A DNA stretch of 58,739 bases from Moniliella sp. 'wahieum'. Its lineage: Eukaryota. The stretch is taken from assembly GCA_003971905.1 (NCBI GenBank), contig RSEE01000172.1, positions 1 to 58,739 on the forward strand. Reading direction: 5' to 3'. The notes beneath the pieces are model-generated. The model had not been told where the DNA came from and ran no database searches. It worked only from the letters and a program-made list of their open reading frames with translations. This document shows positions 1 through 58,739 of this stretch, one piece after another. A program made the translations under genes and the position numbers. Within the stretch, counting starts at the first letter, position 1. Every line of letters starts with the position of its first letter.

Positions 1-11
1 CCTAACCCTAA
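1..11 (+). repeat. Telomeric repeat remnant (CCCTAA)n at window start
   Basis: Sequence opens cctaaccctaa, the C-rich strand of TTAGGG in the orientation expected at a left chromosome end. Only about 2 units are present. Confidence 0.5.
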
Positions 12-3000
12 GGTCGGAAACTGTTCCAGCAACGCCACTAGCCATTGGGTCTGGTGCCGTGCACACCCTGCAATCCATGCCTAGTATACCGGAGCCGCCG
101 CCGCACCATTGTGGCAGGAGACCCGCGCCGCCTGCGCCAGCGGCTGTGCGCACCGCCACGGCCGTCATAGTGCACAAGTGTCAGATCCTATGTTAATAGA
201 CACTGCAGCAGTAATGAGAGCGCATCTCCCTTCCAGCCCCCTCTGCCACATGGAAAGTTAGAGCCAAGTGCCCCTTCGGGACCGCGAACGCGACGAGAGA
301 CTAGCAATGCTCACTCCCCGTCGCCATGCATTAACAGCGCCCATGATGCCTAGCTAGTTCGCGAGCATCGCGGTCCCCACCCGGATGACCAGAGTGCGCT
401 CTTGACGAACGGACCGATGGAGACGAAACCTAGTACTCAATGAGTGTGGTGGTGGTGTGGTGAGGATGAGAGCGAGGGCGGTATTCGACAGGGCCAGACT
501 CGAGCAGCACCGTGGCCTGAGCAAAAGGCGGTGGAGGGCGATGTGGTTTGGGGCGACACAGCAAAGCTCGCCAGGCTGGCCGAGTGGATCGCGGTGGCGC
601 CCACGGATGGGCGCTGCACGAAGCACCCAGCACCACACCCTCTGGAAAGACCAGCCGCCATCATTACTCAGCGCTTAGCGAAGTCGAGCGAAATAGAGAG
701 AAAACGTTCGGGGGACGAGACATGGTGAGAACATCATGCTCATGCGTGAGAAAAGAGAGAGCGAAATGGCGCGTGCGTGGCTTGGGTATTAGCGCTAACT
801 AGTAACTTAGCGCTTAGCTGTGCCGTAGATCACGCGCACGCATCACTCACCACGTGGCATCAGAACCGTGGGGCACAGCCGCCATGCTCTTCTTGGATCG
901 ATGATCGGAGATTGATCGGAGATTGATCACCGGAGAACATAGAATCTGAGATGGACCTCACGTGTCACATGTCACATGTCACATCGGACATTTGTGAAAG
1001 GCTTCTTAGATCATCAATCAGCGATCATCAATCAGCGACCAGCGACCATGCATCTATCAGCGCACAAGCCACCACCATAGCCCACCCATCAAGGAAGCAC
1101 GTCCCCCTCAAAGTATATATGCCACCCGCATCCCTCGAGAGTGCGTTTTGGTGTGGCTTGTTGACGGCAGCGATGCGCGATTCGAGGAGTTGGTACGTGG
1201 AGGTTGGTGGTGCATGTCAGATCCGTTGATAGACCCCGCAGTACGCGTTGGTGCATGTGCTCTCATCAATCTCGCCCTGGCCCTCCCATCCGCTTCTCCT
1301 CTCTGCCATCCGCTTCGTCCATATTATTGGCTCATTACTTTTCATCCATCTCCACCTCCACCTCCGCATCCACCCCCCTGCCCCCATCTACCCACGCCAA
1401 CACTGATGCCAGGCACATATGCCCTATTTACTGACCCCTCATCGACCTCATCCGTCATCCGTCATGTTGTTAGTTTGACTCAAGTCATCTCCTCCGATTC
1501 GGTCTGACCTGTCGTCCCAAGTCAAGGTCCCTGGGCCGGTCTGTCTCCCCATATGCAGCCCTTCTTCAAGCAAATGGAAGACCAGATCTGTCTGGGCAGC
1601 ATCAGCTGATGGGGGATCAATCTGTTTTCTCGTTTTGTCTTTCACTACTGTCTGCCTTGGCCGTGCAATGGCGCGCTGCACTCCACCTTGTCTCACCTTG
1701 GCATCGCAGCAGTGCTAAGTCAAGTAATTTGAGCCCTTCGGTGCCTGTTATGTTGTCGCTCGCACTCTTTTTTCTCGCCTTGGCGTTGTGGGGTTTTCCT
1801 TCTTGTTTTAGTTGTGAATCCTCTTCTCCTTTACAATACGTCCAACAGTACAGCAAACGTCGTTTCGTCCTCCTCCTCTTGTCGCCGCATCACGTTGTAT
1901 TGAGTAGCGGAGTGTACTATTCAAGGCAAAAGGGGGTGGGTGTAGAATAACATTGTACCCGCGAGGGGTCATCCTACTTCTATGCAAAGTAGGGAAGAGA
2001 AGAAAGATAACTCGAACAAAAAAAAACAACAGTATAGATTGATCGTTCTATCCTGCGCCCATGCCGATGGGCTTGCAAATTAAGTTCCAGTGCGGCAGAT
2101 TGAGTGATTTGAAGTGGATCGGGATCAGCGTTACGAACCGTCAATGCTACATGGATACAGGACACGGTAACCATTTTCACCGCCAGCACCTGCTTCGCCC
2201 GTCCTTTGGGCCTCCACCACCTTCATTCAAGTTTCACCACTCTAGTATGGGGTTCGCACTGCGATTGGTGGTATCTTTACCGGCCCCACAGCCCCGATCG
2301 TCACCACGGGGCAGGGGCGTCGCTATGTCCAACGCATGTATCTTCATCAGCTCAGGTAGTATGCCGTGATGGTTCGTGGCTTCTCGAGATTATACACAAG
2401 ACAAGATGTGTGGGTTCAAGATTGCCTAGTAGTGCACGTTTGTGCCCAAGACAGTCAGCCTCGTTTCGGGCGTTGTGGGTGCTGCCTCTGCGTGCGATCT
2501 CGTTGTTAGCATCGGGATTTGTCCTGCGCTGCTCACAACAGTTCCCGATCCTTCGTTTATGCTGATGGAGCACGCGGGGGGGCACTGAGCCACACTCAAT
2601 CGGCCAGGGGCAGTGTACCTCGCAGCAAGAACGCGCCCCAGGGCATTTCTGCCTGGAGCCCCACTCAACACCATATGTCGAAGAGGTGGATGAGCCGCTG
2701 GCCCATTATACGTTCACACCGAAGAAGTTTTTGGGACCTACCACATGCCTGAGTGTGGTGGTAAGGGACTTGCATACGTTCGCTATGACCATATTAGTCT
2801 GGAGTGGGGCCCCGGCTCAAGTAGTAACAGAAAAGACACGAAGAAGGAGGATGTGATCTACGTCCCGGCATCCCCCCTTGCGTCCTCCCCCCTTCCTGCG
2901 TCACCACACGAACCACAAGTAGTTATACCGACCATCGACAGTGGCCCACTGTCAAGTATGTCTGTTGCCGTTACCCCAGAGTGTATTACCCCTGGCGTGG

Positions 3001-4139
3001 ATTCTTTGTCCCAGTAAAGAGGTTTGTAATGTATCCGACCACACTAGGTCCCATACTTATCGCTGCTGGTCCTACGTCCTTCTTTGATCCTGCAGGGATT
3101 CAGGGGCGTAAGAGAGACGATTGACGATTGACCTTCGTTATGTGTTTCCTCGGAGTCAGCGTTTCTTTGGTGATGTAGTACAATGTCTTATAAGGAGGGT
3201 TGAAATGTGGTCGGCCAAAATCCAGGTGATTGGGCTCGAGAGAGTGGGGGTTGGGCGGGACGTGGCGGTGAAGGAAGGGATAAATGAAGAGGCACAGAGA
3301 GTGGCTATATATCGTCGTCACCACAGCCCACACGTTCTACACCCTGATAGGTTGTTTACCTGTAGAGCTTAGTACTTTCTCCATCAATACTTAGGTCGGA
3401 CTTAGAGCCCATAGTGGCCTCGAAAGTGGAAGGGGGAGGGAGGATTCATCTCGCATATAGGTACAGAACGGACCGAGAGAGCTATGTGTCACACTGTTGG
3501 GGCCGGTTAGAGCTACTGCAAATGTGCCACTACCACGAGCGAGTCGCGCCGGAGAGGATCAACTGCCAGGCTAGCCCATGCTCCCCTCCGCGAGAGAGGG
3601 TACTACCCACTGAAGTTCGACCCAGTGTCTTTGCAAAGCCCTAAGGCCTAAGGCCTAAGGCCTAACGTCTGATGGGCGCCACCTTCACTTTTTCCCGCCT
3701 CTCAACATCACACGTGGGTGCCAGCGACGCTAATCTAGCAGCTGAGATGAGCCTAAGGACCAGCCGGAACCTGAAAGCAGTTGGGAAAAACAGCAGAACG
3801 GCCGCATCCATGCGACCATAGCGGTGCAAGCGCCCGCACCGACCGGACCGCACCTCTCTCAGCATAGACCGGGCAGATAGTCTTCATTGCACCTATATCC
3901 CTCTTACACTATGAGACGGGCGAGAGAGGAGAGGCTGCGCAGCCAGATTCGAGAAGTAGCTTCCACTTGACACAGCGGATGGCGTCGAACCAAGTGAGGC
4001 ACCTTCCACCGGCACCGACCCCATGCCTGATGAGGCCTGCCCCTTTTCCCATGTCACCCTGTCCTACACCCCCCCTTGCTGCGGACCAGTTGATCCAACC
4101 TCACCCACAGCCTGCAGAGCCCGAAGAAGAGAAGCCCGT

Positions 4140-4436
4140 ATCTCAATGTCATAAGATCGGCTGGGAAATCCTGCACACTTTTACGTCATAGGCACGTGCC
4201 GACCGATGCCACGTTCCCAGCCACCCGCAGCCAGAGAATCTCAATGTCATAAGATCGGCTGGGAAATCCTGCACACTTTTACGTCATAGGCACGTGCCGA
4301 CCGATGCCACGTTCCCAGCCACCCGCAGCCAGAGAATCTCAATGTCATAAGATCGGCTGGGAAATCCTGCACACTTTTACGTCATAGGCACGTGCCGACC
4401 GATGCCACGTTCCCAGCCACCCGCAGCCAGAGAATC
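4140..4436 (+). repeat. Perfect tandem repeat, 98-bp unit x3
   Basis: Unit atctcaatgtcataagatcgg...cccgcagccagaga starts at 4140, 4238 and 4336. Confidence 0.95.
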
Positions 4437-4631
4437 GGTGATATTATTTGCCCTCTCCAGCGTGGAAGGGTTCCAGCGTGGAACGGTAGCGACGGTGGAA
4501 CGGTGGCTAAGGTGGCGAAGGGGACCGGTGGCTAAGGTGGCGATGGGGGAACGGTGGCTAAGGTGGCGACGCAGCACCATGCTGGGGCGAAGCCCCAGCC
4601 GACCGGGCCGTAGGCCCGGTGGTCCTCCTCG
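4141..4631 (+). mobile_element. Putative non-autonomous Helitron-like element
   Basis: Starts A|TC and ends CTCG|T. Two perfect GC hairpins lie near the 3' end (GCTGGGGC-gaa-GCCCCAGC and ACCGGGCC-gta-GGCCCGGT). No TSD or TIR. A diverged second copy lies at 31720-31870 on the minus strand. Confidence 0.55.
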
Positions 4632-4674
4632 TGGGGGTAAATGCAGTATATTTGAGTTGGGGCCAATCCAGAGC

Positions 4675-4994
4675 TTAGCGCAGACGCCTGGGAAAAGGAC
4701 GGGGAGTCGCCGGTCAGTTGAGCTCGGCCAAAACAAGCGCAAGCAGAAGCGCAAGAGCAAGAGCAAGGGCAAGAGCAAGCGGGGAAGAGCCACGTACCGC
4801 GCCTCGCGCTCCGACTCGAGCAGCGCCAGGATGTCATCCACCTTGACGGGGCCCTTGACGTTCCGGATGATGGAGCGGGTCGAGTCGTCCATGAACTCGA
4901 CGCGGACCTGGATCACGCCACCGCGCGAGCCAGTGCGGCCGAGGACCTTGGTCACCTTGGCGAGCTTGACAGGTTGCTTCGAGACGGCCTCCAT
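4675..4994 (-). CDS. RPS28: 40S ribosomal protein S28 (eS28), 2 exons (4994-4798, 4687-4675)
   Basis: [37 protein letters not shown]...LLESEREAR. Removing the GTACGT..CTGAC..CAG intron restores the canonical REARRLR* end. Confidence 0.97.
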
Positions 4995-5339
4995 CGTTGG
5001 TGGGAGCCAGCTCGGCGGGCGCTGGGCTGCGGCCAGGACAGCCGCGGGAGCAGTAGGGTTGCCTTTCCGCCTTGGCTGCTTACCCCGGTGGACCCATTGC
5101 GCCAGAGGGTGAGTGTGGGCGCAATTTATTTCCCTCGGCTGCATCCTACGCGGGCAGAAGGCCAGCAGTAGGGTTTCACCGTGTGCGCCGCGCCACCGCG
5201 GCAGGTGAGACGCTAGCCCAGCCGGTCCGGCGCTCCTGCCTGCCCCACCCACCCCATCCCTCCCTCCCCTCCTTTTTCTCCCGGTGCGCATTTCCCTGCC
5301 AACTGCCGCAAGTGGGCCGGACTAACCAACGCAGAGCAG
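4995..5339. promoter_or_regulatory. Bidirectional RPS28/RPS5 promoter region with two GCAGTAGGGTT motifs, plus an RPS5 5'UTR intron at 5205-5334
   Basis: Head-to-head genes about 345 bp apart. An 11-bp direct repeat sits at 5050-5060 and 5165-5175. A GTGAGA...CTAAC...CAG intron ends just before the RPS5 ATG. Confidence 0.6.
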
Positions 5340-5960
5340 ATGGCGACTGTGCAGACGATTCCCAAGGAGGCCGCCGCGGTGGCTGCGCCCAAGGGGGCGG
5401 TGCTGCTGTTTGGCAAGTACGATGTGCAGGAAGTGGAGGTGAAAGACTTGTCGCTGCAGGACTACATTGCGCTGCGGAACGCGGTCTATGTCCCGCACAC
5501 GGCCGGGCGGTACGCGTCCAAGGCGTTCAAGAAGGCGTCGATGCCGATTGTAGAGCGGCTGGTGGATGCACTGATGATGAATGGGAGGAACAATGGCAAG
5601 AAGATCATGGCCGTTCGCATTGTGGCGCACGCGTTTGAGATCATCTCGCTCTTGACGGACCAGAACCCGATCCAAGTGTTGGTGGATGCGGTGATCAACA
5701 CGGGGCCCAGGGAGGACTCGACGCGGATCGGGTCCGGGGGCACGGTGCGGCGGCAAGCGGTGGACGTGTCGCCGCTGCGGAGGGTCAACCAAGCCATCTC
5801 GCTCTTGACCATTGGCACACGCGAATCCGCGTTCCGCAACGTTAAATCCATCTCGGAATGCCTGGCCGATGAGCTGATCAACGCCGCCAAGGGCTCCTCC
5901 AACTCGTACGCCATCAAGAAGAAGGACGAGCTGGAGCGGGTGGCCAAGAGCAACCGGTGA
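5340..5960 (+). CDS. RPS5: 40S ribosomal protein S5 (uS7)
   Basis: Intact 206-aa ORF with [41 protein letters not shown] and [13 protein letters not shown]. Confidence 0.98.
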
Positions 5961-7536
5961 TCCGCCTCTCGTTCTGTCTTTGTTCCTTTCTCGTATTGCA
6001 TGCATTCAATCAGTGGGCGGGCGATATAGGTCAGCAGTGAGCGAGGAGCGGAGCGGAGCGGTCAGGCTGAGCGTTGACTGGTCCCCACAATGTAGGAGGT
6101 GACAGGCCCCCACAATGTAGGAGGTGACAGGCGAACTGGCTGGTTCGCGGATGTGATGGAGAGACGCAGCTGTAACCTGTCACTGGTGGTGGGCCCCCAG
6201 TGGCACGCTCTGCACGAGAGGTCCAAGCCCTACCGCGCGAAGGCGAAGACCAAACGGTGGACGGCACATGGGGGCGGTTTTGGCCCGCGTGAGGGGATGG
6301 AAGGGGGATGGTGGATGGCGGATGGCGTGGAGGGGCTAGTTGGTGGCAACCTGCCATGCCACGCTGGCGTTGTTGGATTGGTGTTGGTGTCGAACCGCGG
6401 GTAACCCTACCGCGTCGGGGGCTAGCATGCTCGTGCCCAGTCTGCCAGTCTGGCATACGGGCGGACCGCTGGCGGGAACAAGATCCACGAGCCAGCTGGG
6501 ATGGAAGTGGCTGGATGGTGCATGATGCATGACGCACGACGCATGATGCATGCCGTATGACGCGATGTGACGCGTGGCACGCGACAGGCGCCGGTGGGCC
6601 GGGTGGAGGGCACGGGGGCAGCCACGCCGCAGCCGGGCGGGCAGAACGGCCAGGGGTGTCACTGGACGGTCACCGGTCCCCTGCCCGCGAACCATGCGCA
6701 GACTGACTGGTGTGGTGCTGCGCTCCCATTCACGCTGCCTCGGCGGCGGCGTGGGCAGGGGGTGCCTGTGCGCGCGGCGGCCGCCGATACTGCCCCAGGC
6801 GGCCTGTGATTGGGCAGCGCGGCGCCTGTGTTGCGTGCCGGGGAGCGGGCCCAGCAAATTTGCGACGCACTGCGCGCCAGTGCTGGGGCGACGGGACGCG
6901 TGGCCACGGGCGGCAGGGGGAGCGGCGATGCCCAGGCACAGGCGCCGTGCGGGCCCGTGGGTGGGCGCCGTGCTGGCTCCTGTTTGCCACGGCCGCCCCA
7001 GCCGAACGCCGCCGCCCCCCCCACCATCTCGGCTGTCCGTGCTGCTGCCCGCATCGCTGTGGCCCTTCTCTCCCCGCCCACCCCCTCCGTGCTCCCCAGC
7101 AGGTACGTCTGCCCCCGCGCCCCCGTGTCCCCTGCCGCCGCCGGGCTGCCATGGCCATGCCTTGGCCACAGCCGCTGCCCCTCCTTCCTCCATCCTGGCT
7201 GTCGACATGCATGCCCTCCCTCGCCGCTGCGGTGCTCCCGGCGGCGTCGCTGCCTCGTGGCCATGCGCCTGTTCTCCGCCATGCCCTCGTCTCTTGCTTT
7301 GCGCTGCGCTGGATACGGGCTCGCCGCCCCGACGGAGGATAGAGACCTGTCGATCGCTGTGGCAGTGCTGTGGCAAATGTTCTGGCAGCGCCAACCGCGG
7401 TGGCCCCCGCAATGACCTCCGCCTTTCGGGGTCGTGCATGCTTGAATAGCTTCCTCTCTTACTGATCCTTTCCCCTTTCGTTTGCAGTTACATCCGACCC
7501 TCCCTTCCCTTGTGCGTGTGAGCACATTTGAGCAAG

Positions 7537-8561
7537 ATGGATCTTCGTGTAGGAGGCAAGTTCCGCATCGGCAAGAAGATTGGTTCGGGCTCGTTTGGTG
7601 ACATCTACCTCGGCATCAACATCATTTCCGGTGAGGAGGTGGCCATCAAGCTCGAGTCGATCAAGGCCAGGCACCCGCAGCTGGAGTACGAGGCGAAGGT
7701 GTACAAGTCCTTGGCTGGCGGCGTGGGTGTGTCGTTTGTGCGCTGGTTTGGCCAAGAGTGCGACTACAATGCTATGGTCATCGATCTGCTGGGCCCATCC
7801 CTGGAAGATCTGTTCAACTTCTGCCACCGCAAATTCAGCCTCAAGACTGTCCTTCTCCTCGCCGACCAAATGATCTCGCGCATCGAGTACATCCACTCGC
7901 GCCACTTTATTCACCGTGACATTAAGCCCGACAACTTCCTCATGGGTATTGGCAAGCGCGGGAACCAGGTCAACATTATCGACTTCGGTCTGGCCAAGAA
8001 ATACCGTGACCCCAAGTCCCACCTCCACATCCCTTACCGTGAGAACAAGAACCTCACGGGTACCGCCCGTTACACCTCGATCAACACCCACCTTGGTGTC
8101 GAGCAGTCCCGCCGGGATGACCTCGAGTCGCTCGGGTACGTCCTGATGTACTTCCTCCGCGGCAGCCTTCCGTGGCAGGGACTCAAGGCGGCAACTAAGA
8201 AGCAGAAGTACGACCGGATCATGGAAGAAGAAAATGACCACCCCACGGAACTTCTTTGCCGTGGCTTCCCCTCGGAGACGGCAGTGTACCTCAACTACTG
8301 CCGCTCGCTTCGCTTTGACGACAAGCCCGACTACAGCTATCTCCGCAAACTGTTCCGTGACCTGTTTGTGCGGGAGGGAGTACCAGTACGACTATGTTTG
8401 ACTGGTCCATTCAACAGCAGCGCAGCAAGGACGACCGTCGCGCTGCCCCGCGCGCCGACCCTGCTGCCCCGCTCCCTCGCCGTCGTCCGCTGATGGACGA
8501 GGCTGCGCATGCGTCGCGGCGCCCGGAGAATGGCCCTTTTGACCGCCCCGAGTACCTGTGA
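7537..8561 (+). CDS. HRR25: Casein kinase I (HRR25/Hhp1/CK1delta-type), with indels near the C-terminus
   Basis: [69 protein letters not shown] shift at about 8380 restores EGYQYDYVFDW, which reads on to TGA at 8561. Probable 5'UTR intron at 7103-7487. Confidence 0.93.
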
Positions 8562-8997
8562 ACACGTGAAACCCCATAACCCCCCAACCCTTCTTAACCC
8601 CCTGTTGAGTGGCGATCTTGTCGCCCTTAGTTCATCCGGGCCATTTTCTGTCCATGTTTGGCTCTTGAGGCGGCGATCCCACTCTCGCGCCCCGATCCCC
8701 TGACGCCCCCATGATATGGCCGGAGCCCCCCCACTGCCAGCAGGTTGGGCGAACTTGATTCCCCCGCCTCAAGACTGTGTTTGCAAGCCGGGAGAGGAAG
8801 GGGCGTTGACATAGGACGCGGATGGGCATCCTTGCCTCTGTCTCCCTGCCTTTTCCACTCCACGCTACTGTTCCAACTTGGTATTTGCCGTTCGTTCGTT
8901 CCTAGGGCCCGGGGACGGCAATGTATGTTTTTCGTTTGACATGAACGTGGTTGGTAGACAGCATGTAAGCTTGTATTTGTAATTTAGAGGTGCGTAC

Positions 8998-10391
8998 TGT
9001 TGGCCTAGGGAGCCGGACGGGCAGAAGGATGAGGAGAAGGTGATGGATTGGAGCCAGAGTTGGGTCTGGGTACAGAGGCATCTATATAGGAGGCTGGACT
9101 AGGCACAGGGACAGTGAGTCACACAGGAGAGAGTGCAGGGCACAGGGACAGTGACACGCAGGGACGTCAGCGTGGAAGCCGATGGAACCGAGGCGAACCT
9201 GGTCTACCGACTGGGAGCCAGAGGATCACAGTCAACACCCCCGCTGGCCAGGGAACCCGGAGACATCGGTTGTGGGATGAGCTCCTGCCAGTGGATGTAG
9301 AGAGGGGAGGACTTGAGTGGCAACCGGGACGAATGGCCTGGAGTTGTGCATGGCCACACGACTGGCCTACACCCCCGCTGTCCAGGATGACACCTGAACG
9401 AGCCGAGCGCTTGTGGTTGGTGTATTGTGCGACCGCCAGATGCTTGTAGAAGTCTTAGAAGTAAAAGTAGTAGGGGTTGCGCCCGAAGCGATTGGTGGGC
9501 AAAAGTAAAAAGCACCAGTTATAGGTGTAGTGAAAGAAAATTGGAAACTTGGAGTAAATGCGGTCCAAGGTCGTTGGCATCAAAATTGGATGCGTTTGGT
9601 AGTTGTTTGGTTCCGCATGCCTGGTGCCAGTGGGGTCCATTGGGCATGGGAAATGAACGGGCGCTATGCGTCAACCGTCTTGATCTGTTTGGGTTCTCTT
9701 GTTGTTGAAAAAGAGGAGTGGAAGAAGTTGGGTGACCACCCCCCCCATCCTTTCCCCAGGTGCCCCGGATGAATTGGCAATCCGGGGCGTGTAGCCGTGG
9801 GTGGGGCACTTGATGAGCAGCCACCCCGCTTTCTGCGATTCGCCTGCGCCGTTTTGTCGTTGGAGGAATTTCGTCTCGTTGACGATACCCGACACGTTTT
9901 GTTCCGTCGTGTGTTGTCCTAAAAATCATTGCCCCATCTGTGGGGGACGAGTGTGCCGATTGTGACGGTAGTATGCCGATTGTGGCGGTAGTATGCCGAT
10001 TGTGGCGGTAAGGTGCCGATTGTGGCGGTGGTGTTGTTGGGCGGGAGGACGGGTGTGTCTTGTGGGCTTGGCGGCTTAGCTTGGGCTTGTAGGCTTGGGG
10101 GTGGGCTTGCTTGAAGAGCGCTCCCCTTCCGGGGGGATCAGATTGTAGCTCTGTTGGCCTAGGGAGCCGGACGGGCAGAAGGATGAGGAGAAGGTGATGG
10201 ATTGGAGCCAGAGTTGGGTCTGGGTACAGAGGCATCTATATAGGAGGCTGGACTAGGCACAGGGACAGTGAGTCACACAGGAGAGAGTGCAGGGCACAGG
10301 GACAGTGACACGCAGGGACGTCAGCGTGGAAGCCGATGGAACCGAGGCGAACCTGGTCTACCGACTGGGAGCCAGAGGATCACAGTCAACA
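8998..10391 (-). mobile_element. Non-autonomous LTR retroelement (TRIM/deletion derivative) with identical 240-bp LTRs and 5-bp TSD CGTAC
   Basis: LTRs at 8998-9237 and 10152-10391, each TGTTG...CAACA. CGTAC at 8993-8997 and 10392-10396. A G-run (PPT-like) on the minus strand abuts the 8998-9237 LTR. A degenerate gag-knuckle-like peptide (KRRRR...HAPDC) lies inside. Confidence 0.93.
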
Positions 10392-10771
10392 CGTACGAGT
10401 GTTTGGCTTGCCTGCCAACGGATGTTGTTTGTCTCGGCCTCGGTAGGCGACATAGACTGTCGCGGGTGTAAGCGTCCTGGAAAAGCCCCAGCTCAAAAGC
10501 CCCAAACATGGAGAAGGACAGGTCTGTACGGATGCATGCAGCGCAGGGCACACGGCGCAAGCGCACGGTTTAACCCCTAACAGGTGAAGGGAGAAGCGGA
10601 TCAAGGAAGGCGAAAAAGCACAGTCTGCTGGCCAAGGCGATGGATGACCCAGGCGGACCTGGGGGTTGTTCAGGACGCCGTCTATGAACTGCCGTCGAAC
10701 GCGTCAACAAACAGCAAACTAGGGGAAGGGGGAAAGTGAGAGGGTGGGGGTGGGGCGACGACACCAAAAAG

Positions 10772-10868
10772 TGACTTCGCCCGGGCTCGAACCGGGGACC
10801 TTATCCGTTAACGCACGCTGCTAGGAGCGTGTTAAGGATACGTGATAAACCAACTACACCACGATGCC
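10772..10868 (-). tRNA. tRNA-Val(AAC), intron-containing
   Basis: GGCATCG-TGGTGTAGTTGG, anticodon stem TATCC/GGATA around TT-AAC-A, an intron of about 22 nt, T-loop GGTTCGAGCCC and a T5 terminator downstream. Confidence 0.9.
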
Positions 10869-11599
10869 ATTGGCTCAACAGTTGGGTTGAATATCTCCCG
10901 CGGCGCGTAGCGTTTTCACGGACCTACCAGTCAGAATCAGCACAGAGCAAGTGCCCCTCGACGTACGCTTTGCTGGCCAAGTACCCGGTAGACGTACACC
11001 AGGTTGAGCGACGTCCTATCAAATGACTAGTAGAGATGCACAGTATGGGACATGGAGAGTGCTATAGCAAAAGCGTCTTAATCCTTTGAGGGCATGCGGA
11101 GAGGAAGGAGAAGAGGAGCGAGTGAAAAGGGGCAGATTGTGGTTATCTATTTCTTCAATAGTGAATTGGGAGTCACTAGCCAGCACTGACGCTCGCAGAT
11201 TCGCAATGACCCAAATACCATGGGAGGACAAAAAAGTCGGTACCACCAGCGCAGCACCCTCCACTAATATACTGGTTCGCTATACTGCATCCATATCATT
11301 GACAGAGCTTAAGGCTGGGACGGGAAGCGCTACGCCTAAACCGACCCGTTCACCTTGCGTGCGTTGCCTGGTACGCCATACTGTGCTCGGATGCATATAT
11401 ACGACCGCTACTGTATGATCAAAAGTCGCTCATTCCAAGTGTTTGGCGCATGTGTCTGCCATGTAGTAGTATGGCAAGAAGGCAAAACCACAAATGCGTT
11501 ACTCAGACAGCTCATCGGCAGCACGTTGGTGCAACTTGAGGCTTGTCAAGCCCAAGCATGAGAGGTTCTCCAGCAACGGATCCTTCCCGGTATATGATG

Positions 11600-12003
11600 C
11601 ACTACAGGTAGACCATCCGTCCTTTTGACGGTGCGGTTTTCAGCCATGGCCTAGGAGAAATGTCTACCATCGAGTTGAGTTAGGCCCCACTTCTTGGAAA
11701 CGATGATCTCCTGCCGCCCTGCAAACTTGTAGCGGACATGGTGCAAGACTTCCAGCACCCCGCCTGTGATTGTTGTCCTTGGAGAGGATGGAAAGTAAGA
11801 GACCTGTCCACTGATGTTGACATGTTGAAGACATGTTGACATGAGAGCCACACCACAGGCCGTACGGCTTAGCCCATAATGCATTGTGCATACTGGTTTG
11901 CAGTGGAGGAGCACCGACACACGAGAGCATCTTGTGATTCGGATCACACGGAACGGGTGCACACGGAAGATGCGCAAGTGGAAGGCATCTTTGTTGGCCG
12001 TCT
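11600..12003 (-). pseudogene. RPL10: Degenerate fragment of 60S ribosomal protein L10 (uL16)
   Basis: Across frames: KDAFHLRI-RVHPF-VIRI, MLSC.GA..LQT.M, NI.GQ, YKFAGRQEIIVSKKWGLT. Many substitutions and shifts, and the N-terminus is absent. Confidence 0.8.
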
Positions 12004-13304
12004 TAAGGCTTGAAGGCGCTTAACCACAGGTATTTTGTGGTGCAGATTCGCGCTGCCTCGAGCGCTTACTTCGGAAGTGATCTAGATACTAGTAGTGCTC
12101 ATCGACATCACACACAATGTGGGAACAAAAGGAAAATCTTCAAGCACGTTTGCGGCCAAGTCAAAAATACGATTTTAATTGGGATCGCGGATTCGCAGGC
12201 CGTGTTGTACCGCGATTTGGGAAAGGGCTTGTTTTTGTACAGTAGCGATGGAAGTGTCACGGGCTGCGGCGGACACGAGATGGTCCGACCGAAGCTAAGG
12301 CCCGCCTGCTCCGCACATGCCCAGTAGAGCGTGCTCCGCACATGCCCAGTAGAGCGTGCTCCGCAGGCCAACCAAGTGTGGTGATGGTTGGCTAAATTAA
12401 GTATCGTGGCCGAAGGGCCATGCTCCGTGCGGCAATAGTCGCCCCCGCCCAAGTCCAAGTCGGCCGGCCTAAATAAGGCCACCGAGCTTCCAGTGCCGTG
12501 GCGGCGTCTGCCGCCCCGCCGTTTCCGTTCCTTTCTCGGTCGCGCCTGTGGCGACCAACCCCGCTTTTGACATGTTCCTTTCTACACCCCCTCTTGTATC
12601 CGTTCCCTTTTGATCTGCCTGTACCCCTGGTTGATGGGGATCCTTTCCCCCACCTTCCATTCTCGTCCCCACTCTCGTCTCCACTCTCGTCATCCTCTCG
12701 TCATCCTCTTGTCATCCTCTCGTCCTTTCCCGCCTATCCTGTCCGACCCCTGCCCGTTTTCCAGCCAATTGATCCAGTACAGGCAGCTCCTCTTGTTAGC
12801 GTCCGACATCTCCTCCGACCTCGTCCTCCAGCCCTTCGTCAGTCCAGTCGCGCGAGCCCTCCTTTGGTCACGTCGATTCCCAGTCTCAGTTGAGGCAGTG
12901 TTTGTCCGCCGCTGTCTCTCCTCCCGTCCCTAAGTCCCGGAGGCTTCAGACACGTTACTACGTCCCAAGCCGGTGCAGACGCAGCCTTGCTACACGTGCA
13001 GCCGCCCACCAAAGGCCTCTCCTCGTCCCTAGCTCCGCTCGGACACACCAACCAGCCTAAGCCCGAAACTACCGTGAGTCGACCTACCGTCGCCTAAGGG
13101 ATTGTACCCCAAAAACCCCAGGGCGGGCCCCCTGGCGGCGCCCGCACGTGACAGGAAGCGGGCTGTGGGCGACGACTCATTCTAAGGTTTGTAAGTGCAC
13201 AGATGTGGTGAGAGTAGGAAAGCAGAACCGAAACGAAAAAGGAAGAAAGTTTTACAGACCATGAACAAAAACCCCACACTCTTTGTTCTGCTCTTCTCTC
13301 TTAA

Positions 13305-13816
13305 GCTCTGTCAATGAAATTCTCTAGTGTGGTGCTCTACTGCTCCACTGCCCTCCATGCTCCAGAACACAGAGGGTGAGCAGCTTTGCGCTCAAGCCGT
13401 GAGTGTGTGCTGGGATGGGCGTCGAGAGGGAGCACTCAGGAAAGGGCTCGCGCTCATCCTGCGAAAGTGCACTGGCTGACTTGGGCGACGCCAACGCGAG
13501 CTGGGCGCTGAGGAAGGTTACGCGGTGCTTCGCTCAATCATCATGCCACACCCTACACATAGGTCACGTGCTAACCCGGCACGTATGCTGTGGGCAAAGC
13601 GGCCAAGGAGGTTACCTCGCCGCGTCTGAGCAATGGAGCTTCGAATCTGGAATGCGCGTATGCCCCACCCCTTGAAGGCGCACAAGGACCACCACAATGT
13701 ATATGATGTCTGCGTCGGTCAGCAGGCGGATGCTCTGGCCATTCGTCCACTTTGGCACTTCAGCAAACATGTCTCGCAAGCCCCTATATATACTGGATCC
13801 ATATCATTGACAGAGC
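13305..13816. mobile_element. 512-bp MITE with 13-bp TIRs (GCTCTGTCAATGA/TCATTGACAGAGC) flanked by TTAA
   Basis: TTAA at 13301-13304 and 13817-13820. The same terminus recurs at about 11297, 13855, 23698 and 32296. Confidence 0.75.
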
Positions 13817-13999
13817 TTAAGGCAAAAGTATCACTGCGCCGAGGAAACACATCTCATTGACAGAACTTAGGCTGGGACAACGAAACGCTGCGCATACACT
13901 GACCCGTTCATCCGGCGTGTGTTGCTTGTTAACGCCAACCTCGTCAAGGAACCATGGGAATCGCCAGGAGATCAGGGCCCTCTGGTGCCCGCCATCCGT

Positions 14000-14820
14000 T
14001 CCCATACCCGAGGAAGCGTGTGTAGATACGGACGAACGTGGTAGACATCCGAGCGATGAATATCTCCATGCAGTCAAATCCTTCCAGCGCCCAAGCATCT
14101 TGCCCGCTGTCTTGGTCGCATAGTGTCTTCGCGCCGTCAAAACCAAAAGGGGGAAAAGGGCTCTTGGGTGCGTCCCTGGTACGTGGTGTTCTTGTCGCAT
14201 TCTGCTTGTTCCAGCAGCCGAAGCAGCTTTGTCCTGGCGTTCCAAAGGCGTCGCGGTGCTCTCATGTACCACATCCGTCGGTACGCGGCCTGCTCCTCCT
14301 GCGTGCTCGAGTCGCGCAGCGTGTGGTCCACCTCCACCTCCATCCCTGATCCTCTGATTCCTCCAGGCCCCATCACGTGTGGTAGTCAGAGTGCATTGCC
14401 TTCCTCCCGCGCCCGTCACATCCTCTTCCTCCACAGTGGGCTCGTTGTGGGTGTGGGTGTCGGGGATGGAGCGCACGAGCTGGAGAACGAGGTCCCGCAC
14501 TGCCTCATGCAATGCACCAAACCTGACCTTGGTGCGGATGAAAGCCATATGATGTGCTGAACATGATGACACACTCGCGGCATGCTCCGTGTGGAGCGGC
14601 ATAGCATGTGGAGCGGCACAGCGTGCGGAGCGGAGACCAACCTCAACCTGCTTGTCGGCGAGCCGGAGGGACGGGGACGATGGAATGGAGGAGAGCTAAG
14701 TGAGGTTGAGCGGGTCGCGCTGCTCGACCACATTGGGACCACCCGGCATCGTCAATCTTCTGGAACAGTTCTTCTCGGCTCTTCTCCTACATTTCCCGTC
14801 TGCCCTGGCGTTGCTTCGTA
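14000..14820 (+). mobile_element. Possible decayed LINE 3' region (C-terminal CCHC zinc finger)
   Basis: CGC.G...ENEVPHCLMQC across a frameshift resembles the non-LTR ORF2 C-terminal knuckle. An A-rich tract occurs at about 15047-15059. Confidence 0.3.
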
Positions 14821-16899
14821 AATGTGTTCGCCGCCGCCGTGCTTGCTCCCGATCGGTCAACATAAGTGGTAATAAGATTATCGTTGGCCTCGTTGACCGC
14901 CCGTGCGTATTAGGGCGCAATACACGAGTAAAATGGGCTGCCGCATCCTCCCATTCCAGAGAGGCAGATTCATGAGCATGTCGAAGTGATAAACGTGATG
15001 GTTCAGGAACCATGTTGTCAGAGTGTATATCAGGGGCATGCAACTCAAAAGAAAAAAAAGGGCAGAAGAGGAAGCGATGCTGAAGGAAAGCGAGAGAAAG
15101 AGATGGTAGTGTGGTGTGCACTCTGACAAGACTCTTAAGCTAACTGGTAGGTATAGAAGGGAGAGTGACGGAGACAGTAACAGAGTGGGTACGTGGGCTA
15201 GCTATGTGACGTCACCGAATGACTAAGCTCGCTTCTGCATCCTGTGTCTCTCGCTTTCCCTTCCCTTTTGCTTCTGTTCTCTGCCTGATCTTTCTGTTTC
15301 CTCCCACGAACGATCTTGCCTTCCCCCCTCCTGACAGGACCTTGGTCTCCCTCGTTTAGCCCGACTGTTACAGTGACATGCGGTGTAATCAGAGTGACCA
15401 CGCTGACAGGCGAGAGCCTCAAACCCTGGGAAAGGGACATGTAGGATAACCTCCTCCCATTTCCAAATATTCGGTCCGGGAGCGTCTCGCTTCTTCTCTA
15501 TTCTTCCGCTTGGCGCCATGTCCTTGCTCTTGCTTCCTCCTCAGGAACGATTGCTACATCCCTTGCCATAGTCTCGGCTCTGGTCTCCCTCTCCTTAGGC
15601 CTTATAGCCGACTGTGATAGTTCCCGTTCCTGGCTGAGTGTAGCAATCTTTTCATTCTTGATCTGTGCTCCTTTCTACTGGACCCATGATCTCGATTCCT
15701 TTCCCCGTTTCTTCGTTGTGTTGTCTATATCCCTTGGAGGTCCTGCATGTATCACCCTCGATCCATGTTACATTCCCCTTAGCGTGTCATTTCGTCTTAT
15801 CATCCGTCTACTTCTTCTTGTTCGTCCACATTTCGTCTCTTTCTCTCGTCTTCGGTCGTTGTACAACACGCATTGCTTATCCATCGTTGACCCGCCATAA
15901 GGCAACTACCGTGTTACCTAGTTCACCACAGGTGACCCTTCCAATCTGCTGCTAGCGACCCTTCTTAGTCTTTACATCCTTTCGAGCAGGCATCCATTTC
16001 CGTCGATCGCCAACTATCAGTCTTCTGCCCTGACTTGCCTTCAGCTGCATCAAGCTTCCGACCAACCCATCAGAACCACGGATTACAGGTATACGTGTCC
16101 GGCTCCTTGCGGTGCATACGCAAACTTATCACGCAAGCGGACGCCCCAAGTCAGAGGCCTCGCCTCGTATCTAGCACCGTTTGGATCTGCTAGCAATGTT
16201 CTGGATCGATCCAATGTGTGAGTCTTGAGTGGCCTGTGCTCTTCTCCAAATGAAAGCATCCTTAAGTCATGGGTCGGGCTTCAGTACGGCGCCCGCCCAC
16301 ACGGCTGCGGACTTCGTATAAAAATTTCCATGTTCTGCGTCGTAGGGTTAAAGCGGGGGTTGTTTTTCGATGGGGCATATATAAACGTTGCTCATAGTTT
16401 TCCCGTGATCGGCGCCGCAGCGTAGCATTAATCTTTTTCCCGTTATAATGCTCTTGCAAATATCCCAACAAGCTGCGAAAGCACATACCAAAAGGGCAGA
16501 AGGCGAACAAGACAGCAGACATCTCCAACACTATTGTTATAGGTTGCATGCTAGCTATTAATAGTATATCAACGCCACTGACTTTTAGTGCTCGGCTATA
16601 TACTCTTCTATAGATTGTCTTCGTCGCTGTTGGTGTGGTTCATATGCTTGCTTCGCGTTGATGCAGCATTCCTATTCAAACTCTTCATCTTCGCTGGCAG
16701 GGTCCAAAACAGATGCGTGGGACGGACGACTGGTCCGCGCAATGGGCCTACGCCGCCTCGCGCCTCCCGGCGGTATGCTGAAGGGGCATCACCCCAAGCA
16801 GCCCGGCGGCGTTGAGCAATCACTTGCGCCAGTGTTTCGGCATCGCGCTGCTCTGTGCTCGGTTGTCCCAGGCGCAAATTGAGGTTGCTGTGGCCCTTG

Positions 16900-19240
16900 G
16901 AGGGGTTTTCAATGCGTACTCCACCAGCACATGCTTGAGATGCGCAACATGCCAAATAGAAGGCGTGGTGATTGTGATCGCCTCCAGCGTCCCCCCTGCG
17001 CCAATATCATGAATCGCCTAGAAATGGCCGTTTGGATCAATCTTGCACTTGCTCGAGCAGCAGTGCTGTAGCCCTACAAGGTTGCCAATCCGCTTTATCC
17101 GGGTCCAAAATGATCAGCCATGAGTGTTGCAACACAATACAAACACGTGGATATAGGGATGGTAAACGTACACTGGCCAAGGCGAATCGTTCAGCATGGC
17201 GGGGCAATTCTTCCACGATGCGGCAATCGGATTCAGGCTGAACACGCCCAGTTACAAGCATTGGCTTATAGACAATCCAGACCGAATCCAGGGGACCGTG
17301 CACCTTGTCAGTTGCAACGCCAATGGATTGAACCTCACCAATCGTAAACGGAGCTTGATTCCCGGATGGCTGGTCGGGACCTTCCATACGAATGGTTACC
17401 CGGTGACCTTCACTTACCACTCCCCGGTTTGGGCGACCACATTCTTGGCTTGGGTGAAATGGGGGTAAGTGAGCGACCTTTGCCTGATCATCTGCGGGAA
17501 TCGGGCACCTCGGTTGGGTCAGGCGAGGAAGAAAGTACCGATTCAAACCAAGATTTGGTTGATGTCGATAGCTTTTGAAGGTAACATATCCTTTCAGGCC
17601 ACGCATGCGCAGTGTTAGCCTCTAGCAACCATTGCATCACAAAAAGCGTTTGGCGGAGGGGGGGCGTACCGGGCGTTCTTTTGGCCCTGATATCAGCAAG
17701 CATTGAGCCATCAGATTCGCCGCACCGGGGGGGCGAGGCAACTGCAACTTCCTGTTCCCTTCCATTGAGGTAAGGTGAAACCAGGAGTCGCGTAGTATTG
17801 CTTTTACCTCTTTGCGCCAAAGCACGTGGATAATGTCGCGGCTGGGGTTATGTCCATTTTACGTGTTGCAGCCGCACGTGCAGGCCCTACTTGCGTCTCG
17901 AACCGGGCAGTATCAGCATTGAAAACTGGGCCGTAGTACCGAATGCAGGCCCGCACATGAGCAAAGAGAATGTGGAACTTGTGCTTCCGTTCCAAGAGTG
18001 TCTCTTCCCCGGGGATCAGCGACAATTTGCCGCGAGGTCAAACAGAGCTTGTTGAACAGAATCCTGCATGGAGAGAAAAATTAATTAGCTTCTTCTTTCA
18101 AAGATAAAGAGAAGTTGCGGGGGACTCACAAGGTAGTGCGACATTTCTGCGCGGTCGAACCACCGTTGTCGGAGCAACTGCTGTGCCTTCGCGGCGGATA
18201 CGAAGGCGGCGTGAAGGGGTCGGGGGGAAAACGAACTCGTACGCGACCTTCCGGGTAGGATCCTGCTTACTCTACCGACATCTTCAAGAGGTTCAAGCAT
18301 CGGGATCGCCGCATACGTGACTGCAACGAGCATCTTGGAAAAGTCATTGCCCTGGCAAGTTGCCAGGTTCTTCATCAACAGCTTGGCTTGGAGTGTCTTG
18401 CCGTCCACATTGGGTAACCCGGAAGTGTCAAGAGCGTAAAGAAACAAGGTTAGTTGATCTTTCGCCTTTGGCTGCAACTGTTGCGAAAGCATGCGGAGTA
18501 ACTCCTTGCCCGGACCAGGACATTTCGTCCAGTCCCTTTTTCGGTGTGCTCGTTTCTACAGACAGGCTGTCTTCTAAGAAAATTCAGCCAACGAGAGCCC
18601 TTCAAGGTAGCGCTGTTCGTTCTAGAATCTGCAAGGCTGCCTTCGGTAACATAAAGCCCTCAGGCCTCAGCAGCCCTCGGCGCCCTCAGCACCACTGTGG
18701 AGAAAAACATGCAGTCTAATTAAAGCTTTTTATTATCACGATGGCATCTATATACATTTTGGGCCTCCTAGTGTTGTTGCCACATCCACCGAGTAAGCGT
18801 CCAACATACCATACTCACATACATATGTGTGGCTGTCAACGAGCCGTACAAGGTGTCTGCACACACTCGATATTGTGAATGGTAACATTTCGGTAACGAT
18901 ATGTCCGGGACCGTTTATGAACTGCGCTTTGAATTCAGTTACGACTTTTGCGACGGTCTTAATTGTTTCCCAATAGTGCTCGCATAGCTGGATTGGTCCT
19001 TCGTTCCGCCGACGTGTACCCTTCCTTTTTTGACCAGTATTGCAAATAAGAGGCACATAATGATCAAGCTGATCCAGCAATAAGCTAGGCGGGCACTTTT
19101 GACTTCAGTATAGTTGGGACCCGTGGTCCGTACTATAGGCCAAGGCGCTCATCACCCTTCAAGCCACCCTGATTTGTCCTCCGAAGCATCCACGTGGTAT
19201 ACTCAGGCTTGTTTGAACCCTTGTCTCCTCTAGGTGTGGC
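16900..19240 (+). mobile_element. Highly degenerate LINE-like (APE/RT) remnant
   Basis: In the expected order: a C..C...G..DC knuckle (about 16940), HLVSCNANGLN..RKR..I..WL (APE N-terminal motif, about 17300), SLPGP(D)G (about 18505) and RGI.Q.C..PLSPL (about 19195-19232). No open frame remains. Confidence 0.4.
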
Positions 19241-19699
19241 ATAAGGTTAGACCTAACCATCACCATCGCGATTGCATTGCTCTACATTTCCAGAGGTTCT
19301 TCACCAACCCCTTGGGTTCATCCGATCTTACAGTATAGAAAGAAATACAGTTGCGGGGAGGGTTAGGGTCAGGGAGAGATCCCCACAATCTGCATCAACA
19401 ACCCTTTTGATGGAGTTGGATTATGCATGGCGCACCCTGCCCTTCTTTTGGTGGACAGGGGGGGGCGTGCAACACATTGCATTTCGGTCATCATGTGCTG
19501 CATCATTATGCATCATGCATCATGACCATGCGCGGTTGGTCATCTGCGTGGCCGTTGAGAAAATGCGTATTATACCAATAGTTAACTTGCCAAACGTGAA
19601 TATATGGACGTGAGCAAAGGGAGACTACAGACGGGCGGGTAAAAACATATTGGGCCAGGGCTCGCTGCTATCTTCGGGGGGCAAACGCATCGTCTGAAC

Positions 19700-21957
19700 A
19701 AGCTTCATCCTTTGTGCACGCACTCTGATCCAGCGACCGTGTGCACCGCGTTGGAAAAGAAGACGGCAATGCAAAATAGTATGTTAAGGCAACCAAGAGA
19801 AGGTAAGAATCCACTGGCACTAAAGTGGATCAGCAACAACAGTGATCATGGCCCATTGCCTCAGTTTCTGACCAGCAACAGACGCAAAAAGCGTTGGCCG
19901 GTGGAGGTAGACGGTATACCCTTTCAGAGTGCGGATGTGTGCGAGTGCTTTCCGGTAATCCCTGTGGTTCGTTCATTCCTAATTCGCCGCAGTTCCAGCA
20001 AACAGAGCTGCGCGTACCGATGCCCCCCGTATAGATTGATGGTCGGTGGAATGGGTCAGCGCAGATGGGGAATAGGTATTACCAGCAGATCACATTCAAG
20101 TAACCTTGCCATGCAAGACACCACTGATGGAGCATCGTTCTTGGTGGCACAGGAGTGGGCGCAATGCCTTTTCTTGAGAGTGGTATAGAAGGCGAGACTG
20201 GTAAAACAGAAAACGGTTCGCGATGTGCAGGGAAGGTGACGGGTGTGCTTAAACGATGGTGGACCTGGAGAAAGAAGGGTGGTCGCGAGAGTAAGCGACA
20301 TCAGTCTGGAAGAGGTAGAACCTTCAATCTCTGGATGGGGTGGGGAAGGGGGAGGGGAAAGGGAAAGGGAGGAGGGAGGAGACTGCAGCTATTAAGCAAA
20401 GCTGAGTGGAGTGAGGAAACATATGGTATGCGATTTGGATTATATGCATGAGGTGCGAGTGTGAAAAGACCAAGACATATGGAAGTCAGGAAAGGTTGAA
20501 TGGATAGATGGAAACAGGATCAGGAGGAGGCCATGCCGGTTCTGGTCGCCAAAAGTCTCGCATTGGCTCTTCAGTTGGGAGATGAGGGCCCAGGAGAGGC
20601 ACAGTGAGAGGTGGGGTCACCGCACCTCCATTCAGGGAAGGCCAAAGGGCAGGCTTTAGGGATTCATTGCCCCCGCACGAAGTGGTGGGGTATTAGAGAA
20701 AAAGAGCGATGCCGGGGGATCGGTGCAGCTTGAGGCAGTGGTCGGTGAATCGAGAGATGGAACCCCTCCCAAAGGGACGGATAAGGGAAAGACGAAAGAT
20801 GGGTCTGGAACAAAGGCTGCAAGAGCAGAGAAGAAATGCCTGGGTCGGAGGCCAAAGGCGCCTCGGGTGGAGAGGTGAAAATTGAGTCCTCTTGCTCCTC
20901 ATCAGGCAAGGCCTGCACCAGCCCTGACCCGCACAGGGCTTGTGAAGAGGGACGGGCATATGCCGTGCCGGTAATGTTCGGGAGGGAAAGACGATGTTTG
21001 AGAGACAGGCTGATATCATTCCATTCGAAGCCAAAGGGCTGGTGCGGGTTTCTTGCGGGTAGCTCCTCGCCTACCGTGACGGGGAGGGGCCCAAGAGCGG
21101 CATGTGTACTTTTGCTTGAGCCTGGGGACCTCGCAGTGCTGCCACTGGAGAAGAGGGGTGGCTTGTGGGGGATCAGGGTGGGGTACTGCGGCGGGGTGAA
21201 GGTGAGGCTGAGTGGTGTGGTCTGGCCCGAGTCGGCGGGGAGCAGAGTTTGGAGTGAGACTAGGCGCGACCGAGGGGAGACCAAGGAGATGCGTGAAGGC
21301 TGGGCTGCAGTCGTCGTCGTACAACTTTGTGTTGGCAGGACCAGGGGAGTCGAGCCATTTCTCCTTTACCCCACTCGACGCACCCGTGGCAAGGCCCGAG
21401 TGCAGTGGGGAGTGCGGAGGGGAAGGGGAATGCCCAAGGGCGTGGAAGACAACGTTGAATCGAGCTCGAAGCTGTAGGGGCAGGGCGCTGGGGGCAGGGA
21501 ATGCCGGCCCTGGGAGCGGATGCGTTGGCGGTCGTAGGTGCAAGGCTTGTAGGGCTGGGACACCTTACACCTCTCGCACGGCCGGCCTCCGTCGCAGCGG
21601 ACCTTGGCGCGGGCGCAGGCGTCGCAGGCCTGGGAGATGCGGAGCAGGGCAGAGCGCTCGCGGGTTGACATGGTGCGCAGGTTCAGGTGCCGTCTCTTTT
21701 CCTGGTCGACATGCATGCGGAGATGACGCTCGAGGACATCCTTGCGGCCAAACCGCTTGGAGCAGACGCTGCAGCCAAACGGAAGGGGGGAGCGTGCACA
21801 GCCTGGTGACGGGCCAGGTAATCGGGGCGCTGGAAGACCTGTGGCAGGTGGGGCAGACGGGGGTGGACGCGTGCCGGCGGCGCGGCGGAGCGGCGCCTAG
21901 CACCCGCACGCCGTGGGTGCTGGCGGCGGGGGTGGCGGCGGTGGGGACGGGGGACAT
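19700..21957 (-). pseudogene. Fungal transcription factor with 2x C2H2 plus Zn(2)Cys6 binuclear cluster, frameshifted and decayed at the C-terminus
   Basis: CPTCHRSF-QRPDYLARHQAVH, RFGRKDVLERHLRMH, SQACDACARAKVRCDGGRPCERC...PCTY. A YLHRPT motif typical of the fungal-TF middle domain lies at about 19890-19912. The 3' end is uncertain. Confidence 0.75.
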
Positions 21958-24437
21958 GGGGGGGCGGCGGCGGCGGCGGGCGGGGGGCGAGGGTGGGCAG
22001 GTGGGGCGAAGGGGTCGGACGCTTTAATATACGGGCAGGAGGTGATTGGGAAAGCGAGGGATGCACGGGGGCAAGAGTGCTGGCGTGTGCCAGGGCCAAG
22101 CAGGCGGCCGGAGGCACCCTACAGAGTGCGTGCAGGCCGACGCATTCTGAGATCTGAGATCTGCCGCGCTGGCGTCTGATCTGAGACCGAGTGCCATCCG
22201 TCCCCTGGGGGGGGCACTGTCGGAAATGCACCGGCTGCCGAAACGACACTGCGGCGACTGGCGAAGAATGCGAACGCACCCTGCGACGCCGAGTTAGAGG
22301 CTGGAAGATTGTTATTGAGCGGGAGCGCTGGGCCTGGGCAGCATTGCCCTTCCGGACGGACACACGTTTGCTCGGTACTATGTACTCGACGTACCCCACT
22401 GAGTACTACTGAGTACTGATTCAGTACCAGCCTGAGGACAATACGTCTGGGCATTCACATGCTCACATGTTCACACTAGCAAAAGCGCTTGGGTGCCATC
22501 GATGATCAACGTTCAACGTTCAACGTTCTACCTTCGACGTTCAGCTAGTCCCTATTCAACGTACCATGTACCAACGTACTCTACGTTAACTCCTGCCTTC
22601 ATTTTAGTCACTAGTCACTAGTCACTCCCACCATCCGAACGAGACGGCAGATGGACAGCCGTCACGCGTCACGGACACTGGCACCGCAGAAGGCAATTAC
22701 GGGGTACCGATTATCCGGTAATACATCCCAGTACCTCTATTACCTGTGTCAGGGTTGGATCCAGTACACAAAACATGTGTGAGTACACACGGTACGATGA
22801 GTAGGCTGCACCACTGTCACAGTGCAATGAGTACTGATTGATACTGAGGCCTGAGGAGGTCAGTCCGATGATTTGAAAAGTTGATACATACGGGAGCTGC
22901 GGATCAGGCTGTGTTCTGAGAGGGTTACGTCGTCTTCAGTGAGGCGTGGCTACAATAGCCACTTCCTAGTATTCGTACTAAAAAAAGTCGGAGTGATCAG
23001 TGACTTGACGAGTGATTCTCATGGGCACCAAACAGGGACAGCTGGGAATACGGATGGCGATGGAATTCGTATCTAGGGCGCGTGCCTTGCAGTGCCCGTC
23101 CTCTTTCAAGCCCCAGCACATTGGATGCATCACGCGTCACGAATGCCCCCCTCTTTTTCTGCCCCTGACTAAGTGGTGACTAGTGAGTGTGATTAGTGAC
23201 TGTCTTCAATGAGTGACTCGACTGGTTCATGACCAGGGCACTCAAGCGCCCAAGCGATCAGCGCTGCTCAGACCTCCCGCGAGTGACGAGCTGCTCCCTA
23301 GTCACTTGCACTTGCTTAGCGGCTCAGTGCTCAGCGGGGGCGCAGCATGTCTTAGATTTTAAGATCCTTCAAGGTCTCCAAGCTTCAGATCTATCTCAGA
23401 TCTCAGGCCTGAACCTCAGGCCTCAGGCCCCTCATTCCTCAGGATAGCTGCCGAGAAAACAGGCCACATAGGTTGGTGAAGCCGGAGCCCAAAGCGTCGA
23501 ATTGTGGCTTGAGGAGCTTGAGGGACTGCGGTAGGGACCGCGCGTCAGGTGCCGGGGACGCCCGACACGCGACAGGTTTCTCTGAAAGAGGTGATCGAGG
23601 TGATCGGTGATCTCCGATCATCGATCATCGATCATCGATCAAAGTTCAACGATTATTATTTCGTATTGAATCATCGATCAAATGTTTGTGTGCATTCCAT
23701 TGACAGAGCTTAAGGCTGGGACAGGGGGAACGCTACGTCTAAACCGAACCGTTCATCTTGCGGGGGTTACTTGGAGGCGCCACCAAGATTATATATGGGG
23801 CCGATGGAGGAAAGAAAAACAGGTGTTATATTCTCCGGTCTTTGCCTTACCGGTTCCCAGTTCCGGCTATATCGTAGTGTTCAGTTGAACGTGCAACGGA
23901 CGTTGACGTGAACGTAGGTTGAACGATGGAGCTATGAAGCTTGAAGGTTGAACGTTGAACGTTGATCGATGATCGTTGACGCGTTGCCGGAAGTGTCGGA
24001 TATCTACGTAAGCGCTAAGCCTCTTAGATCATAGATCTTACTTCTTCCTCTGAGATCTGATATCTGACATTGATCTTTGACAATATTGACACGTTGACAA
24101 TATTGACATGATGCATGATGCATGATAGAAGCCTGAGGCCTGAGGCGGCTCGGCGGCACGTCACCTTCATGCGTGAGCGCGTGAGCATAGCCTGGTTAGA
24201 CGTTAGGTGGCTGGCGGAACACACCAAGCGCGCCACGCGAGGAAGAAGGGAGAGAAGGGGAGAGGCAAGAGGCAAGAGGCAGGGAAGAACATTGAAAATT
24301 TGAGTGACGGGAACCCAGCTACTTATACCAAGCTTGTTGGTCGGCTCGGCACGGCGGCGCGCTGCTGGTCGAAGAGGAGGTTTGGGAGCGGCCTCTACTG
24401 GCTAAGAGTGATGGCAGCGAGAATGACTTGCCCGATG

Positions 24438-24582
24438 TTTAGACTGTGATCCCAGCTGCTCTTATCCCGGCTCGATAGCGTAGTGGTAACGCATCCCTGG
24501 CCCATAGGCGATGACATGGTTCGAATCCCATTCGAGTCTCCTTCTTTTCCTCACTATTTCCCCCGGGCTGTGCCTTCTCACA
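24438..24582 (+). mobile_element. Solo LTR (about 145 bp) containing a tRNA-like sequence (24469-24538), TSD CGATG
   Basis: T(G)TTAGACTGTGATCC...CTCACA flanked by CGATG at 24433-24437 and 24583-24587. Internal A box TAGCGTAGTGG and B box GGTTCGAATCC. Confidence 0.75.
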
Positions 24583-27199
24583 CGATGGGCTGGAGGCAAA
24601 CAGTAAACGTTAAACGGGGTGTGAATGCAAAAAAAGCCCCGAAACGGATACTGGTGACGCGCGGGACGTATCGTAATCCCCAGGCGGCCTCAGCGCCTCA
24701 GCAGGCCTCATCGGCTTATCGATCAAAAAATGATTAACTGACCATGTGATAACCTCGTGGTGGTACATGCTTGTCTATCGTTGTACCTTATGCATTACAC
24801 CACATGCATTTTTGGTGTGGAGCAAAGGCGACATGTCCGATTTCAGAAGCTCAGGCCTCCAACGAGAAGGGCTCGCATGCACTCACAGAGCGACAGTACG
24901 ATCAGTAGCATGTTTAACATTTAACGTTAACCACGTTTACGTTCCCGGCCGAAGTAAGTAATTGCGCACAGGCGTGTTGTGATCGTGATCTTTCACTGGT
25001 TGTGTTTTGGCAATCGTTTCTCAATGGCGTGCCTGTCCTACGCAGGGCGTCTATAGCTGCCGAGGCCTACGGGAGAGAAAGGAAGAATGAAGGGTCGTTG
25101 TCGCGGGGTTCTCATGTGCAGGCGACAGGCTGCAGTGTCAACGGGACAACACGCACCAGACGATGCATGAAGCTGTAAGCTTTAAGCTTCAATCCCAACA
25201 AGCGTCAAGCTTCAAGCCTTCTGGCGCAGCAGGGCGCAGCCAAGCCCTGCTGAGCCCCACAACCCCACCATAACGCGTAACGTGCCCTTCCTGTGGTCCG
25301 AACAGGGTGGGTGAGTGATCCAGGTGCACGTGACACGTGACGCATGATAATCGGTGATTCGATGATATGCAGGATGCTTTAGCACCAGCGGTGACCGGTG
25401 ACAGGGAACATGGGAAGGCGGGAGAGATCCCAGCGTGGGAGACAGACCCTTGCCTGGCAGTCCGCAGCAAAGCGCAGGCTATAGGCACCCGGGCTCCCCC
25501 GCCGGAGCAGGGCCGAGCGCAGCAAGGCGCAGCCTGCAGGGCACAAGCACCCAATCTATTTGTGTACAGGTGTACATACATCAACACATACACCATGGGC
25601 TGCACTCGTACGATTCGCCATAGGTACGAACGTGTGCTATTAATGAGTAGTTTTAACGTTTTTGGCTTTTGGCATTTAATATTTACGTTGTTAATAACGT
25701 TAATACGTTAATGCCATGCACATTCACGCAGTACGCCAGTGTGTGCCTGCGACTCGGAGAACCAAAGTCTCAGTATGTCTGACCGGTGCACCCCGTCCGA
25801 ACGCACACTGCCCGTCCGCCCAAGGGGGGATGCTGTTGGCTAAATTGGTTGTCTCACACCTCGGAGCAGACGCAGGAAGACGTTTTCGTGGCGCGGGAGG
25901 GAGAGGGTTACCGGTTACCGGTTATGCAGTACGTTGCACATGGATGATCGATTGGTACCAGCAATGCATGATGGATGTCGATGATTAATGATTAATGACT
26001 ATCGATTATCGATTAGTAGCTTGAAGCTGGAAGGGGAGCCGAAAGGGCACAGAACGTATGACATGTGACATGCATGACATGTGACATGTGACGTGCGACA
26101 TGCGACATGTGACATGGGACCGGGTGACCTGCTACCTGTCATGCCCTTGGCACTGACGCGTGACGCGTGACTGTCCATGGGCGCGTAGACTACAGGCGTC
26201 CAAAGTGTCCGAGTGCCTACAGTGCATAAGCACCAAGCGCCAAGCCCATCGTAAGAGTTAGAACCAGCATTTTTTCCCCAATCCTATGGGCTTCACGCGC
26301 GACGTGCGGTTTCCCCCGCATTGTAGGTTCTGACGCGTGACGACTGGAAAGAGCCAACAGCGCAGCTGTGGCGCTGAAACAGGAGTTGAGGCCCTTTCGA
26401 CTTTACTCGCACGCTCATCGAAATCAGCATTCATGGCGCTCATATGTGCTCAGCGCTCATATGTGCTCAGCGCTCATAGCGCTCATCCATAGTGTTTCTC
26501 TGGCCTCCGGCCTTTCAGCAGGCTCATCGTCTCATGCATACTTGTGTATATACTCTGTGGATACTATGATGCTTGCATGACAGTGTTGCCAAGCTGTCAG
26601 GAGGGTGTCTGGAGGAATAGGGGAACATGCTCTGTTGAACGTTGAACGTTGAACGTTGAACGTCGATGCATGATACTCACGAAGTCTTGCTTCCCAAAGG
26701 TACTATGAACCACGCGCACAAGAGAGTTAAAAAAAGGGCCCGACGTGTGGTATAGCACGGTTACGTTTAACCTCTTCCGCTTGAAGCTTCTTCGCCAGAT
26801 TGGCCCGATACTATCACCTCTTTCTTACTGAAAGAGGATAATGTAGGAGAAGTAAACAGGAAGGAGAAGCACACCAATGCCAAGCCGGTCGGACTCCATT
26901 ACTTCCCCTGCGAAAGTTACCACCTTTTTTAACGAATGATGGCTTGAGGAAATTACCGTGAGGGAAGCTCGCAGTCAGTCTCCTCTATATCGAGTCTTAT
27001 TTTCTCAATCAGCATACCTTTTCGAGATACTTCCATGCATGGCTTGGCGGTTTTTGATCCCTCTTTTCCAAAAGTTCTCTGCCTCGCTCCTCACTGAGAG
27101 ACTTACTCTGTTTTCCGTCTCTCTCCATGTCCTCTCTGCTCTAGTAGCTTCTCCTTCACGCAGGATTGCTCCACCCTCCACACTCGGGTCTCGACTCTG

Positions 27200-28760
27200 G
27201 TCCCATTAGCCTTCATGGCCTCTAGCGGCTGCGACATTATCGGTCGTCATAATATCATCAGACCAGAGACGTCTGCGACCCCCAGGCCCCTCGATCGGTG
27301 CACAACCTTAGCGCGCCGTACGCCAACACGCGTGTTTCGGGGCCCACTGCGACCCCTTCCAATCTTTTGTTCGACCTCCTGCCCAACTTTCCGTTCGACA
27401 CTAGCCGACGCTCCGTTCGATGACGATGGAAAGAGTGGTACCTCCCAACTAACATCTCTGTGACTCGCGCGGCGCTCCGTCCTTTTACTACTACCGCGCC
27501 CCTGCGGTTACTACGGGCCTGCCGCCGAGGTGGCGGGCTTGGGCCTTGCGGTCGCCCAGCGCCGGGTCGAAGAAGCCTGCAGAGCTGCCAGAACCTCATC
27601 AGAAGATCGGGTCTGCCTTGAGGCCTAGGAGGACCAGCACTGAGCGTTCCGAACGGATCAGGAGATCAAGCACCATAATCGTCGCCTCCGCTATAACAGA
27701 AGGAGAGGTGGATGAAAAGGCTTGGCTGACCACACCTTCGCAGATGACATCCAGAGTGGCATCCCGGTTGCTCTCGGCCGCCTCCGCCGTCACCGCGTCA
27801 CCACTTCTTATTATGGCGATCACATTACCGTCTCGTCCAAGACTATAGAGAGGATATCGAAAAAAATGTCGTCCCATTCTTTCTTCCTGTCGTCCGGCGA
27901 TAATTCCAGCTCAATAAGAACGGTCCCAGGAGCAAACAAGCGTCCTCACCTTTTTTGGAAATCTACGCAAGTGTGGCCCTCACATCCATCATATGGGCGA
28001 CGTGGCGTGGATTGACCACTTCATGGATTCTGTTGCAGAACGAGGTCTTCCCTTGAGTCCAACAGTTCGGCTCGGATTTGGCACTGCGCGGGTGAAGGCG
28101 CCAACCACGGCCACACGCCAGTGTTGACCTGGGTTTCTCTGTCATTCACTGGACGCGTACATCGCGGCCAAGCATCAGCTTCGCATCTCTCCTCCCGATC
28201 CCGAACCGGGGCCCATACATCTCAACTCAGCTATACCTTCTACGTCGAAGCGGCTCGACCCACACGAGCGTCCGTGTTCAAGATGAGGGCTTTTACTAGT
28301 CGGCTCCGCGAACACCTGCTTGCCAAGTACTCCGCCTTCACCTCGCCTCCTCGCCTATATTATCCCATCCCTGATGCTGTCTGAGTCGGCCGTGGTGTCC
28401 TACTACTCGTCGCCCCCCCTCGCCCCCCGGTCTTTCGCGGTACTCATCGTCAACATGCATCCTGGCTCCACCTTTCCGTCTCTGCAGTACCCCTCAGATC
28501 CTGGTCGCCGTCTTTTTGGTCAAGCTGGGGTCTAGCAGCGTTCGAATGGACCATGGCTTTGGCTTGGCTTGACAAATGCTGGCGTCGCTCTTTTGGTTGT
28601 GAGAGTGGTCAATGGGCGCAGCATGGCCTCGCGTCTGGTGGCCCAGCAGGCATTGGAGGCGTCCATCGCGGTCGGTTCCCAAGTCTCGGTATAGGGCTTT
28701 CTCCTCGTCTCCCTCCACCATCTCTTACATCATCCTCGGTTTCTCTTTTCTTGAAGACGT
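27200..28760 (+). mobile_element. Possible decayed tyrosine-recombinase retroelement (DIRS/Ngaro-like) remnant
   Basis: HTFADDI (RT-like) at about 27730. RRLFGQAGV...(G)HGF and GRF.S..Y at about 28505-28695 resemble YR box II (GHSFR...GRWxS..Y). Confidence 0.35.
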
Positions 28761-28964
28761 CAACCCCAGTACCGCCTATCCTTATAATGATAGTGCACGG
28801 CACCAGGCCCAACGTCCCAGGCTAGGTCTTTCTCGTGCCTGCTCCCCCCACCCCCCACCCCCCCCCCTTCCCTCCCTTCCTCCTCTCCGCCCCCCGGCTC
28901 GTGGTATGCATTCTTCCTTCCCAGTCTCTTCCTCCACGCTCGGGCCGCTCTTCCCTGCTTCTGC

Positions 28965-30325
28965 TGTGACGTGGGTGTCATCGCTTGCCTAGGCTGGTGC
29001 TATGTTGGCTCAGGGGTAAATAATTAGGCCAGTTCATACCATCATAGCCCGCGCTGCGCGCGCGCCCGCCTTTCCCGTCCTCCTTCTCTGCAATTGGTGT
29101 CCTGTTTCTCCACCCCAGCTCCGCTTTTCGCTTCACTGGCAACCTCGTCCCCGCTCACTGTGACCGATAGACTGGCCACCTCTTCTGTTGACTGCTCATC
29201 GGAGAGTGCCTGTTCCATGGCACAACAGGCTTTACGGGTGAAAACGTCCCTCTTTCGCTCCCCCCCCGCTCCCTCCGCTTTCTCCTTATCATGTCTTCCG
29301 CCTCCGTCAGGCTCCAGCGGGGGCCGGAGCAGTTCTCTGTCGTGATCTTACAGTAGCGCTGGTCCCGAACGCTCTCGCTGTCTCCTCCCCATCAACTGGA
29401 CCACGCTCGTCACCCAACTGATGGGCCACTTCGCAGCCATTGAACTCCCTCCTGACACCTCTTGGAAATCCTACTGGATCGTGCCCGGGTTCTCGGGTGC
29501 AATGCACCCGTTCCCACCGACCGGACTTCCCCCGCTAGGCGCCTGGATACGGAGAACTTGACCTGGATGTGGCTGAAGGGTTTCAAGCGGCTAATGCGGA
29601 CAGACCCTCAGTTGATTGAGACGTGGGCGCAAGCGGTTGACAAGGAAGGCGTCTCTCCGACCACCATTCACCTTACGGTCTGGGAGCACCATCTCATCCT
29701 TGGCACGGACCTTTGGGCGGCTATCGAACACCCAGAAGGTACCTGGTCGACGCTGCGGATAACGACGATCCTGCACCGGACCAACATCCTATAGCTGAGT
29801 CTCCTTGGAGGCAAAAACGAGTTTTTGGCTGACTTATGTGCATGGGATATGACTCTTCCCTATAGCGGAGGACGCTAAGGACTAGCCTTCGTCGCGCCTC
29901 TCATCTGGACAAGCAGTTCTCACACCCGGCCCTCCTCCTATTGCATCCCCTCTCGTCTTCACGTGGCGTTCCCTCTTCGTCCTCGAGGCTTTTCTAAACA
30001 AGCTTTCGCGGGGGGGCTGTGTTGGTGACGTGGGTGTGATAGCTTACCTATTAGTGGGCTGTGGCGCCATGGCTCAGGGGCACTAGGCCAGTTCATACCA
30101 TAGCTGGTGCCCCCTTTCCTGTCCTCTCCTTCTCCGTAATTGGCAGTGTTCTGTCCATCCACCATGCACCACCATCCGGCTCCTCGCTTCACTATAGTCA
30201 CTAATAGTCACTGGTAACCGGTAACCTCTTTCCCGCTCATGCCATGGCATATTTTGACTATAGCCCCCTCACCTGTAGACTGCTCGTCGGAGAGAGCCCT
30301 GTGATCCACGGCACGAAACGGCCCG
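28965..30325 (+). repeat. Diverged direct repeats of about 270-300 bp (28965-29231 and 30026-30323)
   Basis: Shared blocks gtgacgtgggtgt, ggctcagggg, taggccagttcataccat, tcgcttcact and gactgctc-tcggagag. Confidence 0.7.
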
Positions 30326-30951
30326 AATCGAGACAGCCTTTTCTCTCTGGAAGCTGGAGTAGTATTCTTCCAAATTCGAGAGGTGACAGGGAGGAAACCA
30401 ATGCTACAGTGGATTTGGCCTATTACCCCGCCGAACACGAGTTGGTCACCATCTCGTTAGTCGTCGCCGTCGCCGGCGGTCCCGCCTTCATGTTTCCCAC
30501 AGAGGGTTTAACGTACCCCAGTACTTCGAGCACCTCAGACGGTTCCCCTATGCTACCACTCTCTTTCCCCGGCGAAAAATTAGGGGCTACTCGCTCCTCG
30601 TCCATCCTACACTACCGACCCCTTTTGATAGTGTCCACGTCATCAATATCCATCGTGGCCTTGATATTGCTGATGTCAGAAACCTTATTTATTCTGACAT
30701 CCAGGATGTCAGCGCCATCTCGCCCCCCCCTTGCTATCCCTCGGGTCAAGGACGCGAGTGAGGTCAAATCTGTTATCGGCGATCACAACGACGTCAGTGC
30801 CATCAGTCTCCAAGCTTCAACGTTCAAAAGCAAAAGGCAATGGTCCCTGGATCTGCTCATGCAACCTCGATGGTGGCCGGTCAGAGGGCAGGCACACCTC
30901 GCATCGTTCTTTGGGCGAGGCGATGGCCCCGTGTTCCGCCGCTGTTCCGCC

Positions 30952-31095
30952 TGTTAGACTGTGATCCTGCAGCTGTTCTTATCCCGGCTCGATAGCGTAG
31001 TGGTAACGCATCCCTGGCCATAGGCGATGACATGGGTTCGAATCCATTCGAGCCTCTCTTTTCCTCACTGTTTCCCCGGGTTGTGCCCTCCCACA
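30952..31095 (+). mobile_element. Solo LTR (144 bp, TG...CA) containing a tRNA-like cloverleaf (30986-31054), TSD CCGCC
   Basis: CCGCC at 30947-30951 and 31096-31100. Acceptor stem GGCTCGA/TCGAGCC, D-arm GCGT/ACGC, B box GGTTCGAATCC, and TTTT just downstream. Confidence 0.85.
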
Positions 31096-31719
31096 CCGCC
31101 TCCTTGAATGTGTTTGCCGCGTATTCGCTGCTTCGCCACAGTTGACCAACGATGGGCCAGACATTTGTGCTCCATGCATCACACCACTACTTTTCTTTGC
31201 ATCTCGTCCAAGTAAGCGATCTATGGGCGACCGTGACGCGTGACGAGACCTGGAGTCCAGATGGTCCTCGAGGGTGATGCAATCGCACTGGTGGTGGTGG
31301 TCTATGCCAACCAGCAACGCCTACAGAGGAACATCAAGCAGTGAGTCGCCACCAGGGCTAAGCTGCGAACCAGGAAAAACAGGAGAGAAAGCAACGGAAC
31401 TCCCAGGCCTGAGGAGGAACTGAAGGGGCATTGGCCAAAGCACGAGCCACCTGATGGCTCAACAGACCGCTATGCGCCTCACTAGGAGACCACCGGGCCC
31501 ACTGTTGCCACGTGGCTGGCTAAGTCTTCTTCAGTTAGCTTACCTACTCAAAAGCTTTGTTTTCTTCTTGTAGCAACGCCTGTATTTGCCTTGCCTCCAC
31601 CTGTATCCCGCTCCCGCTTATATACTCGATACTCCTCTCTCTCTCCGCTGTATTCGCTGTCTGCATCGTAGAGACTGTTGTGTCTCGCTTACGTTCTGGC
31701 ATACTTGCGTCGCTACACC

Positions 31720-31870
31720 ACGGCCCGGTTTGCTGAGGCTTCGCCCCAGCCTGTTGGGCTGGGTCACCGTCGCCACCGTAGCCACCGTTCCCCCTAGAGA
31801 TACGCGCTGGCTGGGTTGACTGGAACGTGGCACACGTCAGCTGATGTAAAAGTGTACAGGGGCGTTCCCA
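31720..31870 (-). mobile_element. Diverged partial copy of the 4141-4631 Helitron-like element
   Basis: The reverse complement shares cacttttac, tgccacgttcc, gggggaacggtggcta-ggtggcgacg, gctggggcgaagcc-cagc and accgggccgt with 4160-4613. Confidence 0.7.
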
Positions 31871-31951
31871 TTTCCCATTTTTTCACCGGCCTCACGTAGT
31901 TCGAAGAGTACTAGAGTACTGGTAGAGCTAGTGACTAGTGACTAGCGGGTA

Positions 31952-32061
31952 GTGAAGCTTGAAGCTTGAAGAGTGTGAAGCGAAGCTTGAAGAGCTAGTG
32001 AAGCGAAGCTTGAAGAGCTAGTGAAGCGAAGCTTGAAGAGCTAGTGAGGCGAAGCTTGAAG
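31952..32061 (+). repeat. Minisatellite, 23-bp unit gtgaagcgaagcttgaagagcta x about 4
   Basis: Read directly from the sequence. Confidence 0.9.
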
Positions 32062-32429
32062 GATTATCGATTGGCATGAGATCCGAGATCGCAGTAGGTG
32101 ATCAGTCGATGGCGCCGCAAGCAGCAGGGCTGTACTGGTGCTGAGTGTAAGGTGAATCCCACGGCATCACAATATGGTGGGCGTGAGTAAAAAGGTCCAT
32201 CGATCATCGGCCTGAGCAAAGGAGCAACTCAAATAACGCAGGTGGCCCAGACCGCGTACCGGAAGGTGTTGGTACATGAGAGCACTGTGACGCCTTTAAA
32301 GCTCTGACAATGATAGGGATGCAGTATAGAGATAACTCCACTCTCTCCCTCTCAGTGGCATGGTTCGGCGTAATCGGTAATTTGATGTCCTCGACAAAAG
32401 TGCAGCACGGTGCTGTGCCACCATAATCG

Positions 32430-33350
32430 CCAAATGGCGCCCCACAAGTATGGTAAAGGCGTAGCGCAAAAGCGCGAAACCTTCTTGGTCATTCCTTCCA
32501 ATATTCCTTCTTAGGGGGCAGGAGTATTCTTTACTCTGTATTTTTGACTCTGATACGAGGCGCTGCGGTGTCTCCGATGCAGGGCCCCTCATGTCATAGG
32601 CATCTCTTATGAGCGGTCCTCAGTCTCTACATAGGCTAGCGAGAGAGCTTATCTATCCATGCAGCTGGCATCCTTCGCAGCCCGCTCAATATATGGGCGC
32701 ATGGGTACGATGCTTTGTTCCCATTGCGCCCCACATCGGCAGAACCCTTTGTCTGCGGCCCCCAACGGACGCGGACTGACAGAACAGACTGCGCTTTATG
32801 CCTTACTATTGTAGCTCTCTCTGCTGGCTATGTAGAGGACTGAGTACTGACGTATTGGAAGAGATGCCTACGAAATGCGGGCTCTGCGTCAGGAAGAGAT
32901 ACCGCAGTACCGTAACATCTCTGTGACATGCGCTCATGTGCAAAATGCAATACACCGTCAACTGACTGCTCTCTGGTCTTCACATCATTCCTCAGCCCAC
33001 CGGACACGGTGCCGTGCGCTAGTATGTCCGTCGAAGCGGAGGGTGTGCACTACACAGTGCAAACACTTGCGCTATCTATATCTAACAGTTGGAGCACGGT
33101 TCCATGTGGCGTATACTAGGCCAAGTGCCAGTCGCCAAGTGGATGGCGCCACAGTAGGTAAAGGCGCAGGCTAAGGGACCTTCCTTATCATTCCTTCCAA
33201 ACTTCCTGGAGGGCAGGAGTATATTCTCTAGCCTCACTGTAGCTCTCATGTGCAAATGTTGTAGTACTAGTATCAGTTATTAAGGGCGAGGCTAGCTCTT
33301 ATTCATCCCACCCCTGAACGCTTTCGGACCCCGCAAGTCTCTCGATATGG
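32430..33350 (+). repeat. Diverged local duplication (about 32432-32540 versus 33141-33235, with further weaker blocks)
   Basis: Shared atggcgcc, ggtaaaggcg, tcattccttccaa and gggcaggagtat. Confidence 0.65.
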
Positions 33351-34833
33351 CTCCCATCAGACCCGATGTGGATATTTTGATGACAGCCTGGCCTAGCGAG
33401 GCAACCAGACTGCATCCAGGACCAACAGGACGACATCCGCGCACCCTCGGCCATACGTTTGTTCACCCCAAGCCGACTTCCAAGCCGGGGTCAGCCGCTT
33501 GTTGGAGAGCATGACGTGCCCGACACCCCATGTGGAGGGCCATGATCCGACTCCAAGATCAGGTCGCAGACGTCCGCGAAGCCCTAAGTGGAGTAAAAAC
33601 GAAATGCAACATGAACTCCATGAAGCCCAAAATGGAAAGTTCTTCATGAGATCATGACACGGACGGCCACGTCGCGCAGGCCACTACGAGCCAGGATGAA
33701 GACGCAGAAAAGCGGACTCGAGATGCTGTTGGCCAAGTCCGCCCTATATCTGTATGCCTCCATTTTTCATCTTCAGATGATTAATTTTAAGGCTGACCAC
33801 AGCATCTTTTCCGTTTAACCGCATTTTGGTTTTGCAGCGCAAGTACATTAAACAGCTAGTCATGTGTTGCATGAAGGCGCCTTGGGAAGCGTCTCATCTA
33901 GAAGGCTCCTGTGCGGTATGTATCTATCTTGGATCGCTCGAGACCGAGCTTTCTCTGTGACAAAAATGGTTTGGTTGAGCAGGAATGGGCCAAACTCACG
34001 TTGCCGAACCCAGGCCTCCTGGCACCGTTATCGATGTTGCAACTGTGATGATAAAGGGTGCCTAGGCAAAAGAGTATGGGCAAGAATAACGCGAGCCATA
34101 GCGGTCATCCGCTATGAGATCCTAACTAATGTGCGTATCTTCATTTGGTTCCTTTCCCCTTCACGGTACGTTCTGAACGCTTCTGCCCGAATCCACTTGC
34201 AGGTGGAGACGCACCACTGAGAGTAAGTAAGGCACCGTGGGCCCACATCGGATGCTTTCAGTGTCGCCTCATTTCAAAAGAAGGTTGTCAAACATAACCT
34301 GGGAGACTATGGCCGCAACCTCAACCGCGTGGAGGGCAGCAAGCTTGCGATGCGCATTCGCATCCTCCTTTATTTCTGCCTCGATTTGCTGAATATACGA
34401 CCAGGTGGAGAAGCTGTCGAACGGACTTTGAAACCAGCTGGGGCATTTCGCTGGATGCCATCCCTGACTCTGATGCAACGGTACCCGCTGAGGCAGCGGC
34501 TGTGATGCTAACCTTTCGAACACATGTGGCGACCGGGCCCGATATGCAATACCAATCTATCCAAATACCACAGATCTCCTTTTTTTGGTTTAATTATAGG
34601 ATTAGCCATTATTATTGGATAGTCCCCCATTGGCAAGAAACGTGTACGCAACAGGAGCAGTCATAGTCCTCGATGTCGACAGTGTCATCGGGAGACATTG
34701 ATGTCGGGGTACCCGGGGACATCTATGCCATCGTTGGAGACCTATTACCCCTATGGTATCACCCACGTCAATGACACCCCCGACGTCTAAGCCCCCTCCG
34801 ACGTCTAAGACACTCACGACGTCTAAGGCACTG

Positions 34834-37800
34834 ATAGCTAATCGAAATTTCCGGTTACAAGGTTGTCCGGACCTTGCCGCAAGATATTAACTCACGTTTT
34901 CGCCGACTATATCACCAGTGTTGCCACAATCTCGCGACAAGGGACGCTGGCGGCAAGATCGTCGCAAGGCCGAGACAATCTGCCCTGCAGATTGCTCCCA
35001 GGTTACCTCCAGCTATCCACCAGGTATCCCCCATCTATCCATCAGATATCCCCCATCTATCTACCAGATATCCCCCATCTATCCACCAGGGATCCGCGGA
35101 CGGGTCGCAAGCTTGCTGACAGGCTGGTGGCAAGGGTGGTGGATAGTCTGCCACATACTGCCAGATCAGGCAGTAGATTACTTTTCAAAGCATGCATTGC
35201 CAGGGTTAGACACGGAAAGGAGTAGAGAGGTGCGCCAAGGCAATGGCAGATTGTGATAGGAGCCTCAGGCCGGCAGCAGCCAGAGACATCGCCTTCTTCG
35301 CTGAATCACGAAGGGAAAATATCATGGGACCACCGAGATGAAAAGGGACCGAAGGGCAAAAATCAAGATCCAAGGGCCAGGTCGCACGGGCGGGTGAAGC
35401 GTCATCGCGGTCGAGAAGAGAGAATGATGAGCCAGGCGACGGTGGACGATCTGTGCAAGCCTGCACATGTTCCGTGTTCGTTGTTGCAGCACTTGAGCTT
35501 CATCTCCAGTCATCTAGTCATCCTGCTCAAAGGCGTTATCAGCGAGTGCGTGGACAAGGACAAAACACAGGTACTGACCGTCGAGCCCCAGCGGAGGCAG
35601 CCGTCACCGTCGACCGTCGGCTCGAAGCGCCCTTGTCGTTGATGTTCAACTCGCTGTTGGGAGGCATGACCGATATCTTGACGCGAAGGATACCAGACAA
35701 TACCATACCACCAGGCGTGGTCGACTCTTCCGTCAGCTGCGCACAGATGAGTCAGTACGGCAGGCATCCGCCTGGAGGGCGTGGACATACCGAGGCCAGG
35801 CGCTAGCACAGCAAGCGCGGCGGCGGGGGGGCATATTATGGCAGCGCAACGAGCCGGACACATGTCGCCAGCTCCGGTAGCACAGTGTGTGGCCAGCGAG
35901 AGAGGGGCGGTGGCGGTGGTGGTGGTAGTCGAGAGGCAAGAGCATCGGCGCAGCTGCGTGCGGTTATGGCGCATCCACCGGTGGTCCACCCGCATGGCGC
36001 CAGTGTTGCCCCCCCCCCCCCCACGCCACCGCCAATAGCTCACGGCACCCCCCTGCAGCCTGGCCGTTTAATATAGATCTTCTTTACGTTGTGCACTTGA
36101 GATAGTCGTGACAGCAGCTATATACAGCACGATACTCCAGTCCAACTGTCTCGTTGCGAGAGAAAGCCACATTCGCACAAGTCGCGGGCAAGAGCGAAGG
36201 GAAATTGTCTCTTCACTCGCTCAACAAAACTAAGGCAATCGAGAAGGTGCACCATACAGCCTCGTGTGCATCGGAGCAGTTTGTCACATCAGGAGACGAT
36301 ATGATGTACACTGTGTCCTTCGGTCGACCGCATTTTCCAGCTCATACAGTCCTCGAACCCGTCCAGCCGCTCCAAGATGCCACAGTATCCCAAGCCCTGC
36401 ATGGTCGCCCAAGGCGATGGTCCAGGTCCTCAGGGACGGGTTCATTGTGAAGAGCCACACAAGGGAGGATGGGATCTGATCGGCACAAGTGACTCAGCCG
36501 ATGGTCAATAAGCATCCACGCGATCTGGCTATTCACATGTACCTTGCAGAACCTGTTCACCTGCTCGGTATTACCGCGCCTGTCTTTCCCGTCTTGTGGC
36601 AACACGACGCCGACAGCGAAGACTCGTGGCATGGGATCGGGATCGACCTGGCCCAGGACGAAGAGATGACCAAACTGCTGAAGTTCCCAGGCAAGAGGAC
36701 ACGACCCTTTAAGCTTTTACAGGTGGACACAACCAAAAAGCTGCGCCTCTGCGACGACTATACCGTCAGTCAATCTTCCTGCTGTTTTTCTCTACGTGAA
36801 GTTCTTGACCGATTTACTGACTTGCATGCTTGGCTTTACGACACAACAGGGACGTGGGACGGGGAGGAAGTGGAGAAGGGCGTCAACCCCCTCCGATCCA
36901 AGTCCCGTGGCCGAGACATGGTCCGTCTCCCGCTGGCGGGATGGACCGATGGTTTTGCAGACAATGTGTCCAATCGGCCAAGCTCTCTTAACAGCCTGCT
37001 TCTGGGCAACATGCACATGACACGGGTCGGGTCCAGATGGGCAAAGAACCTTTCCTTGTTTGCATCAGAAACAGCAAAGTCTCTCCTCCCGTTGTACGAT
37101 GAGCAGCTGGTCAAACAGCTGGAGTGAGTATCACTGCCTAGGCCAAGTTGCCTATGAAGCCGCCGTGATTCCTGTGGGGAAGGGCAGCATGCTAATGCCT
37201 TTTTCGAAATTGGAGACAGTATCACGAAGAGCTCATTCCTGTCTGGGATTCCAATACCGAGGGATGGATCCTTGTACAGCCTGTGCTGCGGATAATGAAG
37301 GGCGACAACGTGGCCGCCAACGAGATGGCTTCAATTATGGGCATGACTGCCCACGTGTGCTGCCGATTTTTGCGACTGTGGACGGCAACGGGCGAATACA
37401 TTGGCGGAGAACGTGGGTTTCGTATACGAGGCTCTAGTACTGTGTTGAGTGTGCATCAAGACGACTGACTAACTGGCGAACACATTAAGACGGAAGGGAA
37501 TCTACGTTCAAGCGTCGAAGCTTAGTAGGCGTGAAGTCGATCACCAACTCGACATGGTCGTCCAGAACGACGGTCGTGTCGACGACCGAGCGAGCCAGAC
37601 GGGAGTGAACGATAAGTATATGAAGGACGCCTCCTTCCTCCCATTCAAGTACCGCAAGGACCTGGAGGACTCGGCAGGGGCGATTACCGGCAAAAAGCAA
37701 AAGAGGCCACTCCCCGATTTCGTCTCCGAGGTTCGTGAGCTGCTGGATGAGTTTCAAGAAAGGTGGTTACGTGTTCAACCCCCTTTTGACGGTCTACGAG

Positions 37801-40276
37801 TGGCAGGGGGTCTCCAGTTTCTCGGTGGGCCATAGCCTTGCGATTGACGTCATGCATACGGTTCTTTTAGGCCCAGTAAAAGCCTCTGTTGAATTGTTGA
37901 CGGACTCGAACTTGGACAAAGGGCACTCGTTAGCGCTATGGCTGGATTCACTCAACACGCGGGGTATGGAATCGGTGGGTCGGCGGCTCAACGGCACCAA
38001 GGTGGTTCACAGCATGCGCTCCGTTACGGGGGTCGACTGCAAGACATTGTGCCAGACTCTCCCCCTGGTGCTGCCCAACTTGGTGGCCACACTGCGGTTG
38101 GACTCCACGAAGCTCCTGGCGTAGTGGAAACGGTGAGACAGAGACTTCGGAGGAAAATTGAAAGGCTGGAGAATGTCCGCAAGAGCATTGTGGCCGCCGC
38201 ACACACTCAAGTGGCTTTGTTACATCGATGGCTTCGCTTTTCAAGACCGGGCCACATACGGCGTACGTCTGAAACTACTACTACTATCTCCTATATGCGT
38301 GTGACCGTGTGTGTTCATCCAAGATCAAAGCTGACATTTTTTTGCCCGATATATCTATGTGCCCAGGACCTGCTTGACCAGGCGGTCCTTCATATTTTCA
38401 TGGCCATCGCGGCCATCGATCCGACCATGCTCGTCCGTCGCCCTACGTTCCACCTTCTTATCCACCTCTCCAAGCAGGCGCGGCTATGGGGCCCCCTCAA
38501 AAACGCTGACACACAGCGTGAGGAGGATTTGTCCGCGTTAGGCGCAAGGCGGGAATTTTACGAACCGCAAAGATATCTGCCGCGACTTGAACTACAAGGT
38601 GGCAGCACAGGAGAACCTGCAAAACCTGCTATGCGGAGGGCGGGCGATCGAGATGCCCAGGGCAACGCTCGTGATCCGCGATACAACTCCTCACAACGAA
38701 GGAGCGGGGTGACACAGGCCCAGCCCGGTCGGAACACTAAGAAATTGTCCGCGGACGCCTGGATCGGGAGGGACCGAGCAGCTGTGCAGTCGAATGTTCC
38801 ACCACTCTCGCTGGCACGACGCTTCAACTCTTAGGCCAAGGGTTAGGCAGTGTGTGGCAAGTCCCTCCCGCACCCGGAAAGAGCCTCAACGGTCCTTCGA
38901 GCGCTGGATTTTCGATCCAGACTGTGACTCAGGCCAAAGTCATCTCGGCGCATGACAAGCTTGGACTTCCGGACCCGGTGCAGCAGAAGCGCGTTCTACT
39001 GTTCTCCATGCCGCTGGATTGGTCGACGATATATTATCGACATTCCGACGGTCCGCGTACAGCACGGTCAGCTTTGTGCTAGGGGGGATTGGGTGCTTGT
39101 TGCCCAAGCGGATATTGGTGGAGTCCTCCCGCCCGGCCATGCTCAGACTTCTGATGCCCCCCTTTTCTATAGGCCGGATCGAACACATTGCTGCCCAACG
39201 ACCCGACATGACTGCTGTGCACCGGCAGGCTAAGGCTGGTCCGACTCGCGACAGAGGATCGGGAGCAGCGAGGACTGGTTCCAATAACCTTGTGATATCC
39301 GTGCTTTGGGTCAAGGTGGCTTTGGCACGCATCATGCCTGTCGACTCGGCATACGGCATGTGGGGACTGGAGCTACCGTTCCCCTCGGCCCGAAACACTG
39401 CGTATACATTCCTGCTTCGCAGATCGACACCATCTTTGGCCCAGTCAACGTCCAGCACAATTGCGTAAGGGCCAGGTTAGCCCTAAGGTTGTCCCCAACA
39501 GCATTTCGGATGCAGCCACTGGCTTGACCTACGATGGGGTCCAGCACAATAACTTGGCTGGGACGTCGGCGGTGCAGCGCAACGTGCTTAACCACTTTGT
39601 CAACTCTGTCTCTCCCCACACACCGACATCCTGCGACTTGCTGACTTGGCCTTTGCCCAGAACTGGGCTGTAGAGGGCGATAGTGTCCCATCGGCGGACG
39701 ACATTGTGCGGGCAGTACAATCACAGCAATGAACGTGCAGAAGATTCCAGATGGGCTACGAATGTTATGATAAGTTGTACTACCCACTGCATTGATGTAT
39801 ACTCTTCACCGTCACAGTCTACAAATGTTTTGACGGCTCTTCGTGTGAAAACAGACGTACGAATATTGGGTCAATTGATCGCATCCACATGGTTAGTGCT
39901 TTTGTGGTGCAACGGTCTATGTCTACTTTCGGCTGGGGAAACCACAAGTTCGATTCCTGGACAAATCCTTCCTTTTTAACATAGATCGAGGCTGGCCACT
40001 ATTCACAAGGTCGCGAGATAGGGTGGCGGGCAAGATTGCGACTAGAATGGCGGGCAAGATTGGCTACTAGAATGGCGGGCAAGGTTGCGACGAGCTTTAT
40101 AGGGCACAATCTGGCAACAACCTCGCTGGGCAACCTTGCCACAATCTGGTCTAGCAGGTTGTGGCTAGCAGTCCTGGCGATGCTGCGACAAGATTGTGCC
40201 CCTCAAATCTATCGGCGAGCTTGTGGCGAGGCCGCAAGGCCCGATAGATTGTGGGCCAGAAATTTCGATTAGCTAT
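34834..40276 (+). mobile_element. 5.4-kb DNA transposon, CMC (CACTA/Mirage/Plavaka-related) type, with 18-bp TIRs and subterminal repeats
   Basis: ATAGCTAATCGAAATTTC at 34834 and its reverse complement ending at 40276, with TG on both outer sides. Repeated GGCAAGATT/TTGCCACAATCT motifs occur near both ends, and a 22-bp minisatellite at about 35013-35090. Confidence 0.8.
36489..39100 (+). CDS. DDE transposase of the fungal CMC-like family, intron-containing and frameshifted
   Basis: Ordered motifs GWTDGFADNVS (D1), KGDN...MAS..G....CCRF (D2 plus Cys), IDVMHTVLLG, FHLLIHL...WGPL...TQREE (E). Splice-like signals at about 37124, 37465-37489 and 38263-38366. Boundaries are approximate. Confidence 0.7.
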
Positions 40277-41315
40277 TGGCATCTTTGGTAGTGCTGCATG
40301 TCATCGCCGACATATTTGACGTGAACCCTATCATTGATAGGGCGTCCTTTGATGTTTTCCCCTTCCCTGATGTCTTGATACATTGAGCGAGTCTCGTATC
40401 CATGGTGCCAATGACATCCATTTCGTATCTGACATCATGGACATCACTACCGTCCCCGTCATCGAGAACAGCTGCGTTATTTACTTGATATCTATGACAC
40501 ACTCGTTGTCGTCCTCAATCTATGACCGTCATAGATATCCATGACTGCAATGGATGTCAGAAAGGAGTCGGTAGTGAAGCTCGATCATTCAGTATCCAGA
40601 CTCTTATGGATCACTCTGCTTTGGGATTCCACAAGGCTTCGGTTGTGGCACCATGGAAGCGCCTGTCAGACCCTCTCGTTGGCTTGCGTCAACTTACCAG
40701 GCACCCCTCTAGGACAAGGATATAGTTTTCTTTCCCCCGAAGAACGGATCCATGCACAACGTTGCTACGATATACCCGACGAGAGGCCCGATGAGATCGG
40801 GGATAACCTACCTCGTATGTATAGCCGTTTCCCGATTTCCCAACAGCGCTTAGACTCTCTTCATTGAACGGTGAAGAGTAGCTCGTCCTCCTTGCAAAGA
40901 AAAGCATACTCTGAGAAATTATATGGACGCATCCCGCACTGGTGAGCCATGACAACGGCCTTTCATTTAGATCTGCCTTCTGCTTGATTTTTCTACGCTT
41001 CCCATCATATTCTCTGCGATTTTCACCCTCAGTACTTGGTCATTCCGCACCGAGATCTACGCGGCCGATGCGGCGTTTCAAACAGTAGGGCAGCGAAGAC
41101 ACATGAGTTCCGGCCAACCCGTTGGTATTATGCGCGAAACCAGACGAGTTCCTATTTGGGTGCTCGATCGTTTGGGGGTCCCAGCCAAACCCATCCACTG
41201 GACGGGGTTCGCTGCTAGCATCCGTGGGTGTGGAGGAAGTAGCGTTCTAACAAGCAGGAGAGGGCTGATGGTAATGCTACGGGGCTTTCGGCCGACCGCG
41301 ACGCGTGATAGATGA

Positions 41316-42665
41316 TCATACGCGTTCCGTTTGGTCAGGAGAAACTAATTGAATCACGTTCGCCTTGGTCTTCGTTGCCCGTCGCTTCTCGGCCCGAGCA
41401 GGGGAATCAAGAAGGTCCAACCAATGGTGGAAGAGGTAGCGCTTGATATCCGCCATGGTAGGTTGCCCGGTCGGTGCCGTCCAGAGCGGCAGACCAGCAT
41501 GGGTGGAGGGCCGGGTGAGCCGCTGATACTGTGCGGGCGAGAAGGGCAATTGAGTACACCGTGCTGGATCCAAGTTTCAACCTGGTGAAGCGAATGCTGT
41601 ACCCGACGCGCGGGTGGAAGGAGGTAGTGGTGTGGTTTCTTGAGTCGATCCGATACGAGGTCCGAGGAAACACGTGCAGGTGAAGTGTGCGCATCGAGGG
41701 GACACTGTGGTACGCCATGTGGATCGGCCAGCTTTCGACCTGCCCGGCCGGGGCCGAGCGAAACAGGGCATCCCGTTCCGGCCTGCAGTGCTTGCCCCGT
41801 GCTCAACAAGTCCCATCCGTCCGTGGGGCTGGCGTCCCGTGTTGGCCTCGGGCAGTGCGCCTCGATCAAACGCTGGACCTGGCCGGGACAAGTGTCAGTG
41901 CTGCTCCATCAACGCAACCATATCCGCCTCCCATAGACGATGGGCCATGGGTACGGGAACACACTTGCGAACCCCTCGTCTCATCGGAAAGAGGGAGGAC
42001 ATACTGCCATCGCGGTTGCCCGTCTTTGCTCACCACCTCCCCCGCCCAAGGGACGGAAGCAGGGTGAAAGCTGATCCAGCGTGGCTGCATCGAGGCTCGT
42101 ACCGTCCGGCAGCGGGAGGCAGACGGGGCAGGACCAATATGTGGTACTTGGCCTTGGGTCGCGTCCATCACCGCCATCGTCCAGCGATCCACCAACAAAC
42201 CAAGCGCCCATCTGGCAGCAGGCCAGGACAGGCGGGGGGGGCAAAGCATAGCGGGTCAGCGCATGGTCCCAGCTGTCGGATACCTTGTTGAATCCCGTTG
42301 GCGGATCGCTTGTCGTGCTTGGCCCGACGTTCGCCCGAGGAGGCGGCCGCGAGGAGGGTTTTGAGCCTGGCTCGGCGTGTCGGCCGCTCTGCTCTGCCCC
42401 CACACCAGGCGGCGTGCTGCCGCGCCGACACCCACCGATCCAGCGTCTGCTGCCGGCCCAAACTCCGGGACTCAGGCCCGACTGGTGGATCTGCCCCCGA
42501 AGCCACCAGACCAGGGACGAAGTGGCGGGCGCTGGCTCGGCACAGGAGTACTCTCCGCTCGGCTCGGCCGGACGCCGGGGGGCTATCCCTCCCACGCGCC
42601 GGGTGAGGGCCAGCGGGGGGGGATGCCGTGGCAGAGGATGGCGTGGCAGCGGATGGCGGCGCCAT
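41316..42665 (-). CDS. HNT3: Aprataxin-like HIT-family DNA 5'-deadenylase (frameshifted)
   Basis: Across frames: PKAKYHILVLPR (about 42125-42158), YHSVPSMRTLHLHV-SSDLVSDRLKKPHHY-SFHP, and a C-terminal remnant LVC...MADIKRYLFHHW. Confidence 0.8.
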
Positions 42666-43002
42666 GTCGGCCCAAGGTGGAGGGAGGCCTCAGATGCCAA
42701 GGTTCAATGGAGGAGGTACGTGGTCGGGGCGGTGCAGCAGACGCGATCGCTGCTGCTGGGCAGCGAGTAGTGAGTACTGAGTGTACTAAAAGCCCCCGCG
42801 GACCCATCCGAGCACCACGTGATCGCCGTGCTAATAAGCGCGCATTGGTTGGTTTACTTTTTTTCCCCCGTTTGGTTGGCTTTTGGTTGCGGCCACCTCC
42901 GTCAGAGCATCTGGGCACCACCATCCGCACATTCCATTGCGTGCGCTGAAGAGCCGCACCGTAAGACGCGTTCTGCCCTGCCCCCCATCTGCCGACGAGG
43001 TG

Positions 43003-44064
43003 ATGCGGGCACGCATTGCGTCTCGCAGACCTGGTGCGCATGTGAGGGTACCTGTTGGATCCGCGCGCCGAGATTTGCGTCCAGCGAGGCCGGTGGGGCG
43101 TGGGGCTGCGCGCCAACACGCAGGTTGCCGAGGGGGAGATTGTGGCTGCTTTTCCTCAAGGCTCGTTTCTTTTTCTTTCCGCACTGTCGGACCTCCTGCG
43201 GAGCTTCTCTGTGCCGAGACACGGATGGGACCGACGCTTGAACTGGCGCTTTGTCTGTTGTGGGAGTTTCTGCAGGCCCGCGTTCGCGCTGGCGGGCTTA
43301 CCCTTACTCTCTGCCGGAACCCGTGTGCTGCCGCCGCTGTGGCCCTGGACGGAGCCCGAGCTGGCTACGACGAGGCAGCGACATTGGATGCATCTGCTGC
43401 GGCGCACGACGGTGGGTGCGCGATGCGTGTCCCGCGCCCGGGCCGCGCAGCACGACCGGTGGAGCGGGATGGGCGAGGACAAGATGTTGGCGTATGGTAC
43501 GTTGGATGCGGTCTTGACTGCGGACCGGATTGCGTTTCTGCAACGCTGCTTTCCCTGTGCGCGCGCTGCCAGTCCAAGCCAGCACGGGGACCAACCGAAC
43601 CCACCGGGGGGGGGACGACCGTTGCGGGACCTGCATGCGGCGCCGCCGTCGTGTCGCGCTGGTTGGCGGGATGCGTTGGCGCGGGCTGCTCGGTGGTAAG
43701 TTCGCGTGCGTTTGTGCTGGACGAGCAGATGGGGCTGGCGCTGTGCCCGCTGGCGGACGTGTTCAACCACTGCCGCCCGGACAGAATGGGTGCAGCTGGA
43801 GGTAGGCGAGGATGGATGGCAGTGATGCGCGCCGTGGGCCGGCTGGGGCCGGGGGAGGTGTACAATACGTATGCGCGCTGGGTCGGGCGGAGCTGCTGTG
43901 TCGGTATGGGTTTGTGCCAGCCTGGTCGGGTATGCCGGGTCGGATTCCGAGGGGATTCCGAGGGCGACTCGGAGGGCGATGGGGCGGAGGAGGTGGAGGG
44001 GGCGGCGGCGGCGCTAGAGGCAGCGGTCAAGGCGTATCTGGCTGGCGGGGTGCTGTTGGGGTAA
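43003..44064 (+). CDS. SET-domain protein lysine methyltransferase (Rkm/SETD6-like, frameshifted)
   Basis: G.GLRA...VAEGE...FP, SVVSSRAF, LCPLADVFNH, GEVYNTY, ELLCRYGFV. Start is approximate. Confidence 0.8.
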   Translation: MRARIASRRPGAHVRVPVGSARRDLRPARPVGRGAARQHAGCRGGDCGCFSSRLVSFSFRTVGPPAELLCAETRMGPTLELALCLLWEFLQARVRAGGLTLTLCRNPCAAAAVALDGARAGYDEAATLDASAAAHDGGCAMRVPRPGRAARPVERDGRGQDVGVWYVGCGLDCGPDCVSATLLSLCARCQSKPARGPTEPTGGGTTVAGPACGAAVVSRWLAGCVGAGCSVVSSRAFVLDEQMGLALCPLADVFNHCRPDRMGAAGGRRGWMAVMRAVGRLGPGEVYNTYARWVGRSCCVGMGLCQPGRVCRVGFRGDSEGDSEGDGAEEVEGAAAALEAAVKAYLAGGVLLG

Positions 44065-44381
44065 ACGAATAGGAGGCTGTAACTCATGCCGGCCGGAGGC
44101 GGGGAATGCTCTCTACAGACACAACCCAAAGCATGCATATGCGCTGCCGCCGGACTAACACCACCCGTGCAGAAGAGGCCTGAGCAGGCCGACACAGAGT
44201 GGGCACTGGACACGGGGTACCGCGTACGCACGCTGCCCGTCGCGTGTGGCGCGGCGGAACGCACCCGCAGCCCGGGGCGGAATTCCGCCTGGGCCAGGCA
44301 GGCGCCCGAGCATTTTTGCGTCGCCTGGCCTGGTGTGTGGGCTGGCCGAGCCGCAGCCTCCCTCCACCGCCACTGCTGCTC

Positions 44382-46018
44382 ATGAGCGCCTCGCCAGTCC
44401 GCACCGAAGCGGCGGAGCGCGAACGGCAATTAGCCGAGACGCTGCGTGCGCGCCGTCGTCGCTCTTCCGCCGCCGAGCCACCGCCCACCGACCCTCGGTC
44501 TCGCGAACGCTCGCCCCACCCTCCACAGCGACGCGACCGAGACCATGCGCATGAGCATGAGCAGGAGCTTGAGCTTGAGCTTGAGCGCGACAGGGAACGA
44601 ACTCGCGATCGCGATCCCGACCACACTCGAAGCGAGACCACATGCGGGACCGTGAAAAAGACAGGGACAAGGAAAAGCGACCGCGACCGCGAACGAGACC
44701 GTGACCGCGACCGTGGACCGCGACCGTGACCGCGAACGCGACCGCGAACGTGATGGGAACCGGGACTGGGATGCTCGTCGGCGTGGACGGAACGAGCGGG
44801 AGAGTCGGGCGTCGCGTGACTATCGTGACCGTGACCGCGAGCGTGACCGGGGTACGAGGGGGAGAAGGAGCGGGAGCGGGCGGGAGAGGAGAGTGCGTGC
44901 CGAGCCCGTTCCGCAGTGGCGTCCGCGCACATTTACCAGCACGAGCCGGACCACACGTTGGACCGTACGGTGTTTGTTGCGTCGCTGAGCCAAACCGTGT
45001 CGACGCACACGTTGGGCCAGTTTTAGGCGCTCAACCTGGGCATGGAGGAGGTGGTGGATGCGCACATTGTCATGGACAAGGTCACGCGCCCTCCCAAGGG
45101 CGTGGGGTACGTTACGCTCGCCACGCGCCAAGAGCACAACGTGCGCTGCAGCTCACAGGCCATGTATTGTACGGCATTCCGGTGCAGGTGTCGCCTGTTT
45201 CGTTCCTTCCCTCCCACGCCGGCGGGGCTGCTGGCGCAGGCGCCGGAGGCGGAGGCGGAGCCGGTGCCGGCGTCGGGGCCGGCTCGACGGCGGGGAGAAC
45301 CCCGAGGCACGGCTGTATGTGGGCAGTTTGAACTTCAATCTGGATGCGCCGGCGGTCAAATCTGTCTTTTCCGCGTTGGGCCGGTGGAGTATGTGGACCT
45401 GCACCGGGAAGTGACGGGCAAGTCCAAAGGGTTTGCCTTTGTGCAATTTGTCGAGCCGGCAGACGCCCAAGCCGCCCGCCAGCGCCTCAATGGCGTCGAG
45501 ATTATGGGACGGCCGATCCGGTGGGGCACGTCAAGCCCGAGCCTGGCCAGCTCCGCTCCCGTCTCGCGCCCCGGCCCAGCCGACAGCATGGAACCCACCG
45601 CGCCTTCCTACCTGGACGAAGGGGTGGCGGGCGCCTGGACCGCCGATGCGCGTGCGACGTTAATGCAGAACCTCATGTACCGCGCACGGCGGTCAGCCGG
45701 CCGCCGCTGCCGTGCAGGCCATCCCGCCACCGCCACTCGACGGCGGTCAAGCTGGCCAACATGTTGATCCGGCCGAGGAGAGTGAGCGCACTGGGCGCGC
45801 GACATGGCGAGCGAGGTGGAGGAAGAGGTGCGGCGCAGTACGGGCCCGTGGCGCGCATCTGGCTCGACGAGCAATCGCAGGCGACATTTACGTGTGCGTT
45901 TCCGCGACCCGGGCGCGGCGCAGCGCGCGGTGCAGCGCTGCATGGGCGCCACTTTAACGGCCGCGCCATCCAGGCCCACTCCATCCCGGAAGCCATCTTT
46001 GCGGCCAAGGTGCGTAGC
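44382..46018 (+). CDS. RBM39/RBM23 (CC1/Rsd1-like) splicing factor: RS/RD-rich N-terminus, 2 RRMs and a UHM (frameshifted)
   Basis: RD/RE repeats, RTVFV.SL, KGVGYV, RLYVGSLNFNL, TGKSKGFAFVQF, and a C-terminal YGPV..I.LD...LHGRHFNGRAI. Confidence 0.85.
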
Positions 46019-46313
46019 GCTGGGCATGGCCGCACCGAGCGACAAAATGGAGAGATGCGATGTGCTGCAGTTGGTTTGGCGGCACAGCTGCTCGTAGGCC
46101 TCGTTCCGTTAGCGTCTGAATAGAATGGGAATGGGGAATCAAAAACGTGGTTAATCAACAGTGTGTCCTGGACTCCACCAGCGGCCCAAAAAAATCCTGC
46201 GAATTAATATAAGCCCTCGTCCTCTGCGGTCTGTCGGCACGAAGATTTTGAGCCCACCGCCACGCCACTGCGACTGCCGCCGCGACCGCCGCTGTCTGTC
46301 TGCTGGCCTGCGC

Positions 46314-49300
46314 ATGTCCCTCCGTCGTGCGCTCATCGCCCGAGTCAGCCAGATGGACGCCAGCGTGGACCCTTGTGCCTGGCGCGGTAGCCGACGGGGC
46401 GTGGGGGCTACCTTCGGTGTTCGTCTGCGCCAACCAATCGCGCGTGCTGCTCGCCGCGCCCGAGGGCACGACCCGCCGTGCGCTCGACAAGCGTCTCGGT
46501 CTGCCCATTCCCACGCTGACACCTACGAATGCGCCGCCGAGCTCGAGCGCGGTGGTGCTCCTTCCTGCTGCTACGGCTGCTGCGGCCGGGGGTCTGCACG
46601 GCACGTTGATGAGCATTGCGGATGGTGCGCGGGCGCGGGTGGAGCAGTTGCCAGCGAAACTGACGCAGGGCAAGCACGTCCCCCGCTCCAACTCATTGGT
46701 CCGACCAATACACGTCATATCGTTGCGCTCGCGCGCGCGTTCAGTCGGCGCGACGGGTTTGGGCTCGAGGTGACCGAGGTGACAGCGAGACGCACAGCGT
46801 CGCCACGCCCGTGCACCAGGACCCGTCGCTGTCCATCTACGCCCTGCCCATCAGCCTTGCCGCCTCGAGCGAGCGGCCGAGCAAAAAGCGTCGCCCGTCA
46901 CCGGAACGCGACCTGCCGCCCGACTACCTGCACAAAGTGATCGCAACTATGTTCAATGCGTCTGGTCTGCCCGGCGGGCGCGCCGAGGACGCCGATCCGG
47001 CCCAGCTCGGCCCGTCGCGCAACTACCTTACCCGCCCCTTGCCCTTCCTCGTTGCGCCGGTCCAACTGTCACTGCCTTCGCCGCACGTAGGGTTCGGGCC
47101 CGACGGGGCGAACGCAACGTCGCTTCCGCCCGAGGTGTGGTGTATGCGATTGAAACGGCACCCACCATGCCGAAAATTGACCAAGCGCGCGCCGCGGCGT
47201 TTGGCTGTCCGCGCGGCCCGCACATGCGCGGCTTGCGCGACGGCAACGCCCGTCCACATTTCCCGCCCGGTCGGGTGGGTGGTGCCCGATCTGAGCGCTG
47301 GAGAGGCGCTGCCGACATGGGAGGAAGGTATGCCGCTCCCGTCCGAGCCGAGGCAACGGCAGCTGTTGCTGCAAGCTCGTTGGATGAGTGTCGTGGAAGC
47401 CAACCCGCCCGGACGGCAGGGCAGGGCGTGCAAGGGCTCAAGAAGGCCGAGGCGGCGTTGTCCAAGGCCAAGGGGGCGAAAGTTGTGCCGGGCAAGGAGG
47501 AGGCGCATGCGGCGCAGCTGCAAGAGCTGGAGACCAGGTTGGCCCATGCCCGGGAAGCGCATGCGCGGTACGAAGAGGTGGTCAGTGTCCCGCTCGAAGA
47601 GGTGACACTGACTGCGGACCTGGTCACCCAGTCCCCGCTTCCGGGCGGAGCGATGGTGCAGGTATACCTACCGTCTGAAGCCTATGTCGAGCCCTTTCTC
47701 GCCGAGGCGCCCAAACTGTTTGCGCGCTACCCCACCCAAGCCACGCTGCGCGCGGTGCTGCATATTGTTCCTCCGGCGGTATGGGAAGACGAGCGGTACC
47801 AAGCGTTTGTCCAGTCGCTCGGCAATGGCGTCGAGCACATCCTCTCCTCTCCTGCGTACTGTGCCGACGAGCTGTCCTATCCCCGTGCCGCGCTCGGCTT
47901 GCACAAGGTGTCCCACCTGGACCGGGACATGTTTAGTGTTCCCCCCTATTCGCTCCAGCCGCGCAAAACCACAGACAACGCAACGCCCCTAAGCGAAAGT
48001 TTGTTCTTGCGTCTCATGCCGCCGCCACAGGGAAGCGCGATTGTGCGCCTGTCGGACCCGACAGCGGGGGCAAGGGGATTGTCCAGCCGAACCTGCAGGC
48101 GCCGCTGCGCTTCCCCCGACGACAAGTTTGCGCAAACGCCGATGAGGAGGTGTTCTGTTCGTTTGAGCGCGAGATGCTAGCGTCGGGCTACGTGGAAGGA
48201 GGCCGGAAGAGCAAGCGGCAGATGCGTGCCGAGGGCAAGGTGGAAGCGTGGTACGAGTACAAGAAGCTTTCGGAGCAGGTGCGGGCCGAGGTGGCGGCGC
48301 GCTCGGCGCCTCGGACCAAGAAGGAGTGGGAGCAGATTGGTGACCCCGCTGGGTACGGGCTCGGCGTTGCCCAGTCGGGACCGCAACGTGTCCAGCACGC
48401 TGGTCGAGTACGACCATCGGCCTCGGCCGTCGGCACGCAGGGCACAGCGGCGTATGGCACGATGCTCATGGACTGTGGCGAGTCGACGCTGGGCCAGCTG
48501 TGCCGGCGTATGGGCGCGGAGCGGGCAGGAAAAGTGCTACGGGATCTGCGGCTGCTGTTTATCTCGCACAAGCATGCGGACCATCTGCTGGGTGTGTTCC
48601 GTCTGCTGGCAGCACGGGCGGCGGTACGTTAACCTTTGGGCGATCTTGGGTGCGGTGCGTTTGGACTGATTGATTGACTGATATTTTTTGTTTGCCCCCC
48701 CCCGCAGCTCAACCCCTCGACGCCGCTCTTCCTTGTCACATGCGACGAGGTGTACGGTGCGATCAAGGAGTGGGACCAGATGGAGTCGCTCGGGCTCTAC
48801 ACGTCCAAGGGGGGCGGGGTGTACTATGTGCCGGCACAGTCGATCCGCCGCACTGCGTTGGAGTTGGACGGCACGTTGCTCGTGCCCCCGGCGCCCGCCC
48901 AGGCCTACAGCCCCAGAACCAACAGGTAGCCAGCTACGGGGCTATTGGCATAGCCACTCCAAGTTTGCCAAGCCCGAGCAGGTCGAGTCCCGGGTGCGCG
49001 AGCTGGCCGAGTACGGACTAAGGTGGACACGGTGCCGGTCAACCACCGGTGCTTGCATGCGTATGGCGCTGTGGTCACGCACACCTCGCAGCCGTACGGG
49101 CAGTGGGGCTGGCGTATTCCGGCGACACGATCCCGTCCTCGGCGCTGGCCAACGCGGCGCGGCAGGCCCGGGTGGACGTGATGCTGCACGAGGCGACAAT
49201 GGGCGACGACATGGTGGAATGCATTTGTCAAGCGGCACTCGACGATGAACCAAGCGCTGGGCGTTGTCGCTGCCTCCGGCGCACCGCTGGCGATCCTGAC

Positions 49301-49913
49301 GCACTTTAGCCAGCGCTACCCCAAGCTGCCCAAGCTGGGCAGCGTGGCAGAGGGCGGGGCGGCGGTGGTGCTGAGCTTCGACATGATGCGGCTGCGCTTG
49401 TCGGAGGCGTGGAAGTTTGGCTACTTTATGCCCGCCCTCGAGATGCTCTACCGCGCCGACATGGAGGCGAGCAGCATGGACGACGCGTCGCTGGCATCGC
49501 TGGCGTCGCAGCCGTCGCGGCCTTCGCAGCCGCCGCGGCCGTCGCGGCCGACGGGCGACTGGACGTACTTTGTCTGGCAGCTGACGCGGCGGGGCGACGG
49601 GGGCGCGGGCGCGCTGCCGCCGCTGACGGATGGTGGAGCACGCTGGTGCGCCTGCATGGGCAGCGGGGCGGTGCGATTGGCGTGGCGGCGGTGCACGTGG
49701 CGGCGGAGCAGGACGGGGTGCGGGGCGTGCTGCGCGCGGCGGCGGGCGAGGCGGGCAAGGTGGCGGCGCTGGCCGCGGCGCACGTCGACGGCTTCCGGCC
49801 GGCGGTGGTGGCGCGTGCGCCGACGGCCGAGGCCGTGTGGCGCCGGGCGGGCGGCACGGCGCCGTGCCCGCTGGGTCGCGGCCGAGGCCCAGGCACTGCG
49901 CCAGATGGAGTGA
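46314..49913 (+). CDS. TRZ1: tRNase Z long form (ELAC2/Trz1), frameshifted, with a C-terminal extension
   Basis: PEGTTR, GGLHG, PSRDRNVSS, MDCGESTLGQL, FISHKHADHLLG (HxHxDH), AYSGDT, MLHEAT, LTHFSQRYPK. One intron at about 48624-48706. Confidence 0.9.
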
Positions 49914-50074
49914 GCGCAGGCGGTGATGCGCCGCAAATCACATGTGATGGCATGTCCATGTCACATGCCCTCGTGCAGACAGGCGCAGGCAGACAGGCAG
50001 GCAGCAACCCACCCACACCCCACAGGCGACCACGTACGAATCGACGATGGCCATAGACACCCCCCCAAAAAAAG

Positions 50075-50168
50075 TGCGGCCGCCGGGAATCGAACCCGAA
50101 CCTTCAGCTGCCCCCGGCTGGCGGTGCCCACGTGGAAGGCTAAAATTCTACCACTAAACTACCGCCGC
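50075..50168 (-). tRNA. tRNA-Gly(TCC), intron-containing
   Basis: GCGGCGG-TAGTTTAGTGGTAGAAT, anticodon stem TTAGC/GCTGA around CT-TCC-A, an intron, GGTTCGATTCCC and a T7 terminator. Confidence 0.9.
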
Positions 50169-50389
50169 ACTGCTGCGCGCACCGCACCGCGGCTGAGCCA
50201 TGCGGGAGGCAGGCGGCGGCTTAGGTCAGCACCCCCGTGCGCTCGGGCGGGGCGGTGGCGGGCGTGGTGGGGCGCAGGCACAGGCCCAGTGTGCGTCCGC
50301 CGCTGCTTGGCGGGCGGAGGCCGCTGTCCTGCCTCTCCGCCCAGCCGCCCCAGCCCCCACCACCGCCCGCCCCCCCCCCACCACCCGCC

Positions 50390-51922
50390 ATGTTCAAGTC
50401 GCTCGGCAAGATGATGGGCGCGTCGTCCAAGAAGGCACGCGCCAAGGACGACCCCGCCAACGCCCCGCCCTCCAGTGCCGCCCTCGCCGCCCGGCGTTCA
50501 CCGACGTGTCCTCTGCCTCTGCCTCTGCCGCCGCGCCCGACGCCTGGGCCGCCCAGCCGCCGCACCCGCCCGCCTCCTCCGCCTCCTTCCACAGCCAGCC
50601 CCCGTCCCGCCCCAGTCCCAGCCCCCGCCCCCGCCCCCGCCCCAGTCCGCCTCCCACCCCCCACTCCCACCCACACCCACTCCCACTCTCCCACTCCCAC
50701 ACCCCTGCCCCCATCCCCGCCCCGCCCGCCCGCGCGTCCCAGGGCAAGATCGACAAGCGCGCCGGCCTGAGCCGACACGAGAGCCCGCTCCCGTCGCCCA
50801 CCGAGGGCGGCATGCCGTCCAACAGCCCCCGAGTCCGATGGCCAATGGCTACGATGCGTCGTCGTCCACCTCGGCGTCGCAGCTGGTGCCTGCGCGCGAA
50901 GCCGGGCGGCGGTGCGGACGTTTGACATTGACGATATGATTGCGCGTCTGATTGAGGCCGGGTACGTGGGCGGCAAGATTCCCAAGCCGGCGCTGAAGAA
51001 CAATGAGATTGTCGCGGTGTGCCAACGCGCGCGAAGTGTTCTTGTCGCAGCCGACGTTGATTGAGCTCAGTCCGCCAGTCAAAATTGTCGGCGACACGCA
51101 TGGGCAGTACCAGGACCTGCTGCGCATGTTCTCCATGTGTGGCTTCCCCCCCAACAGCAACTACCTCTTCTTGGGCGACTATGTGGACCGCGGCAAGAGT
51201 CTCGAGACGATCCTGCTGCTCTTGTGCTACAAGATCAAGTACCCAGAAAACTTTTTCCTCCTGCGTGGGAACCATGAATGCGCCAATGTCACTCGTGGTA
51301 CGTGAGCCTGTCGTCCTCCTTCCCCGCGGATGCTCGCGTTGCTTCTTTTTTTTTTTTGCTAACCCTGCGCATCCAGTCTACGGCTTTTACGACGAGTGCA
51401 AGCGCCGCGTCAACATCAAGATCTGGAAGACGTTTATCGATGTGTTCACACGCTTCCCATTGCGGCCGTGGTGGCGTCGAAAATTTTCTGTGTGCATGGC
51501 GGCCTGTCGCCCTCGTTGGCCGACATGGACGATATCCGGCGGATTGAGCGGCCGACGGACGTGCCGGACTATGGGTTGCTGAATGACCTGCTCTGGTCCG
51601 ATCCTTCGGACACGCGTTGGATTGGGAGGACAATGAGCGGGCGTGTCGTACTGTTTTGGCAAGTCGGTCATTGGTCAGTTCCTGGGCCAATACGACTTTG
51701 ACTTGATCTGTCGCGCGCACATGGTGGTGGAAGACGGGTACGAATTTTGGAACGAACGGACACTGGTCACCATCTTCTCGGCACCCAACTACTGTGGCGA
51801 ATTCGACAACTTTGGCGCGGTGATGAGTGTGTCGGAGGACCTGCTGTGTGCATTTGAGTTGCTCAAAAACCGCTCGACTCGGCCGCACTCAAAAAGGAGA
51901 TGGCCAAGACGCGCAGGAAAAA
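50390..51922 (+). CDS. PPZ1: Ser/Thr protein phosphatase, PPZ-type (PP1-related) with a disordered N-terminus
   Basis: [60 protein letters not shown]. Intron at 51298-51375. A further donor at 51923 means the last exon (possibly from 52228) is unresolved. Confidence 0.85.
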
Positions 51923-52094
51923 GTGAGTGCGAGCCCAGCGCCGGCCCGCACGCGCATGCGCATGCGCATGCGCGTTCGTTCGCCGGCGCAAAGAGAGCGG
52001 AGGTACGTGGGCCGGCCGAGGGGTGGTGGGACGTGCCTGGCCGCCCCGCACCCTGGGGAGCTGGCTCCCAGGGGTACGTGCCTGCTCTTTTCTT

Positions 52095-52155
52095 TTCTGT
52101 CCTGCTCTGCTCTGCCCTGTTCTGCTCTACCCTGGCCTGCCCTGCCCTGCTCTGC
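52095..52155 (+). repeat. (CTGCT/CTGCC)n pentanucleotide microsatellite, probably intronic
   Basis: Read directly from the sequence. Confidence 0.85.
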
Positions 52156-52708
52156 TCTGCTCTGCTCTGCTCTCTTCTTGACTCTGGTCGGCGACGCTTT
52201 GGATTGTTGGCGATGGTTTGCTATAGTGCGAGTGGACGTGTGGAGGGCGAGCGGACGGACGATGGTGGTCGACTGTGTGCGTGCTGTGTTTGTTTGTTGC
52301 GCCTCTGCCCCCCCCCCGGCATTTGAGAGTCCAATCGAATCTGGGCGCGACACGCTGCGCCTGGGAGACGTGCTGTTCATGTATGATTTTGTGTTGCGAT
52401 TGCATTCGTTTGAGACGTGGCCGGGGCGTGGGGGACGGTGGGCAAGGCAGGAACGCGTAACGGCCCCGCACGCCTGCCACGCCAATTGAATCTCGACTAG
52501 TGAAGGCCACCCCGACAGCAATGCGCAGCACATCGCCCAGCACGCTTTCTACCAGCTTTACCCCAGACGCCCAGGCGCAGCTGGCAGCCGCCGAGCAGAT
52601 GCCGTATCCCACACAGCGGAACACCCCGGCGGAATGGCCAGCGGCAGCGGCAGCGGCGGTGTTAGTATCGAGCCCCGTCGGCCCAGCCGCGGCCCACCAT
52701 CGCCGAGG

Positions 52709-53317
52709 ATGCTGCCGACGCCCGAGGAATATGAAGGTACGTTTGGGGTGGTTGCTCTGTGTTGCGCTGTTTGCCGGAGAGGGGGCATGTTTGGTGCTGC
52801 TGGGCGCGGCAGAGGTGCTGACACCACTCCCGGACGGCGATGGCGGATGGACGAACCAGCGTACATGCGTGCGCGGCAGGCGCTGGTGGGACGAGATGTG
52901 ATTCGGATTTGGCAGCTGCCATTGTGCGTGAGAACCTGGGCAAGTGCGTCAAGAACGAGCAGACGCGGGCGATGGTGCACTGCAAAGATTTGACCCAACT
53001 GTACTTGCGCATGTTGCGCGCGTCGCTGGTATGTTTTCTTCTTGGTTTTTTTTTCTTGTCCCTCCCCCCCTTGTGTCCTTCTTTTCTCCCTCGTCCTACC
53101 CCTCCTTCCTCGCGTCGCGCGTCGCGCATCGTGCGTCGTGCGTCGTGCGTCGTGCGAGCGGTTTAGGTACTAGACACTGACGCACTTTCCGGGTTTGCTT
53201 TTGTTTTTTGTTTTATTTTTGTGTTGTGGTTGTCGGTTTGCTCAGCTGATTGGTGTCCCGCGCGGAGGCAAGTCGACGCTCGAGAGTCATTTGCCCAGCA
53301 CGTCGAGCGAGGCGTAA
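52709..53317 (+). CDS. NADH:ubiquinone oxidoreductase 12-kDa subunit (NDUFB10-like), 3 exons (52709-52736, 52860-53028, 53246-53317)
   Basis: Spliced peptide MLPTPEEYEAYMRARQ...IVRENLGKCVKNEQTRAMVHCKDLTQLYLRML matches the REELGKC..E.....C..L...Y pattern. One 1-bp indel at about 52916. Confidence 0.7.
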
Positions 53318-53389
53318 GCGAGCGGAGCGTATGGGACCGTCAGAGGTGACCCGCCTCGGCGTGGCCGCACCGTGTTTACCCGCACGCGC

Positions 53390-53492
53390 ACTCACACTCC
53401 CACTCGTACCTGCATTCGCACTCGCACTCGCACTTGTCTCGCACTCGTACTCGCACGCGCACTCACGCTCGCACTTGCACTCGCACTCGCAC
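53390..53492 (+). repeat. (CACTCG)n degenerate hexanucleotide repeat
   Basis: Read directly from the sequence. Confidence 0.8.
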
Positions 53493-54290
53493 CCTACCCC
53501 ACCTCCAACCCCACCCTGCACTGCAGCGCGCTCCCGCCCCGGCGCTTTCCTCGCCATGGCTACCGGAACATCGCCGGTGGCATAGCTGTGCGCCAGGGCC
53601 GAGGCCGCGCGGGGCGACAGGACGGTTGAGATGGCCTGGGCCACCGCCGTCCGCTAGCCAAGCCACCCAACCAACCCCGACCCCAACCCCAACCCCAACT
53701 CCAACTCAAGCAAACCACACAACCCAAACCCAACCCAGTCTCGACCGACCAAAGAGGATGAGATGAGCGCAAAGAAATACATAACCCATAACTCGCACCG
53801 GCACCCCGGGATGGCCGGGAGCTGGGCAACTGAATCTATCGGTCAGAGAGGCAGGCCTCGAGCGGGGGAGCGGGGGGACGGGGAGCAGGGAGACCAGGGA
53901 CCAGGAGACCAGGGACCAGGAAGATGGAAGAAGGGAGATGGGATATGGGGAGATGGGAGACCAAAACATCAGACATCGCGAGGCGTCAGTGAACCGCGGG
54001 CGAGGGAACATGGGAACACATGGGGTAGACTACGGTGACGCAGGGACAGAGTCGGGAGGGGGGGGGGTTCCTGGCGATTGGGTGACCGGTGAAGGGGGGT
54101 GGCCAGCGCACCGTCGCTCGCAAACGGGAAACGGGACAAGATAAACGGCAAACAGTAAACAGTAAACGGCGAACGGCGAACAGTAAAACATGAAAGGTGA
54201 ACCTGGTGAACGGTGAATGGTGAATGGTGGATGGTAAACGGAACTGGGTGCGCTCCCGTCCACCCGCTGTCCAAGGGGGGGGGGGGGCAG

Positions 54291-57200
54291 TTACAGTCCA
54301 TGCGCTGCAGCAGCGTACTCAGCTGTTCCGCGCGACACAATCAGGTCAGTCAGTACTTTGGCCTGGGGGGGGGCGGGGGGGGGGGGGGAGGCAACAAAAG
54401 CAAACACTAAACGAAAACAAAACAAAACAAACAACACAAGTAGCGGGGGAAAGCAACGTACGTAGCCATACTCAGCGGTTTTGCCATGTACCCATCTGCG
54501 CCCCATGGAACGCGGCGCGTACGTCGTCCTCGGTCGAGCGGCCGGTCAAGGCGACCATCTTGATGCGATCTCGTGCTGGGGCGGGGCACCGCGCCTTGCT
54601 TCTTCCACCGCCGGATCTGGCTCATCGCGCCCATCCCATCCAACACGGGCATGGTCAGGTCCATCAAAATCAAATCAAGTACCCCTCGCCTTGGGTCGCC
54701 ACCTGCCGTACCGCCTCCACACCGTTGTTGGCGTCTTCCACACTGGCTTGCGGCGCCTGAGTCGAGTCGAGTCGATTCGGTTGATCAGGCGAGGCAGGGT
54801 ACGTCAGGTTAGGTGGTGTGTCAGTGCCCGCCGGGCAGAAAAGCATAGGACGTACCAGTTTGGCCAGGTAGGCACGGATGATGCGTCGGTTGATCTGGTT
54901 ATCGTCGACGCTCAGCACACGGAACCGCGGCGTCCCGCGCTGGCTGGCGGGAAGAGGGCAAGACGGATTTAAGAATGGCGCCATCGCCCACTTGGAGCGT
55001 TGCTGCAGGATCTTCGCGCGGGGTAGGATGCTTGTGCACGCGCGGCTCGTGGTAGGTGATGCTGCGTGCCATGACGGGCGCGAAGGGTGCTTGCCATCCA
55101 GGAGCACATGGCCCGGGCGCATCTTGTCCTCGTCCTCGGCCGAGTGACGACGGGATGAGCGAGCGTGGGCGCCACTAGGTGCGGCGGGTCAGGTGCACTC
55201 TCCCGCCCGCGCCTGCGAGGCCGAGGCCGAGGACGCGCCCGCCGGTCGGCCAGACGCGGCGTCAACTCTTCTTCCTCGGATCATCATGGGGTGCTGGGAC
55301 CTTCGTTCGGGCCGCGGGGCAAAGTAGTCGCCGCCGCGTTCCGCACGCTCATCCATCGGGTCAACGGTAACGGCCTCCCCTCCGCCCTGGGGTCAAGTCG
55401 GACGCCACTGCGTTCAGTTGCCACCTCCATCGCATCTTGTAGCTTCTTAGGTCCGCCGGCTTGAACAGGCTGCTCATCACGCCCCCCAACGCAGCATACT
55501 GTTCCTGCACCGCCGACAACTCTGTCGAGCCGCGCGCCGCTGAGAAACACGACAGGCGGCAAGTAGGACACGGCCGTGGTGGCGGCGCTGGATCAAGGCC
55601 GCAGCAAGCCCAAGTCCTCATTGACTACAACCAATGTCCCCCTGGGTGGGCGGGCAGCACACGCTCCCTGGGCTGGGAGTGCGTGTCGGGCTCAGTGTCA
55701 GGGTCAGGGTCAGGGTACTGATCCGGGTCCAGGTCCGGAGCCAGCGCAAAGCCCCACCACCCCGAGGTAGTTGAGGAACACTTCCTTCAACGCCTGCGCG
55801 CCGCGGGACGGGCCAAAGCCAAGCAAGCTGACGGACAGGCGGCCATTGACACGTATGTGCGGCGGGTACGGTGGGGCGGCGCAGGTCGTTCGAGCTCGGC
55901 AGTGACCTTGATCTCGGTGCCTTCGCCCTCGGTGGACCAAACATCGATCTTGCCATTGACCGCGGGCGACTGGACAATCGAGTTGACGATGGACGGCCCA
56001 ATCCGGTCCCGTGCCCAGTGCGTTTTCTTGGGTAAACGGGTGGAAAAGTTGTTCTTCCAAAAAATGACGCGAGATGCCTCGGCCAGTATCGGTGCCGCCC
56101 AACTCGACCACGACGCCATGCTCGTTGGACGACAACTCGCGCAAGGAAACATGCACAAAGCCCGAAGGGTGAACTTGAGCGAGTTGCCAATCAAGTTCAT
56201 CAGCACACGACGAATGCCGCCCGCGTCGCACAACAAGTTCCACCCTTCTTCTCGGAACGAGACATCAATCACCACCTCCACGTCCGCCATTGGCATCTTG
56301 GCCGACGGCAGCGAACTGCTGTGGTGGGATCGGCGGGCATAAAACGATCCAATCCCACTCGCGTTGCCCCTTCCAACGACTTGGCTACCTGTCCAATCCA
56401 CGACGACTCGCACACCTCTTGTACCAGCTTGACCAGGTCCGCCGGCGCCTTGCTCCCCTCCCGCACGCCCGGAGAGCTTGGTAAAGTCGAGGACGTGATT
56501 GACGAGTTCCAACAGCGACTTGCCGCATGCTTCAATTGTTTCCAAGTACGACGTTTGGGGACCATTGAGCACGGTGGATTTGAGCAAGTCCGAGGCGGCG
56601 AGGATGCCATGGAGCGGGTCCTGAGCTCATGCGACATGTTGGAGATAAAGTGCGACTTGGCCTTGTCGGCCAAGATGATATCTTTGCGCAGCACGGCCGA
56701 CAAGATGATCATGCCCATGGCGCGGAGGTACTGGAGCCCAATCCCATGCAGTTCCTCCAGCGGCAGCGTCTTGTTGGACGCAAACGAGTAGACAATCAGC
56801 AGGCGAACGGTTGGCCATTCAGACCAAAAATGGGACCATCAGTACCCATCCAATCTTCATCTTCTCGCTGGGAAGCAGGCGGTGCAGCGCGCTGGGCATG
56901 TAGCGGTAGTAGCGTCCATTGGGATGCGTGCGCAAAAACTGCGCAATCTGCACATGGTCCGACAAGGGTACCGGTTCGGTCCGGGTCGAAGGGATGGGCC
57001 CTTGTTCACTGCTGCCCAACGCCACCATGGGCGGGACCAACCGACTTTTCATCTCGGGTGCCGACGCCGTCGTGCCACTGTCATCCGCCGTGCCGCTACC
57101 CGAAACAACGGAAGGGGTGGCAGAGGAGAACGAGGGCGGAGCCGGCGTCCCGGTCCCGGTCCCCGTCCCCGTCCCGTCCCGCCCGTCGGTTGGGACGGCG

Positions 57201-58713
57201 ACGCAGGGAAGAAGACTTTGGAAGTCGGATCGGCCTCGTCCGACAGGGCTTCAATCACTTCAAAGTGCGACAGGTCAAACAGTACTGAGCCATTGGCTTG
57301 GAGTGCAACGCGTTGCGACTCGGCGGCCATGTAAAGATGCGTCTGGCGCCGCTCGCATCGTCCTTGAGCCTGAATCGGCATCGAGGTCCATCTCGAGACA
57401 GACGCGCGTAAACTGCTCGATGGAATGTTGGATCCGGTCGCGCGCAGCAAAGTTGATTCCATCCCGTACCAACTCCATCTCCCGCATCACGATCCGGGCA
57501 AACTCGCGCAAAATGTGTCGTTGGCGCGGGGAGAAAGTTTCGCGCGGGTGGGGATCCAGGACACAAATCGTACCAATGTTGTGGCCATCCGACGTGCGCA
57601 GCGGTGCGCCAGCATAAAAGCGTACCAGTGGGCCAGTTTGCACTGCTGGGTTGCAACAAAACCGCCAATCGGCCAGCGCATCCAGCACCACCATCGGTTC
57701 GTCCGAGTCTTGCAGAATCGCATGCGCACAGAACGAACGGTCGCGCGAATCAAACGGCATGGGAGCCGGAGCGCGCGGGTCGTGCATCCCCCCGCGGCGT
57801 ACGAACACTGATGCCGTCCCGGATACGAGCGCAATGATCACCGTCTGCACGCTGAGCGACAGTTTGGCCCATGCGCCATCCGATGAAAGTTGGGTGCATT
57901 GGCCCATTCGCCCGCGCTTGCTCGGATCGCCATAGATCCAGCGCCGCTCGGGCCGCTCAGTGGGGGGCAACGGTGCCAGCAGGTAGCCCATTGAGCAAAG
58001 AGCGTTCCATCATCTCCCCTTCGGACGGCAGCAAGAGCCTCGGGGGGGGCCGCGGAGGGGGCGGCCAGCGGCCCGGCCAGGCCGGCTTGTCGTGGGCAGG
58101 ACAACCAAGTCCGAGTCTGGAGCGTCGTCCGAAATACAGGAAGCATGCGAGTGGCATGAAAGCCGGCACCCTGCGCGGCTTCTTACCTGCGCCCGTTACC
58201 GAACTGCATCGGCCAAAACACTTTGCTTGCCACTCAAGTGCTCGCGCGGGTGGGAGACCCCATCTCGTTCCAGGGAAGTACGCGCCGTGCCGCACGACGG
58301 AGGTGGTCCACCACCACGGCCGAGCCATTGAGCTCGCTCCGAGACGGAATCGAGGCCACCGACTCGTCCGACCCCGGATGGGACCTGGGCTGCGGCTGGG
58401 GCTGGTCGGCCTGGCGACCCAGGGACGCCCAAGAGCGAGGGCTGGGGGGCTGCGGGGCTGCGGGGGCTGCGGGGTGCGTATGTTGGGCGGTGGTAGGTTT
58501 CGGGCGGATGGGCGAGGAGGCATCTGGCGGCGGCGGCGGCTGCAAGCAACTGGTATCCAGCCCGACGCTGCCGCTGCCTGCCCCCAGTGGGCCGACTGCC
58601 GAGTGAGGCACCGTGTTGCTGGGCCCCTGGATGGCGAGGATCGAAGAGCCTGGGTAGGGACCAGCGGCGCACTGCCGCCCTTGTGCCTCTCGTTCCACTG
58701 CGTGGTAGTGCAT
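54291..58713 (-). CDS. Hybrid histidine kinase: GAF + HisKA + HATPase_c + receiver (frameshifted)
   Basis: GAF: FCAHAIL...RFYAGAPLRTSDGHNIGTICVLD. H-box: KSHFISNMSHELRT. N-box: MNLIGNSLKFT. Also DTGRGI, LFHPFTQE and EGEGT. Receiver: VDDNQIN, LMDLTMPVLDG, GADGYMAKP. Confidence 0.92.
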
Positions 58714-58739
58714 CTTCTTTCTCGGTCGGGGCAAAGAGG

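Follow-up and report, generated by a model that had tools for sequence, protein, structure and literature searches.

The element that occupies positions 8998-10391 on the minus strand of the analyzed stretch (58,739 nucleotides of contig RSEE01000172.1 of Moniliella sp. 'wahieum', hereinafter the window) belongs to a non-autonomous type of LTR element that depends on Copia; this copy is young, and its PBS corresponds to a half-molecule of tRNA-Tyr. We consider it highly probable that this mini element is a non-coding parasite of Copia elements that is primed by half of tRNA-Tyr, and that the 16 bases which the tip of its LTR shares with a tRNA-bearing LTR are a relic; its transcription, packaging and helper, as well as the origin of the 16-mer, we infer from the signals described below. 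The element class, the PBS on the tRNA-Tyr anticodon loop and the Helenus LTRs are already described in the accessible portions of Kojima 2024 (PMC10886601). A literature search of incomplete coverage found no report on the mini family itself, and the examined part of the supplement to Kojima 2024 (PMC10886601) contains no mention of Tyr, Ustilag, Tilletia or Exobasid.

Anatomy and age of the mini element

The element is 1394 bp long and consists of an interior of 914 bp between two LTRs of the TG...CA type (3' LTR, 8998-9237; 5' LTR, 10152-10391), which are identical at 240 of 240 bases; it is flanked by the short TSD CGTAC at 8993-8997 and 10392-10396. The identical LTRs and the intact TSD had been noted in the initial annotation and are confirmed here, and they bear out its view that the insertion is very recent. 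The interior has a PBS at one end (10138-10151) and a PPT region of 14 bases, abutting the 3' LTR, at the other (9238-9251); it had been claimed that no TGG-type PBS follows the 5' LTR, which is correct, but a non-canonical PBS is nonetheless present there. A second PPT, which matches the main one at 13 of 14 bases, lies 134 bases upstream of it (internal positions 767-780, window 9372-9385); if this upstream tract is used, the segment in between (internal 781-900, window 9252-9371) joins a long LTR of 374 bp that starts with TGT. Each LTR carries the 16-base U3 tip (9222-9237 and 10376-10391) and, at LTR position 150, the motif TATATA (10237-10242, also 9083-9088), a putative Pol II promoter. 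The 5' leader contains 20-bp tandem repeats (9950-10029), the copy number of which varies from 2 to 5 across elements; they weakly resemble the 5' leader of the Copia C family introduced below (z 2.4, with 2.1 for a gypsy leader), and a fold of the leader was considered and dismissed (z -0.67). Apart from the TSD, all these features are on the minus strand.

The mini element has no gag-pol coding capacity, as is typical of non-autonomous LTR retrotransposons. The possibility that it is a coding ORF was considered and rejected: its 238-aa frame has no match in Pfam, the frame that starts at the internal ATG amounts to 85-89 aa in 32 of 43 copies, and the substitutions relative to old copies are spread evenly over the codon positions, although the latter test is weak, the old copies being decayed. 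With its two LTRs, PBS and PPT, lack of coding sequence and proposed movement in trans, the element resembles TRIMs as characterized in the available text of PMC10886601, from which it differs in that its 1394 bp, with an interior of 914 bp, exceed the limit of 1000 bp stated there, so that it is not a TRIM in the strict sense.

A gene for an HRR25-type casein kinase and a tRNA gene with an intron flank the insertion. Proteins of Ustilago, Tilletia, Ceraceosorus and Jaminaea are 93-94% identical to this kinase, which places the host among the smut-related basidiomycetes; within the stretch 7537-8493 (plus strand), the kinase gene has no introns, and its 3' part shows apparent indels that are probably sequencing errors. 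The tRNA gene (10771-10868, minus strand; 380 bp from the mini element) appears by eye to be tRNA-Val(AAC), and is mis-called by ARAGORN as Stop(tta). Targeting of tRNA genes by the mini family was considered and dismissed, as a tRNA call was obtained in few mini-type loci (2 of 30, 2 of 30 and 0 of 15), with each pair consisting of overlapping loci.

The genome holds 284 candidate LTRs of the mini family; 40 of these were scored, and 40 of the 43 resulting matches were 100% identical over the full length. The 15-mer that spans the LTR end and the PBS has 122 matches with at most one mismatch, and the PPT/LTR junction has 102, some Copia copies being included in both counts; the young family can be put at approximately 80-100 units. 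Decayed mini copies at 76% identity and old solo LTRs are present beside the identical copies; hence, the family is old and underwent a recent burst. Among 32 junction records, 13 show a perfect TSD, 9 are in tandem and 10 are neither, in an assembly that is rich in indel errors.

The half-tRNA primer and the candidate helpers

When reverse-complemented, the 14 bases that follow the 5' LTR read as an anticodon arm with GTA. The PBS of the window copy pairs with positions 27-40 of spliced tRNA-Tyr(GTA) at 13 of 14 bases, the exception being a C opposite A37; beside this C-type PBS, there is a T-type that is complementary at 14 of 14 bases. The terminal CA of the LTR could additionally pair with positions 41-42. 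The tRNA-Tyr genes of the host confirm the match to the primer: 29 of the 31 matches to a pattern for these genes have one common exon 2, of 15 sampled matches, 14 are genes for tRNA-Tyr that carry G26 and A37, and three more genes that were inspected also lack G37. ARAGORN places the intron of the first of the 14 genes between positions 37 and 38. Patterns for an intron-less tRNA-Tyr and for one with G37 had no matches in the genome; the host genes carry A37 and an intron. At least 32 tRNA-Tyr(GTA) genes are present (L120-L134, L211-L213), their exons being identical and their introns variable, and 28 of the 29 introns from the pattern search end in G.

Priming of this kind has precedents. 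In the available parts of Kojima 2024 (PMC10886601), a PBS of this type is attributed to Copia-50_PHord and to several Helenus elements of rusts, and anticodon-loop priming is tied to Copia. The mini element shares with these fungal Copia and Helenus elements the PBS on the anticodon loop of spliced tRNA-Tyr, the 5-bp TSD and a probable Copia helper, but its host is a smut-related basidiomycete rather than a rust or an agaric (PMC10886601, accessible sections). Ty5 and Drosophila copia, as far as presented in the portion of PMC5371799 at hand, provide the precedent for half-tRNA priming, with an internally cleaved tRNA that primes at the anticodon arm; unlike in those elements, the primer here is tRNA-Tyr, not initiator tRNA-Met, and the mini element is non-autonomous.

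A search with the PBS also revealed a second family: 5 of the first 30 matches belong to Copia C, an element of 5.27 kb with 211-bp LTRs and the protease-integrase-RVT_2 order of Copia. Its PBS is identical to that of the mini element at 14 of 14 bases, including the C that does not match the tRNA (present in 5 of 5 copies examined), its PPT is likewise identical at 14 of 14 bases, and its LTR starts with the same TGTTGAC; the genome, that is, contains an autonomous protease-integrase-RT element with both the PBS and the PPT of the mini element. Copia C has 126 LTR candidates, of which 40 were scored, and it is young, with many pairs of 100% identical LTRs approximately 5.06 kb apart. Several copies (L095, at 2356-2358, L091, L093 and L094) have a stop immediately before the long pol frame.

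Of 204 RVT_2 candidates, 150 were scored, and 21 Copia and 7 gypsy loci were sampled; 8 LTR families of Copia and 2 of gypsy resulted, and no clean LTR pair was obtained from 3 of the Copia and 2 of the gypsy loci. Four Copia families (A, B, C and N) all have a PBS of the tRNA-Tyr type; the RTs of this group are 58-73% identical to that of Copia C, compared to 30-40% for the other families, and the group forms a clade (support 81/95, drawn open). The initial annotation had proposed a helper of the Ty3/gypsy type. This proposal did not hold: the LTRs of the two gypsy families (7 loci) start with TGTCA, and their PBS, PPT and termini all differ from those of the mini element, so that these two families give no sign of gypsy dependence, whereas Copia families match it in the PBS, the PPT (identical in Copia C and N) and the first 7 bases. 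Since a two-sequence search found no long match between the mini interior and Copia C or N (best E 0.007), the assignment of the mini element's helper to Ty1/copia is made from these short signals. The body of the mini LTR yields z of 2.8 against Copia N, 4.2 against a solo-only LTR family and 0.3 against Copia C, the likeness to Copia N and the solo-only family residing in its 3' half; this, like the lack of a long interior match, speaks against a simple origin from Copia C.

In the proposed cycle, the mini RNA would be transcribed from the LTR by Pol II and packaged with the Gag-Pol of the helper in Ty1/copia particles primed with tRNA-Tyr. The minus strand would start on the 5' half of tRNA-Tyr(GTA), via positions 27-40 of the anticodon arm, and the plus strand at the main PPT or, occasionally, at the second one 134 bases upstream, whereupon the Copia integrase would insert the DNA with a 5-bp TSD, a short end of the TG...CA type being sufficient. 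A comparable pair is RLG_Cereba/RLG_Quinta, which is recognized, in the accessible part of PMC11302176, by identical PBS, PPT and LTR termini; here, the match extends over the PBS and PPT but only 7 bases of the tip, the bodies of the LTRs are dissimilar, there are several candidate helper families, and the elements belong to the Copia superfamily.

The mini element probably draws broadly on the Copia group with a tRNA-Tyr PBS, and Copia C is the best match and the likeliest helper at present. It appears to be rather unlikely that the main helper is instead Copia N or Copia B, the latter having the largest numbers among the young families. Such a role would fit the mini/Copia B composite described below, the 30 or so, perhaps more, RT matches of one identical score, both sampled representatives of which are Copia B, and the resemblance of the 3' half and the U5 end of the mini LTR to Copia N. 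Yet among the first 8 bases of the usual Copia B PBS, only 7 agree with the mini element, and the PPTs of the two are different. For Copia N, there are 25 LTR candidates, and both full-length copies are old, with LTRs 94-97% identical to the query. Copia C, by comparison, is young and matches both signals exactly.

The tip shared with a tRNA-bearing LTR

Read on the minus strand, the mini LTR starts with TGTTGACTGTGATCCT, and the tRNA-bearing LTR at window position 30952 starts with TGTTAGACTGTGATCCT. The window contains two solo copies of the latter on the plus strand, both Helenus-like: one of 144 bp at 30952-31095, with the TSD CCGCC, and one at 24438-24582, with a damaged start and the probable TSD CGATG. 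In the genome, there are approximately 50 candidates, 83-97% identical to the window copy; of 24 contexts with the exact start, 19 have a perfect 5-bp TSD, and 20 of 30 loci yield an ARAGORN tRNA call, mostly Trp(CCA). Thus, this family has the hallmarks of Helenus, a tRNA-like unit inside a TG...CA LTR and a 5-bp TSD, whereas no tRNA-derived sequence is found in the LTR of the mini element. No paired copies were detected among 41 matches (40 of the 50 candidates scored), 25 exact starts and 41 matches of another search, and none of the sampled loci has a PBS or a PPT. Its sequences fit a solo-only Helenus family as listed by Kojima in the available text of PMC10886601, where solo-only families and tandem arrays are further points of likeness to the fungal elements described here; the mini element itself departs from Helenus in having a TATA and no tRNA in its LTR, a length of 1394 bp and two working PPTs (PMC10886601, same portion).

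Some tRNA-LTR copies share their flanks (window 30947-31100 with L032 and L048; L044 with L054 and L059; L058 with L060), which makes them parts of larger repeats that carried them along, not insertions in their own right. A further old solo-LTR family, of the TG...TA type, comprises 78 candidates, with no pairs among 43 matches, and is related to the 3' half of the mini LTR; one of its members (L096, G000:C40:414630-414842) sits in a tRNA-LTR just before the B box.

The link between the two tips is real and confined to the tip, as far as can be judged by sequence comparison. The 13-base core occurs 257 times in the genome, compared to 5 occurrences of the reversed control, and in the sampled loci, 80 of 86 mini contexts and 24 of 27 tRNA-LTR contexts have it immediately at the tip of the LTR; 10 further core matches in these loci belong to neither family. 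Among the 78 pairs that can be formed by 13 LTR families, this is the longest match anchored at the 5' end (16 bases, the next being 11), and none of 200,000 randomizations that kept the first 8 bases reached its length. Hence, a common terminus with one indel, located at the tip in most copies and followed by dissimilar sequence, as the initial annotation had it, is well beyond chance. Once the first 17 bases are removed, the two LTRs align at the chance level (z from -0.5 to 0.2), and the 3' LTR ends have at most 3 bases in common, which is outside the top 12 pairs. The tRNA-LTR tip has an extra A relative to the TGTTGAC of the Copia and mini group.

The shared 16 bases look like a trace of common history rather than an integrase docking site, and would be a relic left behind either by common descent or by two parasites that switched templates at the U3 tip. 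A more far-reaching version of common descent, in which both LTRs derive from a single LTR, with the tRNA unit and the Pol II promoter part exchanged such that only the tip remains recognizable, we regard as a minority option. It accommodates the non-random tip and the fact that older mini LTRs read GATCCTCCGGCTC, with CCGGCTC recurring in the tRNA-LTR past a 16-base gap, and it is in line with the origin of Helenus by insertion of a SINE into a TRIM LTR that is proposed by Kojima in the accessible sections of PMC10886601. The extension past the tip, however, lacks significance (the match is attained by 48 to 160 of 300 shuffles), the tip-trimmed LTRs align at chance, and the mini LTR has no tRNA-like Rfam match at E up to 10, in a scan that also missed the neighboring intron-bearing tRNA. 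The suggestion that a tRNA replaced the TATATA promoter likewise finds no footing, given that no similarity is detectable beyond base 17. Two related ideas were rejected: a decayed tRNA in the mini LTR, with an A-box-like stretch at 17-36, is not significant, and an addition of the first 38 bases onto an LTR of the solo family conflicts with the chance-level alignment of the 5' part (31 to 88 of 200 shuffles).

Probable primer copying and template switching, and alternative ends

The T-type PBS, the exact complement of tRNA-Tyr, is present in 5 of 45 distinct mini interiors and has 10 matches in the genome. It closes one mini array as a 14-base overhang before the flank, with both upstream units being C-type, and it is located at the far end or at the junctions of otherwise C-type arrays on C1, C11 and C32; at the end of the C1 array, the next base could equally be a copy of G26. 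In one of the five Copia B copies examined, a full-length element (L214:331-5361, G000:C33), the PBS is the exact complement of tRNA-Tyr, and base 15 is unchanged. Such sites apparently have been rewritten by copying the tRNA primer from position 40 to position 27. The G26 of eukaryotic tRNA-Tyr is dimethylated, which would stop reverse transcription.

Alternatively, the T-type sites could be survivors of an ancestral lineage, or patches acquired from the RNA of Copia N or A, given that old mini copies and Copia N carry a T-type PBS. This seems distinctly unlikely to us in view of the position of T-type sites at the ends and junctions of C-type arrays, the change of the Copia B site to the exact complement within 14 bases with base 15 retained, and the distribution of the T-type interiors over backgrounds with 3, 4 and 5 leader repeats, even if the repeat number is labile.

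Exchange between families is documented by a composite on C37 (L192, G000:C37, about 43460-49875), a single insertion with one TSD, GCCTC, which consists of a mini LTR, the whole Copia B interior, a Copia B LTR, the mini interior and a mini LTR, in this order, with both crossovers located in a short likeness of U5 and PBS. Template switching between co-packaged RNAs, as treated in the available part of PMC6894440, would explain this composite; it may also be an assembly error or the outcome of recombination with a DNA circle. This is the only mini recombinant found, and its partner is Copia B, not Copia C. A pattern search for a foreign LTR followed by a mini interior returned no such case, its two matches being mini LTRs with a dropped base (the mini-type end of the C37 composite is invisible to the pattern). 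The composite has the long 374-bp start of the mini LTR and amounts to a coding element headed by a mini LTR.

Tentatively, and with somewhat less than even confidence, we envisage the tRNA-Tyr Copias as one particle pool, with several helpers and two parasites, the Pol II-dependent mini element and the Pol III-dependent Helenus, that swap terminal modules by template switching; the reverse transcriptase would copy the half-tRNA from position 40 to 27, stop at G26, and pass the copy on in approximately one of ten insertions. If true, this would be genomic proof of priming by half of tRNA-Tyr, and would contrast with Ty1, in which the primer reportedly is not inherited. The rewritten PBS, the second PPT and the mini/Copia recombinant can be regarded as natural read-outs of half-tRNA priming and of recombination across families.

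Natural end variants show that a long shared LTR tip need not mark an integrase site or a helper. Four mini copies, compared to 57 distinct right flanks of ordinary copies, have their start exactly at internal position 781, which gives them the tip TGTAGG. Of these, three have a perfect TSD (CCACA, GGTAT and GCCTC), and the fourth is fused to another LTR, which suggests that the upstream PPT is a second working PPT. A candidate relic of a Copia C LTR in internal 781-900 was discarded (z 1.2). Another mini insertion is bounded by two U5 ends and has the perfect 5-bp TSD CTTTT. Because the 781-start and two-U5 insertions carry perfect TSDs, integration works without the 16-mer. Accordingly, we regard as extremely improbable the original proposal, by which both families are moved by one autonomous, probably gypsy, lineage with the 16-mer as the attachment site for the integrase: the position of the 16-mer at the LTR tip in most copies is beyond chance, and identical LTR termini are one criterion for helper/parasite pairs in the accessible part of PMC11302176, but the full 16-mer is found in none of the 10 sampled autonomous LTR families, with at most 7 of its bases in any of them, the gypsy LTRs start with TGTCA and also differ in PBS and PPT, the 3' LTR ends of the two families match at no more than 3 bases, non-mini sequence follows a mini LTR and PBS only twice (a truncated end and the Copia B composite), and mini insertions whose U3 tip differs, or whose ends are both U5, have perfect TSDs.

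The head-to-head LTR junction of the CTTTT insertion is located at G000:C23:473915-475552 (L010/L011), and inverted or fused LTR junctions are also present on C4, C32, C46 and C145. Elsewhere in the window, a short dispersed repeat has four copies (11277-11315, 13789-13823, 23682-23790 and 32299-32332), the spacers at 22490-26680 and 31950-32060 abound in 7-base units, TGAACGT and TGAAGCT among them, and three identical tandem units of 98 bp (4140-4436) lie upstream of a frame that resembles ribosomal protein S28e.

Follow-up and report, generated by a model that had tools for sequence, protein, structure and literature searches.

Palindromic 7-base repeat arrays in the intergenic DNA of a smut-related fungus look like scars templated by the flanking bases

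The window, a stretch of 58,739 bp from Moniliella sp. 'wahieum', carries a transcription-factor gene and, upstream of it, a span (22140-26670) crowded with short arrays in which one TNA trinucleotide stands on both sides of a 4-bp palindrome (Table 1). All 18 of the array coordinates and units listed in a sequence-only reading of this DNA are present in the sequence. Within the span there are 48 such 10-mers with the same TNA on both sides, grouped into 35 arrays of one to three units, whereas 100 shuffles that kept its 2-, 3- or 4-mers yielded means of 0.2, 0.5 and 1.0 and a maximum of 4. The whole window holds 68, against 1.6-2.3 expected from 30 local shuffles, and as controls the other self-complementary triplets, ANT (2), CNG (7) and GNC (6), are at expectation, so that the excess over shuffled controls and other trinucleotides which that reading anticipated is borne out. 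A spacer of 4 is the sole strongly palindromic even spacer in the window (68/123; 8/28 for a spacer of 2, 1/48 for 6 and 0/44 for 8). The palindromes in use number 14 of the 16 possible in the window and all 16 in a 389-kb sample; the sequence-only reading had claimed at least 12.

Table 1. Arrays, joints and related features of the window. Unit names give the trinucleotide and the palindrome; C125 is the second haplotype.
Feature	Position	Strand	Evidence
TAA-CTAG + TTA-GCGC (789-816), TCA-CATG x2 (965); outside the span	789..981		
TAA-GGCC x3; two units (14 bp) more than C125	3642..3665		haplotype comparison
TTA-GGCC-TTA gained in solo LTR; single CC-TTA-GC in 4 paralogous LTR copies	15595..15604		
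5' part of C2H2 + Zn2Cys6 transcription-factor gene; array-rich span upstream	21366..22023	-	
TGA-GATC-TGA array	22148..22157		sequence
TGA-GTAC-TGA, left-flank type, within decayed GTAC cluster	22410..22419		sequence
TCA-ACGT x2; one unit (7 bp) more than C125 allele	22506..22522		haplotype comparison
TCA-CTAG x2 (22608-22624) + TCA-CGCG (22662-22671)	22608..22671		sequence
TGA-GTAC (22828) + TGA-GGCC (22845)	22828..22854		sequence
TCA-CGCG (23130, right-flank type) + TGA-CTAG (23177)	23130..23186		sequence
TCA-GATC followed by TCA-GGCC; one TC-TCA-GG site with a left-type and a right-type unit around it	23396..23425		
+9 joint; intact 7-bp duplication CTTGAGG with two P bases between	23508..23523		
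+9 joint (23590); TCA-TCGA x3 (23618-23641); TCA-TCGA (23671)	23590..23680		
TGA-AGCT (23935) + compound TGA-ACGT x2 + TGA-TCGA (23949-23972)	23935..23972		
TAA-GCGC (24009), TGA-GATC (24051), TGA-TGCA x2 (24109), TGA-GGCC (24134; one unit more than C125)	24009..24143		
+8 joint; intact 7-bp duplication CGTGAGC with one P base between	24172..24186		
TAA-ACGT (24604), +8 joint (24688), TTA-TGCA (24788)	24604..24797		
Empty non-palindromic site AA-TGA-AG; C125 allele has +7 left-type scar TGA-TTAA-TGA	25086..25092		haplotype comparison
TCA-AGCT (25205), TAA-CGCG (25271), TGA-CCGG (25392)	25205..25401		
TTA-ATAT (25676), +9 joint (25690), +8 joint (25698)	25676..25712		
TTA-CCGG x2 (25908), TGA-TTAA x2 (25982), TTA-TCGA (26006)	25908..26015		
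TGA-CATG cluster (26059-26120, 8.6 decayed units, TRF) + TGA-CGCG x2 (26154)	26059..26170		
TGA-CGCG (26331), TCA-GCGC (26450, 26467)	26331..26476		
TGA-ACGT x3	26636..26659		
Empty site GC-TCA-TG; C125 allele is TCA-GCGC-TCA	30235..30241		haplotype comparison
TGA-CTAG + TGA-AGCT x2, within CACTA-ended segment	31932..31969		

The motif is genome-wide, with 443 arrays per 589 kb (~0.75 arrays per kb), and it makes up 150 of the 283 perfect period-7 arrays. Only T and A are fixed in the nn-TNA-nn site, with TGA and TCA favoured. Compound arrays account for 22 of the 90 multi-unit arrays. Genes are avoided, with no array in the zinc-finger gene and one in the gene-dense right part of the window (15.7 kb). 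Ordinary heptamer microsatellites, which would be direct copies following no sequence rule, were considered and rejected, as plain 7-bp duplications are not enriched at TNA (72, against 112 at ANT). Judged from the sequence, the intergenic DNA of this smut-related fungus looks as if it is dotted with one kind of scar, a 7-base duplication at T-any-A with a joint palindrome copied from the neighbouring bases.

The source of the palindrome can be read from the flanks. Of the 353 single-unit arrays, 278 have an outer flank that repeats either the first two or the last two bases of the palindrome; in 205 the match is to one flank only (109 right, 96 left), and in 35 there is none. In empty alleles, the two flank-matching bases are the host's own. 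The sequence-only reading had the palindrome consist of terminal bases left by an element between target-site duplications (TSDs), and this part of it fails, because such a source predicts random flanks, yet 278/353 match. A junction table was compiled for non-palindromic sites on both strands of 588,739 bp, with TNA counted against ANT/CNG/GNC. Writing the site as pq-TNA-rs, the joint r s s' r' occurs 302 times at TNA against 4/10/11 at the controls, r s s' p q 42 times against 3/9/11, r s s' r' q 45 times against 2/6/1, and r s s' r' p q 26 times against 1/2/5. Where intact 7-bp repeats lie one base apart, that base is palindromic (a P base) in 35/35 cases (controls 3/11, 10/28 and 11/27), and where they lie two bases apart, P bases are found in 42/67 (controls 2/11, 2/48 and 7/69). 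In the same table, 5-bp, 9-bp and plain 7-bp duplications show no enrichment, and odd-centred joints are at background (24 vs 20, 31 vs 27 and 6 vs 4). Pairing between predicted overhangs is enriched at +8 joints (0.51-0.71 vs 0.24-0.31 per column), not enriched at +7 joints and not clear at +9 joints (0.35/0.19 vs 0.27). Sequence statistics demonstrate the 7-bp duplication, a palindrome that comes from the host and has an even centre, the left/right symmetry, the gain of units and the compound arrays.

Comparison with the second haplotype (G000:C125) and with repeat paralogues captures the change itself. The second haplotype carries the same arrays, some of them one unit longer or shorter, and against it and the paralogues pq-TNA-rs is seen to gain 7 bases and become TNA-rs-s'r'-TNA-rs or its mirror. 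The exact 7-bp allele steps that had been predicted are thus observed, and haplotype indels in 272.5 kb peak at this length, with 74 of seven bases against 47 of six and 23 of eight. A strict classifier accounts for only 32 of the 74 and has no explanation for 38, and of the 19 indels that it called 'de novo' several sit at the edges of older arrays. The assembly is indel-rich, with 1,761 one-base haplotype indels in the same 272.5 kb. Slippage surely acts on existing arrays, whose alleles also differ by 14- and 21-bp steps. Arrays are less conserved than their surroundings, as 132 of 289 10-mers are identical between haplotypes, compared with 926 of 1694 neighbours. Scar gains are found inside LTR and Helitron-like copies, and among multi-copy repeats holding an array the gain could be polarised by paralogues in 2/4; at 15595 the direction of change is clear because four paralogous LTR copies keep the single CC-TTA-GC.

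Given this evidence, the arrays are probably the stacked repair scars of cut-and-paste excision of a putative element, with hairpin opening and end joining. Such an element would insert at nn-TNA-nn, duplicating the seven bases pqTNArs, and upon excision a perfect hairpin would close each flank exactly where the duplication ends. A host nuclease of the Artemis/Pso2 type would open the hairpins about two bases past the tip to leave 4-nt palindromic overhangs, rs-s'r' and q'p'-pq, and end joining that retained one of them would give the net gain of 7 as TNA-rs-s'r'-TNA-rs or its mirror; alternatively, both overhangs may be ligated end to end, leaving a mismatch bubble to segregate later. The +8 and +9 joints would stem from shifted alignments of the overhangs. 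Because the new TNA would sit in a perfect palindrome, the next hit there is predicted to leave ends that are compatible and to write the same unit once more, while a hit at the old TNA could add a different palindrome and so create a compound array, and slippage would additionally lengthen or shorten the result. The hairpins, their opening position and the repair route are what we infer from the joints, and hairpin repair, the second option of the sequence-only reading, gains support. For hAT, Transib, MULE and RAG, both hairpins on the flanks and P nucleotides have been documented (PMC5499845, PMC5873905). It counts against the model that incompatible 3' overhangs join poorly in vitro, and with resection (PMC5114395). 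The density of ~0.75 arrays per kb, which is very high for transposon scars, also counts against it.

On the sequence of the joints, even-centred hairpins of the RAG/Transib type rather than the Ac/Ds type are the best reading. RAG/Transib geometry involves an exact nick, hairpin opening at +2 and even-centred palindromes, and in the arrays, too, the palindromes have an even centre, comprise 1-2 P bases and lie at the edge of the duplication, fitting 4-nt overhangs (35/35; 302 vs 4/10/11). Transib, however, has a 5-bp TSD, and 5-bp joints are not enriched here, nor did the genome give a RAG1-like match (a weak negative); unlike those of RAG, the array scars are germline and genome-wide. The coding-end hairpins of RAG/Transib are opened by Artemis (PMC5499845, PMC4914130). 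In plants, S. cerevisiae and C. albicans, Ac/Ds (hAT) leaves hairpin-type footprints which, like the arrays, contain palindromic P nucleotides derived from the flank; these arise through hairpin opening followed by end joining, and some joints show microhomology (PMC5873905). Their palindromes, however, have the complement of the element-adjacent base at the middle, an odd centre, whereas the centre of the arrays lies between two bases, and they are highly varied (28 types in 128 clones), whereas the arrays have one dominant product with a 7-bp duplication. Among basidiomycetes, hAT7 (Puccinia) and Kyakuja (Laccaria) match the arrays in having 7-bp TSDs, but the relevant sections of PMC12730594 describe neither a TNA target nor footprints for them, and the hAT and KDZ profiles were blank here. 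The same source places EnSpm/Plavaka with Transib in the CMCT clade, and gives EnSpm/Plavaka TSDs as 2-3 bp; these resemble the local CACTA family (2-bp TSDs in 4/5 pairs), in contrast to the 7 bp of the arrays.

TIR elements with TNA-type TSDs had been expected, but TIR/TSD screens of ~1.1 Mb of both haplotypes found none with an nnTNAnn duplication on its flanks and returned only array pairs, LTR-type and chance matches. Large insertions present in one haplotype only were of LTR type (5-bp TSD), Helitron-like, CACTA-ended or unclassified, and among those listed none had an nnTNAnn duplication. Profile searches of the genome gave no match for KDZ (PF18758), whose control had no match either, for DDE_Tnp_4 in an insensitive first look, for the hAT dimer (PF05699; two candidates scored, a weak negative), or for MULE, DUF6589 and RAG1 (PF12940), all weak negatives. 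A search with PF02992 returned three loci (L120, L121 and L122); these family-profile blanks are weak negatives because that search overlooked the CACTA-ended element of the window. EnSpm-like genes do occur in this genome. L120 and L121 lack TIRs, and L122 has ends and no flanking 7-bp repeat. L120, which is EnSpm-like and lies at the same place in both haplotypes, was considered as a domesticated enzyme and rejected because its evolution is neutral, with a pN/pS of 0.97-1.48 for the two main frames where neighbouring frames have 0.24-0.29; its relatives are all distant (25-40% identity) and none is longer. A Pfam scan of 24 of the 115 long frames of the window and 11 frames of the CACTA segment found no transposase above the cut-off. 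A metagenome scan with one array pattern, a weak test, found no other palindrome type at 111 of 123 loci; the same weak scan found six other palindrome types with similar units on an unrelated metagenome contig (L124). The TNA-palindrome grammar was not found in the literature searched, which largely excluded subscription journals.

Several other origins can be weighed against excision scars. It is rather unlikely that the same chemistry operates without an element, where an enzyme of the host, or a domesticated one (or else abortive integration and immediate re-excision), cuts nnTNAnn with a 7-nt stagger, followed by fill-in, hairpin sealing, reopening and joining. All junction data fit this, and it accounts for many scars though ~1.1 Mb yielded no element; however, we know of no enzyme that makes such a cut and then hairpins and rejoins the ends without a transposon, and the sole TIR-less EnSpm-like gene at the same place in both haplotypes is neutral. 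Replication template switching, in which the polymerase copies TNA-rs and two bases on the opposite strand before restarting at TNA, is improbable. On paper it yields the main +7 product with no element required, and the arrays are quasi-palindromes, but it leaves the T-N-A specificity unaccounted for, with ANT, CNG and GNC at background, and predicts neither intact 7-bp duplications with 1-2 P bases nor the pairing bias at +8 joints. Slippage in long promoters could also have amplified selected TGA/TCA half-sites of a bZIP/bHLH-like kind, consistent with the intergenic position of the arrays, their density upstream of a transcription-factor gene and the 14- and 21-bp steps; this is very improbable, since all 16 palindromes are in use, haplotype identity of the 10-mers is below that of neighbours, gains lie inside LTR and Helitron-like copies, and slippage has no means of inverting two flank bases.

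TNA is a PIF/IS5-like target, and a 3-bp TNA TSD with two terminal bases from each element end, as in Tc1- or PIF-like elements, would share a short duplication at a T..A target with the arrays and suit the 35 arrays of 353 without a flank match. This is scarcely credible, as 278/353 flanks match, 16 different termini would be needed, and the duplicated unit is 7 bp and not the 3 bp of the PIF/Harbinger or Tc1 type that had been suggested (a PIF/Harbinger transposase was not found, a weak negative). Moreover, mariner leaves element-end bases and PIF-type excision is usually precise (PMC4561436), whereas the arrays copy the host flank inverted. The flank rule, as a matter of sequence, refutes this as the main source; what stands of the original reading is an enzymatic, transposition-like process with repeated events at one site, and what falls is the element-end bases and the 3-bp TSD. 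A long-read or amplification artefact, for which the indel-rich assembly might speak, is most unlikely, as the arrays occupy the same places in both haplotypes, keep away from genes and are flank-templated, and similar units occur on the unrelated metagenome contig.

If the excision-scar reading is right, scars that are usually rare and varied form a major, countable mutational class here, visible in the 7-bp indel peak, and they would build intergenic DNA and seed hairpin-prone repeats. Their joints would record how long a target the putative element uses, the geometry of its hairpins, where these are opened and which repair follows, and V(D)J-like coding-end chemistry would be indicated in a basidiomycete. 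More tentatively, this genome may have been cut and rejoined tens of thousands of times, with insertions nearly always re-excised, by a fungal relative of the EnSpm-Transib clade or by a derivative enzyme, either of them using nnTNAnn as a 7-bp target and forming perfect hairpins of the RAG type. Much of the intergenic DNA would then amount to a running record of such events, and other fungi might share this way for a transposase to generate tandem repeats. The '10-bp repeats' of Ustilago maydis have been suggested to be transposable element footprints (PMC4081816, citing Laurie et al. 2012), and by description they resemble the arrays as short, dispersed intergenic smut repeats read as footprints. 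Since any fungal genome can be scanned for this grammar and its instances counted, the idea that the short repeats of U. maydis are footprints becomes directly testable.

Arrays of TNA-palindrome-TNA, in which a 4-bp palindrome alternates with TNA at a 7-bp period, are real and rule-bound. All of the units quoted by a sequence-only reading are found in the sequence (18/18), and the enrichment it implied is borne out: such 10-mers lie far above both shuffled sequence and the versions built on other self-complementary triplets (ANT, CNG, and GNC), which are at background level. The whole window holds 68, vs 1.6-2.3 in shuffles, and positions 22140-26670, which are non-coding and lie upstream of a C2H2 + Zn2Cys6 gene, hold 48, vs 0.2-1.0. 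Among thirteen 10-kb pieces picked blind from contigs C1-C8, each contained 0-33, and 12 contained at least 2. Sampling 588,739 bp of one haplotype (the window, C1:110001-530000, and 11 further pieces) gives 443 arrays (353 single, 72 double, 14 triple, and 4 longer), and scaling this non-random sample to ~35 Mb suggests roughly 26,000 per haplotype. All 16 palindromes occur in a 389-kb subset, where 150 of 283 perfect period-7 repeats obey the TNA-palindrome rule.

The window spans the whole of contig G000:C172. The assembly (69.5 Mb, 223 contigs) carries fungal genes with few introns in the window, and its source is probably a smut-related basidiomycete, since the uS7/S5 protein matches Tilletiaria anomala best among named sequences (90%). 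Contig C125 carries a second copy of the window region at 80-96% identity, and C25 is likewise the partner of C1; the assembly therefore represents two diverged haplotypes, and alleles can be compared. Differences of 1-2 bases were given no weight, because one-base indels are abundant. The arrays are not conserved, given that 132/289 array 10-mers are identical between haplotypes vs 926/1694 nearby 10-mers. Individual features are collected below.

Features of the window and of other loci (window coordinates unless a locus is named; TSD, target duplication)
Feature	Position	Remarks
Helitron-like insertion (by ends)	4141-4632	Between A and T; 3' hairpin, three 98-bp tandem copies
Divergent intronless S28 and S5 ribosomal protein genes	4377-5960	Casein kinase I next
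TRIM-like two-LTR element	9001-10392	Haplotype-specific
0.9-kb solo LTR	12255-13153	Haplotype-specific
Solo LTR with +7 gain	15595	Common to C125 orthologue; compared with 4 paralogues
Helitron-like copy with +7 gain		Polarised against most paralogues
Truncated element starting CACGG	16299-18515	Haplotype-specific; transposase remnant 34-40% like L122 (EnSpm-profile locus); empty allele a CA-TGA-CA site, yet junctions match 2-bp duplication
106-bp fragment of very abundant truncated repeat	23686-23791	Absent from C125; repeat in tandem at several other contigs
144-bp TG..CA solo LTR, 5-bp TSD	24439-24582, 30954-31096	Absent from C125; many copies, 90-97%; tRNA-like sequence inside (Rfam tRNA matches at 24469, 30986); fits Helenus-type TRIMs (PMC10886601)
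Array-rich intergenic DNA, 1.5 kb extra in C125	26346/26347 (L013:4488-5998)	Probably lost from window by deletion
Array	26636	In C125, adjoined by solo LTR with 5-bp TSD
CACTA-ended element	30610-40577	CACTACCGAC ends; frameshifted EnSpm-like frame by eye, no Pfam match over cut-off; ~4-kb copies elsewhere
L120, EnSpm-profile locus	L120:3181-5900 (G000:C17)	With L246, adjoins Rad51-paralogue-like gene (by eye)
L121, EnSpm-profile locus	L121:2759-6372 (G000:C34)	EnSpm-like, long frames, arrays on flanks; no TIR or second copy found
Arrays of L124, metagenome contig	L124:1200-1380, 3160-3190, 4470-4495	Similar to window arrays

Writing a site as pq-TNA-rs, with primes for complements, the palindrome's first two bases recur only after the second TNA in 109/353 single-unit arrays and its last two only before the first TNA in 96, with recurrence in both flanks in 73 and in neither in 75; the usual structure is thus TNA-rs-s'r'-TNA-rs or its mirror. 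The exact 7-base allele steps anticipated earlier do occur: 272.5 kb of aligned haplotypes contain 74 clean seven-base indels, vs 47 of six bases and 23 of eight. The strict rule accounts for 32 of the 74 (38 are unexplained and 4 fall in other classes), comprising 13 array steps and 19 indels at non-palindromic sites (12 right, 7 left). Because some of these 19 sit at the edges of older arrays, and an array may have contracted to leave the empty allele, multi-copy repeats were used to test the direction of change. Of four repeat copies holding an array, each with at least three homologues, two show a +7 gain relative to most paralogues; one of the others shows a possible smaller gain, and the last is the partner of the Helitron-like copy. 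Across 205 reconstructed sites, T and A are the sole fixed bases (TGA 83, TCA 77, TAA 23, TTA 22). Together, the flank rule, the alleles, and the reconstructed sites remove the original proposal that element ends supplied the palindrome within a 3-bp TSD; the host flank supplies the bases. Kept dinucleotides are uneven (TC 49 vs 24 expected; AA 2 vs 16, TA 2 vs 11).

Joint geometry points to a 7-bp duplication.

Joints at non-palindromic sites, both strands, 588,739 bp
Joint	TNA	ANT/CNG/GNC
r s s' r'	302	4/10/11
r s s' p q	42	3/9/11
r s s' r' q	45	2/6/1
r s s' r' p q	26	1/2/5

Thirty sites are common to both +8 classes. Plain 7-bp, 5-bp, and 9-bp duplications show no excess at TNA in this sample, and neither do odd-centred joints, which Ac/Ds chemistry would predict: its palindromes are described as having at their centre the complement of the base adjoining the element (PMC5873905). 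Intact pqTNArs repeats one base apart are separated by s' or p' in 35/35 cases (controls 3/11, 10/28, 11/27), and those two bases apart by palindromic bases copied from the flank in 42/67 (controls 2/11, 2/48, 7/69), about a dozen of the exceptions tracing to one 9-mer array; at three and four bases, the figures are 2/6 and 3/12. At +8 joints the predicted overhangs can pair when shifted by one (0.51-0.71 vs 0.24-0.31 per column); +7 joints require no pairing, and +9 joints have no clear pairing bias. The joints match what would be expected of 4-nt palindromic overhangs, opened from a perfect hairpin at each edge of a 7-bp duplication and then joined. We consider it very likely that a 7-bp staggered duplication was made and that hairpins were then opened and joined.

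Flank hairpins have been demonstrated for hAT, Transib, MULE, and RAG (PMC5499845), Ds hairpins in yeast are a Pso2 substrate (PMC5873905), and Artemis is a nuclease that opens coding-end hairpins and, given overhang substrates, leaves 4-nt 3' overhangs (PMC4914130). The present scars resemble RAG/Transib coding-end repair but, by the features tested, belong to neither that family nor hAT or PIF footprints. RAG/Transib hairpins are not known to lose any base, and their opening lies two bases past the tip. Among fungal elements, 7-bp TSDs are reported for hAT7 and Kyakuja, and EnSpm is placed together with Transib (PMC12730594).

A cut-and-paste transposon is the likely cause. Inverted ends flanked by nnTNAnn were not found in ~1.1 Mb screened, and profiles for KDZ, DDE_Tnp_4, hAT dimer, MULE, DUF6589, and RAG1 had no genome match; this search was insensitive, because the EnSpm profile matched three loci yet missed the CACTA-ended element of the window. 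The family of that element has 2-bp duplications in 4/5 paired copies, and a 7-bp duplication is absent at all three EnSpm-profile loci. The TIR-less EnSpm-like gene of L120, which occupies the same position in the two haplotypes, was rejected as a candidate domesticated enzyme, its evolution being neutral. Identical chemistry acting without a resident element seems improbable.

Under the hairpin-joining reading, the second TNA would stand between s'r' and rs after one event, and a repeat event would therefore yield identical overhangs and repeat the unit. One left and one right event sharing a site would place two different palindromes in register. Such arrays make up 22 of 90 multi-unit arrays (e.g., 23949-23972), and one-unit slippage cannot make them, although steps of 14 and 21 bases are probably due to slippage.

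No description of the TNA-palindrome grammar was found in the literature searched. The '10-bp repeats' of U. maydis have been proposed as footprints (PMC4081816). Of 123 array-pattern metagenome loci, one (L124) carries four kinds of TNA-type 10-mer, nine in all, vs 4 of the ANT-type control; it is unrelated and eukaryote-like, with 44% GC and without long frames, and it hints that the grammar may reach beyond this genome.

Follow-up and report, generated by a model that had tools for sequence, protein, structure and literature searches.

Genes and repeats of the window

The 58.7-kb window, by which we mean the whole stretch of DNA analysed here, was scanned with Pfam using 40 of its 47 open reading frames (ORFs) of at least 200 aa. 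Matches were obtained in 6 of these 40 ORFs: ribosomal S28e, S5e/uS7, protein kinase, RRM, GAF and a weak His-kinase. The S5e ORF is 90% identical to Tilletiaria anomala and 80–83% identical to other Ustilaginomycotina, with one entry at 98%. Judged from its sequence, the window is fungal nuclear DNA, and its host groups with Tilletiaria, a genus of the Georgefischeriales (Exobasidiomycetes, Ustilaginomycotina). A 98-bp unit lies in three perfect tandem copies at 4140–4436, beside or inside the ORF with the ribosomal S28e domain. The only genuine tRNA gene of the window, detected by both ARAGORN and Rfam, is a tRNA-Val (CAC) on the minus strand at 50074–50168. It is 95 nt long and therefore presumably bears an intron, and it is directly trailed by a run of seven Ts, which provides a local example of a Pol III terminator of this host.

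The two short units with which this analysis is concerned lie within a 12-kb stretch (22000–34000) where 68 ORFs of at least 70 aa contain no Pfam domain at or above threshold; the sole match is a sub-threshold HnRNP_M_NLS. This stretch is gene-poor or holds orphan genes only. No reverse transcriptase, integrase, protease or gag domain was found by Pfam in these 68 ORFs. The ORFs abutting the insertions (30208–30954 on the plus strand and 24027–24401 on the minus strand) have no Pfam match, and their translations are non-coding in appearance.

Other repeats are present as well. A dispersed family containing CATATCATTGACAGAGCTTAAGGCTGGGAC occurs at 11281–11378, 13789–13937, 23682–23762 and 14244–14304 on the plus strand and at 32236–32332 on the minus strand, its copies being 80–97% identical over 35–89 nt. 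Two of them, in opposite orientations, bracket the region with both units. Arrays of the heptamer TGAACGT/ACGTTCA, found in both orientations, occupy 22497–22551, 23935–23987 and 26614–26674.

Two short units with a tRNA-like core

A first-pass annotation of this DNA had described a 144-bp TG...CA unit occurring twice, and alignment and BLASTN located both copies where it had placed them, at 24438–24582 (copy A) and 30952–31095 (copy B), both on the plus strand. The description is accurate for copy B, which is 144 nt long and reads TG...CA. Copy A is 145 nt long and starts with TT, one G having been lost from the terminal TG, so that it reads TT...CA. The two copies are co-oriented, spaced 6.5 kb apart and 90.5% identical over 147 columns (BLASTN, E 2.5e-50), and they are the sole such pair among 11 non-self matches when the window is compared with itself. 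They are separated by 13 events. The 6 substitutions among these are without exception transitions; of the 7 indels, five concern single bases within homopolymer runs, and some of the indels may be artefacts, including two that damage the T arm, one in each copy.

Similarity between the copies ends precisely at the unit borders, and the flanks cannot be aligned. Each of the two copies is enclosed by a perfect 5-bp target-site duplication (TSD), and the two TSDs differ: CGATG at 24433–24437 and 24583–24587 for copy A, and CCGCC at 30947–30951 and 31096–31100 for copy B, all on the plus strand. The chance of finding both is about (1/1024)^2, or one in a million, a figure obtained by simple reasoning and not by a computed test. 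When the two ends of the unit are compared in inverted orientation, only TGT/ACA matches, which is typical of LTRs, and there is no longer inverted repeat. Both copies end in ...CACA, and neither has an A-rich or simple-repeat tail.

We considered whether copies A and B could be the two LTRs of a single 6.6-kb element. This was rejected because a separate matched TSD encloses each copy and the outer flanks are unlike, because none of the 68 ORFs at 22–34 kb has a retroelement domain, and because the sequences 3′ of copy A and 5′ of copy B do not resemble a PBS or a PPT. The distinct, perfect TSDs and the lack of such domains between the copies support the earlier proposal that these are separate insertions of the integrase type.

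Copy B consists of a 34-nt leader, a 70-nt tRNA-like core, a run of four Ts (T4) and a 33-nt tail. Its core (30986–31055, plus strand) has an A box at 30993–31003 and a B box at 31035–31045 and is followed by T4 at 31059–31062; the core of copy A (24469–24539, plus strand) has its A box at 24476–24486 and its B box at 24518–24528, with T4 at 24545–24548. The Rfam tRNA model scores 44.3 bits for the core of copy B and 38.5 bits for that of copy A, both above the gathering score of 29. The A-box-like TAGCGTAGTGG and the B-box-like GGTTCGAATCC are intact in both copies and conform to the classical consensus for each box. TTTT follows the 3′ strand of the acceptor by 4–6 nt in both copies. The minimum-energy fold of both cores is a cloverleaf, with unexceptional folding energies: 11 of 200 shuffles do as well in one case (z −1.68) and 56 of 200 in the other (z −0.51). 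The Rfam scores and the motifs confirm the tRNA-like part, with its two boxes and its T run, that had been noted at the outset. Against the motifs given by Kojima (PMC10886601), GGTTC and YGG fit, and TRGCY fits at 4 of 5 positions, with G in the A box of the unit where Kojima has Y.

The core is not a working tRNA, and its anticodon arm is non-functional. The first-pass annotation was right that this arm is distorted, and the loop that it gave as GGCCAT is corrected here to GGCCATA in copy B and GGCCCATA in copy A. ARAGORN at its default setting finds a tRNA in neither of the two copies. With the threshold relaxed, it reports Gly-CCC for copy A and Trp-CCA for copy B, with G-G at loop positions 32–33, so that U33 is replaced. 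Measured by a 7-nt anticodon loop, U33 and a consistent isotype, which mark a functional tRNA, both copies fail. It had also been asked whether the sequence is simply a normal tRNA gene with non-repeated flanks; the Rfam tRNA model is indeed positive, yet default ARAGORN is silent, and each copy is flanked by a TSD. The two Rfam-positive "tRNA" matches are best regarded as transposon relics, and their annotation as tRNA genes should be avoided.

A neighbouring two-LTR element and its LTR end

A complete, non-coding 1394-bp two-LTR element lies on the minus strand at 8998–10391. It is not a copy of the unit, and we used it as a comparator. Its LTRs (10391–10152 and 9237–8998) are 240 bp long, read TG...CA and are identical at 240 of 240 positions, from which we conclude that the element is very young. 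It is flanked by the TSD GTACG (10396–10392 and 8997–8993). A PBS-like GAGCTACAATCT lies 3′ of the 5′ LTR, a purine run, AGCGGGGG, lies 5′ of the 3′ LTR, and the interior has 20-bp tandem repeats and T5 runs.

The LTR of this element starts with TGTTGACTGTGATCCT and the unit with TGTTAGACTGTGATCCT; over the first 16–17 nt, the two are the same except for one base. The 11-mer GACTGTGATCC occurs exactly four times in the 58.7 kb, each time at base 5–6 of a TSD-flanked LTR. Copies A and B account for two of these sites and the LTR pair of the 1394-bp element for the other two, none of them with a mismatch; 2 of 100 shuffles gave four matches at up to one mismatch. Copy B aligned locally to the 240-bp LTR with a score of 27, compared with 17.3±2.5 for shuffled sequences (reached by 1 of 500). 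Copy A against the 240-bp LTR over the full length gave a weak match, which 39 of 500 shuffles reached. Past the first 16–17 nt, no similarity between the unit and the 240-bp LTR was detected (score 16, compared with 17.1±2.6 for shuffles, 359 of 500 of which reached it).

The 1394-bp element, which is of the TRIM/LARD type, therefore resembles the units in the first 16–17 nt of its LTR, in its 5-bp TSD and in its TG...CA ends. It differs from them in that its LTR is 240 bp long, has no Rfam tRNA match at E values up to 10 and is identical to its partner, whereas the units differ from one another by 13 events. We also considered that a relic of the tRNA might persist inside the 240-bp LTR, and the same Rfam result led us to reject this. 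A common LTR end combined with unlike LTR bodies is what would be expected of non-autonomous elements that share one integrase. The shared 16-nt end and the PBS of the neighbour provide a handle for searching the full assembly for the autonomous partner.

Interpretation and relation to Helenus elements

We think it likely that the units are solo LTRs left by a family of small LTR retrotransposons with a tRNA-derived module in the LTR, of the Helenus type (TRIMp3), in a Tilletiaria-related host. Reading the units as LTRs draws upon the 5-bp TSDs, upon homology that ends at the TSDs and upon a terminus held in common with a true two-LTR element. Reverse transcription of the LTR type also explains why a 34-nt leader is part of the repeat, which the copying of a Pol III transcript does not.

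An autonomous element, probably of the Copia type, would have supplied the reverse transcriptase that copied a full element with the order LTR-PBS-short spacer-PPT-LTR. The integrase of that same autonomous element would have inserted the copy, recognizing the shared LTR end and producing the 5-bp duplications, and later recombination between the two LTRs would have excised the interior, so that a single LTR stayed behind within the original TSDs. The tRNA-like part would function not as a tRNA but as an internal promoter for RNA polymerase III, with the leader corresponding to U3, the tRNA-like core through T4 to R, and the tail to U5. Transcription from such a promoter would have to read through the weak T4 run in the 5′ LTR. 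Longer T runs are needed for a Pol III stop in yeasts. Because the only genuine tRNA gene of the window has T7 and not T4, T4 is possibly a weak stop, or no stop at all, for Pol III in this host.

BLASTN found two copies of the unit in the 58.7-kb window, both of them solo, and no two-LTR copy with a PBS or PPT. A metagenome scan with an exact 20-mer of the unit gave 0 matches, and a gapped LTR-start pattern gave 1, in a 1281-nt contig that does not have the tRNA-like part, which we attribute to chance. Scans of public genome contigs with the exact pattern and of viral contigs each gave 0 matches. Because there are only two solo copies and no two-LTR copy, the parent could be larger or even autonomous. 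The units might then be solo LTRs of a LARD or of an autonomous Copia or Gypsy element that had captured a tRNA or SINE fragment, as opposed to those of a Pol III-driven TRIM. The co-resident 1394-bp element lends some weight to this, having the same LTR end together with T5 runs that are not Pol III-friendly; in addition, PMC10886601 reports that "not a few" LTRs in Repbase hold tRNA-like pieces and that TRIMs are only some of them. However, at 144 nt the LTR is very short, divergence between the copies has left both boxes intact in each, and the succession of leader, core, TCTTTTC and short tail is that of the 110–130-bp Helenus LTRs in the same source, so that we judge a larger parent to be unlikely.

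We regard as very unlikely that the units are a tRNA-derived SINE (SINE2), that is, a Pol III transcript copied by a LINE, with the 5-bp flanks being short TSDs by coincidence. The units do resemble SINE2 elements in their tRNA-like head, in which both boxes are present, and in their T run. They differ in that the repeat begins 34 nt 5′ of the tRNA-like +1, has TG...CA ends (...CACA at its 3′ border) with no A-rich or simple-repeat tail, and is flanked by a fixed TSD of exactly 5 bp in both copies, and in that the 5′ end is common to a true LTR. Two further readings, a dispersed tRNA pseudogene whose flanks are conserved and a DNA transposon of small size with terminal inverted repeats (MITE), are largely refuted and highly improbable: the core does score as a tRNA with Rfam, and Transib-type elements also produce 5-bp TSDs, but the homology ends are sharp, the two perfect TSDs are different, and the inverted ends amount to TGT/ACA only, too little for terminal inverted repeats.

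The assignment of the units to Helenus-type solo LTRs can be compared with the published description of the type. Helenus elements are TRIMs with tRNA-derived sequence in their LTRs, described by Kojima (2024, Biology 13:119, PMC10886601); Cassandra, according to the same source, is a TRIM with 5S rRNA in its LTR, and the first-pass annotation was right about both. That paper names Pucciniales, Agaricus, Coprinopsis and Amylostereum as the fungal hosts of Helenus and describes these fungal elements as having 5-bp TSDs and as probably mobilised by Copia elements. Many Helenus elements are described there as having a PBS that is the complement of the anticodon loop of a tRNA, and for many families TSD-flanked solo LTRs are all that survives, which does not prevent their acceptance as families; Pol III transcription is unproven in that paper even for Helenus itself. 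In the fungal rows seen of its Table S1, LTRs are 106–284 bp long, a range that includes the 144 and 145 nt of the units, and the TSD is always 5.

Comparison with individual LTR starts in this source, made by eye, gave 16/19 for Helenus-7_PSt, 14/18 for Helenus-9_PSt, 19/24 columns with one gap for Helenus-3_PHor, and 14/18 for Helenus-2_CCin of Coprinopsis; taken by itself, the degenerate start motif is not unusual in this window, a match being given by 15 of 100 shuffles. Just past the tRNA-like part, both copies have TCTTTTC. This string occurs 34 times in the Kojima supplement, and in 9 of the 9 matches listed it stands shortly past the tRNA-like part of a fungal Helenus LTR. By eye, the likeness to the published sequences is confined to the first 18–24 nt and this motif. 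The 16–17-nt start common to a two-LTR element and a layout that fits the published fungal Helenus elements support the proposal, made in the first-pass annotation, of Helenus-like solo LTRs.

None of six words of 10–13 nt from the unit was found in Kojima's Data S1 by a text match in which words split by line ends go unmatched. Ustilaginomycotina, Tilletia, Malassezia and Exobasidium are unmentioned in the text and supplement of PMC10886601. Our literature search returned no paper linking Helenus with Ustilaginomycotina and none linking Tilletiaria with LTR and transposable elements, and it returned TRIMp3 as a transposable element term only in Kojima 2024; later papers cite Helenus in passing only. 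Since no 10–13-mer is found in the Kojima file and Ustilaginomycotina are absent from the listed hosts, it is plausible that the units represent an undescribed Helenus-type family.

The PBS-like GAGCTACAATCT of the 1394-bp element agrees by eye at 9 of 12 positions with the internal start of rust elements of the Helenus-9 type. By eye, this sequence and the PBS of the Helenus-9 type both read as the complement of a tRNA-Tyr (GTA) anticodon loop. A TGTTAGAYTRTGA-like LTR start is common to the unit, the 1.4-kb element, and the rust and Coprinopsis Helenus elements. From this shared start and the likeness of GAGCTACAATCT to the rust PBS, we speculate, as a tentative and rather unlikely reading, that a single old Copia lineage, with a tRNA-Tyr half-molecule as its primer, was already carrying ordinary as well as Pol III-promoted parasites before the three Basidiomycota subphyla diverged and has done so ever since. 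If this is true, basidiomycete Helenus would be ancient and of a single origin and would not have been born repeatedly.

Among known systems, Cassandra resembles the units in that its LTR houses a small-RNA gene whose Pol III promoter is internal. It carries 5S rRNA whereas the units are tRNA-like, and Rfam found no 5S match in the window. The fungal Helenus elements share with the units a boxed tRNA-derived core in the LTR with a non-functional anticodon arm, a 5-bp TSD, a TGTTAGA... start, a leader of roughly 30 nt, a short tail ending in ACA, T4 in a TCTTTTC context past the core, and occurrence as solo LTRs. Among those compared, the closest layouts are LTRs of 110–130 bp, such as those of Helenus-9_PSt, Helenus-6_PTrit, Helenus-3_PHor and Helenus-10_PTrit. 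The published elements differ in including PBS/PPT structure, whereas the units are known here from two solo copies in one window, and in their hosts, which in the paper are Pucciniales and a few Agaricomycetes as against Ustilaginomycotina here. What the units add is a new host group for Helenus and not a new kind of element, the type being known since 2024 from rusts and mushrooms. Our knowledge of how such elements work is unchanged, and on this reading Helenus-type elements are extended to the Ustilaginomycotina, a third subphylum of the Basidiomycota.
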